The notes under the pieces: model-generated
What the model saw: the letters and a program-made list of their open reading frames with translations, nothing else
Databases searched by the model: none
Told to the model about the DNA's origin: nothing
Translations under genes and position numbers: made by a program
Assembly (NCBI GenBank): GCA_017469795.1
Contig: JAFUFT010000016.1
Coordinates: 16,555-80,554, forward strand
DNA: 64,000 nucleotides
Reading direction: 5' to 3'
From: Oscillospiraceae bacterium
Lineage (GTDB): Bacteria; Bacillota; Clostridia; Oscillospirales; Oscillospiraceae
Shown here: positions 1-64,000 of the stretch, in pieces
Numbering within the stretch: the first letter of the stretch is position 1
Layout of the letters: every line of letters starts with the position of its first letter

Positions 1-419
1 TTTTCAATGAGTCCCTGCACCATGGTGATGAACTCCGGAATGCAGTTGGTGGCGGGTTCCACCACGTCCGGGGTCTTGATGTTCAGATCGGCGCAGTCGG
101 CAAAGAATGCGTCAGTGTAAAACTTCGCGATCTCCATGACAGTCTTGTGCTCCCGCTTGGCGCCCTTGAGCATCTTGTCCTCTCCTGTATCCGCGTCGGA
201 GGAGAGGTGCCCCACATCCGTGATATTCATGACACGCTTCACGTCATAGCCGGCGTAGCGCAGATACTTCTCCAGCACATCCTCCATAATATAGGACCGC
301 AGATTTCCGATATGGGCAAAGTGGTACACCGTGGGGCCGCAGGTGTACATCTTGATTTTTCCGGCCTCGTTGGGAACCAGTTCGTCCTTGCTTCTGGTCA
401 GGGAATTATAGATCAGCAT
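1..419 (-). CDS. cysS: cysteine--tRNA ligase, N-terminal part (gene runs off the window start)
   Basis: Not in the ORF track because it is truncated. My reverse-strand translation from the ATG at 419-417 reads [60 protein letters not shown]..., which contains the class-I HIGH motif (HIGN). The start overlaps the end of cysE, the classic cysE-cysS pairing. Confidence 0.85.
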
Positions 420-1141
420 GATTCGGTGTCCTCCTTCTCAATGTCCTCCGGCTCCGTGTGCAGGAACGGCGCGTCGAAGCCGTAGTTGTTTTCCAGGTTT
501 TTGGTATATTGGTCGTCCAGCTGTTTTTCCAGGGATTCGATCCGGGTCATCAGGCTGTCGAGGGTCTTCTGGACCGGGTCGGTGACATGGATCTGATCCA
601 CATCCCCGGCGAAGTTGACCTTCTGTCCCGCGATGCGGACCAGCCGGGCGGGCACGCCCACGGCGGTGGCGTCCTCCGGCACTTCAGAGAGCACCACGGA
701 GTTGGAGGCGATCCGGCTGTTGTCCCCCACCTTGAAGGGCCCGAGCACCTTGGCGCCGCAGCCAATGAGCACATTGTTGCCGATGGTGGGATGGCGTTTG
801 CCCTGGTCCTTGCCGGTGCCGCCCAGGGTCACCCCGTGGTAGAGCAGCACATCGTCTCCCACCTCGGCGGTCTCACCGATGACGATGCCCATGCCGTGGT
901 CGATGACGAAGCGCCGGCCGATCTTCGCCCCGGGATGGATCTCGATGCCCGTGCGCTTCCGATTCCACTGGGACTCCAGCCGGGCCAGAAAATAGAGATG
1001 GTGACAATAGAGCCAGTGGGCGATCCGGTGCCGGATGATGGCGTGGACGCCGGGGTACAGCAGGAATATCTCCAGCTTCGACCTTGCCGCCGGATCCCGG
1101 GCCTGGTAGGCGCCGAGGGTCTCATTTAATCGCTTGAACAT
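413..1141 (-). CDS. cysE: serine O-acetyltransferase
   Basis: The 242-aa ORF has hexapeptide-repeat left-handed beta-helix motifs ([44 protein letters not shown]...[18 protein letters not shown]). It sits directly upstream of cysS. It has an acidic C-terminal extension of about 60 aa. Confidence 0.9.
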
Positions 1142-1662
1142 GGGACGTCCTCCTTGTCTTCGTCGATCTCAAACTCATAATAACAGGTGTCCGCGCCACG
1201 GTCCGCATGGCCGCCGTCGGTCTCCCCGAGCACGCCGCCCATGGCCTCATAGAAGGCCCGGGCGCGGTGGTTGTGGAGGGAACAGGACAGGAAAAACCGG
1301 TCAAATCCACGCTGAAGGCACCAGTCCGCCGCGAATCCCATCATCCGGCGGCCAATTCCCTGCCGGTGGTATTCCGGAAGCAGGTACAGAGCGTTGAGGC
1401 ACACAGGAAAGTCCTTGTAAAGCGGCTGTTCCGGCGCACTGATGACAAAGAAGCCGACCGGCTGTTCGCCATCCTCCAGTATATACACATCCTTGCCCAG
1501 CTCCGCCATATTTTTCAGGAATCGTTCCGCATGCGCCGAATAATCAAAATTGTCCAGCATTTCATCGGGATAGATCCCCCGATATGCGCTCTCCCAGCTC
1601 CTTCGCCGCACCCTTGCCAGCTCCGGGGCATCTGCGGGCTCCGCCAACCTTACCGTTACCAT
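1126..1662 (-). CDS. GNAT family N-acetyltransferase
   Basis: The 178-aa ORF has the GNAT acetyl-CoA motif ([18 protein letters not shown]). It overlaps the cysE start by 16 nt and is the first gene downstream of the Cys T-box leader. Confidence 0.8.
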
Positions 1663-1704
1663 GTCCCGTCCGTCCTCTCTTCACTCTTCACTCTTACCTG
1701 TTAA

Positions 1705-1925
1705 CTAAAAACCCGCCCCTTGAATTGCTTCAAGAGGCGGGATAAAAATCTCGCGGTTCCACTCTGATTTATCACTTTGGCACTGACGCGGCCTCACGGG
1801 GTCTCCCCTTCGCTCCCGGGCGCACTTTCACAGCCTGTCGCCGCCGCGGCTTTCAGCCGGTGACCGCAGCTCTCTTGGACGTTTCCCGCCGTTACTCTTC
1901 CCGTTCGTCGCGATATTCACTTCGT
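1705..1925 (-). promoter_or_regulatory. T-box riboswitch leader, specifier UGC (Cys)
   Basis: Read on the minus strand. Stem I has GACGAACGGGAAGAGUA and an AGAGAG bay. The specifier loop is GAAAG-UGC-G followed by CCCG, which pairs with an upstream CGGG (codon at 1824-1822). The T-box sequence is CAGAGUGGAACCGCGAG (RC of 1750-1766); its UGGA bulge fits a UCCA tRNA end (U73, as in tRNA-Cys). The terminator is CCCGCCUCUUGAA-gcaa-UUCAAGGGGCGGG plus UUUUU (1705-1743). Confidence 0.8.
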
Positions 1926-1931
1926 TATATC

Positions 1932-1960
1932 ATATTAACACGCTTTGAATTGTGTGTCAA
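1932..1960 (-). promoter_or_regulatory. sigma-A type promoter for the T-box/GNAT-cysE-cysS unit
   Basis: The minus strand reads TTGACA (RC of 1955-1960), a 17-nt spacer, then TAATAT (RC of 1932-1937). Confidence 0.55.
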
Positions 1961-2479
1961 TCATTTCTTCATGTCCAGAACGTCCCGGTTCTTGACGAAG
2001 TACTCCACCCCGGAGATCAGGGTCACCGCTACGATCACCAGTGTGATCGCCCAGTCCAGCCAGGCCCACTGGGTCAGCACGATCATCACGCACAGGCCCA
2101 CCATGGTGGAGAAAGTCTTGACCTTTCCGCTCATGGCCGCGGCAATGACCCGCCCGTTCTCCACCGCCACGAGCCGGAGGCCTGTCACGGCAAATTCCCG
2201 GGCCAGCACGATCATCACTGCCCAGGCTGCCATCCGGCCCCACTGAACGAAGATCAGCATGCAGGAGATCACCAGCAGCTTGTCCGCCAGCGGATCGAGA
2301 AACTTCCCGAAATTACTGACCTGATTGTAGTGCCGTGCGATATAGCCGTCCACAAAATCCGTACAGGACGCCACGATAAACACGATCAGAGCCGGGATAT
2401 TGTAGCCCAGCAGCAAAAGCGCCATAAACACCGGGATCATCAGCACCCGGACCAAAGTGATCTTACTGGCTGTTGTCAT
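1961..2479 (-). CDS. pgsA: CDP-diacylglycerol--glycerol-3-phosphate 3-phosphatidyltransferase
   Basis: The 172-aa polytopic ORF has the CDP-alcohol phosphatidyltransferase motif DGYIARHYNQVSNFGKFLDPLADK. Confidence 0.9.
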   Translation of the reverse strand: MTTASKITLVRVLMIPVFMALLLLGYNIPALIVFIVASCTDFVDGYIARHYNQVSNFGKFLDPLADKLLVISCMLIFVQWGRMAAWAVMIVLAREFAVTGLRLVAVENGRVIAAAMSGKVKTFSTMVGLCVMIVLTQWAWLDWAITLVIVAVTLISGVEYFVKNRDVLDMKK

Positions 2480-2482
2480 GAT

Positions 2483-3811
2483 TCAATCCTCCACCGCGGT
2501 GCCGATGAGGTTCCCATCCATAGGTTCCTCGATCTTCACCTTCACAAAGCTGCCCGGGCGGTAGCGGCGCTCTGCCGTAAAGAACACCATGCCGTCGATC
2601 TCCGGCGAGTCGGCGTAGGTGCGGCCGAACTGACACTCGGCATACCGGTCGTAGCCCTCCACCAGCACCTCTACGGTTTTTCCCACCATGGCGCTGTTGT
2701 AGTCGTCCATGATGCGGCTCTGGAGCTCAGCGACGATCTCCGCCCGCTTTTCCGCCACATCCCGGTCCGGGTATTCCATCTTTGCCGCCGCAGTGCCCTC
2801 TTCCGGAGAGAATACGAAGCAGCCGACCCGCTCCATGCGGTGCTTTTTGAGGAACTCGCAAAGCTCTTCGAACTCCGCCTCTCCCTCGCCGGGCAGTCCC
2901 GCAATGAGGCTGGTCCGCAGCACCAGGTTCGGGATCTTCTCCCGCAGGTGGGGCAGCAGCCAATCCAGATACTCCTTGTTACCCCGGCGGTTCATATGCC
3001 GGAGGATCTCGTCGTTGCAATGCTGGATCGGAATGTCCAGATAGGAGCAGATCTTCTCCTCCCGGGCAATGGTGTCAATCAGTTCCTCGTCCATCTCGTC
3101 GGGATAGAGGTAGTGGACCCGGATCCAATGGAGTCCCTCGATCTTGCACAGCTCCCGCAGCAGCTCGCTCAGGCGCCGTTTTCCGTATCGGTCGATGCCG
3201 TACCGGGAAGTGTCCTGGGCAATGACGATCAGTTCCTTCACGCCCTGATCTGCCAGGAGCTTCGCCTCTTCAATCAGGTCCTCAAACTTCCGGCTCCGGT
3301 ACTTGCCCCGGAGCTGTGGAATCACGCAGAAGGCGCAGTGGTTGTCGCAGCCCTCCGCGATCTTTAAGTATGCGTAATACTCCGGCGTGGTGAGCACCCG
3401 GCCCAACTCCTCGAGTTCGCCGTTGATGTCGTCCATCCGGCGGGGATGATCCCCGGCGAGCACGTCGTCCACCGCGGAGACGATATCCGTATAGCTGCCG
3501 CAGCCCAGGATGCCGTCCACCTCCGGAAGCTCCTCCAGAAGCTGATCCTTGTACCGCTGGGACAGACAGCCCGTCACCAGGATCTTGCCGATCTTCCCCT
3601 CATTCTTCAGCAGTCCCAGCTCCAGGATCTCCTGAATCGCCTCAGACTTGGCGCTCTCGATGAAGCCGCAGGTGTTGACGATGGTCACGTCGCTGTATTC
3701 CACCTCGGTGGTGATCTCATAGCCCGCCTCGTGGAGCAGGCAGAGCATCTGCTCCGCGTCCACCTGGTTCTTGGCGCAGCCCAGAGATACCATCGCTATT
3801 TTTTCTGCCAT
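2483..3811 (-). CDS. rimO: ribosomal protein S12 methylthiotransferase (radical SAM)
   Basis: The 442-aa ORF has the N-terminal MTTase domain VSLGCAKNQVDAEQM, the radical-SAM CxxxCxxC motif (CDNHCAFCVIP) and a C-terminal TRAM domain. Confidence 0.9.
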   Translation of the reverse strand: MAEKIAMVSLGCAKNQVDAEQMLCLLHEAGYEITTEVEYSDVTIVNTCGFIESAKSEAIQEILELGLLKNEGKIGKILVTGCLSQRYKDQLLEELPEVDGILGCGSYTDIVSAVDDVLAGDHPRRMDDINGELEELGRVLTTPEYYAYLKIAEGCDNHCAFCVIPQLRGKYRSRKFEDLIEEAKLLADQGVKELIVIAQDTSRYGIDRYGKRRLSELLRELCKIEGLHWIRVHYLYPDEMDEELIDTIAREEKICSYLDIPIQHCNDEILRHMNRRGNKEYLDWLLPHLREKIPNLVLRTSLIAGLPGEGEAEFEELCEFLKKHRMERVGCFVFSPEEGTAAAKMEYPDRDVAEKRAEIVAELQSRIMDDYNSAMVGKTVEVLVEGYDRYAECQFGRTYADSPEIDGMVFFTAERRYRPGSFVKVKIEEPMDGNLIGTAVED

Positions 3812-3835
3812 ATGGAGAAACCTCCCAATGTGTAA

Positions 3836-4465
3836 TCAATCGTAAAAGGACGGATCCAGTCCCTCCTGATACCGGCCCAGAGCGCTTCGGATTTCCTCCC
3901 AGCCGTATCCCCGGCGCTGCAGAGCACCGATGACCCGCTGCAGCTCCTTTTGGTCCGGTTCCCGGCCCCGGAGCTTCTGCTCCACAAACCGGTCAATGGC
4001 CCCGGACATGTCCGGGACCATGGCCAGGGCCTCCTCCCAGTACTCCCGGGGGATCCCCTTCTGATACAGTTCCTGTCTGACCCTGCCTGGGCCGTATCCC
4101 CGGTCCACGCACCGCTGGGCGATCCGCCGGGCCATGGCCTCGTCATCCAGAGCACCCAGCTCCCGGAGCCAGTCCGCTGCTTCTTCGGCATCCTCCGGGC
4201 GTTCGCCCTTTCGGACCAGTCGGCGTCTGAGCTCCTTTTCGGAGATGGCCGTGGAGGAGACGATCCGCACGGCCCGGTCCTTGGCGGAGGCCCGCCGGGC
4301 CGTATCCTGCAGCTCCGCCAGATCCTCTTCCCGGAGCTCCATCCCCTGATAGAGTCCCCGGTCCGCCACCACCCGGGTGGCGACCTTCATCTTTGTGCCG
4401 TCGTCAAACCACAGCATCACCCGGCTGCCGTCGGTGCCCACCGCCGTGAGCTTCTGCAGGATCAT
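3836..4465 (-). CDS. recX: recombination regulator RecX
   Basis: The 209-aa helical-repeat ORF overlaps the recA stop by 4 nt. Its content is RecX-like ([10 protein letters not shown]..., [10 protein letters not shown]). Confidence 0.85.
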
Positions 4466-5598
4466 ACCAGATCGTCGTCGTCAAAGTCGTCCGCAGAGAC
4501 GTTGACCGCACTTCCTGCCACCGTAGCGGGGCCGGAGGCCGCCGTGCCGCGGCGCTTGGCGATCTTCTCCTCCTGCTGCCGGGCAACCTCCGCACGGATG
4601 GCCGCCTCCAGCGCCTCCGCCGCCTCCGGGTTGTCCCGGAGATAGGCCTTGGCGTTGTCCCGGCCCTGGCCGATGCGCTCGTCGCCGATGGAGAACCAGC
4701 TGCCGCTCTTCTGCACCAGGTCGTATTTTACGCCCATATCCACCAGCTCGCCGGTGTGGGAGATGCCTTCGCCGTACATGATGTCGAACTCCGCTTCCCG
4801 GAAGGGAGGCGCAACCTTATTCTTGACCACGCGGACCCGGGTGTGGTTTCCCACCACCTCGCCGCCCACCTTCAGGCTCTCGGTGCGGCGGATGTCCAGA
4901 CGGACTGAGGAGAAGAATTTCAGGGCGCGGCCGCCGGTGGTGGTCTCGGAGGAGCCGTAGATCACGCCGATCTTATCGCGGATCTGGTTGATGAAGATGA
5001 CCATGCAGCCTGTCTTGGCGATGGAGCCTGCCAGCTTGCGGAGGGCCTGGGACATGAGGCGCGCCTGAAGGCCCACCACGCTGTCGCCCATCTCACCCTC
5101 GATCTCCGCCCGGGGCGTCAGCGCCGCCACGGAGTCCACCACCACAGCGGACACTGCGCCGGAGCGCACCAGCGCGTCTGTGATCTCCAGAGCCTGCTCA
5201 CCGTAATCCGGCTGGGAGATCAGCAGATTGTCAATATCCACGCCCAGAGCGGCGGCATATTCCGGATCCAGCGCATGCTCCGCGTCCACGAAAGCCACTT
5301 CACCGCCCTGCTTCTGGGTCTCCGCCAGCACATGGAGGGCCAGGGTGGTCTTACCGGAGGACTCCGGTCCGTAGATCTCAATGATGCGGCCCTTGGGCAG
5401 ACCGCCCACACCCAGCGCCAGATCCAGCGTCAGGGATCCGGTGGGAATGGCGTCCACATTCATCTCCGCCTTGTCGCCCAGGCGCATGACAGTGCCTTTG
5501 CCGAAGTTCTTCTCAATCTGCAGAAGGGCCGTTTCCAGAGCCTTCTTCTTGTCCGCCGCAGGCGCGGCCGCTTCAAATGCGGGCTTTTTCGATGCCAT
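4462..5598 (-). CDS. recA: recombinase RecA
   Basis: The 378-aa ORF has a Walker A motif ([12 protein letters not shown]) and canonical RecA core sequence ([22 protein letters not shown]). Confidence 0.97.
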
Positions 5599-5601
5599 AG
5601 T

Positions 5602-6489
5602 CTATTCTTCCTCTCTGTCAGGTTTCCGGGCCAGCACCGCCCGGGCGCGTTCCCCGCTGTCCCGGGCCAGTCTGCCCAGCTCATATCCGTAATCCATCAG
5701 GATGTGGCACACGTCAGCCTCCTGTCCCATGCCGAACTCAAAGCAGATGTAGCCGCCGGGCTTGAGGATGGGCGTGTAGTTCTTTACGATGGCCCGGTAA
5801 AAATCCAGGCCGTCCTGGCCGCCGTACAGGGCCAGATGGGGTTCGTAGTCCTTGACGGACCGGTCCAGTTCCTCCATCTGCGCCGCGCTGACGTAGGGGG
5901 GATTGGACACAATCATGTCATAGCTGCCCAGAAACCGGGGCGGCGCGATCCGCACGTCCAGCTGCATGCAGCTGACCCGGCCGGCAAGATGGTTGTCCTG
6001 AATGTTCTTCTTCTCGATGCGGATGGCTTCCGGTGAGATCTCCCCCAGCGTCACTCTGGCGTCCTTGACCCGGGCCGCAATGGCCAGCCCGACGCAGCCG
6101 GAACCGGCGCAAAGGTCCAGCACCCGGGGGTTCTGGGGCAGCTGCATGGCCCGGCTGATGGCCAGCTCTGCCAGCGCCTCCGTATCGTCCCGGGGGATCA
6201 GCACGTCCGGCGTGACGGTCAGGGTCAATCCGTGGAATTCCCACTGTCCGAGAATGTAGGCCAGCGGCTCTCCCTTCAGATGCCGCCGGGCCAGCGCGTT
6301 GACCCGGTCAAGATCCCGACGGAACACCATCAGCGGAAAATCCGCCACCAGCTGACTGACGGACCGGTCCGTGGCGGCCGCCACGATCTGCCGGGCGGTG
6401 AACTCCGCGTCTTCCCCGTCCGCCTGCCGGAGCATTTCCCGGGTGGCCTTATAGAGGTCGTGATAGGTCCATTTTTCCTCTGTGCTCAC
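5602..6489 (-). CDS. prmC: peptide chain release factor N5-glutamine methyltransferase
   Basis: The ORF has the HemK/PrmC motifs LDLCAGSGCVG and NPPY. I trimmed the start to the GTG at 6489 (VSTEEKWTY...), which overlaps the stop of the upstream DUF1385 gene (GTGA). The longer track ORF (to 6594) would overlap that gene by about 100 nt. Confidence 0.85.
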   Translation of the reverse strand: MSTEEKWTYHDLYKATREMLRQADGEDAEFTARQIVAAATDRSVSQLVADFPLMVFRRDLDRVNALARRHLKGEPLAYILGQWEFHGLTLTVTPDVLIPRDDTEALAELAISRAMQLPQNPRVLDLCAGSGCVGLAIAARVKDARVTLGEISPEAIRIEKKNIQDNHLAGRVSCMQLDVRIAPPRFLGSYDMIVSNPPYVSAAQMEELDRSVKDYEPHLALYGGQDGLDFYRAIVKNYTPILKPGGYICFEFGMGQEADVCHILMDYGYELGRLARDSGERARAVLARKPDREEE

Positions 6490-7424
6490 CAGTTGTCCGC
6501 CCCTTCCTCCTCCGGGATCACCGCTTTCATGGCGGCGATCGCGCATTCGATCATGCTGTCGTCCGGCTCGTTGGTGGTGAAATTCTGGAACCACATGCCG
6601 GGCGCAGACAGGAAGCGGGTCAGGGCATTGTCATGCCGTCCCACCAGCCGGTTGAATTCGTAGCTGATGGCCACCACCGGCAGAAGCAGCGCCAGATGGC
6701 ACAGGATCCGCAGCAGCGTATTGCTCAGCCGGATCACGCTGCCCATCAGGATGCTGATGATGATCACCACAAACAGGAAGCTGGTGCCGCAGCGGGGGTG
6801 GAACCGGACGCAGGGCCTCACGTTTTCCACCGTCAGCTCTTTGCCCAGTTCATAGCACTTGATGGTCTTGTGTTCGGCGCCGTGGTAGGAAAACGCCCGG
6901 CGCATATCCGGCAGCCGGCTGACGGCAATCATATAGATGGTGAAAATAACCACCTTCATCAGGCCCTCGCAGAGGTTCCGCAGCAGGTAGTTTTCGTGAA
7001 TGGGGGCGATCAACCCCACCAGGAACGTGGGAAGCAGCATAAACAGTCCCACAGAGAAGCAGACACCCAGCGCCACCGCCAGATAGATGATCACCGACTC
7101 CATCTTTTCCGAGCCGATGTGTTTTTCCAGCCATTGCTCAAACCGGCCCGGCTCCCCCGTTTCCTCCTCCGGATAGAAGGAGGCGGAGTACATCAGGGCC
7201 TTGACGCCGGAGACCATGGCTCCGCCGAAATTCACTACACCCCGGATCAGGGGCAACCCCAGGACCGGATAGCGGTCCTTGATGAATTTCAGTTCCTCCG
7301 TGGTCAGAACGATCTCTCCCGCCTGATCCCGGACGGCGATGGCCTGTTTGAAGGGGCCCCGCATGAGAATTCCCTCAATCAGGGCCTGACCGCCGATGGA
7401 GGTTCGTTTTTCTTGATTTGCCAC
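6486..7424 (-). CDS. DUF1385 family membrane protein (common prmC neighbour)
   Basis: The ORF has the conserved N-terminus TSIGGQALIEGILMRG and multiple TM helices. I chose the GTG start at 7424, which follows GGAGGGGAAAGGA. An alternative ATG at 7451 lacks an SD. The track ORF start at 7769 lies inside the kinase gene. Confidence 0.8.
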   Translation of the reverse strand: MANQEKRTSIGGQALIEGILMRGPFKQAIAVRDQAGEIVLTTEELKFIKDRYPVLGLPLIRGVVNFGGAMVSGVKALMYSASFYPEEETGEPGRFEQWLEKHIGSEKMESVIIYLAVALGVCFSVGLFMLLPTFLVGLIAPIHENYLLRNLCEGLMKVVIFTIYMIAVSRLPDMRRAFSYHGAEHKTIKCYELGKELTVENVRPCVRFHPRCGTSFLFVVIIISILMGSVIRLSNTLLRILCHLALLLPVVAISYEFNRLVGRHDNALTRFLSAPGMWFQNFTTNEPDDSMIECAIAAMKAVIPEEEGADNW

Positions 7425-7485
7425 TTGGATTTCCTTTCCCCTCCTGCCCATAGGATATCGCGGGAGGTGTACCATAAATGGGATA

Positions 7486-8904
7486 TCAGACCGGCAGATG
7501 GACGGTGACAACGCAGCCTCCGTCCTCATCTTCGGCGTTGGCGATATCCAAAACGCCGCCGTGCATGGTGACGATCTCCTCGCAGACCGCCAGACCGATG
7601 CCGCTGCCGCGGGCCTTGGAGGAGCCCTTGTAGAATTTTTTCTTGACCAGAGGCAGCTCATCCTGGGGGATGCCGGGACCGTAATCCCGGATGATGACCG
7701 TAACCTCTTCGCCGTCTGTGTGCATGGCGCAGAAGATCCGGCCGCCTTCGCCGCCGTATTTCGCTGCATTATCCAGAATGTTCAGGAACACCTGCTTCAT
7801 CCGCTCGGGATCGCAGCTGATCTCCGGGATGTCCTCGTCGGTGTCCTCGTAGTCCAGCTCGATGCCCTCCTGCCGGAGCCGGTTCCCGTACATGAAGATG
7901 GTGTCCTCAAAGACGCTCCGCAGATCGCATTCCTCCACGTTGAGCTTGAATCTTCCGTCCTGGATCCGGCTGAATTCCAACAGTTCCTCCACCAGGGAGG
8001 TCAGCCGCTTGGTCTCCTTGAGCATGGTGACAATGCCCCGGTGGGTGTCCGGATCCACGTTCTCGTTGCCCAGAAGGGTCTCGCCCCAGCCGGAGATGGC
8101 GGTCAGTGGCGTCCGCAGCTCATGGGAAACGGAGGAGAGAAACTCCGACTGCATTTTCTCCGTCTGGGAGATCTGCAGGGAGAGGTTGTTGATGGCCCGG
8201 GCCAGCTCGCCGATCTCGTCGTCGCCGTCGGCAAACTTCTTCTGGATCTGCGTGCCGTAGCCGCCGGCGGCGATCCGCTTGGTGGTCTCCGTGATCTCGC
8301 CCACAGGCGTGACGATAGAGTGGATAAAAAACATCCCGGTAGTCCAGATCAGCAGCAGGATCACCACGACCAGCGCCACGGAGACCCCAACAACGATCAG
8401 GATCTGCCGGTCAGCCAGCCGGAGGGAGGTCACATAGCGCATCAGGCCCACCACCTCGCCGCCGGAATAGGCCACCGGGCCGCACACCGCCATGATGCGC
8501 TCCCCGGTGCCGGGGTCCCGGCCGGTAAATACCGTGATCTCCATGTTTTCCAGCGCGCCTTTAACGTCCCCGGTCTGGGGACGGGTGCCTGCGGCCAGGC
8601 CGAAGGAGGATGTGAGAATCTCTCCGCTGCCGTCCAGGAATTCCAGCTCCAGATGGTTCTTTTCGTCAAAATCCTGGGTAAAGCGGTAGATGCTGTTGTA
8701 GAAATCGTCCTCCGAAGCGGAGACATAGTTTTCAAAGAAATCCGCCGTACTCTTGAGCTTGGACTCCAGGCCGCTGCGTACCGTGCTGTAATACATGCTG
8801 GAGACGGCAAGGGCCACAGCCGCTACAGCCACGATCACCAGCAGCGCCACGATGCTGACGTTGTTGATCAGCCAGCGATGGCGGATTCCGGAAGTTCTTT
8901 TCAT
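7486..8904 (-). CDS. sensor histidine kinase (two TM segments, HAMP, HisKA, HATPase_c)
   Basis: The 472-aa ORF has the H-box FLSSVSHELRTPLTAISGW, an N-box (NILDNAAKY) and G-boxes (DYGPGI, GSGIGLAV). Confidence 0.88.
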   Translation of the reverse strand: MKRTSGIRHRWLINNVSIVALLVIVAVAAVALAVSSMYYSTVRSGLESKLKSTADFFENYVSASEDDFYNSIYRFTQDFDEKNHLELEFLDGSGEILTSSFGLAAGTRPQTGDVKGALENMEITVFTGRDPGTGERIMAVCGPVAYSGGEVVGLMRYVTSLRLADRQILIVVGVSVALVVVILLLIWTTGMFFIHSIVTPVGEITETTKRIAAGGYGTQIQKKFADGDDEIGELARAINNLSLQISQTEKMQSEFLSSVSHELRTPLTAISGWGETLLGNENVDPDTHRGIVTMLKETKRLTSLVEELLEFSRIQDGRFKLNVEECDLRSVFEDTIFMYGNRLRQEGIELDYEDTDEDIPEISCDPERMKQVFLNILDNAAKYGGEGGRIFCAMHTDGEEVTVIIRDYGPGIPQDELPLVKKKFYKGSSKARGSGIGLAVCEEIVTMHGGVLDIANAEDEDGGCVVTVHLPV

Positions 8905-8908
8905 GAAA

Positions 8909-9595
8909 TCAGACGCCCCACTTGTAGCCGTAGCCCCAGACAGTCGTGATGTAGACCGGATTGGAGGTATCGTCCTCGATCTTGATCCGCAGGCGACGGA
9001 TGTTCACGTCGACGATCTTCAGCTCGCCGTCGTAGTCCCGGCCCCAGACCGCCGCGAGAATATCCTCCCGGGACAGGGCCCGGCCCGGATTCTGCATGAA
9101 CAGCTTCACAATGGAATACTCCACCTGGGTCAGCCGGATCTTCTCACCGCCCTTTTCCAGAGTGCGGTTCCGGGTGTTGAGCACAAAGGGCCCCTGCCGG
9201 ATCTCCTCCGTGGAGGCGCCGGCCTCGCCGCCGATGCGCCGGTACAGAGCGTCAACCCGGGCCGTAAGCTCCGCAGGGGAGAAGGGCTTTGTTACATAGT
9301 CGTCCGCGCCGGTCATCAGGCCCGTGACCTTGTCCATCTCCTGGGTCCGGGCGGTGAGCATGATAATGCCGATGGACTTGTTGGTGGCCCGCACCGTGCG
9401 GCAAACCTCAAAACCGTCCATACCCGGCAGATTGATGTCAAAAATCGCAACGCCCGTATCCGGATTCTTCCGGAGCTGGTCCAGAGCATCTTCTCCGGTA
9501 CCGGCCTCGATCACATCGTATCCGGCCCGCTGAAGATTGATGACCACAAAGCTGCGGATACTGACTTCGTCTTCCAGAATCAATACTTTTTTCAT
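8909..9595 (-). CDS. OmpR-family response regulator
   Basis: The 228-aa ORF has a receiver domain (ILEDE..., DINLPGMDG) and a winged-helix output domain (LTQVEYSIVKLF..., TVWGYGYKW). Confidence 0.9.
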   Translation of the reverse strand: MKKVLILEDEVSIRSFVVINLQRAGYDVIEAGTGEDALDQLRKNPDTGVAIFDINLPGMDGFEVCRTVRATNKSIGIIMLTARTQEMDKVTGLMTGADDYVTKPFSPAELTARVDALYRRIGGEAGASTEEIRQGPFVLNTRNRTLEKGGEKIRLTQVEYSIVKLFMQNPGRALSREDILAAVWGRDYDGELKIVDVNIRRLRIKIEDDTSNPVYITTVWGYGYKWGV

Positions 9596-9617
9596 CGTAC
9601 TACTCCTCTATCTTTCA

Positions 9618-10952
9618 TCAGTTTTGCCCGATGGTTGTCGTTTCCCGATCCCAGCCGCCGCGGGTATAGTGGAACATCTCCGCGATCTCCGCCAGGGTTG
9701 CGGTCCCTTCCCAGACCTCCGCCGCCGCCAGCGTCACCGCAAAGATGGTCTCACTGTCGCTGAACAGCGTGATCAGGTTGTGTTCCGCCGCATAGGTCTG
9801 CCGCTGGGCGCCCCGCAGGGTATAGATGGTCAGGATCTCCTGGGGCATATCTCCCTTCCGGAGCTGATACAGGGTCACCGTGCTGACGGTGGGCGACTCA
9901 TCCCCGGCCTTGATGGTCAGGTTCTCTTTCCAGGCGTCCAGCAGCTGCAGATACCAGTTCTCGCTGAAGTTCTGGTAGGTGGTGAATACATCCCGGCATG
10001 TGCCGTCCGGCTCCAGACGGAACCAGTCGATAACCCACTGGGCGGCGCTGCCGCTGTCGTAGGCGGGAAGCTGCCGGGTCCGCGGAATTTCGATCAGTCC
10101 ATCGCCGTCCAGATCCACCGGATAGACGTAATAGCTGTGGATGGGAGCCGCGCTGAATGCGTCCTCTCCGGTGGAAACGGCGGAGAGTCCGTCCTCTGTC
10201 ATGGTAAACACATCCGTCAGAAGCATGCCCTCGGGAGAAACACCGGAAAACAGGATCCCGTTTTGCTCCTCCGACAGCCTACCCTGCAGGGTCTGCCGGT
10301 AATTCTCATAGGTAAACCGCAGGCGCTGCTCCCCGACCCGGTGGAATTCCCCGCCGTCGCAGTCATAGACCTCCAGCACGGCCGGGCTGTCGACTCCGCT
10401 CCCGGTCAGACAGACCAGCTCCGGCAGCACGTCGCTGTCCAGATCGTACAGTCCATACCGGCTGCAGCTTGCCGTCAGTACAGAGGCCGCCTCTCCGCCG
10501 GCATACCGGTAGACCTGCAGCGCCTGGGGCAGCGATTCGCTGACCTGATAGGCGATCAGCAGCTCCATGCTTCCGGAGCCGTCCATGTCGGCGTATTCCA
10601 CCGACGACACCGCTGTTCCGGCGCCGTCGATCACGGCGGCGGTGGTGAAGATCCCCTCGTTCCGGGACAGGATGTAGACCTTGACTTCCCCGGCCGAGGA
10701 CCGGAAAAAGGCAACCGCTTCGTCCTGTCCGTCGCCATCCAGATCCGTCAGCTGCACCGGCTCCCGCCGGGGTCCCGACGCCGGCGCCAGATAGTTCAGC
10801 CCCTCAGCCAGGATGCCGTTTAGCGTATTCTGAAGGTCATAGTAATCCTCTGAGGCTCGGGGCAGCGAATACAGCTCTTCATAAGACAGCCCGCATCCCG
10901 CCAGCATACACACCGCCAGCGCCAGTGCCAGCAGCCTGATCCACCGTCTCAC
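9618..10952 (-). CDS. lipoprotein with FG-GAP/VCBS-like DxDGDG repeats, function unknown
   Basis: The 444-aa ORF has a GTG start after GGGAGG and a signal peptide with a lipobox (LALAVCMLAGC). It has recurring calcium-type motifs (LTDLDGDGQDEAV, YADMDGSGSMELL, VDLDGDGLIEIP). It is the first gene of the lipoprotein-RR-HK run. Confidence 0.65.
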   Translation of the reverse strand: MRRWIRLLALALAVCMLAGCGLSYEELYSLPRASEDYYDLQNTLNGILAEGLNYLAPASGPRREPVQLTDLDGDGQDEAVAFFRSSAGEVKVYILSRNEGIFTTAAVIDGAGTAVSSVEYADMDGSGSMELLIAYQVSESLPQALQVYRYAGGEAASVLTASCSRYGLYDLDSDVLPELVCLTGSGVDSPAVLEVYDCDGGEFHRVGEQRLRFTYENYRQTLQGRLSEEQNGILFSGVSPEGMLLTDVFTMTEDGLSAVSTGEDAFSAAPIHSYYVYPVDLDGDGLIEIPRTRQLPAYDSGSAAQWVIDWFRLEPDGTCRDVFTTYQNFSENWYLQLLDAWKENLTIKAGDESPTVSTVTLYQLRKGDMPQEILTIYTLRGAQRQTYAAEHNLITLFSDSETIFAVTLAAAEVWEGTATLAEIAEMFHYTRGGWDRETTTIGQN

Positions 10953-11053
10953 AGCCCGACCTCCCTTCTTTCGTTGTTTGTGTCCATACAGGATTAATTA
11001 TAACACATTCTGTAACAAATTGATAGCGGTTTTTCTCCGCACCCAGGGGAAAA

Positions 11054-11090
11054 TTTACAAAAGAATTCCCTGCCGGAAACGGCAGGGAAT
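11054..11090 (-). terminator. intrinsic terminator after dnaE
   Basis: The hairpin is ATTCCCTGCCG-tttc-CGGCAGGGAAT (11065-11090), followed on the minus strand by UCUUUUGUAAA. Confidence 0.7.
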
Positions 11091-11099
11091 CATTTGTTG

Positions 11100-14579
<3,480 letters not shown>

Positions 14580-14583
14580 GACG

Positions 14584-15021
14584 TTATCCTTTCCCGTCCG
14601 CAGTGTCCTTTCCCTGCTTCCGATCCCGGAGCCGCAGATGCTTTTCCGCGGCCCGGAGGGTCATCTTGTCGTTCTCAAAGGTCAGGGCGCGCAGCGCCTG
14701 GGCATAGGGCAGCACCAGCACCTTCAGAAACTCCTCCGGGTTCTGATGGGCCTCCTGCCGGGAATACTCCCCCAGGAAATACACCACCCGCTTGTCGTTG
14801 CCGCTGCGCATATGATATGTAACGATCCGCCGGAACCCCGGCACCAGCCGGGCCGATACGCAGGTTTCCTCCTTGACCTCCCGGAGGGCGGTCTCCCGCT
14901 CGCTCTCCCCCGGTTCCATGTGCCCCTTGGGCAGTCCCACATAGCTTCCCTTTACCAGAACATAATGCCGCTGGCCGTCCTTCTCCGTGGCTACGACGGC
15001 GCCGCAGGATCTCTCCAACAT
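14584..15021 (-). CDS. NUDIX hydrolase
   Basis: The 145-aa ORF has the Nudix box GHMEPGESERETALREVKEETC. Confidence 0.85.
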   Translation of the reverse strand: MLERSCGAVVATEKDGQRHYVLVKGSYVGLPKGHMEPGESERETALREVKEETCVSARLVPGFRRIVTYHMRSGNDKRVVYFLGEYSRQEAHQNPEEFLKVLVLPYAQALRALTFENDKMTLRAAEKHLRLRDRKQGKDTADGKG

Positions 15022-15047
15022 ACCCCTCTTGCTCCTCTTGTTCCTTG

Positions 15048-15941
15048 TTACTGTTTGCTGCGCTCGATGATGCTGCGCAGCCGGTGGCTCATGGCCGGCT
15101 TGCTCACCGGCGGATCCGCCAGCGCCGCCAGTTCCGACAGGGTGGCCGCAGGGTTGCTCTCCCGCAGCTGCGCCGCCTCCCGGAGCTTCTCCGGCAAACT
15201 GTCAAAGCACCCCTGCTCTCTCAAACTCCGAATGGCGGTGAGCTGCTGCTGTGCCGCGTCCACCGCCTTGTCCAGATTCGCCGTCTCACAGTTGACCCGG
15301 CGGTTGACCCGGTTCCGGACCGATTTTTCCATCTTTGCCTGGATGATCTTCATGGCCTGCAGGGGCGCACCGATCATGGTCAGGAAGTCCACGATCATAT
15401 CGCTCTGCTTCAGGTAGAGCACGCTGCTGCCCGCCCGCTGGGTGTCCTTGGGCTCAAATCCCAACTCCTGCAGCAGGCTTCTGGCCTCGGCGCTGACCTT
15501 CCGGTGGCTCGTCACCAGCTCCAGATGATACCGCTTGTCCGGATCCGTCACGCTGCCGCCCGCCAGAAACGCGCCGCGGATGAAGCTCTGCCGGCAGCAC
15601 TCCTTTTCCACCATACCGAAGTTGACGTGCATGGCCAGGGAGTCGTGCTCCTGGCCGTAGGCCCGGAAGATCGTCTCCAGCTTGTCCGGATCGTCGATCA
15701 CGAACATATGTTTGCCGGGCTGATCCAGATCCGGGTCCTGGTCAAACTCCAGGCCGAAGGTCCGGCGGAACAGTCTTGGCAGCCGCTGGGCAAAGGGCAG
15801 ATTCTCCGTAATGATGCGGATCTCCCGCTTGGTGAAGGTGTTGCAGTAGAGCAGGATCCCGTAGCACTCCGCCAGCCGGCAGCATTTTTTCTCCGGCAGG
15901 GTCTGACACAGCTCCTCCCGTACTTCTGAAGCAAAGGACAT
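15048..15941 (-). CDS. whiA: DNA-binding sporulation/cell-division regulator WhiA
   Basis: I trimmed the start to the ATG at 15941 (MSFASEVREEL...), which follows AGGAGGGACGGAG. The ORF has a LAGLIDADG-like domain and a C-terminal HTH. It shows conserved synteny with yvcK-rapZ. Confidence 0.9.
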   Translation of the reverse strand: MSFASEVREELCQTLPEKKCCRLAECYGILLYCNTFTKREIRIITENLPFAQRLPRLFRRTFGLEFDQDPDLDQPGKHMFVIDDPDKLETIFRAYGQEHDSLAMHVNFGMVEKECCRQSFIRGAFLAGGSVTDPDKRYHLELVTSHRKVSAEARSLLQELGFEPKDTQRAGSSVLYLKQSDMIVDFLTMIGAPLQAMKIIQAKMEKSVRNRVNRRVNCETANLDKAVDAAQQQLTAIRSLREQGCFDSLPEKLREAAQLRESNPAATLSELAALADPPVSKPAMSHRLRSIIERSKQ

Positions 15942-15952
15942 CTCCGTCCCTC

Positions 15953-16969
15953 CTATCTGCGGGAATTGACGGTTCTTCTTCCCTCTTTCCGCCACAGCTC
16001 CAGGATCGCCTTGGCCAGGAGGTCCGGATCGTGGCGGGCGTATTCGCTGCTGTCGGAAAGCAGCGGGGCCGTGAACAGCTTGACCCCCAGCTTTTCGATC
16101 TCCTCCCAGTCCAGCACGATCTCCCCGGCGCCCTCCCGGTTGTACTCCTCCCGCAGATGCTCCGGCACCGGGCAGAGATTGGCAAGACAGGCGTCCACCA
16201 CATTGCCGCTGTGACGGGTCAGCTCCCGCACATGGTCCGCGGCGGTGTAGCCCTCCGTCTCGCCGTCCTGGGTCATCAGGTTCATGATCATCAGCTTATA
16301 GGCTTTGGATTGCTCCACCGCCTCCGTCACGCCGCTGACCAGAAAGTTCGGGATGATGCTGGTGTACAGGCTTCCCGGCCCGATCAGGATCAGGTCCGCC
16401 CGCTCGATGGCCCGAAGGCTCTCCGGGTAGGCCTGGGGATGCTCCGGCATCAGCACCACCCGCCGGATACCCTTGCGGGTCTCCTTTTTGTGGTAGAAGA
16501 TGGCGCTCTCCCCTAAAACGGTGGAGCCGTCGTCAAACTGGGCCTGCAGATGGATATCCTGCTCCGTCACCGGCAGGACCCGGCCCGTGACGGCCAGCAC
16601 CTCTCCCATGGCCCGAACCGCTTCGGCAAAGGAGCCGCAGATCCCGTTGAGGGCTGCAAGCAGAAGATTCCCGAAGTTCTGGCCGCTGAGGGACCCCTCG
16701 GAAAACCGATAGGTCATCAGCTGCTCCATGACCAGGTCCGTGTTGGCCAGCGCCAGCACGCAGTCCCGGGCGTCTCCGGGGGGCAGCATGCCGAGGTCCT
16801 GCCGGAGCATGCCGCTGCCGCCGCCGTCATCGGCCATGGTGACAATGGCAGTGATGTCCCTGACGTAGCGCTTGAGGCCCCGGAGCATGGTGGACAGACC
16901 GTGGCCGCCGCCGATGGCGACTACCCGGGGCAGGGCGCCCGGTGAGTATAATCTTACTTCCTCGTCCAT
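15953..16969 (-). CDS. yvcK: YvcK/CofD-like gluconeogenesis factor (UPF0052)
   Basis: I trimmed the start to MDEEVRLY... at 16969. The ORF has the motif VAIGGGHGLSTMLRGLK. It sits between rapZ and whiA, as in Bacillus. Confidence 0.85.
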   Translation of the reverse strand: MDEEVRLYSPGALPRVVAIGGGHGLSTMLRGLKRYVRDITAIVTMADDGGGSGMLRQDLGMLPPGDARDCVLALANTDLVMEQLMTYRFSEGSLSGQNFGNLLLAALNGICGSFAEAVRAMGEVLAVTGRVLPVTEQDIHLQAQFDDGSTVLGESAIFYHKKETRKGIRRVVLMPEHPQAYPESLRAIERADLILIGPGSLYTSIIPNFLVSGVTEAVEQSKAYKLMIMNLMTQDGETEGYTAADHVRELTRHSGNVVDACLANLCPVPEHLREEYNREGAGEIVLDWEEIEKLGVKLFTAPLLSDSSEYARHDPDLLAKAILELWRKEGRRTVNSRR

Positions 16970-16980
16970 GACGTCCTCCG

Positions 16981-17841
16981 TTATCCCCGGTCGATGTCCC
17001 GGTGGTTGACCACCGTGGGGAAGCCCCGCTTGGCCACGTATTCTCCGATGGCTCTGGCCACCGCCACCGACCGGTGCCGGCCGCCGGTGCATCCCACCGC
17101 GATCACCAGCTCGGTCTTTCCCTCCTCAAAGTACAGGGGCAGGGAAAAGGCCAGCAGATCCTCCACCCGGGTCATGTAGTCCGCCGTCTGCTGGTAGGAG
17201 AACACGAAGTCCCGGACCTCGGGCATCAGGCCGGTCTTCTGCCGCAGCTCCGCGATGTAGTAGGGGTTGGGCAGGAACCGCACGTCAAAGACCAGATCCG
17301 CATCCATGGGCAGGCCATATTTGAAGCCGAAGGACTGGACGTTGACCACCATGGCCCGCTGGGGTTCATCGCCCTCAAAGAGCCGGATCAGCTCGCTGCG
17401 AAGGCCCGCCGTGGTCAGGGCGGAGGTGTCGATAAGATAGTTCGCCCGCTCCCGGACCCTGGCCAGGAGCTGCTTTTCCTTGATCACCGCGTCCTGCAGG
17501 GGCGTGCCGTCCTTGCTCAGCGGGTGGGACCGGCGGGTCTCCTTGTAGCGGTGGACGATGACCTCCGTGGCCGCCTCCACATAGACCACGGAGTACTCCA
17601 CCCCTTTGGCGTCCAGGGCGTCCATGGCGTCCAGCAGCCCGCTGAAGCTCTGGCCCGCCCGGACGTCCGACACCAGCGCCACCTTCTCAAAGCGGCCTGT
17701 GGTGGCCAGACAGATCTCCGCAAACTGTCCGATGAGCTCCGGCGGCAGGTTGTCCACGCAGTAGTAGCCCAGATCCTCCAGAATGGAGGCAGTCCGGCTC
17801 TTGCCCGCGCCGGACTGTCCCGTAACGATCAGAAACCTCAT
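16981..17841 (-). CDS. rapZ: RNase adapter protein RapZ (YvcJ)
   Basis: The 286-aa ORF has the P-loop IVTGQSGAGKSRTASILEDLGYYCVDNLP. Confidence 0.9.
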   Translation of the reverse strand: MRFLIVTGQSGAGKSRTASILEDLGYYCVDNLPPELIGQFAEICLATTGRFEKVALVSDVRAGQSFSGLLDAMDALDAKGVEYSVVYVEAATEVIVHRYKETRRSHPLSKDGTPLQDAVIKEKQLLARVRERANYLIDTSALTTAGLRSELIRLFEGDEPQRAMVVNVQSFGFKYGLPMDADLVFDVRFLPNPYYIAELRQKTGLMPEVRDFVFSYQQTADYMTRVEDLLAFSLPLYFEEGKTELVIAVGCTGGRHRSVAVARAIGEYVAKRGFPTVVNHRDIDRG

Positions 17842-18758
17842 TTGTTTTCGCCTCCCAGGATCCGCACCTCCGGCTCCAGACGGATGCCGCTCCGGTCATA
17901 GACCCGCTGCTGCACCTGACGCATCAGCGCCAGGACGTCCGCCTCCGTGGCGCCGCCCCGGTTGATGACGAAGCCCGCGTGTTTTTCGCTGACCTGAGCG
18001 CCGCCCACGGTCAGGCCCTTGAGTCCCGCCTCGTCGATCAGCGCCGCCGCGTAGGCGCCCTCAGGCCGCTTAAAGGTGCTGCCGGCCGACGGATACTCCA
18101 GCGGCTGCGAGGTCTTCCGCCGTTCCATCAGCTCCGACATTCTGGCCCGGATCTGCGTCTTGTCCCCGGGCTGCAGCCGGAACCGCACCCGGAGGATCAC
18201 ACATTCCTCCGACATAAAACGGCTGCGGCGGTAGCCGAGATCCAGTTCCTCGGCCCCTAGCTCCGTCACAGTCCCGTAGGGATACAGCACCGTGGCGCCG
18301 GAGACCACCTGACGGAGTTCCCCGCCATAGGCGCCGGCATTCATATACAATCCGCCGCCCACCGTTCCGGGGATCCCGTGGGCAAATTCCAGGCCGGTCA
18401 GTCCCCGGTCCGCCGCAAAGGCCGCCAGCCGGGCGAGCGTAGCACCGCTTTCCGCCTCCAGCACGCCGCCGCCCAGATCCGTGATCCGGTTGAAGTTGGT
18501 TTTCGTCTCGATCATCAGGGCGTCGAGTCCCTCGTCCGGGGACAGCACGTTGGTGCCCGCGCCCAGGACCATGGGCGTGATCCTGACCTCCCGGCTCTTC
18601 TGATAAATGTCCCGGATCTGCTGCTCCGACTCCGGGAAGGTCATCACCGCCACAGGTCCTCCGATCTGGAAGGACGTGTGCCGGCACAGCAGTTCGCCCT
18701 GCTTCAGGGGAACGCCGCACAGCTGCAGCTCCGTGATCAGTTCCTGCAGATGTTCCAT
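17838..18758 (-). CDS. murB: UDP-N-acetylenolpyruvoylglucosamine reductase
   Basis: The 306-aa ORF has an FAD-binding PCMH domain (TSFQIGGP..., LGAGTNVL) and a MurB C-terminal domain (SAGSTFKRP). Confidence 0.9.
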   Translation of the reverse strand: MEHLQELITELQLCGVPLKQGELLCRHTSFQIGGPVAVMTFPESEQQIRDIYQKSREVRITPMVLGAGTNVLSPDEGLDALMIETKTNFNRITDLGGGVLEAESGATLARLAAFAADRGLTGLEFAHGIPGTVGGGLYMNAGAYGGELRQVVSGATVLYPYGTVTELGAEELDLGYRRSRFMSEECVILRVRFRLQPGDKTQIRARMSELMERRKTSQPLEYPSAGSTFKRPEGAYAAALIDEAGLKGLTVGGAQVSEKHAGFVINRGGATEADVLALMRQVQQRVYDRSGIRLEPEVRILGGENK

Positions 18759-18855
18759 CGTCAGCCCTCCTTTTGGGGATGGGTGTAGGTATTATTATTG
18801 TACCACAGCTTCCCGCCGTTGTCACGTTATAATATACGGCGGCGCCGGCGGTCCA

Positions 18856-18889
18856 TGCAAAGCGCCCGCCGCATGGAATGCGGCGGGCG
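18856..18889 (-). terminator. hairpin/terminator after ileS (weak U tract)
   Basis: The 12-bp GC-rich stem is CGCCCGCCGCAT-tcc-ATGCGGCGGGCG (18863-18889), followed on the minus strand only by CUUUGCA. Confidence 0.5.
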
Positions 18890-18901
18890 TCTGTCTCGGA
18901 A

Positions 18902-21703
18902 TCATTCGATGACCATGTTTTGGAGCACGGCGGCGCACCGGGGGCAGAGCTCCGTCTCCGGATCCACCAGTTCGCTGTGGGTCCAGCACCGGCTGCATTT
19001 GGGCGCCTCGGAGGGCTTCACCGCGACGGTCACGCCGGGGAAGTTCTCACCGGGCAGGCCTTCGCCTTCGCCGTCCTCCACCGTCACCTTGGAGACGATG
19101 CAGATGGCGGCCAGATCCTGCTGTCCCATGGCGTCAAAGGCCTTCCGGCCCTCTTCGCTGAGGTACAGGGTGATCTCCGCGTCCAGGGGCTTGCCCACAA
19201 TCTTCTGGGCCCGGGAGAGCTCCAGCGCTTTGTTGACGTCGGTCCGCAGGGCGATGACCGCATCCCACCGGGCCTTTTCCTCCTCCGGCAGCGCCAGGCT
19301 GTCGTCGGGATCGGGGATATCGCCCAGCAGCACGCAGCTGGGGTCGTCCGAAGCACTGTGGGGCATGGCGGCCCAGATCTCCTCGGAGGTGAAGGCCAGC
19401 AGCGGCGTCAGCAGCCGGGTCATGCCGCAGAGAATCCGGTACAGGGCGGACTGGGCGGACAGACGGGTCTCGTCATCGCCGCAGTAGAGCCGGTCCTTGA
19501 TGATGTCCAGATAGAAATTGGACATATCCACCACGCAGAAGTTGTAGATCGCCCGGTAGACCAGATGGAACTCATACCGGTCGTAGGCCGCCCGGACTGT
19601 CTTCACCAGCTCGTTGTACTGGCCGAGGGCCCACCGGTCCAGAGGCTCCAAAACTTCATAGGCCGCCGGACGGTCCGGATCGAAACCGTTCAGGTTGCCC
19701 AGCATATACCGGGCCGTGTTGCGGATCTTCAGATAGGCCTGGGAGAGCTGTTTCAGGATCTCCTTGGAGATGCGCATATCCTGGGTGTAGTCCGCGGAGG
19801 CGACCCACAGCCGGAGCATATCCGCGCCGTAGTCCTTGATGACCTCATCGGGGGCCACCGCGTTGCCCAGGGACTTGTGCATGGCCTTGCCTTCACCGTC
19901 CACGGTCCAGCCGTGGGTGATGATCTGCTTGTAGGGGGCGACGCCCTTCATGGCAATGGAGGTCAACATGGAGGACTGGAACCATCCGCGATACTGATCG
20001 CCGCCCTCCAGATACACGTCCGCCGGGAAGGTCAGCTCCGGGCGCTGGTCCACCACAGCCGCGTGAGTGGAGCCGGAGTCGAACCACACGTCCATGATGT
20101 CCGTCTCCTTGGAGAAGTGGTCATGGCCGCAGGCCGGGCATTTGAATCCGGCGGGCACCAGCTCGTCGGCAGTCTTTTCAAACCAGATGTTGGAGCCGTG
20201 ATCCCGGAACAGGTTCGCCACATGGTCGATGGTCTCCGGAGTGACGATATCCTTGCCGCACTTGTCGCAGTAGAAGATCGGAATGGGCACGCCCCACTTC
20301 CGCTGCCGGGAGATGCACCAGTCGGAGCGCTCGGTGATCATGGAAGTCATGCGCTCCTTGCCCCAGGCGGGATGCCACTGGATGTTGTCGCAGGCGTCAA
20401 CCGCAGCCTGCTTGATGGCGTCAACGGAGCAGAACCACTGCTCGGTGGCCCGGTAGATGATGGGCTTCTTGCAGCGCCAGCAGTGGGGATAGGAGTGAAC
20501 GATGTCCTCCCGGGCCAGCAGCAGGCCCTTCTCCTCCAGCACAGGGATCACATAGTCGTTGGCCTTGGAGACGTGGATGCCGTTGAACATCTCGTCGGTC
20601 ATGACACCCTTGGCGTTGACGGGCACGTCGGTGCCGATATGGGTCAGGCCCGCCTTGTCGTACTTCTGGCAGATGTTGAAGTCATCCGCACCGAAGCCGG
20701 GGGCCGTGTGGACGCAGCCGGAGCCGGCCTCCAGCGTCACATGGTCGCCGCAGAGCACCACCGATTCCCGATCCAGGAAGGGGTGCTGGGCCGTCATCAG
20801 TTCAAAATCGCTGCCCATCAGGGTGGCAATGATCTCGTAGTGTTCGATCTTTGCGGCCTTTGCAACGGCCTCCGCCAGTTCCTTGGCCACAATATAGACC
20901 TCGCCGTTGTCCGCTCGAAGCAGCACATACTCAAAGTCGGGGTTGACGCAGATGGCCCGGTTGCCGGGCAGGGTCCAGGCCGTGGTGGTCCAGATCACAA
21001 AATAGGTCTTGCTGAGGTCCGTCAGGGAGGCGAGCTTTCCCTTGTCGTCCTTGACCTTAAACTTGACGAAGATGGTGACGGCAGGGTCGTCCTGATACTC
21101 GATCTCCGCCTCAGCCAGGGCCGTTTCGTCGGAGTAGCACCAGTACACGGGCTTCAGGCCCTTGTAGATATAGCCCTTTTCGGCCATCTTGCCAAAGACC
21201 CGGATCTGCTGGGCCTCAAAGTCGGGCTTCAGGGTCAGATAGGGGTTCTCCCAGTCGCCGATGACGCCCAGCCGCTGGAACTGGGTCCGTTGGCTGTCCA
21301 CATAGGACAGAGCGTACTCCCGGCACTTGTCCCGGAATTCCCCGTCGGTGAGCTCATCCCGCTTGATCTTCTTGTTCTTGAGGATCGCGGACTCGATGGG
21401 CAGGCCGTGGGTGTCCCAGCCGGGCACATAGGGCGCCTTGTAGCCGGTCATGTTCTTGTAGCGAACGATGATATCCTTGAGGATCTTGTTCAGGGCGTGT
21501 CCGATGTGGACGTCGCCGTTGGCGTAAGGAGGCCCGTCGTGGAGCACGAAGGTAGGCTTCCCATCGTTGCGGATCATGATCTTCTTGTAGGTCTCCTGCT
21601 CGTATTTCCCGTTGAGCAGCTCAGGCTCCCGCTTGGGAAGGCCCGCCCGCATGGGGAAATCCGTAACCGGAAGATGAATCGTCTTGTTGTAGTCCTTTGC
21701 CAT
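18902..21703 (-). CDS. ileS: isoleucine--tRNA ligase (type 1, C-terminal zinc finger)
   Basis: I trimmed the start to MAKDYNKTIHLP... at 21703. The ORF has the HIGH motif (PYANGDVHIGHALNK), a KMSKS variant (KMHKSLGN) and C-terminal CSRCW...CPRC. Confidence 0.95.
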   Translation of the reverse strand: MAKDYNKTIHLPVTDFPMRAGLPKREPELLNGKYEQETYKKIMIRNDGKPTFVLHDGPPYANGDVHIGHALNKILKDIIVRYKNMTGYKAPYVPGWDTHGLPIESAILKNKKIKRDELTDGEFRDKCREYALSYVDSQRTQFQRLGVIGDWENPYLTLKPDFEAQQIRVFGKMAEKGYIYKGLKPVYWCYSDETALAEAEIEYQDDPAVTIFVKFKVKDDKGKLASLTDLSKTYFVIWTTTAWTLPGNRAICVNPDFEYVLLRADNGEVYIVAKELAEAVAKAAKIEHYEIIATLMGSDFELMTAQHPFLDRESVVLCGDHVTLEAGSGCVHTAPGFGADDFNICQKYDKAGLTHIGTDVPVNAKGVMTDEMFNGIHVSKANDYVIPVLEEKGLLLAREDIVHSYPHCWRCKKPIIYRATEQWFCSVDAIKQAAVDACDNIQWHPAWGKERMTSMITERSDWCISRQRKWGVPIPIFYCDKCGKDIVTPETIDHVANLFRDHGSNIWFEKTADELVPAGFKCPACGHDHFSKETDIMDVWFDSGSTHAAVVDQRPELTFPADVYLEGGDQYRGWFQSSMLTSIAMKGVAPYKQIITHGWTVDGEGKAMHKSLGNAVAPDEVIKDYGADMLRLWVASADYTQDMRISKEILKQLSQAYLKIRNTARYMLGNLNGFDPDRPAAYEVLEPLDRWALGQYNELVKTVRAAYDRYEFHLVYRAIYNFCVVDMSNFYLDIIKDRLYCGDDETRLSAQSALYRILCGMTRLLTPLLAFTSEEIWAAMPHSASDDPSCVLLGDIPDPDDSLALPEEEKARWDAVIALRTDVNKALELSRAQKIVGKPLDAEITLYLSEEGRKAFDAMGQQDLAAICIVSKVTVEDGEGEGLPGENFPGVTVAVKPSEAPKCSRCWTHSELVDPETELCPRCAAVLQNMVIE

Positions 21704-21754
21704 TGATTGCTTATTCCCTTCTTCCGCCCCTTGGGCAGATATGTATTGCACCGT

Positions 21755-22432
21755 TTACTTTACGGGCTTCATCACTTTGGTATTGTCGATTTCGCTCTGA
21801 TCTCCGGACTCCGCCAGAATGCGGCTGATGTTCTCCTCGATCTCCCGGGCAGTATCCTCAGGCTTCTCCTCCGGGGCAGGCTGGGGCTTGGCCACCGCCC
21901 GCCGCAGCAGCGGATTGACCGAACCGGTGGTGACCCGGGAAGGCTCCTCCTGCGTGTCGCCGGATTTGACCGTCAGGTCCATCTGTTTGAGCTTCTCCAG
22001 CGTCACAAGCTGGGCCTGGACCCGGTCCTGCAGCTCCACGATGAACTTTGCGGCGGCCTGCTTGGCCAGCGTCACCCGCTCCTGTTCCGCGTTGACCTCC
22101 AGCATCAGCTCCTGATTCCGGGTCCGAAGCTTCTGCTCCGACTCGTTGAGCATTCTGGTGCTCTTGCGCTGGGCCTCCGCGACGATCTCGTCGGCGGTCT
22201 TCTGCGCCGCCAGGAGCGCGCTGGAAATGCCCTCTTCCTGATTGCGGTATTCCTCTATTTTTTCCGCCAGAGACTTCAGGCGGCTTTTGAGCACTGCGTT
22301 TTCTTTATACAGGGTGGCATAGTCCTCTGCCAGGGGCGTCAGCAGCTCCTCCACGGAACTGACGCTGTAACCGCCGAACACGGCCTTCTCCAGGCTGTCA
22401 CTGCGTTCCTGAATTTCCTGAGGGGTAAACAT
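21755..22432 (-). CDS. divIVA: DivIVA domain cell-division protein
   Basis: I trimmed the start to MFTPQEIQERSD... at 22432. The ORF has the DivIVA N-terminal lipid-binding motif (F..A.FGGY) and a long coiled coil. Confidence 0.8.
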   Translation of the reverse strand: MFTPQEIQERSDSLEKAVFGGYSVSSVEELLTPLAEDYATLYKENAVLKSRLKSLAEKIEEYRNQEEGISSALLAAQKTADEIVAEAQRKSTRMLNESEQKLRTRNQELMLEVNAEQERVTLAKQAAAKFIVELQDRVQAQLVTLEKLKQMDLTVKSGDTQEEPSRVTTGSVNPLLRRAVAKPQPAPEEKPEDTAREIEENISRILAESGDQSEIDNTKVMKPVK

Positions 22433-22461
22433 GACATTTCTCCTTTCTGTATTCCGAAAGA

Positions 22462-22494
22462 ACGCAAGGGCTCGGTCTTTCAACCAGCCCTTGC
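22462..22494 (-). terminator. stem-loop between sepF and divIVA (possible partial terminator or processing site)
   Basis: The hairpin is CGCAAGGGCU...AGCCCUUGCG with 10-bp arms (22462-22471 and 22485-22494), followed on the minus strand by UUCUUUCGG. Confidence 0.4.
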
Positions 22495-22508
22495 GACTTT
22501 ATTTGTGT

Positions 22509-23024
22509 TTATTCGCCCAGCTGATCTCCGTCTTTGGCGTCATCCACGCCCACATCTCTGGGGGCAATGATGATGACATTGCTGGAGGCCTTCTTGATGG
22601 AGCCGTCCAGCGCGAAGGCGCAGCCGCTGAGGAAGTCGATCACCCGGCGGGCCACCTGATCGTTGGTTTCCTCGCAGTTGAGGATCACTGTGTCACCCTG
22701 GCAGATGTGCTTGGCGATTGCAGTCGCCGCGTCGAACTCCTCCGGCTTGACCAGAACCACACGATATTTGGAGCTGTCTGCCACGCCGCCCATGGTAATG
22801 GGGGTGGGGATCTCATTGACGGAATAGCCGCCCATTCCGGTATTCACCGGGGCAGCGCCCATCGGATTGATCACAGGCTCCTGGGCAGGCTGTACGGGGG
22901 TCACGGGGCGGGTGTAAGAAGGCTCCACATCCACATCCACGTCCAGATCGCTGCCGTCGTCAATCAGCGTGTCGTCATCGTCGTAGGGCCGGGTCAGTTT
23001 TTTCAGTTCGTCCATAATGCTCAT
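22509..23024 (-). CDS. sepF: cell division protein SepF
   Basis: The track start (TTG at 23039) lies inside the SD sequence. The likely start is the ATG at 23024 (MSIMDELKK...), 8 nt after GGAGG. The conserved SepF core is YRVVLVKPEEFDAATAIAKHICQGDTVILNCEE...ARRVIDFLSG. Confidence 0.85.
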   Translation of the reverse strand: MSIMDELKKLTRPYDDDDTLIDDGSDLDVDVDVEPSYTRPVTPVQPAQEPVINPMGAAPVNTGMGGYSVNEIPTPITMGGVADSSKYRVVLVKPEEFDAATAIAKHICQGDTVILNCEETNDQVARRVIDFLSGCAFALDGSIKKASSNVIIIAPRDVGVDDAKDGDQLGE

Positions 23025-23040
23025 GACAGTGTCCTCCAAA

Positions 23041-23745
23041 TCATTTTTTTACGTATTGTCTCGCGCCAAAAATTCGAGTCCCTACACGGATCATCGTGGT
23101 TCCCTCTTTGATGGCGTCGGCAAAGTCGTCGCTCATACCCATCGATAGGTATTCTATGTTAGTATTATCGTATTTTTTTCGCTTTATGTCAACATAAAGC
23201 TGATACATTTTCGCAAAATATCTCAAATTTCCTCCGTTTTCCACCGCGATAGGCGGGATGGTCATAAACCCGCGAAGGCACAAATTGGGATATTCTTCCA
23301 TTTTGGCCGACATTTCGTCCGCCTGTTCCGGCAGAATGCCGCTCTTCGCGGTCTCTCCGCCGATATTCACCTCGATCAGGATATCCTGGACAACGCCCTT
23401 TTTTTCCGCCAGACGGTTGATCACCGCCATCAGCTCCGGCGAATCCACCGACTGGATCAGGTCGGCCACGCCAACCAGAAACTTCGCCTTGTTTTTCTGA
23501 AGATGTCCGATGAAGTGGAGGGGCGCGCCGGTATAGGCGCTCTGCTCGTTCTTCTCCACCAGTTCCTGAACCCGGTTTTCCCCGCAGGCATCCACGCCCG
23601 CGGCGATGGCCGCCCGCACCTGCTCAGCCCCGTTCATCTTCGTGGCGGCCAGCAGCTGCACCGAACCCTCCGGACGGCCTGCCTGGGCCTCTGCCCGGGC
23701 CATTTCCTCCCGGATCCGGGCCACATTTTCCGCGATCACATTCAT
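23041..23745 (-). CDS. yggS: YggS/YlmE family pyridoxal-phosphate homeostasis protein
   Basis: I trimmed the start to MNVIAENVARIRE... at 23745, after AGGAG. The ORF has an alanine-racemase-N fold with the lysine motif LLAATKMNG. It sits upstream of sepF, as in the ylm cluster. Confidence 0.85.
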   Translation of the reverse strand: MNVIAENVARIREEMARAEAQAGRPEGSVQLLAATKMNGAEQVRAAIAAGVDACGENRVQELVEKNEQSAYTGAPLHFIGHLQKNKAKFLVGVADLIQSVDSPELMAVINRLAEKKGVVQDILIEVNIGGETAKSGILPEQADEMSAKMEEYPNLCLRGFMTIPPIAVENGGNLRYFAKMYQLYVDIKRKKYDNTNIEYLSMGMSDDFADAIKEGTTMIRVGTRIFGARQYVKK

Positions 23746-23756
23746 TGCGCCATCTC

Positions 23757-24785
23757 CTATTGTCCGTCCAGAAGGATCTGATCCTCCGGCCACAGCGGTC
23801 CCTCCAGAGGATCCAATTCCACTACGACCGTCGATCCCAGCCGGCATCTGACCGAAACCGGCACAAACTGCGCCGCTTCGCCCTCCTGCCGCCACACGCC
23901 GGTTTTACCTCCCACAGTATATACCGCGGCGGCGGGAATTTCCAGTCCTGTTTTGCAATTTTCCAAAATTTTCATTTCCGTTTCCCGAATACCCGCTGCC
24001 TCCGCCGGCATCTCCCCGCAGGAGAGCAGCGCCGCGCCATCCCGGATCTCTTCCACCGACAGCGGCAACAGGCCGTCGTACCAGGGAAGCAGCCCGGTCA
24101 GAGTCTGCCCCGTCTCCACCGGGAACGGCAGCTCCGTCCGGAAATACCAGGTTTGTCCCAGGATCAGCTTCCCGGGAATGTCCTGGGGCGTCCCGGTTGG
24201 CAAGGACCAGCAGACCCACGGATTTTCCGGCGTCAGGACCATCTCCAGCCCGTCTGCCGACGTCGTAAAAACCCCAGCCTCCGGGGCGGTCAGAACCGTT
24301 TCCCCCTCTGCCGCTTCTTCGGACATCGGGAAATCCGCATTTCCGGATTCCCCCAGCAGGAGGGCGGTGAGTTTTTCCGCCGCCTCGATCCGGTCTTCGC
24401 CCTCCGTGCCGCCGTATCGGGCAGCCACCTCGTCAATGGATGCGCGGCGAGCCGTCAGGGTCAGTCCTGCGGCGCTCCGTCCGTCCCGCTGCAGCCGGGC
24501 CTGCCGCGTTGTCCGGAGATCGGGATCCCCGGACCGAAGCAGCGCCTGGCCCTTTCCGACCAGCGTTCCGTCCTTCATAACCGGACTCCAGTCCGCCTTG
24601 GGATCTGCCTGCAGCGGGAGTTCCCGGCGGATGAATACTCCGCGGACCCAGGCGCTTCTCCCCGTATAAAGCGTCCCGCTGACCGTTTCCGGCCGGCGGA
24701 ACTCCGTCAGGGACAGCAGCTGCGCGGCGCTCAGCACGATCAGCGCGCCCAGCATCCATCCCAGGATCGTCTTCTGTTTTCCCAT
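23757..24785 (-). CDS. membrane-anchored HlyD/efflux-adaptor-like barrel-sandwich protein (hypothetical)
   Basis: The 342-aa ORF follows the SD GAGGGG and has an N-terminal TM helix (ILGWMLGALIVLSAAQLL). It has a lipoyl-like segment (VMKDGTLVGKGQALL) and a beta-barrel-like C-terminus. The family assignment is tentative. Confidence 0.6.
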   Translation of the reverse strand: MGKQKTILGWMLGALIVLSAAQLLSLTEFRRPETVSGTLYTGRSAWVRGVFIRRELPLQADPKADWSPVMKDGTLVGKGQALLRSGDPDLRTTRQARLQRDGRSAAGLTLTARRASIDEVAARYGGTEGEDRIEAAEKLTALLLGESGNADFPMSEEAAEGETVLTAPEAGVFTTSADGLEMVLTPENPWVCWSLPTGTPQDIPGKLILGQTWYFRTELPFPVETGQTLTGLLPWYDGLLPLSVEEIRDGAALLSCGEMPAEAAGIRETEMKILENCKTGLEIPAAAVYTVGGKTGVWRQEGEAAQFVPVSVRCRLGSTVVVELDPLEGPLWPEDQILLDGQ

Positions 24786-24824
24786 GGCGTATCCCCTCTT
24801 CGGATCAGGTATGCGCCCATTGTA

Positions 24825-25766
24825 TCATGTCTCCCCGTCGAAAAAGGGAATTTGCCGCAGGGCCTCCGCCGCCACCGCTTCCGGGTCCGGCGGATCGCCT
24901 TGGAGAATCCAGTGAATCTTTTCGTTCCGCCGGAACCAGGTCAGCTGACGCTTGGCGTAGCGGCGGGATCCGCGCTTGACCTCCTCGGCGGCCTCTTCAG
25001 GTGTCCGCTTCCCCTCCAGCACAGGTAGGAACTCCTTGTATCCGATGGCCTGCAGAGCGGTGGCTGTCCGGGGAACGCCCCGGTCCAACAGGCTCCGGAT
25101 CTCCTCCAGAAGGCCCTGTTCCAGCATCCGGTCCACCCGCCGGTCGATACGGCGGTACAGCGCCGCCCGGTCGGCAAAGCTCAGTCCCAGCCAGACCGGA
25201 TCATACCTGGACGGCACCTTCTGCGTCTCGAGATTGTGGGCAGTAATGGTCCTGCCGGTCTCCTCATAGACCTCCAAGGCCCGGAGGATCCGTTTCCGGT
25301 CGCTCAGGTGCAGCCGGTCCGCACTGTCCGGGTCCACCTGCCGGAGCCGATCGAGCATATGCTCCATCCCCAGCCGGTCCGCCTCTGCCTCCAGCGCTTC
25401 CCGTTTTCCCGTGGCGGGACAGGGCGCGAAGGCCCGGCCCTGGATCAGCGCATCCACGTAAAGGCCGGTGCCCCCGGCAATGACGGCAGTCTTCCTCCGG
25501 GAGAGAATATCCCGGAGGATCGGGTCTGCCATCTCCACAAACCGGGCGGCAGAGAAGGCCTCGGCCGGGTCCGCCACATCGATCATGTGATGCCGGATCC
25601 CGTCCATCTCCCCGGTGGTCACCTTGGCGGTGCCCACATCCATGCCCCGGTAGATCTGCATGGAGTCCGCGGAGATTACCTCGCCCCGGAGCTTTTTTGC
25701 CAGGGCAACGGACAGCGCCGTCTTTCCGGAGGCGGTGGGCCCCACGATCACAACGATCCGATCCAT
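24825..25766 (-). CDS. miaA: tRNA dimethylallyltransferase
   Basis: The 313-aa ORF has the P-loop VIVGPTASGKTALS and the motifs SADSMQIYRGMDVGTAK and RRYAKRQLTWFR. Confidence 0.92.
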   Translation of the reverse strand: MDRIVVIVGPTASGKTALSVALAKKLRGEVISADSMQIYRGMDVGTAKVTTGEMDGIRHHMIDVADPAEAFSAARFVEMADPILRDILSRRKTAVIAGGTGLYVDALIQGRAFAPCPATGKREALEAEADRLGMEHMLDRLRQVDPDSADRLHLSDRKRILRALEVYEETGRTITAHNLETQKVPSRYDPVWLGLSFADRAALYRRIDRRVDRMLEQGLLEEIRSLLDRGVPRTATALQAIGYKEFLPVLEGKRTPEEAAEEVKRGSRRYAKRQLTWFRRNEKIHWILQGDPPDPEAVAAEALRQIPFFDGET

Positions 25767-25767
25767 A

Positions 25768-26598
25768 TCAGCGGGTGATCAGGAAGATCAGCAGCACCAG
25801 CGCTCCCAGCACGATGCGGTAGACGCCGAACAGGGAAAAGCTGTGTTTTTTCACATAGTTCATCAGGCCGCGGATGGCAAGCAGGGACACCACGAAGGCC
25901 ACCAGGCTCGCCAGGATCAGGCTGACCACCTCGCCGCCGGACATGGCATTGCCTTCGGCGATGAACTTCACCGCCTTGAGAAGGCTCGCCCCCAGCATGG
26001 TGGGGATGGCCAAGAAGAAGGAGAACTCCGCACCCGCCGTCCGGCTCAGTCCCAGCAGGATCGCGCCCAGGATCGTTGCCCCGGACCGGGAGGTGCCGGG
26101 GATCAGCGCCAGCACCTGGAACCCGCCGATCATCAGCGCCGTTCTGTAGTCGATCTGATCCACCGTCCGGATCTTCGGCTTCACGCCCTCGTTGCGCTTT
26201 TCCACCAGGATGAAGGCCGCGCCGTAGAGGATCAGCATAATGGCCACCACAATATGGTTGTAGAGGTGCTCGTCCATCCAGTCGTCCAGCAGGAATCCCA
26301 GCACCGCAGAGGGGATCACAGCCACGACCACCTTGAACCAGAGGGTCCAGGTGCGTTTTTTCTGCGCCTCGTCCTTCCGGGGCGAGAAGGGATTGAGCTT
26401 GTGGAAGAACAGCACGATCACCGCCAGGATCGCCCCCAGCTGGATCACCACGTCGAACATTTCCATGAACGCCTCCGTGGCGTTGAGCGGCAGGATCTGC
26501 TCCAGCAGGATCAGATGGCCCGTGGAGCTGATGGGCAGCCATTCGGTGATACCCTCCACGATCCCGTAAATGATGGCTTTCAGGATTTCCAGAATCAT
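25768..26598 (-). CDS. uppP: undecaprenyl-diphosphate phosphatase
   Basis: The 276-aa polytopic ORF has the BacA motifs [15 protein letters not shown] and [10 protein letters not shown]. Confidence 0.92.
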
Positions 26599-26614
26599 CT
26601 TGCGCCCTCCTTAT

Positions 26615-28591
26615 TTATGCTCGTTTGAACTGCCGTTCCAGATGGCCCCGGGTGATGGTAATGCACACGGGCCTTCCGTGGGGGCAGTATTTGATGTCGT
26701 CCCGGCGCATCAGCTCCGCCACCAGCGCCGCAAGCTCCCGGGGATCGGTCTTTCTCCCGCCCTTGATGGCGGCCTTGCAGGCCACCGTGTGGAGCATCTC
26801 GTCGAATACTGTATCCGGATCCAGCTTTTTTCCGTTTATGAGATCGGAGGCCAGCTGGGACAGCGTCGCCTCCGCGTCCTTCTCGTCGATGTCCGCAGGG
26901 ATGGCCCGCACCAGCAGCGTGTCCCCGCCGAAATCCTCCACCGTAAAGCCGAGACGGGAAAGCAGTCCTGCCTGCTCCAGCAGCACCGCGCTCTCCTCCC
27001 GGCCCAGGCTGGTCTGGACAGGCGCCAGGAGCATCTGGGACATGATTTCATGATCCTGGGCCCGGAACTTTTCAAACAAGATCCGCTCGTGGGCCGCGTG
27101 TTTGTCGAACAGCAGCAGCTCGTCCCCTTGCTCCACAATAATATATGTGTCCATGGTCTGGCCGATGATCCGGTAGGGGACCGATTCCGCTTTGGTCTCC
27201 ACGATCTCCTCTTTGGGCGTTTCCGGCACTGCCGGCACGGGAACAGGCGGCAAGTCCATGGCGGTCTGCTCCGGCGCAGAGAGGATCTCCGGCATAGGAG
27301 CCGCTTCTGCAGGCTCCTGACGCGGGGCTGCGGTCTCCAGCATGGGAGACGCCGGGGGGATCGGGGCGCTGCCCGCAGGGGTCGGCGCAAGACGGGCGCT
27401 ATCCCGCAGGGATGCGGCGGGCGCCCGTTCGGCCCGCTGCTGCAGGATCCCCAGGAACTCCCGCGCGGATTTCTGATCGGTCCGGTTCAGGGTGGATCGC
27501 TCCGGCTCCTGTTTGGCCCGGTACTGCTCCGCGGTCATGGTCTGATAAAAGCTGTTCTGGGGCTTTGCCGTCTGCTTCGGAATCGTCATCTCCGGACGGT
27601 CCGGGGTGCGGCTCAGGGCGCCCAGAACAATATAGTGGATGGCGTCGAACACGTCCCCCTCCCGGAGGAACTTCACCTCAGTTTTGGCAGGGTGGACGTT
27701 CACGTCCACCGCTGTAGGCGCCACCGTAATATGCAGCACGCAGATGGGGAACCGGCCCACCATCATCTGGTTTTTATAGGCTTCCTCCAGGGCCGCCGCC
27801 ATCATCTTGGATCTGACGTACCGTCCGTTGACAAAGAAGTGCTGATAGCTGCGGCTGCCCCGGTTGGCCGTGGGTTTCCCCACGAAGCCTTGAACTGTCA
27901 CGCCGTCGGAGCTGCCCCGGACCTCCACCATCTCCTTCGCCGCCTGACGGCCCATGGCCGCGTAGATGGCCGACAGGAGCTTCCCGTCCCCGGGGGTGGA
28001 CAGCTCCGGCTTGCCGTCCCGGATGAAGCGGAAGGCGATCTCCGGATGGGAAAGGGCCTGTCGCTGGACCGCCCCGGCGATATAGCTGCCCTCCACGCTG
28101 TCCCGCTTGAGGAATTTCATGCGGGCGGGGGTATTGTAGAACAGATCCCGCACAATGATGGTGGTTCCGTCCGGGCAACCTGCCGGGGACACGTCCAGCA
28201 CGTTCCCCGCCTCCACCCGTACGGAGGTCCCCGCTTCGGCATCAGCGGTCTTGGTCAGCAGATCGATCCTGCTGACGGCACTGATGGCCGCCAGCGCTTC
28301 GCCCCGGAAGCCCATGGTCACGATCTCATTGAGGTCTTCCGCCCGGGAGATCTTGGATGTGGCGTGACGCAGGAAGGCCGTGGGCGCGTCCTCAGGGCTC
28401 ATGCCCGAGCCGTTATCCGTGACCCGCATGAAGGTAATGCCGCCGTTCTTGATTTCCACGATGATCTGGGTGGCGCCTGCGTCGATGGCGTTTTCCACCA
28501 GTTCCTTGATGACAGAGGCCGGGCGTTCCACCACCTCGCCGGCGGCGATCATGTCCGCCAGATTCGGCGAGAGCTTATGTATTTTTCCCAT
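26615..28591 (-). CDS. mutL: DNA mismatch repair protein MutL
   Basis: I trimmed the start to MGKIHKLSPNLADMIAAGEVVERPASVIKELVENAIDAGA at 28591. The ORF has the GHKL ATPase N-terminus, a proline-rich linker and a C-terminal endonuclease-type domain. Confidence 0.92.
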   Translation of the reverse strand: MGKIHKLSPNLADMIAAGEVVERPASVIKELVENAIDAGATQIIVEIKNGGITFMRVTDNGSGMSPEDAPTAFLRHATSKISRAEDLNEIVTMGFRGEALAAISAVSRIDLLTKTADAEAGTSVRVEAGNVLDVSPAGCPDGTTIIVRDLFYNTPARMKFLKRDSVEGSYIAGAVQRQALSHPEIAFRFIRDGKPELSTPGDGKLLSAIYAAMGRQAAKEMVEVRGSSDGVTVQGFVGKPTANRGSRSYQHFFVNGRYVRSKMMAAALEEAYKNQMMVGRFPICVLHITVAPTAVDVNVHPAKTEVKFLREGDVFDAIHYIVLGALSRTPDRPEMTIPKQTAKPQNSFYQTMTAEQYRAKQEPERSTLNRTDQKSAREFLGILQQRAERAPAASLRDSARLAPTPAGSAPIPPASPMLETAAPRQEPAEAAPMPEILSAPEQTAMDLPPVPVPAVPETPKEEIVETKAESVPYRIIGQTMDTYIIVEQGDELLLFDKHAAHERILFEKFRAQDHEIMSQMLLAPVQTSLGREESAVLLEQAGLLSRLGFTVEDFGGDTLLVRAIPADIDEKDAEATLSQLASDLINGKKLDPDTVFDEMLHTVACKAAIKGGRKTDPRELAALVAELMRRDDIKYCPHGRPVCITITRGHLERQFKRA

Positions 28592-28721
28592 GATTATCAC
28601 CTTGATTCTTTGGGTTCTGATGTGGTTAATTGGAGTTTGTAGGGGTTTTGATTTTCTTGGACGCCAACTGGCGCCGCCGAAGACTTCCCTGAAAGAACTC
28701 CACAAACTCCGATTTGTATGG

Positions 28722-29198
28722 CTATTCGTATTCGGTTCTGATTGTGAACTGCTCTGGCAGATTGAAAATACTTGTTTTTAGAAAGATCGGATAGAAGTAC
28801 TCATCCCGTAAGCGTTCAAATGCAAGCCATTCAAAGTCGTGTTTATGCTGTCTCTCATGGAGTGTAAATCTTTCACCCTTTTCCAACAGCCCTGTTTCGG
28901 ATATGTTCATCAAATAGTAGATACAGATTTCATGATAGTTCAGATTATCGACATCTTCCTTGAAAAAGCTCTGATTCAGCCATAGAGGACGAATGATTTG
29001 GGGCGTGATATTCAGTTCTTCTTCCACTTCTCTGACAACGGCATGTTCCGCAGTTTCTCCCATCTGGACTCTGCCTCCGGGTAAATAGAAGTAGGGAGAG
29101 CGTTCGTCCTGCATTGCCAGAATTCTATTGTTTGAGATCATTACAGCGCAGACCCTATAATTGAACTTTTCTTGTCCAGATACATATGCAATATCCAT
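28722..29198 (-). CDS. NUDIX hydrolase (low-G+C cassette)
   Basis: The 158-aa ORF follows the SD GAGGTG and has the Nudix box GGRVQMGETAEHAVVREVEEELN. Two 60-nt lines inside the gene count 35% and 45% G+C, against about 63% in the neighbouring genes. Confidence 0.8.
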   Translation of the reverse strand: MDIAYVSGQEKFNYRVCAVMISNNRILAMQDERSPYFYLPGGRVQMGETAEHAVVREVEEELNITPQIIRPLWLNQSFFKEDVDNLNYHEICIYYLMNISETGLLEKGERFTLHERQHKHDFEWLAFERLRDEYFYPIFLKTSIFNLPEQFTIRTEYE

Positions 29199-29244
29199 TT
29201 ATCACACCTCAAAAAGCTCCAATTTGTCCTCCAAAAACGATCGC

Positions 29245-29940
29245 TCAGCCTCTCAGCGCCAGCATCCCGATCCCGTTGATCACCGCGTGCACCAGCACCG
29301 GCGTCCAGATTGTCCCGCCCAGCTCATAGGACGCGCAGAGGGCCATACTCGGCAGGACATACAGCAGCCCGTTCAGCACGGCCGTCCCAGCGTCCATCTC
29401 CGGGAGGTACGGCACAAGATGCATCCCGGCAAACACCAGCGCCGTGATGGCATACGCCGCCGGGCGGCTCTTCTCCCGCAGAGACCCGAACAGCACGCCC
29501 CGCAGAAGCGTTTCCTCGGTCAGTGGCGTCAGCAGCACCGTCGCTGCCAGCATCATTGGGAAATTCTCCACAGTCAGGGATGCGATCACCTGATCGTTGG
29601 GGGATGCCAGTTCCGGAGCGAACCGTTCAAAGACGACCCCTGCGCCCACCTGGGCCACCGCGTACAGGCACCAGCCAAACACCGCGCCGCGAATCAGCCG
29701 TCCCGGCTCCCGGGCCGCCGCGGCGAGAGAATCCCGCAGGAACCGCCACAGGAGGGCCACGGTGATCAGAAATCCGGCGATATAGAACACCTTGTTCCGG
29801 GTCAGGCTGTCGCCGGGCAGGCCCAGCGACCTGAGAAGGAGGGAAACCGCGCTGCCCATCAGGAAGACATAGGCGGCCAGCCACACCAGTCCGGCGATCT
29901 TCTCCCAGAGCCGGAGCGCCACGGGAAAGGGCCGTTTCAT
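29245..29940 (-). CDS. CPBP family intramembrane glutamic endopeptidase (CAAX/Abi-type)
   Basis: The 231-aa polytopic ORF has the motifs EETLLRG, FAGMH and HAVINGIG. Its start overlaps the mutS stop by 4 nt. Confidence 0.8.
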   Translation of the reverse strand: MKRPFPVALRLWEKIAGLVWLAAYVFLMGSAVSLLLRSLGLPGDSLTRNKVFYIAGFLITVALLWRFLRDSLAAAAREPGRLIRGAVFGWCLYAVAQVGAGVVFERFAPELASPNDQVIASLTVENFPMMLAATVLLTPLTEETLLRGVLFGSLREKSRPAAYAITALVFAGMHLVPYLPEMDAGTAVLNGLLYVLPSMALCASYELGGTIWTPVLVHAVINGIGMLALRG

Positions 29941-32552
29941 CCCATATCCTCCGCCATTTTCTTCAGTTCAAAGAGAATATTCAGGGCCTCTATGGGCGTC
30001 AGCGTCTCGATGGTGATCCCCCGGAGTTTTTCGGCGATCTGTCCGCCGCCCACGTCCAGCAGACTCACCTGCTCCTCGGCAGGGACCGTCTTCACCGCAG
30101 GGGTCATCGGCGAAGCGCCGGACTCCAGCTCCCGGAGGATCTGTCTGGCCCGGGTCACCACCTTGTCCGGAATCCCAGCCAGCCTCGCCACCTCGATGCC
30201 GAAGCTGCCGTCTCCTGCCCCCGGCACGATCTTCCGCAGGAAGATCACGTCCTCGCCCCGCTTTTTCACAGCGATATTGTAGTTCTTCAGTCCCTGGATC
30301 TCTCCCTCCATGGCCGTCAGTTCATGATAGTGGGTGGCAAAGAGCACCTTGGCGCCCATCTTCCGGGGATTGGCGCAGTGCTCCAGCACCGCCCGGGCGA
30401 TGGCCATGCCGTCAAAGGTGGAGGTGCCGCGCCCGATCTCGTCCAGGATCAGCAGGCTCCGGGAGGTGGCGTGGCGCAGGATCTCCGACACCTCGCTCAT
30501 CTCCACCATGAAGGTGGACTGTCCCGCGGCCAGGTCGTCCGAGGCCCCGATCCGGGTGAACACCCGGTCGCAGATGCCGATCCGGGCGGAGCGCGCCGGC
30601 ACAAAGGAACCGATCTGTGCCATGAGCACCATCAGCGCCACCTGCCGCATATAGGTGGATTTTCCCGCCATATTGGGGCCAGTGATGATGGCCACCCGGC
30701 TGTCCTTCACCCCGATGTGGGTGTCGTTCGGCACGAAAAGGGAGTCCTTCAGCATCCGTTCCACCACCGGATGCCGGCCATCCACGATGTGGATCTCGTC
30801 GGACAGATCCACCTCCGGCCGGGTATATCCGTAGCTCTCCGCCGTCTCGGCCAGGGCGCACAGCACGTCCGCCGCGGCCACGGCGCCGCAGGTGCTCTGC
30901 ACCCGGGGCGCATGCTCGGCCACGTAGCCCCGGAGCCGGGTGAACACCTCGTATTCCAGCGCGGTGATCCGGTCCTTGGCTCCAAGGATGGTGGCCTCCA
31001 GCTCCTTGAGTTCCTGGGTGATGTAGCGCTCGCAGTTGGCCAGGGTCTGCTTGCGGATGTATTCCTCGGGCACCTGGCCCTGATAGGATTTGGAAACTTC
31101 GATATAGTAGCCGAAGACCCGGTTGTATCCCACCTTCAGCTTGGGGATCCCGGTCCTTTCCCGCTCGGCGGCCTCGATAGAGGCAAGGGTCCCTTTGCCC
31201 CCGGACATGATGTCCCGGAGCCGGTCGATCTCGGCATCGTAGCCCTCCCGGATCATGCCGCCCTCCCGAACGGTGAAGGGGGGATCGTCCACGATGGCCC
31301 GGGAAAGCTCTCCGCACAGATCCTCCAGCGGGTCCAGGTCCCGCTCCAGTTCCGCGAGCATGGGGGATTTCAGCTCCTGCAGCTGCGCCTTGAGCGCCGG
31401 CAGGTACGCCATGGCCCCCGCCATGCTGAGAAGGTCCCGGGCGTTGGCGGTGCCGGCCACGATCCGACCCATGCTCCGCTCCATATCCGAGATCTCCCGC
31501 ATCGTCAGCTGCAGCTCCTGGCGCTCCATGGAGTGATCCACCAGCTCCTGCACCGCGCCGCTGCGCCGCTGGATCTTCGCCGGGGAAAGCAGCGGCTTTT
31601 CCAGCCAGCTTCGGAGCATCCGGCCGCCCATAGCGGTCCTGGTCTTGTCCAGGACCCACAGCAGGCTGCCCCGCTTCTCCTGATTCCGCATGGTCTCCGT
31701 CAGCTCCAGGTTCCGCCGGGCGGAAAGATCCAACTCCATGAACTCCCCGGAGACGTAATAGCTGAGCTTGTTGATATGGCACAGCTCTGACTTCTCGATC
31801 TCCCGCAAATGCAGGATCAGTCCTCCGCAGGCCAGAACCGCCGCGGCACTCTCGCCCAGGCCCAGTTCTCCCAGGTCCGTCCCGCCGAACTGCTGCAGCA
31901 CCATGGCCTCGTCCTCCTCCCGGGAGAACAGGGCGCTGCCGCCGGTCTGCACGGCGCAGCCGATCCGCTCCTTCAGCGCCGCCGTCAGCTCTTTCCGCTT
32001 CGCGGCCTCCGGCTCCAGCAGCGCCTCCGCCGGGGAAAAGCGTCCCAGCTCGTTGATGATCTTCTGCAGGCCCGGCTCGCCCTTTCCGTCCGTGGCGTAA
32101 AAGGCGCCGGTGGAGATATCGCAGAACGCCACAGCCCAGCCGTCCTCCGCTGCGGCAACGCAGGCGATATAGTTGTTCCGGCCCTCCTCCAGCATGGAGC
32201 TCTCCGTGACGGTGCCGGGGGTGATGATCCGGGTGATCTCCCGTTTCACCAGGCCCTTGGCCAGCGCCGGGTCCTCCATCTGCTCGCAGATGGCCACATT
32301 GTATCCCTTGGAAACCAGTCTAGCGATATATCCCTCACAGCTGTGATAGGGCACGCCGCACATGGGCACCTGATCCTCCGCGGACTTGTTCCGGTCCCGG
32401 GTGGTCAGGGTCAGATCCAGCTCTTTGGAGGCCAGCTTGGCGTCCTCCAGAAACATCTCGTAAAAATCTCCCAGCCGGAAGAACAGGATGCAATCCTGGT
32501 TCTGTTCCTTGATTTCCAGATATTGCTTCATCATGGGGGTGATTTCCGCCAT
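29937..32552 (-). CDS. mutS: DNA mismatch repair protein MutS
   Basis: I trimmed the start to MAEITPMMKQYLEIKEQNQDCILFFRLGDFYEMF at 32552, 3 nt after the miaB stop. The ORF has a Walker A motif (GPNMAGKSTYMRQ) and the motifs DEIGRGTSTFDG and THYHEL. Confidence 0.95.
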   Translation of the reverse strand: MAEITPMMKQYLEIKEQNQDCILFFRLGDFYEMFLEDAKLASKELDLTLTTRDRNKSAEDQVPMCGVPYHSCEGYIARLVSKGYNVAICEQMEDPALAKGLVKREITRIITPGTVTESSMLEEGRNNYIACVAAAEDGWAVAFCDISTGAFYATDGKGEPGLQKIINELGRFSPAEALLEPEAAKRKELTAALKERIGCAVQTGGSALFSREEDEAMVLQQFGGTDLGELGLGESAAAVLACGGLILHLREIEKSELCHINKLSYYVSGEFMELDLSARRNLELTETMRNQEKRGSLLWVLDKTRTAMGGRMLRSWLEKPLLSPAKIQRRSGAVQELVDHSMERQELQLTMREISDMERSMGRIVAGTANARDLLSMAGAMAYLPALKAQLQELKSPMLAELERDLDPLEDLCGELSRAIVDDPPFTVREGGMIREGYDAEIDRLRDIMSGGKGTLASIEAAERERTGIPKLKVGYNRVFGYYIEVSKSYQGQVPEEYIRKQTLANCERYITQELKELEATILGAKDRITALEYEVFTRLRGYVAEHAPRVQSTCGAVAAADVLCALAETAESYGYTRPEVDLSDEIHIVDGRHPVVERMLKDSLFVPNDTHIGVKDSRVAIITGPNMAGKSTYMRQVALMVLMAQIGSFVPARSARIGICDRVFTRIGASDDLAAGQSTFMVEMSEVSEILRHATSRSLLILDEIGRGTSTFDGMAIARAVLEHCANPRKMGAKVLFATHYHELTAMEGEIQGLKNYNIAVKKRGEDVIFLRKIVPGAGDGSFGIEVARLAGIPDKVVTRARQILRELESGASPMTPAVKTVPAEEQVSLLDVGGGQIAEKLRGITIETLTPIEALNILFELKKMAEDMG

Positions 32553-32554
32553 GG

Positions 32555-33961
32555 TCAGTCCTCCTTTTCCTCTCCCAGCAGGCTCCATGTGGTGTTGCCG
32601 GTGATGGTGACGTTCCGGAACGATCCGATCCATTCCGCCGGACCCTTCAGCCGCACCAGACGTCCTCCGTCGGTGCGGGCGGTGAGATACTCCCCGTCGG
32701 TCCCGTCCACCAGCACCCGGAAGGTCCGGCCAACATAGGCGTTGTGCTTCTCCTGGGAAATGCGGTTCTGGGCCTCCAGAAGCCGGTCGAACCACTTCTG
32801 CTTCTCCGCCCGGGAATAGGGGTCGGGCAGCTCCGCCGCCGGCGTCCCCTTCCGGGGGGAATAGATGAACGTGAAGAGCGCGTCGTAGCCCACCCGTTCC
32901 ACCAGCTTCAGAGTCTCTTCAAACTCCGCCTCCGTCTCCCCGGGGAAGCCGACGATCACATCGGAGGTCAGGACAATCTCCGGCATGACGGACCGGGCGT
33001 AGTCGATAAGGCTGAGGTATTTTTCCGCGGTATAGCCCCGATTCATGGCCTTCAGGACCCGGTCGCTTCCCGCCTGGAAGGGCAGATGGATGTGTTTTGC
33101 GATTTTGGGCGAGGACGCCATGGTGTCGAAGAGCTTTTTGGAGGCGTCCTTGGGGTGGCTGGTCATAAAGCGCAGCACAAAGTCCCCGGGGATCTCCGAG
33201 AGCATCTTCAGCAGATCGGCAAAGTCCACCTCCAGATGGAGATCCTTTCCATAGGAGTTGACGTTCTGTCCCAGGAGGGTGATGTCCTTGTAGCCGTCGG
33301 CCACCATCTGCTCCACTTCTCTTTTGATGTCCTCCGGCATGCGGCTCCGCTCCCTGCCCCGGACGTGGGGCACGATGCAGTAGGTGCAGAAGTTGTTGCA
33401 GCCGTACATGATGCTGACCCAGCCCTTCAGGTCCCCCAGCCGCTGCACCGGCAGTCCCTCCACGATGTTTCCGGTTTCCGGGGTCACATACTGCCGCTTT
33501 CCCTCCGTCAGGGCCCTGTACAGGATCTCCGGCAGCCGCCACTGGGCGTGAGAGGTAAAGACGCCGTCCACATGATGGTAGCTCTTCTTCAGCCGCTCCA
33601 CCACATGCCCCTCGCCCGCCATGCATCCGGTCAGGAAGATCTTCTGCCCCGGATGGCGGCGCTTGGTGTGGGTCAGGGCACCCACGTTGCCGAAGACCCG
33701 CTGCTCGGCGTGTTCCCGGACGGAGCAGGTGTTGATGATCACCACATCGGCGCCCTCGGCCTCCGTCTGCCGGGTATATCCCATCTCCCGGAGCATGCCC
33801 AGCATCCGTTCGCTGTCCGCCTCGTTCTGCTGGCAGCCGTAGGTGTCGATCCAGGCCGCAGGCGTCTGTCCCCGGTCCTGCCACCAGGCCCGGACCTTCT
33901 CCGCGTATTCCCGCTGGACCTCCAGCTGCTGCTGTGTGATGATCTCTGTATTCGCCGTCAT
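32555..33961 (-). CDS. miaB: tRNA-i6A37 methylthiotransferase (radical SAM)
   Basis: I trimmed the start to MTANTEI... at 33961, after GGAGG. The ORF has the motifs TYGCQQNEADSE and CNNFCTYCIVP and a C-terminal TRAM domain. Confidence 0.92.
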   Translation of the reverse strand: MTANTEIITQQQLEVQREYAEKVRAWWQDRGQTPAAWIDTYGCQQNEADSERMLGMLREMGYTRQTEAEGADVVIINTCSVREHAEQRVFGNVGALTHTKRRHPGQKIFLTGCMAGEGHVVERLKKSYHHVDGVFTSHAQWRLPEILYRALTEGKRQYVTPETGNIVEGLPVQRLGDLKGWVSIMYGCNNFCTYCIVPHVRGRERSRMPEDIKREVEQMVADGYKDITLLGQNVNSYGKDLHLEVDFADLLKMLSEIPGDFVLRFMTSHPKDASKKLFDTMASSPKIAKHIHLPFQAGSDRVLKAMNRGYTAEKYLSLIDYARSVMPEIVLTSDVIVGFPGETEAEFEETLKLVERVGYDALFTFIYSPRKGTPAAELPDPYSRAEKQKWFDRLLEAQNRISQEKHNAYVGRTFRVLVDGTDGEYLTARTDGGRLVRLKGPAEWIGSFRNVTITGNTTWSLLGEEKED

Positions 33962-34143
33962 AAAACGACCTCCGCCCAGTAGTCTTTTCGGGGTTCCGCC
34001 CGCAGGCATACTCCCGCATTATAGTAGGATATTTTATCATTTTTTCATTGAAAAAGCAAGCGCCGCGGTGCCTGTCACAGACGATCCGAGTTTGTCATAT
34101 TGCATAATTTCATCGACTGTGTATAATCGATTTTCATATAAAA

Positions 34144-34172
34144 TTGACAATTGCTTTCCCCTGTGATATGAT
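34144..34172 (+). promoter_or_regulatory. sigma-A type promoter for the alarmone synthetase gene
   Basis: TTGACA (34144-34149), a 17-nt spacer, then TATGAT (34167-34172). Confidence 0.5.
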
Positions 34173-34203
34173 ACCATCAGAATCCGTAATTGGAGGCGAT
34201 CCT

Positions 34204-34923
34204 ATGCCGGAAGAGAACAGGCAGTATCTGGTGCGTCTGGGCGGCATGTCCCGCATGGAGCAGGCCTTGATCACCCAGCTCTCCCAGGGGGAGCTGCAGG
34301 AATGGGTCCTGAAATACGCGGCGCTGTATCAGGAGATGATGGCCTATTACCGCTGCGCCATGATGGCGGTGGAAACGAAATTCAACGTCCTCAATGAGGA
34401 GCTGTCCCTGCGCTACGACCGAAACCCTATTGAGTCGGTCAAGACCCGCCTCAAGGCGCCGGAGAGCATCATCGACAAGATGACCCGCCGGGGATTCCCC
34501 CTGACGGTGGAGAGTATCGAAAAGAACATCCACGACATTGCAGGCGTCCGCGTGATCTGTGCCTTCCCCTCGGACATCTACAAACTGGCGGAGATGTTCC
34601 TACGGCAGGACGACATCCACCTGCTGGAGCGGAAGGACTACTTTGAGCATCCCAAGCCCAACGGCTACCGGAGCCTGCATCTGGTGGTGGAGACGCCGAT
34701 CTTCCTCCACGACTCCAAGCGGATGATGAAGGTGGAGGTCCAGTTCCGGACCATCTCCATGGACTGGTGGGCCAGTCTGGAGCACAAGATTCGGTATAAG
34801 AAGGATCTGGTGCTGTCAGAGGCCATCGATCAGGAACTGCTCAACTGCGCCGAGGTCAGCGCGGAGCTGGACCGGCGGATGGAACGGCTCCATCAGAGCG
34901 TTGCCAAACTCAATGACGGATGA
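34204..34923 (+). CDS. small alarmone synthetase (RelP/RelQ-type GTP pyrophosphokinase)
   Basis: The start is MPEENRQYL at 34204, after GGAGG. The RelA/SpoT synthetase core is present (DIAGVRVICAFPSDIY, PKPNGYRSLHLVV, VEVQFRTISMDWWASLEHK). There are no hydrolase or regulatory domains. Confidence 0.87.
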   Translation: MPEENRQYLVRLGGMSRMEQALITQLSQGELQEWVLKYAALYQEMMAYYRCAMMAVETKFNVLNEELSLRYDRNPIESVKTRLKAPESIIDKMTRRGFPLTVESIEKNIHDIAGVRVICAFPSDIYKLAEMFLRQDDIHLLERKDYFEHPKPNGYRSLHLVVETPIFLHDSKRMMKVEVQFRTISMDWWASLEHKIRYKKDLVLSEAIDQELLNCAEVSAELDRRMERLHQSVAKLNDG

Positions 34924-34953
34924 AAAGAGCGGGAGCATCGGCTCCCGCTCTTT
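34924..34953. terminator. bidirectional intrinsic terminator between convergent genes
   Basis: A perfect 13-bp stem AAAGAGCGGGAGC-atcg-GCTCCCGCTCTTT, with an A/T run on each side. Confidence 0.75.
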
Positions 34954-34956
34954 ACG

Positions 34957-35856
34957 TCATTCCTGCCCCGGCACCATAATGCGCACCGGCTTGTTGATGT
35001 TGATGATGTCGGCTTTGGTGGTCTCTCCGCCGTATTCCCCATCCAGCGTCCACGCCACCGGCTCGTCGAACTCCAGCGTCACAAAGGCGGACTGGAGAAT
35101 GTGGAAATACTCCGGCGAGAAGTCCCTCAGCAGCAGCGCCCCCATCAGATTGTTGAATCCCACCAGATCCTTGGGCGCACGGACCAGAACCAACTCGTTG
35201 CGTCCGTCGTCCATCTTCACGATGTCATCGTCCAGGGTCTTGAAGCCGCCCACGGAGGTGGCGTTAGTCACCATGCCAAGGATCACGTCGTCTTCGATCA
35301 CAGTATCCTCGGTTTTGACGGTCACATGGATCGGATGGATATCCCCCAGGGACCGGACTCCCTCCAGCAGATATGCCGCCCGGCCGAGAGCCTGCTTGCT
35401 GGCGTGGGGGGTGGCGTAGCTGACCTTGGTAAACGCGCCGAAGGCCGCCACATAGGTGAAATACTGGTCGTTGAAGCCGCCCATGTCCACCGGGAAGGGT
35501 ACGCCCTCAATGATGTTGGTGACCGCCTCGGGGATCGTCTTGGGGATGTGGAGGCTGGTGGCAAAATCGTTGACCGTGCCTGCCGGAATATATCCCAGAA
35601 CGGGCTTCGGTTTTTTGTTCAGGTGCATCATGCCGGTGACGGTCTCGTTGAGCGTGCCGTCGCCGCCGCAGGTGACAATCATGTCATAGTCCGCCCCCCT
35701 GTCCGCCAGCACCTCCGAGATATCCCGGGGCTTCTGGGTGGGATGACAGGTCACGTCATAGCCCGCCGTGGTAAACCGGGAGATCACATCCATCAGCGCA
35801 TGCTGCATTTCCTCCCGGCCGGCCGCCGGGTTCACAAACAGAAGCATCTTCTTCAT
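34957..35856 (-). CDS. dagK: diacylglycerol/lipid kinase (DagK/YegS family)
   Basis: I trimmed the start to MKKMLLFVNPAAG at 35856, after GGAGGG. The ORF has the motifs VTCGGDGTLNE and PAGTVNDFA. Confidence 0.85.
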   Translation of the reverse strand: MKKMLLFVNPAAGREEMQHALMDVISRFTTAGYDVTCHPTQKPRDISEVLADRGADYDMIVTCGGDGTLNETVTGMMHLNKKPKPVLGYIPAGTVNDFATSLHIPKTIPEAVTNIIEGVPFPVDMGGFNDQYFTYVAAFGAFTKVSYATPHASKQALGRAAYLLEGVRSLGDIHPIHVTVKTEDTVIEDDVILGMVTNATSVGGFKTLDDDIVKMDDGRNELVLVRAPKDLVGFNNLMGALLLRDFSPEYFHILQSAFVTLEFDEPVAWTLDGEYGGETTKADIININKPVRIMVPGQE

Positions 35857-35954
35857 GAGAATCCCTCCATTCACAGCCAACAGTGTATCACAGCTTCAGG
35901 GAAATTGCAAACGGGGAAACGGACGGCAGGGTATTCCTGCCGCCCGCGATTTTA

Positions 35955-36560
35955 TCACTGGATCTTCTCGAAGGCCTCCGGCCCGTGCTTGCACAGGGGA
36001 CAGACGAAATCCTCCGGCAGTTCCTCGCCTTCATAGATATAGCCGCAGATAGTGCAGCGCCAGCCCTTGGCTTCCGGCTTGGGCTCCGGCTTGGGCTTGA
36101 TGTTGGCCTGATAGTAGGCGTAGCTCACCGGAGCGGCGCCGGGCAGCACGTCCCCGTCCACCACATCCGCCAGGAACTGGGTGTGGGTGCCGAGGTCCAT
36201 GGAGGACACCACCTTGCAGCTGAGATAGCCGCAAGAGGCCCAGGTCAGGTAGGGAACGCCGTTGCAGTCCGTGCCCACACTGAGACCGGCAAACTTGTCC
36301 ACATCCCGGCTGGACTGGAACCCGAAGTGCTGGAACAGGCCGAAGGGGGCCTCCTCCGACAGAAGGCTGACGGCAAACACGCCGGACTCGGCGATGAGGT
36401 CGTGGGTGTTGTTGGCCTTATTGACGGTGATGGTGATGCGCAGGGGCTTGGATGTCACCTGCATGACGGTGTTGATGATGCAGCCGCCGGTCTTGTCCCC
36501 GCTTTTGGAGGAGAGCATAAACAGGCCGCAGGTCAGATTGTGCATAACTTTTGTGTTCAT
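35955..36560 (-). CDS. flavin reductase-like domain fused to C-terminal rubredoxin (high-molecular-weight rubredoxin type)
   Basis: The 201-aa ORF has an N-terminal FMN-binding split-barrel domain. A PKPEPKPE linker joins it to a rubredoxin domain (WRCTICGYIYEGEELPEDFVCPLCKHGPEAFE). Confidence 0.8.
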   Translation of the reverse strand: MNTKVMHNLTCGLFMLSSKSGDKTGGCIINTVMQVTSKPLRITITVNKANNTHDLIAESGVFAVSLLSEEAPFGLFQHFGFQSSRDVDKFAGLSVGTDCNGVPYLTWASCGYLSCKVVSSMDLGTHTQFLADVVDGDVLPGAAPVSYAYYQANIKPKPEPKPEAKGWRCTICGYIYEGEELPEDFVCPLCKHGPEAFEKIQ

Positions 36561-36625
36561 CGGAAGAGCTCCTTTCCCAGGTCGTTGCCCTGTAAGTATA
36601 TCATCTCAGAAAAACGGAAAATGTC

Positions 36626-36657
36626 AAGGGGAAAAGACCGCCCGGAGGCGGTCTTTT
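36626..36657 (-). terminator. intrinsic terminator after the secreted glycoside hydrolase gene
   Basis: AAAAGACCGCC-uccg-GGCGGUCUUUU (36632-36657), followed on the minus strand by a U-containing tract. Confidence 0.7.
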
Positions 36658-36662
36658 CTCAC

Positions 36663-39089
36663 TCAATAAACGGTCAGCCGGGCGGCGCCGGAGATCTCCT
36701 CTCCGTCAGGGAACGCGGCCACACATCTGTAATAGTATCCGCTGTGTCCCGCGCCGGCGGGGAAGGACAGCCGGGTGGTCAACGCGCTGGGGAAGGCGCC
36801 GGATAGGTCGCTCCAGACGATGCCGTCCGCGCTGTACTGCCATCGGCAGGCGTCGGGCGTTCCCCGGATCTTCACCGCGAACACGGCGGTGGCTCCGGCG
36901 GGGACGGCTGTGTCCTGCGGCTGCACTTCAAAGCGGGTCAGGGAGAGCGTCCCGCTCTCCGACAGGACCGAGGTGCCGTCGGCAAAGGTCACAAGGCACC
37001 TGTAATGGTTCCCGGCGCGGCCGCCCTCAGCGGGGAAGGTGTAGGCGTCCGTGGCTGCAGAAGGTTCCTTGCTGAGGTTGACGGCGTGCCACAGGGCTCC
37101 GTCCTCGCTGTACTGCCAGTGGTATCCCGTCGGACTTCCGCAGGCGGACACGCGCATGGTCACGTCCTCCCCCTCCGGAGCGGATACGTCCGCCGGGTCG
37201 TCCAGGATCCCGTTTACCGTCAGCTCCACCGGTTCAGAAAACTCCATTCCCGCCGGGAACGTCACCTGACACCGGTACAGGAGCCCGTCGTAATAGGTGT
37301 GCGCCGGGAAGGTAAAGCGCGGGGAGGAGGCGGTAGAATATCCGGAAACATCCGTCCAGCTCTCCCCGTCGTCTTCGCTGAACTGCCACCGGCAGTCCGT
37401 CCAGTCCCCCTGGAGCCCCAAGGAAAGGGTCACGGTGCTGTCCGCAGGGACGGCGGCGCCTTCCGGCTGGGCGGAGATGCCGCAGACAGTCAGTCCGGCC
37501 GGGTCGGAGATGGCCATGGCTCCATCGGTAAATACCACGACGCAGTGGTACCTCTGTCCGCTGTACCAGGTCTCCGCCGGGAAGGTCAGGGTGTCGGTCC
37601 TGGCCGAGGGGCACTCCTCCGGGTCCACATTGTGCCAGACGACGCCGTTGCTGCTATACTGCCACAGATAGCTCTCCACCGCGCCGAGGACCCGCACCTG
37701 GAAGGACGCCTCCTCTCCGGCGATCACCGTCAGATCCCGGGGCTGAAGGGTGAAGTTCTGGATCATGTAGACCTTGGACTCTCCGTTGCTGAAGGACACG
37801 CCGATATAGTGGGTGCCGGTGTCCACCGTCCCACCGGGCACCGTGAACGCGTAGGGATACTCGGAGACCGTTTCCATCTGCTGGCCGTCGATATACCAGA
37901 CGGCGGTCAGGTGCCGGTCCGAGCAGGTGTAGGCCGTCAGGGTCACATCCCCTGACCAGTCGCCGGTGAACTCCGACAGAGGGGTATAGTATCCGGCTCT
38001 GTCCCTGAGACTGTGGAGGAGGGTCCGGTTGGAGGCAACGCCGGAATCATAGGCGGCGGTCATCTCGGGATTGTTGAAGATATAGTAAAGAGGATTGGTA
38101 AATCCAAAGTTGGTGTCCGAATAGATGATGCATTTGATCTCCGGATAGACCATCGTCAGGTAGGCGTACGCCTTCTCCACGTTCTCCGAGGCGAACAGCG
38201 TCAGGTTTTCCCTGCCCCGATACCAGTAGGAGCCGCCCTCGGTGATTACGATGGGCTTGCCGTGGAGCCGGGACAGGTTCACCACCTGCTGCATATTGAG
38301 CACAGGATTTCCGTAAGCGGCCACCCCGTAGAAGGCGTCCCGCTCCGTGTCCCCATTTCCGGCGTATCGGTTATAGTACAGGGACGCGCCGATCCAGTCT
38401 ACCCACTCGTCTCCGGGGTAGAAGCTGTCCATATCCACCTGATAGCCGCTGGAATAGTTGGGGGAGTACACCATCGCCATATCCGGGCAGTATACCCGGG
38501 CAGTCTCCACCACGTACCGGAACGCCTGGATGAACAACCAAGGCTCCGGCATGTCGCCCCAGACGTTGACCTCCCCGGCGATGCGCAGCATCAGGGGACA
38601 GTCCATGGTGGAAAGATAGGCGAAGGTCTCCCGGAGCTGGGCGTCATAGACCCCCTGCAGGATCAGGCTGCAGTCGGCGGCCTCCTGCTCAAAGTTGAAG
38701 TTCAGAAGGAAGATCCGATCCCCGCCGTTGAGGGAGGAGAACATATAGCTGTACTCCTCCAAGGCGTGAACGTCGCCCAGGCTGTAATAATAGGCAAAGG
38801 CGGTCTCTCCGGTCATGGCCGCCCCGTTGGTCAGGCCGTAGGTGTCCGCCGAGAGCCAGTCGGGATTGGTGGTCCGGCCGTAATATACGCCGTTTTTCGG
38901 TTCGAACTTGGCGCCGTAATAGGGGTAGGAGGCCGGCGCGTCGGCGGTGACGGCATAGATCTCCGTATTGGCGGAGAAGTCCTTGGCGGCGGAATTATAG
39001 GTGGTGGTGGCGCTGCTGGCAAAGCCCACACCCGTCAGGGTCAGCAGGATGCCCAGAATCAAAATCGCCGATACGGTCCGCTTTCCCAT
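36663..39089 (-). CDS. secreted clan GH-A (GH26-like) glycoside hydrolase with four C-terminal Ig-like repeats
   Basis: The 808-aa ORF has a signal peptide (SAILILGILLTLTGVGFA). It has a TIM-barrel-like catalytic region (LRIAGEVNVWG, EWVDWIGASLYYN, KPIVITEGGSYW). Four repeats of about 90 aa share the W(Q)Y/F...TFPA...G..Y.C.V.F.DG...S....L(T)V pattern (nt 36666-37754). There is no LPXTG motif or other anchor. Confidence 0.75.
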   Translation of the reverse strand: MGKRTVSAILILGILLTLTGVGFASSATTTYNSAAKDFSANTEIYAVTADAPASYPYYGAKFEPKNGVYYGRTTNPDWLSADTYGLTNGAAMTGETAFAYYYSLGDVHALEEYSYMFSSLNGGDRIFLLNFNFEQEAADCSLILQGVYDAQLRETFAYLSTMDCPLMLRIAGEVNVWGDMPEPWLFIQAFRYVVETARVYCPDMAMVYSPNYSSGYQVDMDSFYPGDEWVDWIGASLYYNRYAGNGDTERDAFYGVAAYGNPVLNMQQVVNLSRLHGKPIVITEGGSYWYRGRENLTLFASENVEKAYAYLTMVYPEIKCIIYSDTNFGFTNPLYYIFNNPEMTAAYDSGVASNRTLLHSLRDRAGYYTPLSEFTGDWSGDVTLTAYTCSDRHLTAVWYIDGQQMETVSEYPYAFTVPGGTVDTGTHYIGVSFSNGESKVYMIQNFTLQPRDLTVIAGEEASFQVRVLGAVESYLWQYSSNGVVWHNVDPEECPSARTDTLTFPAETWYSGQRYHCVVVFTDGAMAISDPAGLTVCGISAQPEGAAVPADSTVTLSLGLQGDWTDCRWQFSEDDGESWTDVSGYSTASSPRFTFPAHTYYDGLLYRCQVTFPAGMEFSEPVELTVNGILDDPADVSAPEGEDVTMRVSACGSPTGYHWQYSEDGALWHAVNLSKEPSAATDAYTFPAEGGRAGNHYRCLVTFADGTSVLSESGTLSLTRFEVQPQDTAVPAGATAVFAVKIRGTPDACRWQYSADGIVWSDLSGAFPSALTTRLSFPAGAGHSGYYYRCVAAFPDGEEISGAARLTVY

Positions 39090-39171
39090 GGATCTCTCCC
39101 CCCCCTCGTTTCCGTGTTGTACAGGAACTAATTATATCGGAAAATGATGGAAATTGCAACGGGAGAATCGC

Positions 39172-39203
39172 AAAGAAAACCGCCCGCCGTTTCCGGCGGA
39201 CGG
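39172..39203 (-). terminator. intrinsic terminator after the oxidoreductase operon
   Basis: On the minus strand, CCGUCCGCCG-gaaa-CGGCGGGCGG (one G-U pair) is followed by UUUUCUUU. Confidence 0.75.
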
Positions 39204-39211
39204 ATCTCACA

Positions 39212-40141
39212 TTATCTGCATTTCTCCAGAAGCTGTTCCCATTTTTCGTCCACATACTGTTGGGCGCTCTCCAGCATCCACTCGTTGCCGGGCTTGAAGC
39301 AGTGCTTAAACCGGCCCTGGAGACGCATATAGTCTTCAATAGGCTTTTTCTTCTTCGGCTCGTAGGTCAGGTGCCACACGCCCTCCTCCACCTCGTACAT
39401 GGGCCAGAGGCAGGTGTCCACCGCCAGCTGGGTGATGGTGGGCAGCAGCGCCGTCTCGTACTGCCAGCCTCTGGGGCAGGGGGACAGCACGTTGAGGAAG
39501 CAGGGCCCGTGGGTATAGATGGCCTTCTTTGCCTTCTCGTGGAGGTCCCGGAAGTTGCCGATGAAGGTGGTCTGGGCGGCATAGGGGATGCCGTGGGCCA
39601 CCATGATGGCGGTCAGATCCTTCTTGTCCTGCTGTTTGCCCTGCTTCTCCCGGCCCACGGGGGCGGTGGTGGCATTGGCAAACCGGGGCGTGGAGGAGGA
39701 CCGCTGGATGCCGGTGTTCATATAGGCCTCGTTGTCGTAGCAGACATAGACCATGTCATGTCCCCGCTCCATGGCGCCGGACAGGGACTGGAAGCCGATA
39801 TCATAAGTGCCGCCGTCGCCGCCGAAGGTGATGAACTTGAAGTTGTCCTGCACCTTGCCCCGGCGCTTGAGCGCCTCGTAGCAGGCCTCCACGCCGGAAC
39901 AGGTGGCCGCGGCGTTCTCAAAGGCGGTGTGGACGTAGCTCTCGGTCCAGGAGGTATAGGGGTACATGAAGGTGGAGACCTCCAGGCAGCCGGTGGCGTT
40001 GGTGACAACCGCCTTGTCCTCCGGCTCCAGGGCCCGCATGACCGCCCGGCAGGTGATGCCCGCGCCGCATCCGGCGCACAGCCGGTGGCCGCCCACAAAG
40101 CGTTCAGGCTTTTCCAGTTCTTTTTTGAATTGATAGGCCAT
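39212..40141 (-). CDS. 2-oxoacid:ferredoxin oxidoreductase, beta (TPP-binding) subunit (POR/VOR family)
   Basis: The 309-aa ORF has the motifs CAGCGAGI, FGGDGGTYDIGFQSLSGA and YDNEAYMNTGIQ. Confidence 0.9.
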   Translation of the reverse strand: MAYQFKKELEKPERFVGGHRLCAGCGAGITCRAVMRALEPEDKAVVTNATGCLEVSTFMYPYTSWTESYVHTAFENAAATCSGVEACYEALKRRGKVQDNFKFITFGGDGGTYDIGFQSLSGAMERGHDMVYVCYDNEAYMNTGIQRSSSTPRFANATTAPVGREKQGKQQDKKDLTAIMVAHGIPYAAQTTFIGNFRDLHEKAKKAIYTHGPCFLNVLSPCPRGWQYETALLPTITQLAVDTCLWPMYEVEEGVWHLTYEPKKKKPIEDYMRLQGRFKHCFKPGNEWMLESAQQYVDEKWEQLLEKCR

Positions 40142-40143
40142 GA

Positions 40144-41331
40144 TTATACCTCCTCCCGGACGCCCATATGGGTGTAGACTTCGCCGACCTGGCCGGTTTG
40201 CGCGAGGTGATGGAGCCGGTCGTAAACGGCGGCGATGTCCTTGGTGGACACGTCCCGGCCGCCCAGGCCGTAGACGATATTGATGAGTTTTGGCCGGCTC
40301 TCCAGATCGTACAGGGCGCTGCGGGTCTCGGCAAACAGCGGACCGCCACAGGCGGAAAAGCCCTCGGACTTGTCCATGACCGCCACGGCTCTGCAGTGTT
40401 TGAGGGCCCGGGCCAGTTCCTCTCCGGGGAAGGGCCGGAACACCCGGACCTTGACAAGCCCGACTTTTCGGCCTTCGGCCCGGAGCATGTCCACCGTGGC
40501 CTTGGCGGTGCCGGCGGTGGAGCCGATGACCACAATGGCCTCCTCCGCATCTTCCATACGGTATTCCTCAAAGAAACCGTACTTCCGGCCGGTCAGCGCC
40601 TCAAAGCGCCGGGCCTGCTCCAGGATGGCGGCTTTGGCGTTCTTCATGGCCTCGGCCTCCTGCTTCTTGTGCTCCATATAATAATGTGTCACGTCGTAGG
40701 GACCCACCGCCAGAGGTTCCCGGCTGTTGAGCAGGTAGTGCTCCGGGTTGTACTCGCCCACGAAGCCCTTGACCTCTTCGTCCTCCAGCAGCTCGATGTT
40801 CTCCACCGCGTGGGATGTGATGAAGCCGTCCTGGCAGATCATCACCGGCAGACGCACCTCCGGCGTCTCGGCGATGGGGAATGCCTGAACGTAGTTGTCG
40901 TAGACCTCCTGATTGTTCTCGGCGTAGATCTGGATCCAGCCGGCATCCCGGGCGCCCATGGCGTCGGAGTGATCGTTGTTGATGTTGATGGGGCCGCTGA
41001 GGGCACGGGTGGACACCGCCAGAACAATGGGCAGGCGGCTGGAGGCCGCCACGTACAGAAGCTCGTACATCAGCGCAAGGCCAGCCGAGGAGGTGGCGCT
41101 GATGGCCCGTCCGCCGGCAGCCGCCGCGCCCATGCATACGCTCATGGAACTGTGCTCGGACTCCACCGTCACCAGTTCCGTGTGAACCAGGCCGTCGGCC
41201 ACATACTGGGCGAAATACTGGGGGATCTCTGTGGAGGGGGTGATGGGGAATGCACCCATCACGTCCGGGTCGATCTGGCGCATGGCCACAGCCACAGCCT
41301 CGTTGCCGGAGAGCCGGTCAAGATGTGCCAT
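40144..41331 (-). CDS. 2-oxoacid:ferredoxin oxidoreductase, alpha subunit
   Basis: I trimmed the start to MAHLDRLSGNEAVAVAM at 41331, after GGAAGGAGG. The ORF has the motifs GAFPITPSTEI and ESEHSSMS. Confidence 0.9.
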   Translation of the reverse strand: MAHLDRLSGNEAVAVAMRQIDPDVMGAFPITPSTEIPQYFAQYVADGLVHTELVTVESEHSSMSVCMGAAAAGGRAISATSSAGLALMYELLYVAASSRLPIVLAVSTRALSGPININNDHSDAMGARDAGWIQIYAENNQEVYDNYVQAFPIAETPEVRLPVMICQDGFITSHAVENIELLEDEEVKGFVGEYNPEHYLLNSREPLAVGPYDVTHYYMEHKKQEAEAMKNAKAAILEQARRFEALTGRKYGFFEEYRMEDAEEAIVVIGSTAGTAKATVDMLRAEGRKVGLVKVRVFRPFPGEELARALKHCRAVAVMDKSEGFSACGGPLFAETRSALYDLESRPKLINIVYGLGGRDVSTKDIAAVYDRLHHLAQTGQVGEVYTHMGVREEV

Positions 41332-41630
41332 TATTCCGCCTCCTTCCATACAATGGCGTCAAAGGGACATGCGGTGATGCAGATCCCGCAGCCCTTACAG
41401 TGCATCAGGTCGAATTCGCCCCGCTTGCCGTCCTTCACAGGGATGGCGCTGTCGGGACAGTAGGGCACGCACAGCAGACACTGCTTGCATTTATCCTCCA
41501 AGAACACCGGCGTCTGGGTCCGCCAGTCGCCGGTATTGAACAGCAAGGATGTGGCCGGTTCGTAGATCTCCCCGCCGGGGGTCAGATCCTGCCAGGGGGA
41601 ATTTTCGTGAATATCTTTTGCGCGTTTCAT
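41331..41630 (-). CDS. 2-oxoacid:ferredoxin oxidoreductase, delta subunit (2x[4Fe-4S] ferredoxin)
   Basis: The 99-aa ORF has two Cys clusters (CKQCLLCVPYCP and CKGCGICITACP). Its stop overlaps the alpha-subunit start (TAATG). Confidence 0.87.
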   Translation of the reverse strand: MKRAKDIHENSPWQDLTPGGEIYEPATSLLFNTGDWRTQTPVFLEDKCKQCLLCVPYCPDSAIPVKDGKRGEFDLMHCKGCGICITACPFDAIVWKEAE

Positions 41631-42208
41631 CCCTGTACCTCCTCCATGGACGTTTTCAGCACCCGCATATTGCCCTCAATGACCTGGGGCTTGGACGCGA
41701 ACTTGTGGTGGAAGCTCTCTTCCATGTCTTTGGCGAATTTTTCCGGATCCACCACCCGGCTGACCTTCACCGTGGCCGCCAGCATGGGCGTGTTGGGGAA
41801 AACGGCACCCAGGATCTCCCTGGAGATCCGGTTGGCGTCGATGGTGCAGACCCGGCCCCTGTACCCTTTCAGCAGGGGGCGCAGTTCCTCGGGGGAGCGG
41901 CTGGAGTTGATGATGATGGCGCCGGACTCCTTCAGACCCGCGGTCACATCCACGCAGGAGATCAGTCCCTCGTCCACCACCACCACATAATCCGGCTCAT
42001 AGATGTTGGAGTGGATCCCGCAGCGCTCGGTGCTGATGCGGTTGTATGCGGTGATGGGCGCGCCGGACCGCTCGGGGCCGTATTCCGGAAAACCCTGCAC
42101 ATATTTGCCGGAGGAGAACGCCGCGTCCGCCAGAAGCAGGCACGCGGTCTTTGCGCCCTGGCCGCCCCGGCCGTGCCAGCGGATCTCCACCATATCCTGA
42201 CTGCTCAT
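41627..42208 (-). CDS. 2-oxoacid:ferredoxin oxidoreductase, gamma subunit
   Basis: I trimmed the start to MSSQDMVEIRWHGRGGQGAKTA at 42208, after AAGGAGG. The upstream part of the track ORF is the T-box leader. Confidence 0.87.
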   Translation of the reverse strand: MSSQDMVEIRWHGRGGQGAKTACLLLADAAFSSGKYVQGFPEYGPERSGAPITAYNRISTERCGIHSNIYEPDYVVVVDEGLISCVDVTAGLKESGAIIINSSRSPEELRPLLKGYRGRVCTIDANRISREILGAVFPNTPMLAATVKVSRVVDPEKFAKDMEESFHHKFASKPQVIEGNMRVLKTSMEEVQG

Positions 42209-42239
42209 ACTGAAAACCTCCTTGACGGTTGTAAAAGGC

Positions 42240-42495
42240 AAAATAAAAAGCCCCCATCCGTAACCGGACGAGAGCCAGACGGCTTTCGCTGTACCACCCG
42301 TTACTGCGTACCAACATACGCATCTCCCGATAACGGCGGAGGGCCGGCAGCGCCTACTGTGGTTCGGGCTGCAGTTCCGAAGTGATTTTCGGCAGCAGGC
42401 TACTCTCACCGGGCTTGCACCGTCCCCGGCTCGCTTTGGATTTGACCTGAAGCGTACTGTCTTCATCATCACATTTCAAGTGTTTTATGGAATTG
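42240..42495 (-). promoter_or_regulatory. T-box riboswitch leader, specifier AUC (Ile)
   Basis: Read on the minus strand. The GA/K-turn motif is GAUGAUGAAGACAGUA, with the AG bay AGCGAG and the distal loop GGUGCAA. The specifier loop is GAAA-AUC-A (codon at 42386-42384), then CUUC pairing with the GAAG upstream of AGUA. The T-box sequence is AACGGGUGGUACAGCG (RC of 42287-42302); its UGGU bulge fits an ACCA end (A73, as in tRNA-Ile). A long imperfect hairpin plus GGGGGCUUUUUAUUUU lies immediately before the first gene's RBS. Confidence 0.78.
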
Positions 42496-42500
42496 TGTAT

Positions 42501-42530
42501 ACTATAAAGGAAACCGCGCCCCTTTGTCAA
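42501..42530 (-). promoter_or_regulatory. sigma-A type promoter for the Ile T-box/oxidoreductase operon
   Basis: The minus strand reads TTGACA (RC of 42525-42530), an 18-nt spacer, then TATAGT (RC of 42501-42506). Confidence 0.55.
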
Positions 42531-42721
42531 GCGTTTTAAAGCGCTACATTTTCACAAGCTTTCCGCCGGGATCCTTCCTGTTTTTGTATATTTTGTCCCT
42601 TTCCGGCGCACAGTTGTCCACATCTTGTAGCAAAGATGAATTTCCTGCACAAGCAACTTGCATTGCAGGATTTCGTTCAAATCGCCCGGTAAAAAATTTT
42701 GAGCTTTTTTCATAAAAACTA

Positions 42722-42750
42722 TTGACAAAATCGAGAAACTATTGTATATT
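42722..42750 (+). promoter_or_regulatory. sigma-A type promoter at the head of the ORF-free region
   Basis: TTGACA (42722-42727), a 17-nt spacer, then TATATT (42745-42750). Confidence 0.5.
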
Positions 42751-42756
42751 GTAGAC

Positions 42757-43246
42757 ACAAGGAACCGGGAGGTGATTCCAATGAAGAATTAGAGCACGAC
42801 GATTCGGCGAGAGAATCGGTCGGAAGATTTGAAGGATTGATGTGTGTTATCTTGCATCTATAACTGAGAATGGATCAAACTCAGAAATAATCCGGGGAGA
42901 CCGGTGAAAATAGATCATAAGAAACAGGAGGAATCGTCCAATGTACTGATCGGTCATCCGTCCAGTAACCATTGTGATGGAGGCTCGGGTCCCATGAAAA
43001 TGTGAGCGGCGAATCCGCAAATCGTATGAGAATACACATGAGAGATATTCATTGAGGACAGTCCCAAAGAGAAATGATTCCTGGAGGAAAGCAGTACAAA
43101 TACAAATTTGAGGACACTCCGAAAACACGAAAATTGATCCAAAGAAAACAATTGAATAAGAAAGGTTGAGGAAGGTATGATTGAACCCATCCAGAGCTGA
43201 CCACCGTGTATGATTCGTAGCATCGTACACGGTGGTTGTTTTTTCT
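42757..43246 (+). ncRNA. candidate ~490-nt noncoding RNA, or a long leader of the MATE gene; class unknown
   Basis: The region is bounded by the consensus promoter at 42722-42750 and a strong intrinsic terminator at 43200-43246. No ORF longer than a few codons has an SD. Two counted 60-nt lines give 38-40% G+C, against 63% in a line of the adjacent MATE gene. The plus strand is visibly purine-rich, which supports plus-strand transcription. It has local hairpins (CGAUUC-ggcgaga-GAAUCG, CUGAG-n11-CUCAG, CCGG-ggaga-CCGG, GCGG-cgaau-CCGC). Confidence 0.4.
43200..43246 (+). terminator. strong intrinsic terminator
   Basis: ACCACCGTGTA(tgat)-tcgtagc-(atcg)TACACGGTGGT, an 11-bp perfect outer stem plus an inner GAT/ATC pairing, followed by TGTTTTTTCTCTCT. 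Confidence 0.85.
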
Positions 43247-43294
43247 CTCTGCGATTTATACAAAAATGGTCCGGGATCCCGGAACATCCTTGGC

Positions 43295-43323
43295 TTGCAG
43301 GCTTTTTTATCCTGTGCTACAAT
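43295..43323 (+). promoter_or_regulatory. possible own promoter of the MATE gene (extended -10)
   Basis: TTGCAG (43295-43300), a 17-nt spacer ending in TGC, then TACAAT (43318-43323). Confidence 0.45.
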
Positions 43324-43378
43324 ACCTGCTGTGTATTGTTTACGATTCGAAGGATTTTCAAAGGAGCCCGAAGCCAAT

Positions 43379-44740
43379 ATGGAACAGACCATGATCCGCG
43401 ACCTCACCGCCGGCAGCGTCGGAAAAGAGCTGCTGTGTTTTTCTTTCCCGTTTATGCTCTCCAACGCCCTGCAGACCATCTACAATCTGGTGGATATGGT
43501 CATTGTTGGCCAGTTTGTGGGCTCCGTTGGCCTCAGCGCCGTTTCCATCGGCGGCCAGCTCATGTGGCTCATGTGCTGCCTGGCCATTGGATACACCTCC
43601 GGCGGCCAGATCTTCATCTCCCAGCTGGTGGGCGCGGGTGATCACGCCGGTGTCCGCAGAACCATCGGAACGATCTTTACCACGATGGCCGGGTTCTCCC
43701 TGGTGATCACCACGCTGGGCGTCGTGTTCCGCGATCCCCTGCTTGCGCTGCTCAACACGCCCCCGGAGGCGCTGGATCAGGCCCGGGACTATGTGCTGAT
43801 CTGCGCCGCGGGCATGTTCTTTGTCTACGGGTACAACACCGTTTCCGCCATCCTGCGGGGCATGGGCGATTCCACCCGTCCCTTCCTCTTCATCGCCATC
43901 TCCGCCCTGTTGAATGTGATCCTGGACCTGATCTTTGTGGGTCCCCTCGGCATGGCCTCTGCCGGCGCCGCGCTGGCCACGATCCTGGCCCAGGCGGTGT
44001 CCTTCATCATTTCGATCATCTATCTCTACCGCCGGAAGGAGAGCTTTGGTTTTGACTTCAAGCTCCGCAGCTTCCTCCCCGACGGAAAAACCTTCGCCGC
44101 CCTGTCCCGGCTGGGACTGCCGCTGACGGTCCAGTCCACCGCCATCAACGTCTCCATGCTCTACGTCTCCGCCGGCGTCAACAGCTACGGCCTGGTCTTC
44201 TCCTCCACCTTCGGCATCGGCGGCAAGCTCCAGTCCGTCATGTTCATCATCACCAACTCCATCTCCACCGCCTCCGCCTCCATGTTCGGTCAAAACCTGG
44301 GTGCCGGAAAACACGACCGGGTCAAAAAGATCTTCTGGTTTGGAAATCTCTACTGCATGATTTTCTTCCTGGTGGTGACTGTGTTCTGCCTGACGATCCC
44401 GGTGCCGGTCTTCCGGCTGTTCACCCAGGATCCGGACGTCCTGGCCCAGGCGGCACACTACATGGTCGTCCAGGTGGTAATGTTCTCCGGGTTCGCCTCC
44501 ATGACCGCCGGGATCGCCCTGATCAACGGCATCGGCAACGGCTCCCTGAGCCTGATCACCGCCCTGCTGGATGGGGTCGTGGTCCGGATCGGGCTGTGTA
44601 TGCTCCTGGCAGGCCCCCTCGGCTGGGGCGTCTGGGGCTACTTCTGGGGGAACGCCCTGGCGGGCTATGTCAGCACTGTCATCGGCTGGCTCTACTATCT
44701 CACCGGCGCCTGGAAACGCAGGAAGCTGATGATCGACTGA
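43379..44740 (+). CDS. MATE family efflux transporter
   Basis: I trimmed the start to MEQTMIRDLTAGSVGKELL at 43379, after AAAGGAG. The ORF has the typical MATE N-terminus (FSFPFMLSNALQTIYNLVDMVIVGQF) and is a 12-TM protein. Confidence 0.9.
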   Translation: MEQTMIRDLTAGSVGKELLCFSFPFMLSNALQTIYNLVDMVIVGQFVGSVGLSAVSIGGQLMWLMCCLAIGYTSGGQIFISQLVGAGDHAGVRRTIGTIFTTMAGFSLVITTLGVVFRDPLLALLNTPPEALDQARDYVLICAAGMFFVYGYNTVSAILRGMGDSTRPFLFIAISALLNVILDLIFVGPLGMASAGAALATILAQAVSFIISIIYLYRRKESFGFDFKLRSFLPDGKTFAALSRLGLPLTVQSTAINVSMLYVSAGVNSYGLVFSSTFGIGGKLQSVMFIITNSISTASASMFGQNLGAGKHDRVKKIFWFGNLYCMIFFLVVTVFCLTIPVPVFRLFTQDPDVLAQAAHYMVVQVVMFSGFASMTAGIALINGIGNGSLSLITALLDGVVVRIGLCMLLAGPLGWGVWGYFWGNALAGYVSTVIGWLYYLTGAWKRRKLMID

Positions 44741-44753
44741 ACCTTGCCCTGTT

Positions 44754-44786
44754 GCGCCGCGGATCACCGCGGCGTTTTTCTTTTTT
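44754..44786 (+). terminator. intrinsic terminator after the MATE gene
   Basis: CGCCGCGG-atca-CCGCGGCG, followed by TTTTTCTTTTTT. Confidence 0.85.
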
Positions 44787-44859
44787 CGCAGGTTTTCTCC
44801 GCTTTCCGGACGGCCAGTTCTGTTTTTCAGGAATAATCTCCCGAATCGATTCTCTTTGC

Positions 44860-44888
44860 TTGACACAGGCCCCTGCGGGGGTTAAAAT
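44860..44888 (+). promoter_or_regulatory. sigma-A type promoter of the glycogen operon
   Basis: TTGACA (44860-44865), a 17-nt spacer, then TAAAAT (44883-44888). Confidence 0.55.
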
Positions 44889-44936
44889 ATACTCGTAATG
44901 ACATTTGCATACGACTTGAAGAAAGGCGGTCTGACT

Positions 44937-46820
44937 ATGACGATCACAGATCCCAGCCTGACCCCGGAAAAACTGTACCTGTTCAATCAGGGCGTCTACT
45001 ATCACAGCTACCGGCTCTTCGGCGCCCATATCGTGGAGGGCGGCATCCGGTTCACCGTCTGGTGCCCGGACGTGGCACAGGTGGACGTGGTAGGCGATTT
45101 CAGCGGCTGGAACCCCTGCCCCTTGACCCAGCAGGGCACCACCGGCATCTGGTCCGCCGTGATCGACTCCGCGAAAGAGGGCGACCTCTACAAATACAGG
45201 ATCACCACCCGCTCCGGCGAGGTTTTTGACAAATCCGACCCTTACGCGTTCTCCGCGGAGGTCCGTCCCGGCACCGCATCCCGCGTGGTGTCTCTGGATG
45301 GCTACCAATGGCACGACGGCGCCTGGCGCAGCGCCCGGAAGCGGAAAAAGAGTCCCGGTCCCATGAACATCTACGAGGTGCATCTGGGCTCCTGGAAGCA
45401 GCGGGAAAATCCGGAGGATCCGAACCAGCCCTTCCTGACCTACCGGGAGCTGGCAGATCAGCTGATCCCCTACGCCCGGGACATGGGCTACACCCATCTG
45501 GAGCTGATGCCCGTCATGGAGCATCCCTTTGACGGCTCCTGGGGGTATCAGGTGACGGGCTTCTTTGCCCCCACCAGCCGCTACGGCTCCCCCAAGGACT
45601 TCATGTACTTCGTGGATCAGGCCCACCAGAACGGCCTGTCCGTCATACTGGACTGGGTCCCCGGGCATTTCTGCCGGGACAGCCATGGTCTGGGCCGGTT
45701 CAACGGAGAGATGCTCTACGAGGCGGCGGACCACCCGGAGTGGGGCACCTATAAATTCGACTTCACCCGCAGCGAGGTCTGCGGCTTCCTGATGTCATCG
45801 GCGGTGTACTGGCTGGGCTGCTACCACGTGGACGGCCTCCGGGTGGACGGTGTCACCAGTATCCTGTACCTGAATTTCGGCATCCCCGACTGGGACAAGA
45901 ACGCCAAGCACTTCAACAAGTACGGCACCGAGGAAAACCTCGAGGCCATCGACTTCGTCCGCAAGTTCAACGACGTGGTCCATACATACGCCCCCGGAAC
46001 CATCACCATCGCCGAGGAGAGCTCCGCCTGGCCCCACGTCACCGGCTCCACGGAGTCCGGCGGTCTGGGCTTTGACTTCAAGTGGGACATGGGCTGGATG
46101 AACGACACTCTGAACTACTGCAAGGCGGACTTCCCCTATCGGTCCGGCTGCCATCATCTGCTGACCTTCTCCATGGCCTACAATTTCTCGGAGCATTTCA
46201 TCATGCCCCTGAGCCACGACGAGGTCGTCCACGGAAAGTGCAGCCTCATGGGCCGGATGCCCGGAGACTATTGGCGGCAGTTCGCAGGGCTCCGTGCCCT
46301 GGCCCTGTACCAGATCACCCATCCCGGCGGAAAGCTCAGCTTCATGTCCACGGAATACGGTCCCTTCATCGAATGGCGGGAATACGAGTCCCTGGAGTGG
46401 TTCCTGCTGGACTACCCCTCCCACAAGGGGCATCAGAACTACGTGGCCATGCTGAACCATCTGTACAAGAATACCCCGGCCCTGTGGGAGGACGACCAGA
46501 CCTGGGAGGGCTTCCACTGGCTCGACGCCGACGACGCCGCCCAGAGCATCCTGCTCTACCGGCGCACCGGCAAAAAGAAGACCCAGAGCGTCACGGTGCT
46601 GCTGAACTTCCAGCCAGACGTGTATCAGGACTTCCGGATCGGCGTACCCTATGCAGGGGAATATGTGGAGATCCTCAACTCCGACCGGATCGAATTCGGC
46701 GGCAGCGGCCAGATCAACCCCGAGCCCCTCGTGGCGGAAAAAGTTCCCTGCCACGGCGAAAAATACTCCGTTCGCGTGACGGTCCCGCCCATCGGCGGCC
46801 TGATGCTGCGGAAAAAATAA
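44937..46820 (+). CDS. glgB: 1,4-alpha-glucan branching enzyme
   Basis: GH13 branching-enzyme sequence is present (FTVWCPDVAQVDVVGDFSGWN, GLSVILDWVPGHF, GLRVDGV, TIAEESSAWP, SHDEV). I prefer the ATG at 44937 (after GAAAGG) because the track start at 44898 lies about 10 nt from the -10 box. Confidence 0.92.
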   Translation: MTITDPSLTPEKLYLFNQGVYYHSYRLFGAHIVEGGIRFTVWCPDVAQVDVVGDFSGWNPCPLTQQGTTGIWSAVIDSAKEGDLYKYRITTRSGEVFDKSDPYAFSAEVRPGTASRVVSLDGYQWHDGAWRSARKRKKSPGPMNIYEVHLGSWKQRENPEDPNQPFLTYRELADQLIPYARDMGYTHLELMPVMEHPFDGSWGYQVTGFFAPTSRYGSPKDFMYFVDQAHQNGLSVILDWVPGHFCRDSHGLGRFNGEMLYEAADHPEWGTYKFDFTRSEVCGFLMSSAVYWLGCYHVDGLRVDGVTSILYLNFGIPDWDKNAKHFNKYGTEENLEAIDFVRKFNDVVHTYAPGTITIAEESSAWPHVTGSTESGGLGFDFKWDMGWMNDTLNYCKADFPYRSGCHHLLTFSMAYNFSEHFIMPLSHDEVVHGKCSLMGRMPGDYWRQFAGLRALALYQITHPGGKLSFMSTEYGPFIEWREYESLEWFLLDYPSHKGHQNYVAMLNHLYKNTPALWEDDQTWEGFHWLDADDAAQSILLYRRTGKKKTQSVTVLLNFQPDVYQDFRIGVPYAGEYVEILNSDRIEFGGSGQINPEPLVAEKVPCHGEKYSVRVTVPPIGGLMLRKK

Positions 46821-46842
46821 CCACTCAGAAGGAGCGATTTTA

Positions 46843-49272
46843 TTGTTTGCAGGAAAAGAAGACTTTAAGGTGGCATATGAGGCCAAGGCACTGGAAACCT
46901 TTGCAAAGCCCATCTCCGAATGTTCCACCTTTGAAAAATACGAGCTGCTGGTCTATCTGGTCTCCAGCGCCACCAGTAAGGTGCGGACCCAGACTTCCCA
47001 GCGCCACATCCGGAACAAGCAGAAAAAGGTCTACTACTTCTCCATGGAGTTCCTGATCGGCCGTCTGCTTCGGAACTATCTGATCAACCTGGAGATCGAG
47101 GAGCCGGTCCGGGACGGACTGCAGGATCTGGGCATCGACCTGGACGAGCTGTGCCAGTGCGAAAAGGACCCCGGCCTCGGAAACGGCGGTCTGGGCCGTC
47201 TGGCGGCCTGCTTCCTGGACTCCATGGCCTATCTGGGCGTGCCCGGCGTGGGCATGGGCATCCGTTACCGGTTCGGCCTGTTCCGCCAGAAGATCGTCAA
47301 CGGCTACCAGACCGAGGAGCCGGACAGCTGGCTGGAGAACGGCTATCCCTGGGAGACGAAGAAATCCGACCAGGCCATTCCCGTCCGGTTCGGCGGCTAT
47401 GTGGAAAGTGAGATCGGCGCCGACGGCCAGCCCCACTTCTTCACCAAGGGCGCCCAGACCGTGATGGCGGTACCCTATGAAGTGCCCATCGTGGGCTACG
47501 GCGGCAAGACCGTCAACGTGCTCCGGCTGTGGAGCGCTGAGCCCGTGGTGGAAAAGCTGGATCTGGCCGCCTTCAACCGGGGCGACTACTCCGGCGCCGT
47601 GAAGGACCGGAACGAGATCGAGGCCATCTCCTGCATTCTCTACCCCGACGACAGCACCGAGTCCGGCAAGGCCCTGCGGCTGAAGCAGGAATACTTCTTC
47701 GTGGCCGCCGGCGTGGCCGATATCGTCAAGACCTTCAAGCGCACCTATGGGGCGAACTGGGCCATCTTCCCTGACAAGATCAGCATCCACACCAACGACA
47801 CCCATCCGGCCCTGTGCGTGCCGGAACTGATGCGGGTGCTGGTGGACGAGGAAGGCGTGAGCTGGAATGAGGCCTGGGAGATCACCCGGAAGACCATCTC
47901 CTATACCAACCACACCATCATGCCCGAGGCGCTGGAGAAGTGGTCCATCGACCTGATGCGGGTGCTGTTGCCCCGGGTCTATCAGATCATCGAGGAGATC
48001 GACCGGCGGTATGTGGCCTCCTTTGACCGCAGCCTGCCCGATTGGCAGGAAAAACTCCGGAACACTGCCATTCTCTGGGACGGCCAGGTCCATATGGCCA
48101 ACCTTTCCATCATCGGCGCCTACAGCGTCAACGGCGTGGCCGCCCTGCACACGGAGATCCTCAAGAAAGAGGTGCTGAAGGACTTCTACGCCCTGACCCC
48201 GGAAAAATTCAACAACAAGACCAACGGCATCACCCACCGGCGCTTCCTGGCGGAGGCCAATCCGCCCCTGTCCCGGCTCATCACCGATACCATCGGGGAC
48301 AGCTGGATGGGCAACGCCTTTGAGCTGCAGAAGCTCCTTCCTTACCGGAACGACAAGGCCTTCCTCACCGAGCTGCGCAGCGTCAAGCGGCAGAACAAGG
48401 TCCGGCTGGGCAACTATATCGCCGACACCATGGGCATTGCCGTGGATCCGGATTCCATCTTTGACATCCAGGTCAAGCGCATCCACGCTTACAAGCGGCA
48501 GGTTCTGGCCGCTTTCAAGGTCATGCAGCTTTACAACCTGCTCAAGGAGAACCCCAAGGCGGACATCCCGCCCTACACCTTCATCTTCGCCGGAAAGGCC
48601 GCCGCAGGCTACGCCTTTGCCAAGGAGAGCATCAAGTATATCTGCTCCATCGCGGACCTGGTGAACTCCGATCCCGTGGTAAACAAAAAGCTGCGGGTGG
48701 TATTTCTGGAGAACTTCAACGTCTCCTCCGCCCAGCTCATCTACCCCGCTGCGGACATCTCCGAGCAGATTTCCACGGCCGGCAAGGAGGCCAGCGGCAC
48801 CGGCTGCATGAAGTTCATGTACAACGGCGCCGTGACCTTGGGCACCCTGGACGGCGCCAACGTAGAGATCAAAAACCAGGTCGGCGATGAGAACATTGCC
48901 ATCTTCGGCCTGACCTCTGACGAGGTCCTGCGGTACTATCAGCAGGGCGGCTATATCGCCTATGACACCTGCAACTCCGACCCCAGACTGACGAAGATCT
49001 GCAATCAGCTGGTGGACGGCACCTACGGCGGGCTGAGCTTCTACGGCATCCATGACGCGCTCTTCAAGGCCAACGACGAATACTTCGTCCTCAAGGACTT
49101 TGACTCCTACCTCAAGGCGTTCACCGATCTGTCGGAAATCTACCGGGATCCCATCCGCTGGGGCAGCATGTCCCTGACCAACATCGCCATGGCAGGTGAA
49201 TTTACCACCGACCGCACGATCTTCCAGTATTGCGACGAAATCTGGAAGATCCCCTGTGATAGAATCAAATAA
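46843..49272 (+). CDS. glgP: glycogen/maltodextrin phosphorylase (GT35)
   Basis: The 809-aa ORF has a TTG start 8 nt after GAAGGAG. It has the motifs GLGNGGLGRLAACFLDS and the PLP-site region EASGTGCMKFMYNGA. Confidence 0.92.
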   Translation: MFAGKEDFKVAYEAKALETFAKPISECSTFEKYELLVYLVSSATSKVRTQTSQRHIRNKQKKVYYFSMEFLIGRLLRNYLINLEIEEPVRDGLQDLGIDLDELCQCEKDPGLGNGGLGRLAACFLDSMAYLGVPGVGMGIRYRFGLFRQKIVNGYQTEEPDSWLENGYPWETKKSDQAIPVRFGGYVESEIGADGQPHFFTKGAQTVMAVPYEVPIVGYGGKTVNVLRLWSAEPVVEKLDLAAFNRGDYSGAVKDRNEIEAISCILYPDDSTESGKALRLKQEYFFVAAGVADIVKTFKRTYGANWAIFPDKISIHTNDTHPALCVPELMRVLVDEEGVSWNEAWEITRKTISYTNHTIMPEALEKWSIDLMRVLLPRVYQIIEEIDRRYVASFDRSLPDWQEKLRNTAILWDGQVHMANLSIIGAYSVNGVAALHTEILKKEVLKDFYALTPEKFNNKTNGITHRRFLAEANPPLSRLITDTIGDSWMGNAFELQKLLPYRNDKAFLTELRSVKRQNKVRLGNYIADTMGIAVDPDSIFDIQVKRIHAYKRQVLAAFKVMQLYNLLKENPKADIPPYTFIFAGKAAAGYAFAKESIKYICSIADLVNSDPVVNKKLRVVFLENFNVSSAQLIYPAADISEQISTAGKEASGTGCMKFMYNGAVTLGTLDGANVEIKNQVGDENIAIFGLTSDEVLRYYQQGGYIAYDTCNSDPRLTKICNQLVDGTYGGLSFYGIHDALFKANDEYFVLKDFDSYLKAFTDLSEIYRDPIRWGSMSLTNIAMAGEFTTDRTIFQYCDEIWKIPCDRIK

Positions 49273-49341
49273 GGAAACTGCGGCACCGGGGCTTCCCCGG
49301 CCGCCCGGATATTTCAGCCAATTTCATAAGGAGGGTCTCTC

Positions 49342-50475
49342 ATGCGTAAAAAAGAGTGTATTGCTATGCTTCTGGCCGGAGGCCAGGGCAGCCGCCTTCT
49401 GGCACTGACCAAGAAAAACGCAAAACCTGCGGTGTCCTTCGGCGGCAAATATCGGATCATCGATTTCAGCCTCTCCAACTGCGTCTCCTCCGGGATTGAC
49501 ACAGTGGGCGTCCTGACCCAGTACAAGCCTTTGATCCTGAACGGATATCTGGGCAACGGCGAAGCCTGGGATCTCAACAGCAGCGACGGCGGCGTCCACG
49601 TGCTTCCGCCTTATGAAACAGAGAGCGGCGGCTCCTGGTATCTGGGCACAGCCGACGCCATCTATCACAACATCGATTTCATCGACAGCTATGACCCCGA
49701 GTACGTGCTGATCCTCTCCGGCGACCATCTGTACATGATGGACTACAGCAAGATGCTTGACGAGCACAAGCGGAACGAGGCTGACCTGACCGTCTCCGTC
49801 ATGACCGTTCCCTGGGACGAGGCAAGCCGCTTCGGCATCATGGAAGCCGACGAGGAGGGCCGCATCACCCAGTTCGTGGAGAAGCCCCCGGAGCCCAAGA
49901 GCAACCTTGCCTCCATGGGCATCTACATCTTCTCCTGGCCTGTTATGCGGCGGATGCTCCTGGCGGATCACGAGGACAAGTCCTCCTCCCACGATTTCGG
50001 CAAGAACATCATCCCCATGATGCTTGCGGAGCATCTGCGTCTGTTCGTCTACCGGTTCTCCGGCTACTGGAAGGATGTAGGCACCATCGACAGCTACTAC
50101 GGCGCCAACATGGAGCTGCTGGAGAAGGATCCCGCGCTGGATCTCTACGGCAAGAGCCGCATCTACTCCAACTCCAACATCTACCCGCCTCACTATGTGG
50201 GTCCCGCGGGCTCTGTGGACAAGAGCATCATCTCCAACGGCTGCAAGATTTTGGGTCGGGTGGAGCACAGCGTTCTCGGCTCCAACGTCACCGTAGGCGA
50301 GGGCGCGCTGGTGAAGGATTCCATCCTGCTGCCCGGCGCCACCGTGGAGCCCGGCGCCAGGGTCTATCGTGCCATCGTTTCCGAACGGGCCACGATCCTC
50401 TCCGGCACCACCTTTGGCACGGAAGACGAAACTGCGCCCATCTCCCTGCTGGGCGACGACATGAAAAACGCGTAA
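49342..50475 (+). CDS. glgC: glucose-1-phosphate adenylyltransferase, catalytic subunit
   Basis: The 377-aa ORF has the motifs [21 protein letters not shown] and [15 protein letters not shown] and a C-terminal left-handed beta-helix. Confidence 0.92.
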
Positions 50476-50488
50476 GGAGGTATTCATC

Positions 50489-51616
50489 ATGGGCAATGTC
50501 ATTGGCGTTCTTTCTACCAACTATACCGGTGCGCACTACGGCGAGCTGATCGCCGATCGTCCCGTGGCGTCCATTCCCTTCGGCGGCCGCTACCGTCTGA
50601 TCGACTTCCCCCTCTCCTCCATGGTGAATTCCGGCATCGACACCGTCGGCGTGATCACGCCCAGCAACTACCGCTCCTTGGCGGACCATCTGAACATGGG
50701 CCGGGAATGGGGCCTGAACACCAAGCAGGGCGGCATGTTCCTCCTGCCCGGCGCGGCCCACGGCCTGCGGATGCCCAACGCCCGGTTCAGCCTCCGGGAC
50801 ATCATCCTGAACAAGGAGTTCTTCGAGCGCGCAGACGAGGAAACTGTGCTGATCTGCGCGGCCAACCGGATCTACAACATGGATTTCCGTCCGGCCATCG
50901 CCCAGCATGAGGCATCCGGCGCGGAGGTCACCATGATCTACAAGGTCCTCTCGGACAGCCGGACCGGCTCCGCCATGGGCCTGTTCCTGGATCTGGACGA
51001 GAACGGCCGGGTCACCGGAATCGATGACGCCTCCGTTCCCACCGGTCCCGTCAACATGGGCGGTGCGATCTTCCTGGACAGCATGCTCATCTCCCGTCAG
51101 CTGATTCTGGACTTCATCGACTGCTACGGCAATTTGGACTATGTGGATCTCACCGATATTCTCGCGGAGAATCTGGACCGGCTCCAGATCCACTCCTGGC
51201 AGTATGACGGCTATGAGCACGCGGTGGACCACGCCCAGGATTACCTGCTGGTGAGCCAGGACCTCCTGCGGCCGGAGATCCAGGAGGAGCTGTTCCCCGC
51301 GGACCGTCCCATCCTCACCAAGACCCAGGACTCTCCTCCCGCCAAGTATCTGCCCGGCGCCAGCGTGAAGAACTCCATGGTGGCCGCCAGCTGCATTCTG
51401 GCCGGCACGGTGGAAAACAGCATCCTCTTCCGGAACGTGACCATCGGCGAAGGCGCCGTGGTGAGAAACTGCGTGCTGATGCAGCACGTGGAGATCGGTC
51501 CCGGAGCCGTGGTGGAAAACCTGATCTGTGACAAGAACGCGTCCATCAGCGCCGGCGTCAAGCTCTCCGGCAGCAAGGACAAGCCCTTTGTCATCAGCAA
51601 ACGCCGGATCGTCTGA
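50489..51616 (+). CDS. glgD: glucose-1-phosphate adenylyltransferase, GlgD regulatory subunit
   Basis: The 375-aa paralogue lacks the GGxGxRL motif (PFGGRYRLIDFPLSSM is retained). It sits directly after glgC, as in the Firmicutes glgCD arrangement. Confidence 0.85.
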   Translation: MGNVIGVLSTNYTGAHYGELIADRPVASIPFGGRYRLIDFPLSSMVNSGIDTVGVITPSNYRSLADHLNMGREWGLNTKQGGMFLLPGAAHGLRMPNARFSLRDIILNKEFFERADEETVLICAANRIYNMDFRPAIAQHEASGAEVTMIYKVLSDSRTGSAMGLFLDLDENGRVTGIDDASVPTGPVNMGGAIFLDSMLISRQLILDFIDCYGNLDYVDLTDILAENLDRLQIHSWQYDGYEHAVDHAQDYLLVSQDLLRPEIQEELFPADRPILTKTQDSPPAKYLPGASVKNSMVAASCILAGTVENSILFRNVTIGEGAVVRNCVLMQHVEIGPGAVVENLICDKNASISAGVKLSGSKDKPFVISKRRIV

Positions 51617-51650
51617 TTCAGAGGCTCCGGTCATAAAGGAGTATTGAATT

Positions 51651-53090
51651 ATGGCTTATAAGAAAATCAACGTACTGTTCGCGTCCTTCGAGGCCACGCC
51701 CTTCATCAAGACCGGCGGTCTGGGCGACGTGGCGGGCAGTCTGCCCTCGGCGCTGCAGTACCCTGCCTGCGAGGTTCGGGTGATCCTTCCGAAACTCCGC
51801 CAGATCCCTCAACAGTATCACGACCAGATGCAGTTCCTTACGTCCTTCGGCGTACCGCTGGGCTGGCGCGTGCAGCACTGCGGCGTGTTCACCCTGAAGC
51901 TGGGCAAGATCCGCTATTACTTCCTGGACAACGAGTACTACTTCTACCGGGACAGCGCCTACGGCTATGGAGACGACTGCGAGCGCGTGGCGTACTTCTC
52001 CAAGGCGGTGCTCGAGTGCCTGCAGCACATCGACTTCCATCCGGACATCATCCACGCCAACGACTGGCACACTGCCCTGATCCCCGTGTTCTTGCGGGAG
52101 CAGTATCAGGGACTGGAGCTCTATGACCGGATCAAGACCGTCTACACCATTCACAACCTGAAATTCCAGGGCGTCTGCTGGCGGTTCTATCTGGGCGACA
52201 TCCTCGGCCTTGCAGGCTGCAAGAACGCGGAGGACCAGCTCAACTGGGATCGGGACGCCATCAACTTCATGCAGGGCGCTCTGTACTATTCCGATTACAT
52301 CACTACCGTCAGCCCCACCTACGCCCGGGAGATCTGCGGCAGCACCTTCGGCGAAGGCCTTGACGGCGTCCTGGCACAGCACCAGGACCGTCTGGAGGGC
52401 ATCCTCAACGGCATCGACACGGAAAAGTTCGACCCGCAAAAGGCTGCGTTCCCCTTCTCCGCTGCGGATATGTCCGGCAAGCGGGAATGCAAGGCCGCCC
52501 TTCAGCAGGAGCTGGGCCTGCCGGTACGGGACGATGCCCCGCTGGCCGTGCTGATCTCCCGGCTCACCGATCAGAAGGGCCTGGATCTGCTGGCCGGATG
52601 CCTGGGCAGCCTTCTGTACAACAACGTCCAGATCGCCATCCTCGGCACCGGCGACCCACACTACGAGGGAATGCTCTGCAACGCCGCCAACGCCAACGAG
52701 AACATGGCCATCCGGCTGGCCTTTGACGAGCCCCTGTCCCAGCGGATGTACGCCGGCGCGGACATGCTCCTGATGCCCTCCCTGTTTGAGCCCTGCGGCC
52801 TGAACCAGATGATCGCCATGGCCTACGGCACGCTGCCCATCGTCCGGGAAACCGGTGGCCTTCAGGACAGCGTCATCCCCTACAACCAGTTTACCGGCGA
52901 GGGCACCGGCTTCAGCTTCCGCGGCACCAGCGCCTGGGAGCTGGAAAACTGCGTGCTCACCGCCGCCCGGGTATTCTGGGACAACCGGGAACACTGGGAG
53001 GGTCTGCAGAAGCAGGCCATGGCCCAGGACTTCAGCTGGAAAAACAGCGCCAAAGCCTACCGGGCCATCTACCGCAAGATCCTGGCCTGA
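51651..53090 (+). CDS. glgA: glycogen synthase (ADP-glucose type, GT5)
   Basis: The 479-aa ORF has the motifs KTGGLGDVAGSLP, HANDWHTAL and EPCGLNQM. Confidence 0.92.
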   Translation: MAYKKINVLFASFEATPFIKTGGLGDVAGSLPSALQYPACEVRVILPKLRQIPQQYHDQMQFLTSFGVPLGWRVQHCGVFTLKLGKIRYYFLDNEYYFYRDSAYGYGDDCERVAYFSKAVLECLQHIDFHPDIIHANDWHTALIPVFLREQYQGLELYDRIKTVYTIHNLKFQGVCWRFYLGDILGLAGCKNAEDQLNWDRDAINFMQGALYYSDYITTVSPTYAREICGSTFGEGLDGVLAQHQDRLEGILNGIDTEKFDPQKAAFPFSAADMSGKRECKAALQQELGLPVRDDAPLAVLISRLTDQKGLDLLAGCLGSLLYNNVQIAILGTGDPHYEGMLCNAANANENMAIRLAFDEPLSQRMYAGADMLLMPSLFEPCGLNQMIAMAYGTLPIVRETGGLQDSVIPYNQFTGEGTGFSFRGTSAWELENCVLTAARVFWDNREHWEGLQKQAMAQDFSWKNSAKAYRAIYRKILA

Positions 53091-53104
53091 ACAAATCCAT
53101 ACCT

Positions 53105-53141
53105 CCCGCCCCCCGGCGGAATCGCCGGGGGGCGGGCTTTT
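53105..53141 (+). terminator. GC-rich hairpin/terminator after glgA
   Basis: A 14-bp stem CCCGCCCCCCGGCG-gaat-CGCCGGGGGGCGGG, followed by CTTTTACGAACTTTTTT. Confidence 0.65.
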
Positions 53142-53165
53142 ACGAACTTTTTTGGAGGAATATCC

Positions 53166-56100
53166 ATGCACCTGTATCATAATTCCCGCGAATCACGGTT
53201 CCGCATGCCCTTCGGCGCCGCACCCACCGGCGCGGAGGTCACCCTGTCCATTGAGGCCGAGGTGCCCCGGGGCACGGAGGTGCTTGTCCGGCTGTGGCAG
53301 TCCGGCGAGTCCCTCGTGCCCATGACGGAGACGGAACCGGGACTGTTCCGCTGCCGTTTCCAGGTCGCTCAGACGCCCGGCCTGCTGTGGTACTATTTCC
53401 TGATCCGGACGCCGGAGGGGATCTGCTACTACGGAAAGACGGAGGACAGCCGCGGCGGAGCAGGCGCCCTTTCCTGGACGCCGCCGGAATCCTGGCAGAT
53501 CACCGTCTATGAACCTGTGCCTCTTCCGGACTGGTACGGAAACGCGGTGGCCTATCAGATCTTCCCGGAGCGGTTCCACCGGGGTGCCGACTGGCAGCAG
53601 CGGCAGGCGGACGCCGCCCATCCGGAGGGATGGAAGGGCACCCGGCGCATGGTGATGCAGGACTGGAACGACACGCCCTTCTACTGCAAGGACCCGGAGG
53701 GGAAAGTGGTACGCTGGCCCTTTTTCGGCGGCACCCTGGAGGGCATCCGGGAAAAACTGCCCTACCTGCGCTCCATGGGGATTGGCGTGCTATACCTCAA
53801 TCCCATCTTCCTGGCCTCCAGCAATCACAAGTACGACACCGCCGACTATCTAAAGATCGATCCGGGCTTCGGCGACGAGGAGAGCTTTTCCCGGCTGTGC
53901 CGGGAGGCGGAGGCCGTCGGGATCCGGCTCCTGCTGGACGGCGTGTTCAGCCACACCGGCGACGACAGCATCTATTTCAACCGGTTCGGCAACTACCCGG
54001 AGCCCGGCGCCTACGCCCGCAGCGGCAGTCCCTATGACCGCTGGTACCGGTTCGGGACCATGGAGCCCTGCGGCTACGAGTGCTGGTGGGGGGTGGACTC
54101 CCTGCCCAACGTGGAGGAGGAAAACCCGGAGTATCAGGACCTGATCTGCGGAGAGGATGGAGTGATCCGGAAATGGCTGCGGCTGGGCGCTTCCGGCTGG
54201 CGGCTGGATGTGGCGGACGAGCTCCCCGACGATTTTATCCAGAAGATCCGTCAGGCCGAGCATGCGGAAAAGGATGACGCGCTGCTGCTGGGGGAGGTCT
54301 GGGAGGACGCCACCAACAAAGTCAGCTACAACACCCTGCGGGAGTACCTGCTGGGCTCGGAGCTGGACTGCACCATGCACTATCCCTTCCGGACCGCGGC
54401 GCTGGAGTTCCTGTTGGGGACCCGGTCTGCGGAGGAATACGCCGAGGCCATGGAGGCCATTCGGGAGAACTATCCCCCCTCGGCCTTCTACGGGGCGCTG
54501 AACCTGATCGGTACCCACGACACGCCCCGGATCCTGACGGTGCTCGGGGAGGCGCCGGAGGGACTCCCTGCCGGAGAGCAGGAGGTCTTTCGTCTGGTGC
54601 CGGAGCAGCGGGATCTGGCCAAAAAACGGCTCCGCCTGCTGCAGGCCCTGCAGTTCACCTCCCCCGGCGTCCCCTGCGTCTACTACGGCGACGAGGCCGG
54701 CATGGAGGGCTTTGCGGATCCCTTCAACCGCGGCACCTTCCCCTGGGGAAAGGAAGATCTGGAGATCACCGGCTGGGTCCGTCAGCTCAGCCACCTCCGG
54801 CAGGAGTACCCGGTCCTGGTCCGGGGCGGCGTTTCCTACCGGACTCCGGAGAAGGACGTTCTGATCATGACCCGAACCCTGGACGATGCCCAGGCCGTAG
54901 TCCTGATCAACCGGGGCGCAGCCGGCGTCACGCTCCCCTGGGACGGGATGTGCCGGATGGATCTGCTGACAAGCCGCGTTGATACCGGAAAAACCCTGGA
55001 GCTTCCGCCCATGACGGTGCGGATCCTCTATCGGGAAGGCGCCGATCCAGAGGTCTTTTCCCCGCTGCCCGCCGCCGCAAAAACTCCTTCCGGCCGGGGA
55101 CTGCTGTGCCCGCTGTTCTCTCTTCCCGGCAAGCAGAGCGTCGGTACGCTGCGGGATGCGCTGGACTTCCTGGACGTGGTGAAAGCCGCCGGATACAGCG
55201 GCTGGATGCTGCTTCCCCTTTGTCCTGTGGGCATCGGCAACTCTCCCTATTCCAGTCTCTGCGTCTTTGCCGGAGATCCCCGGCTCATTGACCCGGACTG
55301 GGCGGTGGATATGGACGGATTCGACGCCTTCTGCAGGGAGAACGACTGGTGGCTTGCGGATTACGCCCTCTTCCAGGTCTTGCACGATCGCCACGGCACC
55401 GGCTGGCAGCAGTGGCCCAAAGCGGAACGGGACCGGGAGGATCTGCCCGGCCTGCGGAGCCGGCACGCCGAGGCCATCCACGCCGTCATGGAGACGCAAT
55501 ACCGGTTTTACGCCCAATGGTCCGCTGTGCGGAAAAAGGCTGCCGGACTGGGCATCGACCTGATCGGAGACATTCCGATCTACGCGGCGGTGGACAGCGC
55601 AGAGACCTGGTCCTGCCGGGAGCAGTTCCAGCTGGACGAGACCGGCTTCCCCGCCCAGCGCGCCGGCTGTCCCCCGGACTATTTCTCTCCGGACGGACAG
55701 GATTGGGGCAATCCCGTTTACAACTGGCCTCAGATGCGCGCCGACGGCTATCAGTGGTGGAAGCGGCGGCTCCGGCAGGCCTTCCAAAACTTTGACTATG
55801 TGCGGCTGGACCATTTCCGCTCCTTTGCCGCATACTACTCCATCCCCTCAGACAAGACCGCCAAGGAGGGCAACTGGATCAAGGGCGCGGGCATTGCGTT
55901 TTTCCGGGCCATGGTGGAAGAATTTGGCGCCCTGCCCATGGTGGCGGAGGATCTGGGCACGCTGGACGATTCCGTCTACGTGCTGCTGCGGCACACCGGC
56001 CTTTCCGGCATGAACGTCTGGCAGTTCTCCGCCCACGAGCTGCCCCATATGGAACCGGAAGTTCTGGCCCACCGTGTGCTGTTCTCCGGCACCCACGACA

Positions 56101-56342
56101 ATCAGACGCTTCGGGGGTTCCTGGAGGACCAGGGCATCGAAAAGGCGCCTCAGGCAGTGCTCACCGAGCTGCTGGCCATGCCTGCGGCGGCGGCGATCCT
56201 GCCGGTACAGGACGTGCTGGGCCTGGACGACACAGCCCGGATCAACGTGCCGGGCGTGGCGGAGGGCAACTGGACCTGGCGCATGACGAAGGAACAGCTC
56301 TCGGAGCTCCGCCGCGGCGGGATCCTGACGGACGACATATAA
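53166..56342 (+). CDS. bifunctional GH13 alpha-glucosidase/neopullulanase-like domain fused to a GH77 4-alpha-glucanotransferase (MalQ) domain
   Basis: The ORF is 1058 aa. The N-terminal ~640 aa carry GH13 regions I-IV (DGVFSHTG, GWRLDVADE, GEVWED, LIGTHD). From about nt 55090 the sequence is MalQ-like (LFSLPGKQSVGTL, LLPLCPVGIGNSPYSS, LIGDIPIY, VRLDHFRSF, VAEDLG, SGTHDN). Confidence 0.85.
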   Translation: MHLYHNSRESRFRMPFGAAPTGAEVTLSIEAEVPRGTEVLVRLWQSGESLVPMTETEPGLFRCRFQVAQTPGLLWYYFLIRTPEGICYYGKTEDSRGGAGALSWTPPESWQITVYEPVPLPDWYGNAVAYQIFPERFHRGADWQQRQADAAHPEGWKGTRRMVMQDWNDTPFYCKDPEGKVVRWPFFGGTLEGIREKLPYLRSMGIGVLYLNPIFLASSNHKYDTADYLKIDPGFGDEESFSRLCREAEAVGIRLLLDGVFSHTGDDSIYFNRFGNYPEPGAYARSGSPYDRWYRFGTMEPCGYECWWGVDSLPNVEEENPEYQDLICGEDGVIRKWLRLGASGWRLDVADELPDDFIQKIRQAEHAEKDDALLLGEVWEDATNKVSYNTLREYLLGSELDCTMHYPFRTAALEFLLGTRSAEEYAEAMEAIRENYPPSAFYGALNLIGTHDTPRILTVLGEAPEGLPAGEQEVFRLVPEQRDLAKKRLRLLQALQFTSPGVPCVYYGDEAGMEGFADPFNRGTFPWGKEDLEITGWVRQLSHLRQEYPVLVRGGVSYRTPEKDVLIMTRTLDDAQAVVLINRGAAGVTLPWDGMCRMDLLTSRVDTGKTLELPPMTVRILYREGADPEVFSPLPAAAKTPSGRGLLCPLFSLPGKQSVGTLRDALDFLDVVKAAGYSGWMLLPLCPVGIGNSPYSSLCVFAGDPRLIDPDWAVDMDGFDAFCRENDWWLADYALFQVLHDRHGTGWQQWPKAERDREDLPGLRSRHAEAIHAVMETQYRFYAQWSAVRKKAAGLGIDLIGDIPIYAAVDSAETWSCREQFQLDETGFPAQRAGCPPDYFSPDGQDWGNPVYNWPQMRADGYQWWKRRLRQAFQNFDYVRLDHFRSFAAYYSIPSDKTAKEGNWIKGAGIAFFRAMVEEFGALPMVAEDLGTLDDSVYVLLRHTGLSGMNVWQFSAHELPHMEPEVLAHRVLFSGTHDNQTLRGFLEDQGIEKAPQAVLTELLAMPAAAAILPVQDVLGLDDTARINVPGVAEGNWTWRMTKEQLSELRRGGILTDDI

Positions 56343-56376
56343 AAAAGGACGCACCACAGGGTGCGTCCTTTTCTTT
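56343..56376. terminator. bidirectional intrinsic terminator (fusion gene / rplT)
   Basis: AAAAGGACGCACC-acag-GGTGCGTCCTTTT, with an A run upstream and a T run downstream. Confidence 0.8.
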
Positions 56377-56387
56377 CGTTTCGGAAA

Positions 56388-56744
56388 TCAGTTCAGCGCG
56401 TTCTTCGCGGTCTCCACCAGCGCGCCGAAAGCGGCGGCGTCATGGATGGCCAGCTCGGAGAGCATCTTGCGGTTCATGTCGATGCCGGCCTTCTTCAGAC
56501 CGTTCATGAACCGGGAGTAGTTGATGCCGTAGGGCTTCACGGCGGCAGAGATCCGGGCGATCCACAGCTTCCGGAAGTCGCGCTTCTTGGCGCGGCGGTC
56601 ACGGAACGCGTAGTTGCCGGACTTCATCACGGCCTCTTTGGCCATCTTGAAATGCTTGGATTTGCTGCCCCAATAGCCCTTCGCGAGCTTCAGGACCTTA
56701 TTGCGTCTTTTGCGCGTCATCATTGCGCCTTTTACTCTAGCCAT
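56388..56744 (-). CDS. rplT: 50S ribosomal protein L20
   Basis: The 118-aa ORF reads [29 protein letters not shown].... Confidence 0.95.
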
Positions 56745-56783
56745 TTATATAATCCTCCTTGAAGTGTAAAGCGTAGTTATTTC

Positions 56784-56984
56784 TTATTTGTAGGGAATGA
56801 GCTCTTTGATCGCCGCGACATTGGTCTTGTCGGCATAGCCGCCATGACGCAGACGACGAGTCCGCTTGGTTTCCTTCTTGGTGAGGATGTGGCTCTTGAA
56901 GGCGCAGGCCTTCTTGACCTTGCCGGTCTTGGTGAGCTTGAAACGCTTCTTTGCACCGGAGTGCGTCTTGATCTTGTTCGCCAT
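56784..56984 (-). CDS. rpmI: 50S ribosomal protein L35
   Basis: I trimmed the start to [24 protein letters not shown] at 56984 (66 aa). The rest of the track ORF is a spurious extension into infC. Confidence 0.92.
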
Positions 56985-57019
56985 AATGGTGTGACTCCTT
57001 CCGTATGATAAAGGGTATT

Positions 57020-57541
57020 TTACTTGCTCTGGGGTTTGGGGCCGAGGAACATGGACATATGCCGTCCATCCAGCTTCGCGTTCTTTTCTACGTTGGCGAT
57101 GTCGCTGCACGCCTCGCTAAACTGCACCAGCAGATTCCGGCCGATATCGGTGTGAGCCATCTCACGGCCGCGGAACCGCACCGTCACCTTGACGCGATTG
57201 CCGTCCTTCAGGAACTTCTGTGCGTTCTTGACCTTGACGTTGAAATCGCCGATGTCGATGCCGGGGGACATACGGATCTCCTTGACCTCAGTTACATGCT
57301 GATTCTTCTTGGCTTCTTTCTCTTTTTTGGACTGCTCGAAGCGGAACTTGCCATAGTCGATGATCTTGCACACCGGAGGGGTGGCGTTGGGCGCGATCTT
57401 CACCAGATCCAGTCCCTGATCGTAGGCCATGTCCAGAGCGGTCTTGGGAGCCATAATGCCAAGCTGTTCACCATTGGAACCGATGACACGGATTTCCTTA
57501 TCTCTGATGTCCTCATTGAGCTGATGGTCTTGTTTGCTGAT
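57020..57541 (-). CDS. infC: translation initiation factor IF-3, probable non-AUG (AUC) start
   Basis: IF-3 sequence is present ([29 protein letters not shown]...[17 protein letters not shown]). GGAGGUG lies 6 nt upstream of the AUC codon at 57541. The in-frame AUG at 57559 has no SD. An atypical start codon is the known basis of infC autoregulation. Confidence 0.88.
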
Positions 57542-57558
57542 ATGAAACACCTCCAACA

Positions 57559-57687
57559 TAAAAAACGGATGCCGCAACGGCACCCGCAACAATACACGAT
57601 GATCCCATGAGATCTCATGCCTATCTACCGCTTCGCTTTGCTTGCGGTGAGGGCGGGGCCGCCGCTCCTACTTCCTTTTGCCCGGTG
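57559..57687 (-). promoter_or_regulatory. L20-type ribosomal-protein leader with attenuator upstream of infC-rpmI-rplT
   Basis: A structured leader of about 120 nt lies between the promoter and infC. It ends in GGGUGCCG-uug-CGGCAUCC (57567-57585) plus GUUUUUU, directly before the infC RBS. This arrangement matches the Firmicutes L20 leader. I did not verify the L20-binding fold itself. Confidence 0.6.
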
Positions 57688-57716
57688 ATTATAGCATGGT
57701 TTCCCCGGAATGTCAA
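57688..57716 (-). promoter_or_regulatory. consensus sigma-A promoter of the infC operon
   Basis: The minus strand reads TTGACA (RC of 57711-57716), a 17-nt spacer, then TATAAT (RC of 57688-57693). Confidence 0.65.
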
Positions 57717-57780
57717 CAGGAAAAAGCTGTTTTCTTTTTCCGTTTCCTGTGGTAAGATACCGGGGAACGGAGGGATTTGC

Positions 57781-58446
57781 ATGGATCTCAAAGAAACCGG
57801 TTCCTGGGCCTCATTTCTGTCCTGCGAAACGGAACAACCATATTGGCCGGAACTTTGCCGGAGGGTGGAAACGGCCTATGAAACCGCCGCCGTCTATCCG
57901 CCCCGGGAGGCCCTGTTCGCGGCCTTCCGGCTGACCCCGCCGGAGCAGGTCCGGGTAGTGATCCTGGGGCAGGATCCCTATCACGAGCCTGGCCAGGCCA
58001 TGGGGCTGAGCTTTTCGGTGCCGGAGGGCACGGTGCTGCCGAAGTCCCTACAGAATATCTATAAGGAGCTGTCCGCCGATCTGGAACAGGCGCCGCCGGA
58101 AACCGGCGACCTGACGGCCTGGGCAAGGCAGGGCGTGTTCCTCCTGAATTCCGTTCTGACGGTGGAAGCCCACAGGGCCGGCAGCCACCGCTCTTTCGGC
58201 TGGGAGAAATTCACGGACGCAGTGATCGCCGCCACGAACGCCCTTCCCCAGCCCATCGCCTTCCTGCTCTGGGGCAGCTACGCCATCAAAAAGGAAGCTC
58301 TGATCGACACCAATGCACCCCGGCTGGTGCTGACCTCCGTCCACCCGAGCCCCCTGTCGGCCTACCGTGGGTTCTTTGGCTCCCGGCCCTTTTCCAAAAT
58401 CAACGATTTCCTCACGGAACAGGGGCAGGCCCCCGTCAACTGGTAA
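57781..58446 (+). CDS. ung: uracil-DNA glycosylase (family 1)
   Basis: I trimmed the start to MDLKETGSW at 57781. The ORF has the motifs VVILGQDPYH, GVFLLNSVLTV and HPSPLSA. Confidence 0.9.
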   Translation: MDLKETGSWASFLSCETEQPYWPELCRRVETAYETAAVYPPREALFAAFRLTPPEQVRVVILGQDPYHEPGQAMGLSFSVPEGTVLPKSLQNIYKELSADLEQAPPETGDLTAWARQGVFLLNSVLTVEAHRAGSHRSFGWEKFTDAVIAATNALPQPIAFLLWGSYAIKKEALIDTNAPRLVLTSVHPSPLSAYRGFFGSRPFSKINDFLTEQGQAPVNW

Positions 58447-58447
58447 A

Positions 58448-58480
58448 AACCAGCGGAACGCAGGCTGCGTTCCGCTGGTT
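58448..58480. terminator. hairpin between convergent ung and hydrolase genes
   Basis: AACCAGCGGAACGCA-ggc-TGCGTTCCGCTGGTT. A run of A is present only on the left side, which gives a U tract for the minus-strand gene. Confidence 0.6.
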
Positions 58481-58486
58481 GTCTGT

Positions 58487-59413
58487 TCAGATTCTGGCGT
58501 CGCACCAGGCGATGAGATCCCGGAAAACCTCGTCCTTGTTCAGCTCGTTGTGCATCTCATGCCGTCCCTGGGGATAGAGCCGCATGGTCACGTCCTCCAG
58601 ATTGGCATCCCGCAGCAGCTGCTCCACCGCCCGGACGCCCTTGCCGTACTCGCCCACCGGATCCATATCGCCGGAGTACACATACACCGGCAGATCCTTC
58701 CGGAGATGTTCCGCCCACTCCGGCGTGTTCACGTGCACATGGGCCGTGAGCATATCCCGGAAAGCGGACACCGTAAAGGGGAATGTACATTTGGGATCCT
58801 TGTCATAGGCCTCCCAGACTGCCGGATCCCGACTGAGCCAGACATTTTTGGACCGGGCGTCCTCAATTCCCTTGGAATAGGAGCCCATGCTGGCGTTGAC
58901 CATAAAGCCGGACACATATCTGGGCCCCTTGATCTTCGAAAATCCGCTGGCCATGGCCTTGCCCATCTTCATCAGCGCGCCGGGTCCGCCGGTGCCGCTG
59001 ATGACCAGCGCGTCCAGCGCGTCCGGATATTTCTCCGCAAACCACCGGCCGAAAAAGCTGCCCATGCTGTGGCCCAGCAGGATCAGCTGAAGTCCCGGCC
59101 ATTTCTCCCGGGCCAGAGCGTTCATCGTATGCAGATCCTGCAGCACCAGCTTGTAGCCGTCCCGCTCGGCAAAAAAGCCCCAGTCCTTCGGGTCGCCGGT
59201 GGAACCGTGTCCCAGATGGTCGTTGCCGCAGACCGCGTATCCCGCGCCGCACAGCACGTCGATCATCGGCTCATACCGCTCCACATACTCGCACATTCCG
59301 TGGCTGATCTGAATGATGGCCTTGGGCGTTTCCGGCGCGTAATAATAACCGGCCACCTGTGTTTTCCCGTCCGCGGACAGGAAGCGAATGGTCTCTTTGG
59401 TATAATTCGGCAT
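58487..59413 (-). CDS. alpha/beta hydrolase (lysophospholipase/monoacylglycerol-lipase-like)
   Basis: I trimmed the start to MPNYTKETIRF at 59413, after GAAGGAGG. The ORF has HGMCEY..., the nucleophile elbow GHSMGS, and a C-terminal Asp/His region. Confidence 0.85.
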   Translation of the reverse strand: MPNYTKETIRFLSADGKTQVAGYYYAPETPKAIIQISHGMCEYVERYEPMIDVLCGAGYAVCGNDHLGHGSTGDPKDWGFFAERDGYKLVLQDLHTMNALAREKWPGLQLILLGHSMGSFFGRWFAEKYPDALDALVISGTGGPGALMKMGKAMASGFSKIKGPRYVSGFMVNASMGSYSKGIEDARSKNVWLSRDPAVWEAYDKDPKCTFPFTVSAFRDMLTAHVHVNTPEWAEHLRKDLPVYVYSGDMDPVGEYGKGVRAVEQLLRDANLEDVTMRLYPQGRHEMHNELNKDEVFRDLIAWCDARI

Positions 59414-59444
59414 GGCAATTCCTCCTTCGTGGTTCTTCATTCTT

Positions 59445-59473
59445 AGTATACGCCCGAAGCAGAGCCGCCGCAA
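59445..59473 (-). promoter_or_regulatory. possible promoter of the hydrolase gene
   Basis: The minus strand reads TTGCGG (RC of 59468-59473), a 17-nt spacer, then TATACT (RC of 59445-59450). Confidence 0.45.
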
Positions 59474-59621
59474 GAGTTTTTGGGAAAAACTATCATTTCC
59501 TATTGGCATGATAGACTTTGTGCCAAGATGCCAATCACATATCATTTCAATATGATTGAGAGGATTAAAACCCACGGCATACCGAGCATTATTGTACCCA
59601 AAACCAATCACATTTCCCCAT

Positions 59622-59657
59622 ATGAAAACGCGCCCGGCAGAAACTGCCGGGCGCGTT
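59622..59657 (-). terminator. intrinsic terminator after the CoA-transferase gene
   Basis: AACGCGCCCGGCAG-uuu-CUGCCGGGCGCGUU (14 bp), followed on the minus strand by UUCAU. Confidence 0.75.
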
Positions 59658-59660
59658 ATA

Positions 59661-60971
59661 TTACCAGATCATCAGCTTTTCCGCCTGGAACCGCAGCTCG
59701 TCCCGGAAGTCGGGATGGGCGATGCGGATCAGCTCATCCACCCGCTTGTCGAAGGGCAGATGCCGCAGATGGGCGATGCCGTACTCGGTGATCACGTAGT
59801 CCACAATGTTCCGCTGAATGGACACCACCGCGCCGGGGGTCAGGGTGGGCACGATCCGGGAGACCACGCCGTTTTTGGTCTGGGCCGTGGAGGTCAGAGC
59901 GATGATGCCCTTGCCGCCCTTGGAGTGGAAGGCTCCGTATGCGAAGTCCGTGGCGCCGCCGGTGCCGGAGAACTGCCGGTGGCCGATGGATTCCCCGCAG
60001 ATCTGCGCCGTCAGGTCGATCTCCAGCGCGGAGTTGATGGACACCATGTGGTCGTGGGCAGCCACAGTGTTGGGATTGTTGATATAACTGGTGGGCCGCA
60101 TCTCAATGGCTGGGTTGTAGTCAATGAACTTGTTGAACTCCCGGTCGCCCCAGCAGAAGGCGCACAGGGATTTGCCCCGGTTGATGTTTTTGCGGTCGTT
60201 GGTGACCACGCCGTCCCGCATCAGGTGGTAGAGGGAGTTGGAGAACATCTCCGTGTGAACGCCCAGGTCCTTCTTATCCTTGAGCTTCTCCGCCACCGCG
60301 TGGGGCAGGCCGCCGAAGCCCAGCTGGATGGTGTCGCCGTCCTCCACCAGAGAGGCCACGTTTTCCGCCAGAGTCCACAGCACGTCGGGAATCGTGTAGG
60401 GCGTGGGCTCGGAGATGGGGTTGTTGGCCTCGATGAAATAGTCCACCTTCTCAATGGGGATCCGGGTGGTGCCGTAGACATGGGGCAGGTTCTCGTTGAC
60501 CTCAAAAATACTCAAATCGCAGATGTCGAAGATCTCGGACTCCGTCTGCTGGGAGCCGGACATGTAGACGTAGCCGTATTCATCCGGCGGTGTGACGGAG
60601 GCGATGAAGATATTCGGCTTTGCGCCGCTGTCGCAGATGGCGTCGATGGCCTTGTGAATGTGGTGGGGTACATAGTGGGTCCGGCGGGCGGTGTGGATCT
60701 TGCGCATGGTGGGCCCGTAGAACACGGTATAGATCTCGATCCGCTTGCCGATGGAGCTGTCCATCAGGAAGGGGTACTCCTCGTCGGGATTGGTACACCA
60801 GATATTCACGTGGTCCACGTGATCCAGCACCCGATGGAACTCCCGGAGGATGTTTCTGGGCTCGTTGCCGTAAAATCCGTGATATACTGTATCCCCGTCA
60901 TGGATCATATTCAGCGCGTCGTCAACGGTAATGAATTTCGAACGATAGAGGGCCTCTTGTTTCTCTGTCAT
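59661..60971 (-). CDS. acetyl-CoA hydrolase/transferase family protein (butyryl-CoA:acetate or 4-hydroxybutyrate CoA-transferase type)
   Basis: The 436-aa ORF has the family motifs LGFGGLPHAV, VHTEMFS, SINSALEIDLTAQ and SGTGGATDF. Confidence 0.88.
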   Translation of the reverse strand: MTEKQEALYRSKFITVDDALNMIHDGDTVYHGFYGNEPRNILREFHRVLDHVDHVNIWCTNPDEEYPFLMDSSIGKRIEIYTVFYGPTMRKIHTARRTHYVPHHIHKAIDAICDSGAKPNIFIASVTPPDEYGYVYMSGSQQTESEIFDICDLSIFEVNENLPHVYGTTRIPIEKVDYFIEANNPISEPTPYTIPDVLWTLAENVASLVEDGDTIQLGFGGLPHAVAEKLKDKKDLGVHTEMFSNSLYHLMRDGVVTNDRKNINRGKSLCAFCWGDREFNKFIDYNPAIEMRPTSYINNPNTVAAHDHMVSINSALEIDLTAQICGESIGHRQFSGTGGATDFAYGAFHSKGGKGIIALTSTAQTKNGVVSRIVPTLTPGAVVSIQRNIVDYVITEYGIAHLRHLPFDKRVDELIRIAHPDFRDELRFQAEKLMIW

Positions 60972-61008
60972 TATTCAACTCTCCTATGGTTTTTTCGCAT
61001 TACAGTTT

Positions 61009-61037
61009 ATTATAATGCATCTAATCCCGGGACGCAA
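61009..61037 (-). promoter_or_regulatory. possible promoter of the CoA-transferase gene
   Basis: The minus strand reads TTGCGT (RC of 61032-61037), a 17-nt spacer, then TATAAT (RC of 61009-61014). Confidence 0.5.
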
Positions 61038-61069
61038 GCACTTTTCTGCAATTCCGCACTAATCCGGTC

Positions 61070-62968
61070 CTAATCCCGCAGGATCTTCTGCCGCAGCTTG
61101 TAATAGCTCCATTTTTTCCATGTTTCCAGCCGCTGTCCCAGCTCCGTCCCCTCCAGATTGGAGACCGGCTCAATGGTCCCGTCCGCCAGGAGCACGGTCT
61201 CCCGCTGCACCACCGGACAGCTCCGGCGGAGGGAATTGAGGAACCCGAACCAGGCCGTCTCCCCGCCACGGCCTGTCAGCTCCAGTACCGCCGCCCCCAA
61301 AAACGCGGCGGACAGGCTCTCTCCGTCTCCGATCTCCAGCGCCTCCGCGGCCTCCGTCCAGTTCAGGCAGTCCGCCGCCGCGTCGTTGGCCCAGATCACA
61401 TAAGGGGTCTCATAGGCAAAATAGGAGTCCGTGACCGCGCCGTCCACCTGGGAAACGTCCAGCCCCAGCGCCTGATATCCCATGCCGCCGTCCCCCAGAT
61501 AGGGGAGATGATCGCCAAAGAACACCAGCACCACCGGCTCCGGCCGGGCGGCAAAATAGTCCCGAAGCCGGCCCAGCATGGCGTCCGCATCCCGGACGCC
61601 CTCTGTATACACGTTCACCATCATTTGCACTTCTTCCGAAACCGGAACTGCAGTCTCCACCGGATAGTATCTGGCGTCCTCCCTGTATTTTGCGTAGGTA
61701 TAGGACATATGATTCTGGATCGATGTGGTGTAATTGCACAGGAGGGATCCCTCTGCAACTGCGGTTTCAAATTCCCACTCCACCAGCGAGGCTGTATAGT
61801 CATCGCTGATCCAGTCGCCCTTGTACACGGGGGATTCCATCTGTTCGACGAATTCGGTCTGCTCTGCGCCAAGCCACCGGTAGACGTTCTGGCGGTTGTA
61901 GAACCAGGTATACCCCGGATGGATATACGAGGTCCTGTATCCATCCGCCCGGAACACCCGAAACAGGCTATCCAGATTCCGGTCCACCACCCGCATGGCG
62001 GAGGTGGCCGTCTGAGAAAGAGATCTGGTCTGCATCCCGGTGATCACGTCAAATTCCGTGTTGGCCGTTCCGCCGCCAAATCCCGGAACCACCAGACGGC
62101 CGGAGATGCAGTGTTCCTCCTGCTCGATGGCGTGCAGATGCTTCAGCGGGTCGCCCGCCGCCGTAAACACCGGCTGATCGGTCAGATCCGAGAACGCCTC
62201 GTTCATCACAAAGACCACATGGACGTCCGCAGGCGCGCCCGGTTCCCCGGGGGCGCTGTCCCACGCCTCCGCCTCTGCCCGGCTGTAACCCCGGGGACGC
62301 TCCACGGAGTAAGTCCGGAGCATCCGGCAGAACTCATAGGGAAACCCGGTCTCGTTGAAGATGACGGACATCCGGGAAGAATTGGAGATCTTAAACTGCT
62401 GATACACCGTTTTGGAGCCGAGCACCGTCACGCAGAGGACCGCCAGCACCGCGGCGCTGATCCCGGCTCCGGCCAAGGCGGCCTTCCATCCGCGGAGGAA
62501 CGGGCGCTTCGCGGGGCGAAACTTCAGCGTCAGCGCCGCCCCGATCAGGCACAGGAACAGGACCGCCACCAGGGAGATCACCTCCACCGGATACCGGATA
62601 TCGTAGTTCCGCATGGCGCTTCCCACTTCCCGCAGCAGCGCCAGATCCCGGGGAAATACCGGTTCCTCCCGGATCTCGATCTTGATCCGGTTGGCCACGG
62701 ACAGCAGTCCGGTGATCAGTTCCGTCAGGGCTGCGCCTGTAAACAGATTCCTGGTCAAAAAACCGAGAAACGACAGGAGCAGCGCCACCGGCAGCACGTT
62801 GAGCAGGATCAGCACCGGCTGCTCCGAAAAGATCCGCAGCACATCCCGCAGCGGATTCGGCTGACACCACAGCGCCAGGACCGTGATCCCCCCGGACAGC
62901 AGGAGCCAGACCGGCACCGCCGTCCACAGCGGCAGCTCCAGCCGTTTCCATCTGCGTATTCTCTCCAT
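61070..62968 (-). CDS. LTA synthase family / sulfatase-like phosphoglycerol transferase membrane protein
   Basis: The 632-aa ORF has N-terminal TM helices and an extracellular sulfatase domain (VVFVMNEAFSD, GGGTANTEFDVITG, FFGDHLP). Confidence 0.85.
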   Translation of the reverse strand: MERIRRWKRLELPLWTAVPVWLLLSGGITVLALWCQPNPLRDVLRIFSEQPVLILLNVLPVALLLSFLGFLTRNLFTGAALTELITGLLSVANRIKIEIREEPVFPRDLALLREVGSAMRNYDIRYPVEVISLVAVLFLCLIGAALTLKFRPAKRPFLRGWKAALAGAGISAAVLAVLCVTVLGSKTVYQQFKISNSSRMSVIFNETGFPYEFCRMLRTYSVERPRGYSRAEAEAWDSAPGEPGAPADVHVVFVMNEAFSDLTDQPVFTAAGDPLKHLHAIEQEEHCISGRLVVPGFGGGTANTEFDVITGMQTRSLSQTATSAMRVVDRNLDSLFRVFRADGYRTSYIHPGYTWFYNRQNVYRWLGAEQTEFVEQMESPVYKGDWISDDYTASLVEWEFETAVAEGSLLCNYTTSIQNHMSYTYAKYREDARYYPVETAVPVSEEVQMMVNVYTEGVRDADAMLGRLRDYFAARPEPVVLVFFGDHLPYLGDGGMGYQALGLDVSQVDGAVTDSYFAYETPYVIWANDAAADCLNWTEAAEALEIGDGESLSAAFLGAAVLELTGRGGETAWFGFLNSLRRSCPVVQRETVLLADGTIEPVSNLEGTELGQRLETWKKWSYYKLRQKILRD

Positions 62969-63017
62969 TCTGGCGCCCTCCTTTTGCCGGGTTTACGCCT
63001 GTATTATACCATCGGGG

Positions 63018-63563
63018 TCAAGGGACCGCACCCTCCGGCTTCTGCTTTCCGGTTCTGTCCTGCCAGTCCCTGTCCAGGGTCTCCAGCAGAGTCAGCAGGG
63101 TCAGCTTCTCCTCCTCCGACAGAGCGGAAAACTGGGCCGCCCTTCGCGCCTCCCGCTCCCGGACGTGAAGCGCAGCCTTGGCGCGTCCCGCTTCTGTCAG
63201 GGCGATCCGCATCCCCCGGCGGTCTGTCTGGCTGACCGTTCTGGCAATCAGCCCGGCCTTTTCCAGCTTTTTCAGCACCTCGCTGGCGGAGCCGGGCCGG
63301 ATGCGCATGTGGGCCGTCAGCTCCCGCTGGTCCATGGGACCGTTCTCCAGCAGCATGTGCAGGATCCTGCCCTGGCTCTCCCGGTCCTCCATGTGAAACC
63401 GGTGCAGCTTCTCCACCTCCCGGAACACGGCGGAGAGCCGGTTGTTCAGGTCCATCTGCCCATAGTCCTCCGAATCCAGGACGCTGTTTCCGGGCCCGAA
63501 TCCGCCGAATCCCCCCGGTTTTCTGTTGTCTTTCATGCCGTTCCCTCTCTTTCCCGCCGTCAT
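63018..63563 (-). CDS. MarR family transcriptional regulator
   Basis: The 181-aa ORF has a winged HTH (MDQRELTAHMRIRPGSASEVLKKLEKAGLIARTVSQTDRRGMRIALTEAG). Its start overlaps the stop of the upstream ABC gene (ATGA). Confidence 0.85.
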   Translation of the reverse strand: MTAGKRGNGMKDNRKPGGFGGFGPGNSVLDSEDYGQMDLNNRLSAVFREVEKLHRFHMEDRESQGRILHMLLENGPMDQRELTAHMRIRPGSASEVLKKLEKAGLIARTVSQTDRRGMRIALTEAGRAKAALHVREREARRAAQFSALSEEEKLTLLTLLETLDRDWQDRTGKQKPEGAVP

Positions 63564-64000
63564 GTGGCGATTCCGACGAACTGCGTCATATAGAGCGTAT
63601 AGTATTTTCCTTTCCTGGCCAGCAGCTCCTCATGGGTCCCCTGCTCCACGATTGTGCCGTGATCCATGACCACGATGACGTCCGCGTCCTGAATGGTGCT
63701 CAGCCGGTGGGCGATCACAATGGAGGTCCGGTCCTGCATGATCCGGTGCATGGCGTCCTGAATCGCCTTTTCCGTCCGGGTGTCCACGTTGGAGGTGGCC
63801 TCATCGAGGATCAGGATCTTCGGATCCGCCACAAAGGCCCGGGCAATGGCCAGAAGCTGCCGCTGCCCCTGGGAGATGTTCCCGCCGGCGGCGGAGAGCA
63901 TCGTGTCCAGGCCTTCGGGCATGACCCGGATCATCTCGTCGCACCGGCTCATTTCCACCGCCCGGAGCAGCTGCTCCTCCGTGGCCTGCTCGTTGCCGTA
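63560..64000 (-). CDS. ABC exporter ATP-binding domain, C-terminal part (gene continues past the window end)
   Basis: The ORF has the signature-like motif ISQGQRQLLAIARA, Walker B (ILILDEATS) and an H-loop (IVIAHRLST). The reading frame is open to the window edge, so the internal Met used by the track is not the start. Confidence 0.85.
   Translation of the reverse strand, partial: YGNEQATEEQLLRAVEMSRCDEMIRVMPEGLDTMLSAAGGNISQGQRQLLAIARAFVADPKILILDEATSNVDTRTEKAIQDAMHRIMQDRTSIVIAHRLSTIQDADVIVVMDHGTIVEQGTHEELLARKGKYYTLYMTQFVGIAT

Follow-up and report, generated by a model that had tools for sequence, protein, structure and literature searches.

The operon described here lies on the minus strand of the window, which is the whole 64,000-nucleotide stretch of Oscillospiraceae DNA that was analysed. 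A sigma-70-type promoter (TTGACA-18 nt-TATAGT, 42530-42501, 11 of 12 consensus matches) is located ~23 nt 5' of the start of an Rfam T-box match. The T-box leader RNA (42478-42239), composed of Stem I, Stem II, Stem IIA/B, Stem III, an antiterminator/terminator and a U-tract, precedes four genes encoding the gamma, delta, alpha and beta subunits of a 2-oxoacid:ferredoxin oxidoreductase (OFOR).

The gamma subunit (193 aa, 42208-41627), preceded by the Shine-Dalgarno sequence AAGGAGG at 42223-42217, matches Pfam POR (137.5 bits) and TIGR02175 PorC_KorC (205 bits, cut-off 81). Its stop codon overlaps the start of delta (ATGA), a two-[4Fe-4S] ferredoxin-like protein (99 aa, 41630-41331) with two CxxCxxCxxxCP motifs and a 90-bit match to TIGR02179 PorD_KorD (cut-off 60). 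The alpha ORF (41349-40144) contains Pfam POR_N and PFOR_II domains and scores 481 bits with PorA_Arch, below the cut-off of 550; translation probably starts at the ATG at 41331, which follows GGAGG, overlaps the delta stop (TAATG) and gives a protein of 395 aa, and its homologues are 392-395 aa long. Beta (309 aa, 40141-39212) carries a TPP_enzyme_C domain and scores 353 bits with PorB PRK11865 (below the cut-off of 405). It has a TPP-binding site and a proximal Fe-S cluster, with the GDG...N motif and Cys ligands aligning to 9bt4_C and 1b0p. The Pfam and NCBIfam domains thus bear out the gamma-delta-alpha-beta enzyme of the original prediction. An intrinsic terminator of 10 pairs (9 G-C) with the tail TTTTCTTTGC (39203-39180) lies 9 nt past the beta stop codon. 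Read from sequence, promoter, leader, gamma, delta, alpha, beta and terminator form a self-contained operon with coupled genes.

The covariance model RF00230 covers 42478-42261 over its full length (model positions 1-219 of 219) at 76.1 bits, with E = 3.5e-16 in a 2-kb region and 1.1e-14 across the whole window. A default Rfam scan at the gathering score reports nothing for the leader, because 76.1 bits is under the curated threshold of 93; chance is nevertheless excluded by far.

In Stem I, the stretch GAUGAUGAAGACAGUA (42470-42455), assigned by reading the sequence, holds the GA (K-turn) motif together with the specifier-loop S-turn's 5' half; in the helices flanking the motif (A2 columns 9-10/115-116 and 17-20/108-111) pairing is 100% and compensatory swaps occur. 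The AG bulge AGCGAG (42435-42430) and the distal loop GGUGCAA (42421-42415) form, in known T-boxes, the platform touching the tRNA elbow. Both are near-invariant in 41 related leaders and recur in ileS leaders retrieved from metagenomes. The specifier loop GAA-A-AUC-A (42390-42383) presents the isoleucine codon AUC at 42386-42384, placed there by the Rfam alignment, and is followed by CUUC (42382-42379), which pairs with GAAG (42464-42461) 5' of AGUA.

The conserved T-box sequence AACGGGUGGUACAGCG (42302-42287) contains the bulge UGGU (42296-42293), the predicted partner of a tRNA whose 3' end reads ACCA (A73). It lies in an antiterminator helix with a 7-nt bulge (42300-42264, -12.5 kcal/mol as a lone hairpin), whose helices 9 and 10 are 96-98% paired across leaders, with compensatory changes. 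The 3' arm of this helix is overlapped by the 5' arm of an intrinsic terminator of 12 pairs and a loop of 4 (stem 42276-42249, U-tract 42248-42239, tail TTTTTATTTT). At -20.5 kcal/mol the terminator is more stable than the antiterminator; it is 83.5% paired across leaders, and four of its pairs show double changes. All hallmarks named by the original prediction (GA motif, AG bulge, distal loop, specifier loop, T-box sequence and terminator) were therefore located, together with the CUUC/GAAG pairing and the UGGU bulge. The outer A1 pair of the antiterminator is a G-G mismatch both in the window and in its nearest relative, the rumen MAG L002 (RUG12379; 97-99% identity).

Of 73 related loci with readable upstream DNA, 41 carry this leader in front of the same four genes, and they come from Oscillospiraceae, Butyricicoccus and Anaerovoracaceae; an Ile T-box before an OFOR operon thus occurs in many gut and rumen Clostridia. 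We found no earlier description of this arrangement among the papers searched. Across the leaders, 88% of helix cells are paired, whereas slid controls reach ~40%. Changes on both sides are seen in 28 pairs, among them pairs in the helices by which the specifier register is set. AUC is invariant in all 41 leaders, preceded by A, G, C or U, as is GGUGGU, which includes UGGU. A codon-blind pattern built from Stem I of the OFOR leaders gave 120 metagenome matches, of which 118 read AUC and two read GGC before glyQ; 82 of the AUC leaders precede IleRS genes and about 11 precede OFOR gamma. The register is valid because the same reading gives AUC before ileS and GGC before glyQ. Covariance alignment, invariance and this control agree on the isoleucine specifier that had been claimed. 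At the sequence level, the leader is a canonical transcription-attenuating T-box, specific for tRNA-Ile(GAU) and controlling the OFOR operon.

About 32 homologous operons, mostly from Lachnospiraceae, are without a T-box, so that this enzyme clade is not obligatorily bound to isoleucine. The gene neighbourhoods of the operon are uninformative on function, and ilv motifs are absent from every related locus examined.

The leader shares its architecture with the transcriptional-class Ile T-boxes of ileS (RF00230): K-turn, GAA-N-AUC-A, AG bulge, distal loop, Stem II, Stem IIA/B, Stem III, UGGU and terminator. Stem I is nearly identical in sequence, such that the single OFOR-derived pattern retrieved the 82 IleRS leaders. 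Unlike these, the leader described here serves an OFOR operon; its targets include no tRNA synthetase, no transporter and no ilv gene. No T-box was found by RF00230 before the window's own ileS, and a leader that is off by default would not be compatible with a housekeeping enzyme for pyruvate; both points mark the OFOR as accessory. A second T-box in the window (1917-1730, minus strand, 66.7 bits, E 2.8e-12), proposed earlier as an internal control, has the expected specifier UGC and bulge UGGA ahead of cysE and a cysS gene that the window edge cuts off after its start; a GNAT acetyltransferase gene ahead of cysE had been overlooked.

Following the established T-box mechanism, charged tRNA-Ile would be unable to stabilise the antiterminator when isoleucine is plentiful, and the stronger terminator would stop RNA polymerase ahead of gamma. 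Under isoleucine shortage, the anticodon and the free ACCA end of uncharged tRNA-Ile would pair with AUC and UGGU, respectively, locking the antiterminator and allowing transcription of the operon. Because isoleucine shortage would switch the operon on, the reductive (synthase) direction is the most likely one, in which reduced ferredoxin, CO2 and an acyl-CoA would yield an isoleucine-specific 2-oxoacid. An anabolic, isoleucine-supplying role is thus likely, as originally proposed, and the Ile T-box marks this OFOR as a likely starvation-induced maker of an isoleucine precursor.

The accompanying VOR-type label is not supported. Alpha, beta and delta reach 481, 353 and 84 bits with POR models, compared with 322, 290 and 70 bits with VOR models, and gamma likewise scores higher on POR models; the equivalog cut-off is reached by none of the four subunits. 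Alpha and beta are 55% and 51% identical to the Thermotoga maritima POR, the nearest solved structure is the M. acetivorans POR (PDB 9bt4), and a neighbour-joining tree places the window's clade as sister to the TM/HP PORs. The PRK07119 VorB model gives only 129 bits against a cut-off of 399, and the C. sporogenes-type bacterial VOR, acting on branched-chain 2-oxoacids, is assigned to a different clade. Judged by these scores and the tree, the enzyme is an OFOR of the POR-like clade, not a VOR-like one.

The equivalents of the YPITP Thr, catalytic Arg, PINI, CLEV and Asn996, residues lining the pyruvate site of solved PFORs, are the same as in true PORs, in T-box and non-T-box groups alike; this POR-like pocket, compared with those of PORs, is no proof against branched substrates. 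The roles of these residues are those in the D. africanus PFOR structure, where PINI corresponds to Leu121/Ile123 and CLEV to Ile843. Two substitutions are clade-specific: the residue following PINI, beside the equivalent of Ile123, is Asn instead of the His, Trp or Phe of PORs, and the catalytic Arg is preceded by Thr in place of Asn. The P. furiosus VOR falls in the same broad POR-like superclade, and VOR models still score 290-322 bits on the window enzyme. PORs of the T. maritima TM0015-0018 type and of methanogens (PDB 9bt4) share the gamma-delta-alpha-beta plan and the YPITP/Arg/PINI/CLEV/Asn pocket; the window enzyme differs in its tRNA-Ile control, its scores below POR equivalog cut-offs and its Asn and Thr substitutions.

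Two isoleucine-specific substrates come into question. We slightly favour propionyl-CoA over 2-methylbutyryl-CoA, because the four subunits and every mapped pocket residue are POR-like and because de novo synthesis has no isoleucine-specific intermediate other than 2-oxobutyrate; this choice is the weakest step of the argument. Taken whole, the explanation that we tentatively prefer, with a probability a little short of even, is that the Ile T-box controls conversion of propionyl-CoA and CO2 to 2-oxobutyrate, which would enter the ordinary ilv pathway. Ferredoxin-dependent 2-oxobutyrate synthase is not known to have a dedicated gene. That activity, an isoleucine-specific reductive carboxylation by an anaerobe OFOR, is known only biochemically or by labelling, rumen communities included, and is just what would be expected of a POR-like enzyme induced by isoleucine starvation. 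According to PMC7476758, which cites Buchanan 1969, Eikmanns 1983, Monticello 1984 and Sauer 1975, anaerobes have been documented biochemically to carboxylate propionyl-CoA to 2-ketobutyrate with ferredoxin on the way to isoleucine.

The route proposed originally, reductive carboxylation of 2-methylbutyryl-CoA to 2-oxo-3-methylvalerate and transamination to isoleucine, would salvage a branched fatty acid abundant in gut and rumen. It is possible but rather doubtful. All T-box evidence applies to it equally, one further enzyme suffices, which fits the operon's presence in amino-acid-fermenting Anaerovoracaceae, and the nearest relative comes from the rumen. Methanobrevibacter ruminantium requires 2-methylbutyrate, with reductive carboxylation as the proposed isoleucine route (PMC2812497), and methanogen anabolic VORs likewise make branched-chain amino acids from volatile fatty acids (PMC2812497; PMC13285125). 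Methanogen and clostridial VorB-type (PRK07119) VORs, however, belong to a different OFOR clade, and T-box control is unreported for them. A POR-like scaffold can evolve branched-chain specificity, as the archaeal VOR scores suggest, and the clade-specific Asn could, speculatively, enlarge the pocket. Against this, each subunit is nearer to POR than to VOR models, and a substrate branched at C3 should require more room than the POR-identical pocket offers. VORs usually do not discriminate between the keto acids of Val, Leu and Ile, but the specifiers seen are always Ile. The sole bacterial VOR with genetic and enzymatic evidence, that of C. sporogenes ('porA', CLOSPO_00146-00149), is a clostridial OFOR of four subunits that carries a POR annotation but in fact uses branched-chain 2-oxoacids (bioRxiv 10.1101/401489; PMC13290082), a case in which annotation leaves the OFOR substrate unfixed. 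Unlike the window enzyme, it is catabolic, producing branched short-chain fatty acids, belongs to another clade without an Ile T-box, and clusters with phosphotransbutyrylase and butyrate kinase (ptb/buk), which are absent here. The proposal had overlooked the 2-oxobutyrate alternative, equally old, equally isoleucine-specific and better fitted to a POR-like pocket; a 2-oxobutyrate synthase may nonetheless have a second activity on 2-methylbutyryl-CoA.

It is improbable that the enzyme acts as a plain pyruvate:ferredoxin oxidoreductase or pyruvate synthase, not dedicated to an isoleucine precursor, with an Ile T-box that boosts pyruvate or acetyl-CoA for branched-chain amino acids, for example by a citramalate route. 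The best HMM matches are 'pyruvate synthase subunit PorA/PorB', close homologues are publicly annotated 'pyruvate ferredoxin oxidoreductase', the pocket is that of PORs, and the Lachnospiraceae homologues lacking a T-box may be housekeeping enzymes. Pyruvate, however, is not isoleucine-specific, yet AUC is unchanged in 41 of 41 leaders from at least three families; attenuation that is off by default would be a strange way to regulate a central enzyme, and all subunits miss the POR equivalog cut-off. An oxidative enzyme degrading isoleucine-derived or other 2-oxoacids for energy, with the T-box a regulatory oddity or decayed element, is very improbable: OFORs of amino-acid fermenters, which several hosts are, are usually oxidative (bioRxiv 10.1101/401489; PMC13290082), but isoleucine breakdown induced by uncharged tRNA-Ile would be counter-productive, the leader is intact in promoter, covarying helices and terminator under purifying selection in 41 species, and ptb/buk or acyl-CoA ligase partner genes are absent from the examined neighbourhoods.

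Some of the T-box operons occur in asaccharolytic Anaerovoracaceae, which possibly have few biosynthetic genes; such a host would favour the shorter route from 2-methylbutyrate.

The OFOR operon, transcribed from the minus strand, opens with a sigma-70-type promoter (TTGACA-18-TATAGT, 42530-42501) followed by a 240-nt T-box leader (42478-42239). The leader matches Rfam RF00230 end to end (model positions 1-219 of 219) at 76.1 bits, with an E-value of 3.5e-16 for the local region and 1.1e-14 for the whole window, and is an ordinary member of the known T-box family. Stem I carries a GA/K-turn motif at its base (42470-42455, read from sequence) and a specifier loop, GAA-A-AUC-A (42390-42383, sequence and Rfam alignment), composed of an S-turn (AGUA...GAA), the codon and a purine. 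The AG bulge AGCGAG (42435-42430) and the distal loop GGUGCAA (42421-42415), both nearly invariant in 41 leaders, form the predicted tRNA-elbow platform. The T-box sequence with its UGGU bulge (42302-42287) lies upstream of a 12-bp terminator with a U-tract (42276-42249, terminator search). All of these motifs lie where the original prediction had placed them.

The 3′ arm of the antiterminator doubles as the 5′ arm of the terminator, with folding energies of -20.5 kcal/mol for the terminator hairpin versus -12.5 kcal/mol for the antiterminator. The terminator is the more stable and the two share nucleotides, an arrangement that keeps the switch off by default, as a T-box should be. Uncharged tRNA-Ile would steady the antiterminator, allowing the operon to be read through; charged tRNA-Ile would not, and transcription would end at 42249. 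In the window and in L002, a rumen metagenome-assembled genome (MAG), the outer pair of antiterminator helix A1 (42264-42300) is a G-G mismatch (CCGG vs CCCU), and the same change gives the terminator one extra pair; the switch in the window species looks biased further to 'off' than in the other 39 leaders.

In the covariance-model alignment the codon slot holds AUC, and the usual purine and the Stem I helix come next. Comparison of 41 aligned leaders reveals the pattern GAA-N-AUC-A-CU(U/C)C, in which AUC is present in 41/41, N is A, G, C or U, and the purine A follows the codon in 40; GGUGGU is invariant. De novo folding of these leaders with RNAalifold was largely wrong; the structure was written by hand from the Rfam alignment and then tested on the 41 sequences. 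In the T-box structure 88% of cells pair, versus ~40% with partners slid 1-3 columns, and 28 pairs change on both sides, values that no shuffle reached. Pairing reaches 96-98% in the antiterminator, 83.5% in the terminator and 100%, with both GC-to-AU and AU-to-GC swaps, in the two helices that frame the specifier loop; these two helices fix the specifier register. The UGGU bulge fits the A73-CCA end of tRNA-Ile, A73 being the identity that we take this tRNA to have; the window itself contains no tRNA genes.

A codon-blind scan of metagenome contigs, run with the Stem I pattern and NNN in place of the codon, returned at least 120 matches. Among the 120 listed, the codon is AUC in 118 and GGC in two. 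Isoleucyl-tRNA synthetase lies downstream in 82 of the 95 listed matches with a readable ORF, both GGC leaders (contigs L104 and L189) sit before glyQ, and the OFOR gamma gene follows ~11 of the 120 listed (tblastn). Since the same register yields AUC before ileS and GGC before glyQ, it reads the right amino acid in these positive controls. Judged by its sequence, the OFOR leader is a sibling of the ileS leaders. The covariance-model alignment, the comparison of 41 leaders and the codon-blind scan, three independent lines of evidence, thus uphold the original assignment of AUC (Ile) as specifier. Asn (AAU) and Ser (UCA) were considered as specifiers and rejected, as the base before AUC varies freely, UGGU suits A73 and not G73, and ileS and glyQ are read correctly. 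The L104 and L189 leaders combine an Ile-type Stem I distal sequence with a GGC specifier and a UGGA bulge, which looks like specifier switching between related T-boxes.

Rfam's curated gathering score for T-boxes is 93, and both T-boxes in the window score below it. The default Rfam scan of the window at gathering thresholds returned nothing for this reason, and E-value mode alone displayed the two leaders. Standard annotation at curated thresholds would therefore miss both T-boxes of this GC-rich (61%) genome, and the 93-bit score misses real conserved T-boxes in GC-rich Clostridia. The second leader, a Cys T-box with specifier UGC and bulge UGGA (1917-1730, minus strand; RF00230, 66.7 bits), is followed on the same strand by genes called as a GNAT acetyltransferase (1662-1126) and cysE (1141-413), and then by the cysS N-terminus, which runs off the window start. 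It had been described as preceding cysE-cysS; the T-box, its codon, its bulge and both genes were confirmed, the GNAT gene having been overlooked.

The window also encodes ileS (18902-21751, minus strand, real start ~21703; TIGR00392, 962 bits), downstream of sepF and divIVA. Only a ~50-nt spacer follows divIVA, so ileS has no T-box, which leaves the OFOR, rather than the synthetase, under Ile T-box control within these 64 kb. The listed metagenome Ile T-boxes with the same type of Stem I mostly precede ileS, whereas that of the window precedes the OFOR operon.

Below the leader, a Shine-Dalgarno sequence (42223-42217) precedes gamma (42208-41627; Pfam POR, best NCBIfam model PorC), delta with two 4Fe-4S clusters (41630-41331; Pfam Fer4), alpha (probable start 41331, end 40144; Pfam POR_N and PFOR_II) and TPP-binding beta (40141-39212; Pfam TPP_enzyme_C), and a strong terminator (39203-39180, terminator search) closes the operon; all lie on the minus strand. 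Gene junctions overlap as ATGA and TAATG, and the four genes are translationally coupled. Domains and gene order agree with the four-subunit OFOR originally proposed, and the TPP motif, the YPITP motif and the Fe-S cysteines are all present. An exact-sequence look-up of beta found nothing on record. The operon stands alone: a MATE transporter gene and an ORF flank it at one end, a secreted GH26/Ig-domain protein at the other. The ORF upstream of the promoter (42847-43479, minus strand) encodes 210 aa without a Pfam match, and the downstream gene (36663-39089, minus strand) encodes 808 aa with weak matches to GH26 and immunoglobulin domains; beside the operons of other genomes, neither gene is conserved.

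Eighty loci from species-representative genomes, with alpha relatives at 68-97% identity, were compared. The gamma-delta-alpha-beta order is kept in all 80, and an nhmmer profile, used in place of a 13-mer T-box regular expression that failed to find over half of the orthologous leaders, places a leader homologue directly upstream of gamma in 41. The same leader, with AUC invariant, thus recurs in orthologous operons, a check that had been suggested with the original prediction. Among the remaining loci, ~32, mostly Lachnospiraceae, have no leader by profile search and seven are cut off upstream; RF00230 at E-values up to 0.1 gave zero matches in eight leader-less loci. T-box-positive operons occur in Oscillospiraceae (including L002, 97-99% identical to the window), in Butyricicoccus and related Eubacteriales MAGs, and in the Anaerovoracaceae genera Emergencia, Hornefia, Aminicella, Senimuribacter and Mogibacterium. 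In a neighbour-joining tree of alpha and beta, all 80 form one clade beside the Thermotoga maritima and Helicobacter pylori pyruvate oxidoreductases (PORs), with T-box operons on most deep branches and three adjoining Lachnospiraceae. The simplest reading of this tree is that the T-box association would be old and was lost by Lachnospiraceae.

Neighbouring genes in the 80 loci (sugar ABC and MFS/MATE transporters, regulators, unknowns) are not conserved, and no conserved aminotransferase, ilv, CoA ligase or ptb/buk partner lies beside the operon. A motif search of the window and the locus DNA examined found no KARI, DHAD or IPMS/CimA motifs. In ~20 loci, almost all from Lachnospiraceae without a T-box, beta is directly followed on its own strand by the gene for a conserved ~301-aa protein with no Pfam match (L039-L050, L056, L061, L070 at 9201-10106, and L080, for example). 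This may be an unrecognised fifth gene of the T-box-less version of the operon. At the T-box-less locus L067, a 578-aa indolepyruvate-oxidoreductase-like alpha subunit (4476-6212), with a POR_N-like N-terminus and a Fer4 C-terminus, directly follows OFOR beta.

The original prediction had assigned the enzyme to the 2-ketoisovalerate (VOR) type, which the subunit models do not support. POR models outscore VOR models for all subunits (alpha scores 481 vs 322, beta 353 vs 290 and delta 84 vs 70; the best matches of gamma are PorC), and scores on the subfamily models TIGR02175 and TIGR02179 exceed the cut-offs. Scores stay below the POR equivalog cut-offs (PorA_Arch 481 vs 550, PorB 353 vs 405, PorC 181 vs 270, PorD 84 vs 120), so we call the enzyme POR-like and not POR. 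They also stay below the VOR equivalog cut-offs (PRK08366 alpha 322 vs 646, PRK11864 beta 290 vs 405, PRK09623 delta 70 vs 166), and the bacterial/methanogen VorB model PRK07119 gives 129 bits against a cut-off of 399. The mapped pocket residues likewise equal those of true PORs. In the Desulfovibrio africanus pyruvate:ferredoxin oxidoreductase, the pyruvate site is presumably lined by Thr31, Arg114, Leu121, Ile123, Ile843 and Asn996; the aligned residues here are Thr, Arg, Ile, Ile, Val and Asn, equal to those of the T. maritima and Methanosarcina barkeri PORs in T-box-positive and T-box-negative operons alike. Close to these positions, alpha residues ~113-131 (window ~41010-40955) read PINI-N-NDH, with Asn after PINI where PORs have His, Trp or Phe, and the Asn before the catalytic Arg is replaced by Thr in the T-box group or Cys in Lachnospiraceae.

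Among solved structures, the M. acetivorans four-subunit POR (9bt4) is the closest. Against reference sequences taken from Table S6 of PMC13290082, alpha and beta share 55% and 51% identity with T. maritima POR; for the PORs of H. pylori and methanogens the figures are 40-47%. The Clostridium sporogenes VOR (CLOSPO_00146-00149), for which bioRxiv 10.1101/401489 and PMC13290082 give genetic and enzymatic support, belongs to another clade and adjoins ptb/buk, whereas neither ptb/buk nor acyl-CoA ligase neighbours were found in the window or the 80 loci. Among the Blautia and Intestinibacter OFORs in the accessible portion of PMC13290082, we found no assayed member of the clade.

We infer the tie of the OFOR to isoleucine from the way the operon is regulated: an OFOR that is off by default and induced by Ile starvation should serve isoleucine supply and should therefore run as a synthase with reduced ferredoxin and CO2. 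PORs generally accept 2-oxobutyrate. Since the predicted pocket is POR-like and 2-oxobutyrate is the one Ile-specific intermediate, matching a specifier that is never Val or Leu, we tentatively favour propionyl-CoA to 2-oxobutyrate as the reaction. For this conversion in anaerobes, PMC7476758 cites Buchanan 1969, Eikmanns 1983, Monticello 1984 and Sauer 1975. The same OFOR might instead convert 2-methylbutyryl-CoA to 2-oxo-3-methylvalerate, an Ile-specific reaction of anaerobes (e.g., PMC2812497) that would need fewer enzymes and would suit an operon found in amino-acid fermenters and rumen organisms; the sequence lends it no support and a better-fitting alternative exists, but we regard it as a live, somewhat less likely route. 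The enzyme could also act on both acyl-CoAs. The anabolic logic originally proposed for this Ile T-box and OFOR operon stands, and the sequence does not support the VOR-type label and 2-methylbutyrate reaction attached to it. The POR-identical pocket would suit a plain housekeeping POR, but Ile-specific control argues for a physiological substrate other than pyruvate and makes this improbable. For an operon that isoleucine starvation should induce, a catabolic role is scarcely credible.

On balance, the clade probably represents a dedicated tRNA-Ile-controlled 2-oxoacid synthase, its riboswitch copied from an ileS leader and kept in Oscillospiraceae, Butyricicoccus and Anaerovoracaceae; at least in the window organism, this operon is what the Ile T-box controls, and ileS has no T-box. 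If so, a gene would for the first time be assigned to the ferredoxin-dependent reductive carboxylation to isoleucine from propionate and/or 2-methylbutyrate known from labelling studies of rumen and gut anaerobes since the 1960s. The T-box target, the breadth of the pairing's conservation and the handle on an orphan isoleucine pathway are new. No paper linking a T-box to an OFOR appeared in the literature searched, and Wels 2008 and the supplements of Sun 2013 were negative for this link; prior mention is possible in Vitreschak 2008, Gutierrez-Preciado 2009, Gibson 2015 and Gibson 2016, which lay outside the search. T-boxes are reliable function labels, and a conserved AUC marks genes wanted when isoleucine runs out. 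The label ties a widespread operon, whose current annotation is the generic 'pyruvate ferredoxin oxidoreductase', to the supply of isoleucine in Clostridia that abound in gut and rumen, and offers testable candidate genes for the old pathway from propionate or 2-methylbutyrate. It is also relevant to the reliance of these bacteria on volatile fatty acids and to cross-feeding in rumen and colon, to metabolic models that now place the enzyme wrongly in pyruvate metabolism, and to biotechnology with CO2-fixing OFORs.

Elsewhere in the window, ~17 kb from the operon, lies a 436-aa CoA-transferase of the acetyl-CoA hydrolase/transferase family (59661-60971, minus strand), which may activate propionate or 2-methylbutyrate or may simply be a butyrate-pathway enzyme. 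A complete glycogen cluster (44898-56342, plus strand) encodes branching enzyme, glycogen phosphorylase, glgC, glgD, glycogen synthase and a 1058-aa amylase/4-alpha-glucanotransferase fusion. Two MiaB-like radical-SAM methylthiotransferases with UPF0004, Radical_SAM and TRAM domains are encoded on the minus strand (2483-3811 and 32555-34009), and a small RelA/SpoT-domain alarmone synthetase on the plus strand (34144-34923), with miaA, mutS and mutL nearby.

Follow-up and report, generated by a model that had tools for sequence, protein, structure and literature searches.

Which kind of gene lies upstream of the MATE efflux gene in this Oscillospiraceae genome, where a strong promoter and a strong terminator enclose no credible protein gene? 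The window, i.e., the whole stretch of DNA that was analysed, is 64,000 nt long, and all window-wide figures (G+C, Rfam scan, copy search) refer to that length. According to the initial annotation, the gap is low in G+C and purine-rich, a near-consensus promoter at 42722-42750 and a strong intrinsic terminator delimit a transcript of about 490 nt, and a second promoter follows at 43295-43323. These outlines hold: G+C across 42600-43300 is 0.39-0.45 against 0.61 in the whole window, purines make up 60% of its + strand over the length of the transcript, and the following elements were located.

42701..42721, + strand: A+T-rich block CTTTTTTCATAAAAAC, immediately 5' of the -35 hexamer
42722..42750, + strand: sigma-A-type promoter TTGACA-17-TATATT, matching at 11/12 positions
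42753..43244, + strand: predicted RNA transcript of 492 nt, whose conserved 5' end is AGACACAA and whose 3' end is the U-tract of the terminator
43198..43244, + strand: intrinsic terminator, a 16-17 bp stem (43198-43238) followed by a U-tract
43295..43323, + strand: candidate promoter of the MATE gene itself, TTGCAG-17-TACAAT, outside the RNA

Only two promoter matches of 11/12 were found between 42000 and 44000, the second being the divergent T-box promoter (42530-42501, - strand). Both hexamers are identical in all homologues listed, with a variable spacer between them; a CA(C/T)AAAAC block beside the -35 hexamer is also retained among the homologues listed, and the A+T-rich block could be a UP element or a factor-binding site. 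At the other end, the scan returned a terminator stem of 17 pairs and a T-run, and across 14 lineages 97% of the cells of this stem are paired, with compensatory changes at six pairs. The homologues are 492-627 nt long, and the L018 type reaches 1286 nt. Two independent contigs (L052 and L057, 98.8% identical to each other) cover the L018-type RNA from +13 through the U-tract, at 47x and 30x, and their coextension with the RNA hints at a discrete, abundant transcript. A spurious-ORF lookup for RNA-only contigs of the same species found no ORF on record.

The promoter, 5' domain and terminator are common to about 14 related lineages, while the neighbours vary. Upstream of the RNA lies either the POR operon or a flavin reductase gene. 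Downstream, MATE-1 or MATE-2 follows directly in ten named lineages (W, L003, L004, L006, L007, L008, L010, L011, L018, and L059), and a convergent gene follows in L046/L054, L049, L050, L051/L055, and L070, where the 3' domain of the RNA is intact. Since the flanking genes change while the promoter, 5' domain and terminator stay, the RNA appears not to be a MATE leader, and the comparison of lineages confirms it as a conserved, stand-alone gene with its own promoter and terminator, which persists without MATE and without the POR operon. The initial preference for a stand-alone RNA over a leader is thereby borne out, and the MATE-upstream block that holds the second candidate promoter is conserved in MATE-1 orthologues without the RNA.

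A functional link to the divergent T-box/POR operon was rejected, as the RNA is retained in L006 and L059 without the operon and the POR operons of distant relatives have no such RNA. A mobile or phage origin was discarded as well: blastn against plasmids and phages gave no match, the 5' motif was not found in viral contigs, and five viral matches to the pattern of module Y (described below) are due to chance, lying within high-G+C, apparently coding sequence. Within the 64-kb window no other copy of the RNA was found. The family was seen in one clade only, and its hosts are uncultured gut and rumen Oscillospiraceae.

All + strand ORFs in the gap are 33 aa or shorter. The minus-strand ORFs of 210 aa and 89 aa vary in frame and length among homologues, and Pfam gave no significant match for the minus-strand ORFs of 210, 89 and 68 aa or for the plus-strand ORF of 63 aa. 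No conserved ORF of at least 10 aa was found among the homologues, whose longest frames differ in frame and length; a small-protein gene or a dual-function sRNA would be expected to have one of about 10 or more codons under coding constraint. A decayed protein gene was ruled out because the Pfam search was negative and the long frames are not conserved across homologues. The earlier statement that the gap holds no credible CDS thus stands; the label "noncoding" is right in that there is no credible protein gene, but it overlooked a conserved series of mini-cistrons of 2-3 codons, each with Shine-Dalgarno (SD) sequence, start and stop, and a 7-codon ORF.

As the initial annotation had recognised no known family and had called for an Rfam scan, Rfam 15 was searched, including OLE, GOLLD, ROOL, raiA, HEARO, 6S, tmRNA, RNase P, SRP, riboswitches, and CsrB/Rsm. 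Neither the whole window nor five homologous loci gave a match at the gathering score. With the cutoff relaxed to E<=10 for 42100-43500, the matches inside the RNA did not rise above chance level. ARAGORN found neither tRNA nor tmRNA, and a literature search returned no description of such an RNA. We could not match the predicted SD/start/stop array to the arrangement of any described RNA family.

The modules follow a common plan, in which GGAGG and a spacer of 8-10 nt with CC at its end precede ATG or GTG, and a stop comes after one or two codons more. Each RNA carries 4-8 such units, in the order of a 5' unit, a three-module block (MY-stop, MKx-stop, MNx-stop) that occurs once or twice, and the 7-codon ORF. 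In the window they are placed as follows.

42767..42792, + strand: mini-cistron 1, GGGAGG, 8 nt ending in TCCA, ATG AAG AAT TAG (MKN-stop), varied in homologues
42927..42949, + strand: mini-cistron Y, GGAGG, 9 nt, ATG TAC TGA (MY-stop), the best-conserved module
42979..43005, + strand: mini-cistron K, GGAGGC, a 10-nt spacer with CCC at its end, ATG AAA ATG TGA (MKM-stop), a 2-3-codon ORF in most lineages
43053..43133, + strand: decayed modules N (TGAGGACAGTCCC-AAG), Y2 (GGAGGAAAGCAGTAC) and N2 (TGAGGACACTCCG-AAA), aligned to intact modules elsewhere
43158..43200, + strand: 3' domain, AAGAAAGG..GAGGAAGGT and then the 7-codon ORF, aligned among lineages
43177-43200, + strand: 7-codon ORF, ATG ATT GAA CCC ATC CAG AGC TGA, its stop at the foot of the terminator stem

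The homologues of mini-cistron 1 read MK-stop, MKN-stop, MKS-stop, MKT-stop or MAK-stop, with ATG or GTG as start and TAA, TAG or TGA as stop. In module Y the SD is 100% identical and CCN-ATG-TAC-stop 94%, the stop being TGA, TAA or TAG by lineage. Along one Y-K block, conservation is 1.0 in the SD, 0.6 in the spacer and 0.94 in CCN-ATG-TAC-stop, and the maxima of conservation coincide with the predicted translation signals. The three decayed modules have lost their start codons in the window genome, and an intact counterpart in another lineage reads, for example, GGAGGACAGTCCC ATG AAC AGG TAG. The two decayed N modules form the only tandem repeat inside the window RNA, a single 17-nt pair, and in L004 the modules are decayed and the 3' domain is intact. 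Such decay, together with the variable copy number, is as expected for redundant sites.

An ATG or GTG stands 8-10 nt downstream of GGAGG in 35 of the 37 distinct GGAGG contexts; the scan also allowed other triplets, and none was seen. Candidate ORF starts in the window have GGAGG at a similar spacing of 7-10 nt according to crude ORF calls. An in-frame stop occurs at the second or third codon after the start in 38 of 45 distinct modules (84%), compared with 0% in the +1 frame and 4% in the +2 frame, although these counts are not independent events because the lineages are mutually related. The frame comparison shows selection for immediate in-frame stops, whose identity is interchangeable (TGA 25, TAA 12, TAG 6), with a swap from TGA to TAA between L052 and L057; the module starts likewise swap between ATG and GTG. 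Module Y has the two-codon minigene anatomy of the phage lambda bar sites, and 38 of the 45 distinct modules are of the bar type in that the SD stands at a functional distance from the start codon and the stop comes after one or two sense codons. In the window RNA, GGAGG, the exact complement of the anti-SD, occurs four times against 0.66 expected (p = 0.005).

Two features of the modules exceed or depart from this plan. Nearly all modules have CC(C) right before the start, whereas CCC occurs at only 1/41 candidate gene starts in the window, and this module-specific element implies a constraint beyond simple ribosome binding, e.g., SD:UCC pairing or a protein. The stop of module K is missing in three variants and three window modules are without start codons, and both facts speak against the translation-based reading favoured below.

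All four local hairpins claimed by the initial annotation could be located.

42797..42822, + strand: hairpin CGAUUC/GAAUCG, set between invariant AGCACG and CGGAAG, with (N)GCGAG(N) as its conserved loop
42864..42884, + strand: stem-loop CUGAG/CUCAG, variable in sequence
42892..42904, + strand: hairpin CCGG/CCGG, followed by invariant AAUAGAU (42909-42915)
43006..43018, + strand: hairpin GCGG/CCGC, 3' of module K, recovered by RNAalifold in the consensus of 12 units

The first hairpin covaries, its pairing being kept through one-sided and two-sided changes, and its motif as the sole query recovered 13 metagenome loci. The position of the second is kept in W, L003 and L050 with a different loop, and the remaining lineages differ in sequence and length. 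The third is conserved, with L007 altered on both sides. Beyond these few short hairpins, the RNA body is predicted to lack global structure, and its consensus fold is sparse and weak (-9.4 kcal/mol for the 5' domain and -6.9 kcal/mol for the module unit). Compared with shuffled sequence, the RNA including its terminator has a folding z-score of -1.6, and the value becomes +0.09 once the terminator is left out. A predicted long-range helix ACACA/UGUGU was not adopted, as it shows zero covariation, its pairing being disrupted in L050 and weaker in L018. The suggested likeness to the large 'ornate' Clostridia RNAs, which would entail a stable, extensive and covarying fold, is contradicted by the z-score of the body and the sparse consensus, and that candidate was rejected. 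Because the body is unstructured, the module sites would be accessible.

In the 3' domain, the last ORF has seven codons in all lineages aligned, with the consensus M-[ISV]-[DE]-P-x-Q-x, and its stop overlaps the foot of the terminator. An Ile-sensing leader peptide was rejected as its role, since its Ile codons are not conserved and are replaced by Ser or Val in several lineages.

From these observations, we lean slightly towards the RNA being a ribosome-loading sink, or a monitor of the translation apparatus, built of minimal translation units. Its own strong promoter and terminator would yield a stand-alone RNA carrying these units; ribosomes would load on the perfect SD (GGAGG), start translation, join two or three residues and stop immediately. 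In this way the RNA might serve as a sink for, or a monitor of, initiating ribosomes, and possibly of tRNAs lost via peptidyl-tRNA drop-off, rather than as a folded ribozyme, a riboswitch or a leader of the neighbouring gene. We infer that ribosomes do translate the modules, and that their engagement would act as a decoy, brake or sensor of translation. According to previous studies, 2-3-codon minigenes with strong SDs are translated and can stabilise RNA or deplete tRNA (PMC8708949), and both re-initiation and peptidyl-tRNA drop-off are reported to be highest where a strong SD is combined with a length of 2-3 codons (PMC8708949). A more specific version is possible though doubtful, in which a 'minigene-array' RNA would have the sole task of driving ribosomes through futile cycles of initiation and termination on 2-3-codon cistrons, and would thereby titrate initiating ribosomes and/or trap Tyr, Lys and Asn tRNAs as peptidyl-tRNA, or report the efficiency of initiation and termination.

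Two observations sit uneasily with a sink. The module types keep type-specific sequence (TAC always in Y), a feature that would be superfluous in a generic ribosome sink, and futile translation of an RNA with a consensus promoter should burden the cell.

Could the RNA instead act in cis? Ribosomes stalled on the tiny ORFs, chiefly the last, might melt the terminator and allow read-through into the MATE efflux gene, so that translation stress or antibiotics would be sensed. Three-codon uORFs have been predicted in antibiotic-sensing leaders, e.g., that of vmlR (PMC9226507), and here the 7-codon ORF and at least three tiny candidate ORFs lie 5' of a terminator whose foot overlaps the last stop in all lineages aligned, with MATE directly downstream in the ten lineages named above. 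Such an attenuator is nevertheless unlikely. A constant regulated gene is not found downstream, a convergent gene taking its place in five lineages; the MATE-1 upstream block with its candidate promoter is kept where the RNA is absent; and the two cDNA-like contigs end at the U-tract. No antiterminator is conserved, since in 12/14 lineages even the strongest upstream pairing of the terminator 5' arm falls below the shuffled mean and its location differs from lineage to lineage, and 4-8 uORFs are more than such a device needs.

The repeated units might also bind a protein. In this explanation, GGAGG...UCC(C)AUG would capture CsrA or another translational repressor, as in CsrB/RsmZ, and the starts and stops would be by-products of the mimicry of ribosome-binding sites. 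The 4-8 GGA-containing motifs of variable copy number accord with it, as does the CC(C) before the start, which is atypical for candidate gene starts, and small hairpins could form via GGA/UCC pairing, albeit a weak one of 3 bp. However, it is GGAGG that is enriched and not GGA (14 against 11 expected, p = 0.18), the Csr/Rsm covariance models have no match even at E<=10, and protein binding needs neither a start at fixed spacing nor stops in frame. No csrA was noticed among the unannotated ORF calls of the 64-kb window. We consider a protein sponge improbable; if the modules did bind protein, this could be the first CsrB-like sponge from Firmicutes, a group in which we know of none described.

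Quite improbable, in our view, is a base-pairing regulator or a sponge of C-rich sRNAs. Its partners would be other RNAs, recognised by the 5'-domain loops or by the SD-like G-rich tracts, and the mini-ORFs would merely load ribosomes that shield this long, unstructured RNA from RNases. The 5' domain and its GCGAG loop are the most conserved parts outside the modules, and L004 keeps an intact 3' domain despite the decay of its modules. A distance of 15 nt separates the 5' end from the first SD, and known 5' stabilisers likewise carry an SD close to their 5' end. Stabilisation of mRNA by minigene translation or SD binding has been reported (PMC8708949). Protection alone, however, leaves three module types, their fixed order and their type-specific codons unexplained.

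It is very improbable that the RNA is the mRNA of active micro-peptides, whether the 7-aa product of the last ORF and/or the fMet di- and tripeptides. The constant length of that ORF, its invariant Pro4 and Gln6, and its third-position changes (ATT/ATC, AGT/AGC, GAT/GAC, ACT/ACC) are compatible with a selected peptide, but the invariant CCC and the C-rich bases next to it are equally explained by pairing with the G-rich SD, and positions 2, 5 and 7 vary freely. An export signal, a partner gene and a conserved ORF of at least 10 aa are all absent, and we know of no function for di- or tripeptides. Finally, despite the low G+C and the partial decay of modules in the window genome, the idea of a non-functional region, whether variable junk or a gene remnant, is effectively refuted, since most of it can be aligned in five lineages whose MATE proteins are only ~76-80% identical, the promoter is kept, the terminator is kept with compensatory changes, and neither a Pfam match nor a conserved long frame exists.

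If the minigene-array version held, abundant Oscillospiraceae of gut and rumen would possess in this RNA an inbuilt means to brake or gauge their global translation. These bacteria are common in human gut and rumen samples and uncultured; to our knowledge, almost no regulatory RNAs have been described from them. A conserved RNA that is transcribed on its own and selected for perfect ribosome-binding sites with a stop soon after would join two ideas, minigenes and multi-site decoy RNAs. As far as we know, minigenes, start-stops and tiny uORFs occur solely as isolated elements within leaders, genes and phage DNA, and multi-site decoy RNAs are known solely for proteins, e.g., CsrA or RNA polymerase. 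The suggestion is that bacteria may buffer, throttle or sense the translation machinery by means of an RNA.

Among known systems, the two-codon minigenes mg2 in the axe-txe leader and the LEE1 leader minigene resemble module Y in anatomy, i.e., an SD, AUG, one sense codon, and a stop. Known minigenes occur singly, within leaders or in phage regions, and either work in cis or came to notice through their toxicity, whereas here 4-8 conserved units in a fixed order of types form a gene of their own, complete with promoter and terminator. The start-stop sites of E. coli (yecJ, hslR), minimal ORFs with SD-like sequences, have been shown to bind ribosomes and are unable to give a useful product (bioRxiv 10.1101/520783). 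They are single, nested in protein genes, and have the stop right after the start, unlike the arrays described here, which lie in a non-protein-coding transcript and have one or two sense codons each.

The erm and lmo0919 leaders belong, with that of vmlR, to the uORF-dependent attenuators of transcription. The antibiotic-sensing vmlR leader (PMC9226507) resembles our RNA in having an SD and 2-3-codon ORFs 5' of an intrinsic terminator, often with an efflux gene downstream. The RNA differs from such leaders in its want of an antiterminator, its inconstant downstream gene with a candidate promoter of its own, and its many uORFs as opposed to one. SprF1 of S. aureus is likewise purine-rich, and ribosome binding and a damping of translation have been proposed for it; it is a short antitoxin RNA of unrelated sequence, without SD-start-stop arrays. 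CsrB, RsmY and RsmZ are also stand-alone RNAs made of repeated short motifs that resemble ribosome-binding sites and vary in number. The RNA described here departs from them in matching none of their covariance models and in conserving the full GGAGG together with a start at fixed spacing and a stop, a combination that points to the ribosome, and not CsrA, as its probable ligand.

A near-consensus promoter and a strong terminator delimiting a candidate noncoding RNA of about 490 nt had been described in the initial annotation, within a low-G+C gap that is purine-rich on the plus strand and contains no CDS, and each of these points was recovered computationally. The scan of 42000-44000 found two promoters with 11/12 consensus matches and one strong intrinsic terminator, giving a predicted transcript of 492 nt, 60% of which is purine. 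The G+C content is 0.39-0.45 across the gap versus 0.61 in the whole window. There is no credible ORF in the gap, since plus-strand ORFs are all ≤33 aa, and the minus-strand open frames, which have no Pfam match and no conservation in the homologues, are as expected opposite a purine-rich plus strand. The features are as follows:

39212-42208, minus strand: four-subunit 2-oxoacid:ferredoxin oxidoreductase (POR) operon (gamma, delta, alpha, beta)
42261-42478, minus strand: T-box leader (76 bits, E = 2e-16; below the Rfam gathering score of 93)
42530-42501, minus strand: divergent promoter (11/12 match, consensus scan)
42722-42750, plus strand: RNA promoter TTGACA-17-TATATT (11/12 match, consensus scan)
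43198-43238, plus strand: intrinsic terminator, 17 pairs followed by a T-run
43379: start of the MATE efflux gene

A palindrome (CAAAAATGGTCCGGGATCCCGGAACATCC, 43261-43292) separates the RNA terminator from the candidate MATE promoter and scores as a weak terminator-like site on the minus strand; at the equivalent place, the homologous loci L006 and L059 have a second hairpin with a T-run. The other low-G+C stretches of the window (28551-29290, 740 nt; 23001-23340, 340 nt; G+C 0.44) gave nothing at gathering score in Rfam.

The window belongs to the MAG of an uncultured member of the Ruminococcaceae/Oscillospiraceae. When the gap sequence was searched with nhmmer against the MATE-orthologue loci of species-representative genomes, clear homologues were found at L003, L006, L007, L008, L010, L011, and L018, and a weak match of the 3' end only at L004. 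Thirteen further metagenome loci were retrieved with a 34-nt pattern from the best-conserved hairpin, and L059 and L070 were added via look-ups of MATE and POR homologues. The nhmmer alignments span promoter, RNA, and terminator; all homologues inspected share identical -35 and -10 hexamers, with a variable spacer between them. Full-length RNAs measure 492-627 nt, and the L018 type 1286 nt. Pairing in the terminator helix reaches 97%, six pairs show compensatory changes, and the CGAUUC/GAAUCG hairpin noticed in the initial annotation keeps its pairing despite changes on one or both sides. Judged by comparative sequence analysis within one clade, from which all the evidence comes, the RNA is a conserved gene.

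The conserved content of this RNA is, as read from the alignments, an array of minimal cistrons, each with a Shine-Dalgarno (SD) sequence, a start, few codons, and a stop:

5' module, in every RNA: SD, 8-9 nt, ATG/GTG, AAG, optionally one codon, stop
Three-module block Y-K-N, one or two copies per RNA
Y module: GGAGG, 9 nt, ATG TAC, stop
K module: GGAGGC, 10 nt, ATG, one to two codons, stop, then the GCGG hairpin
N module: GGAGGAC(A/G)GTCCC, ATG/GTG, AAC, one codon, stop
3' domain, in every RNA: 7-codon ORF M-[ISV]-[DE]-P-x-Q-x, with its stop at the terminator foot

The window copy contains the following units:

42781, plus strand: intact unit MKN-stop
42941, plus strand: intact unit MY-stop
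42994, plus strand: intact unit MKM-stop
43053-43133, plus strand: three further units, start codons lost
43177, plus strand: intact unit MIEPIQS-stop

ATG or GTG follows GGAGG at 8-10 nt in 35 of 37 distinct family contexts, and an in-frame stop is the second or third codon after the start in 38 of 45 distinct modules (84%), versus 0% and 4% in the +1 and +2 frames of the same modules; since the lineages are related, there were fewer independent events than these counts suggest. All three stops are used (TGA 25, TAA 12, TAG 6) and interchange at homologous positions, for example between two contigs 98.8% identical, and ATG and GTG interchange at starts. Conservation is highest in the SD (1.0) and the CCN-ATG-codon-stop core (0.94-0.97), versus 0.6-0.7 in spacers and linkers. 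GGAGG stands 7-10 nt before candidate ORF starts in the window, so that the modules, with their matching spacing, resemble true sites of translation initiation. A CC(C) immediately preceding the start codon sets the modules apart; CCC occurs at one of 41 candidate gene starts in the window.

Several lineages depart from this plan. In L004, the internal modules have decayed and are A+T-rich (L004:1-470, e.g., TAGGACAGATCAATGTATAAA), and the 3' domain, 7-codon ORF, and terminator are intact and adjoin a candidate promoter of the MATE paralogue MATE-2. L010 alone carries a ~130-nt segment within the RNA (L010:~400-535), which is bounded by ~11-bp inverted repeats (TTGATTGTAAT / ATTACAATCAA) and looks like a small inserted element. 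The length of the L018 type (L018:2900-3720; also L052 and L057) comes from a purine-rich insertion of ~700-800 nt, in which short repeats (GCAGC/GCAAC.., CGGAA..) abound together with decayed N-type modules whose ORFs are longer. Two ENA contigs of different assemblies, L052 (1281 nt, 47x) and L057 (1275 nt, 30x), match only this 1286-nt RNA, from +13 to the terminator U-tract; such boundaries and coverages are as expected of transcript-derived contigs, a suggestive hint of expression.

The neighbours of the RNA vary. Downstream lies MATE-1 (the window, L003, L008, L010, L011, L018, L059), MATE-2 (L004, L006, L007), or, beyond a second terminator, a convergent gene on the minus strand (L046/L054, L049, L050, L051/L055, L070); on the upstream side most lineages have the T-box/POR operon, and L006 and L059 have a flavin reductase. 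The RNA is missing from several MATE-2/MATE-1 loci, and more distant relatives, among them Oscillibacter sp. 1-3, lack it at their POR operons. The MATE-1 upstream block, with the separate candidate promoter noticed earlier, is conserved even where the RNA is absent, and no conserved antiterminator was found for the RNA terminator. The RNA is therefore neither a MATE leader nor an appendage of the POR operon; by these comparisons it is an autonomous gene, in line with the stand-alone RNA first suggested. In many relatives, MATE-2 (~45% identical) lies directly upstream of MATE-1 (L004, L006, L007, L009, L012-L017, L020, L058), and the window has MATE-1 only.

On the divergent side, the minus-strand promoter is predicted to drive the T-box leader upstream of the four-gene POR operon, an arrangement shared by homologous loci. 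The specifier-loop triplet, as read from the cmscan alignment, is AUC (Ile), as would be expected if the enzyme produced the 2-oxoacid of Ile through reductive carboxylation. Between the two promoters, ~190 nt (42531-42720) are conserved and contain an inverted repeat, CCTGCA-N14-TGCAGG, at 42644-42669, a possible operator of the RNA promoter. Its extended form (TCCTGCAA..TTGCAGGA) accompanies the RNA in L006, which has no POR operon there, and is degenerate in L018 and L059.

The RNA had been compared, speculatively, in size and setting to the large ornate RNAs, a likeness that did not hold. The folding z-score is -1.6 for the whole RNA and +0.09 without the terminator, and the consensus folds from RNAalifold are sparse (a hairpin whose GCGAG loop is conserved, CCGG and GCGG hairpins, a sequence-variable stem-loop, and 3-bp GGA/UCC pairings). 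No known family was matched: Rfam 15 gave zero hits at gathering score in the window and five homologous loci, and at E≤10 nothing beyond chance-level matches. An ornate structured RNA was thus rejected.

For an unstructured RNA with perfect SD-start units at native spacing, the simplest ligand is the ribosome, and selection for near-immediate in-frame stops, by any of three codons, is hard to explain unless ribosomes read the units. According to previous studies, two-codon minigenes that have a strong SD undergo translation and can stabilise RNAs, strongly expressed minigenes deplete tRNA via peptidyl-tRNA drop-off (PMC8708949), and ribosomes bind to start-stop sites both in vitro and in vivo (bioRxiv 10.1101/520783). 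On these grounds we favour, by a modest degree, an RNA that works by loading ribosomes onto its mini-cistrons. Ribosomes so loaded might make it a sink for the translation apparatus, a brake on it, or a gauge of it; the RNA could, for instance, titrate initiating ribosomes, trap tRNAs, or let translation control its own 3' hairpin. A cis attenuator for MATE is unlikely, as the antiterminator and constant downstream gene that define attenuators are both absent. Equally unlikely is a CsrA-like protein sponge, which shares with this RNA only the CsrB-type logic of repeated sites. A base-pairing RNA that ribosomes protect seems slightly less probable still, micro-peptide products are improbable, and junk is scarcely credible for a locus aligned from promoter to terminator among relatives.

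Compared with known systems, the modules qualify by sequence as minigenes, and they resemble the predicted three-codon uORF of the vmlR leader (PMC9226507). In the literature searched, we found no published account of a dedicated RNA gene that consists of conserved minimal cistrons in an ordered array. We rate the RNA as joining known kinds, minigenes and multi-site decoy RNAs, in a variant form; a minigene array that throttles or senses translation is a tentative, rather doubtful possibility, which, if true, would be categorically new.
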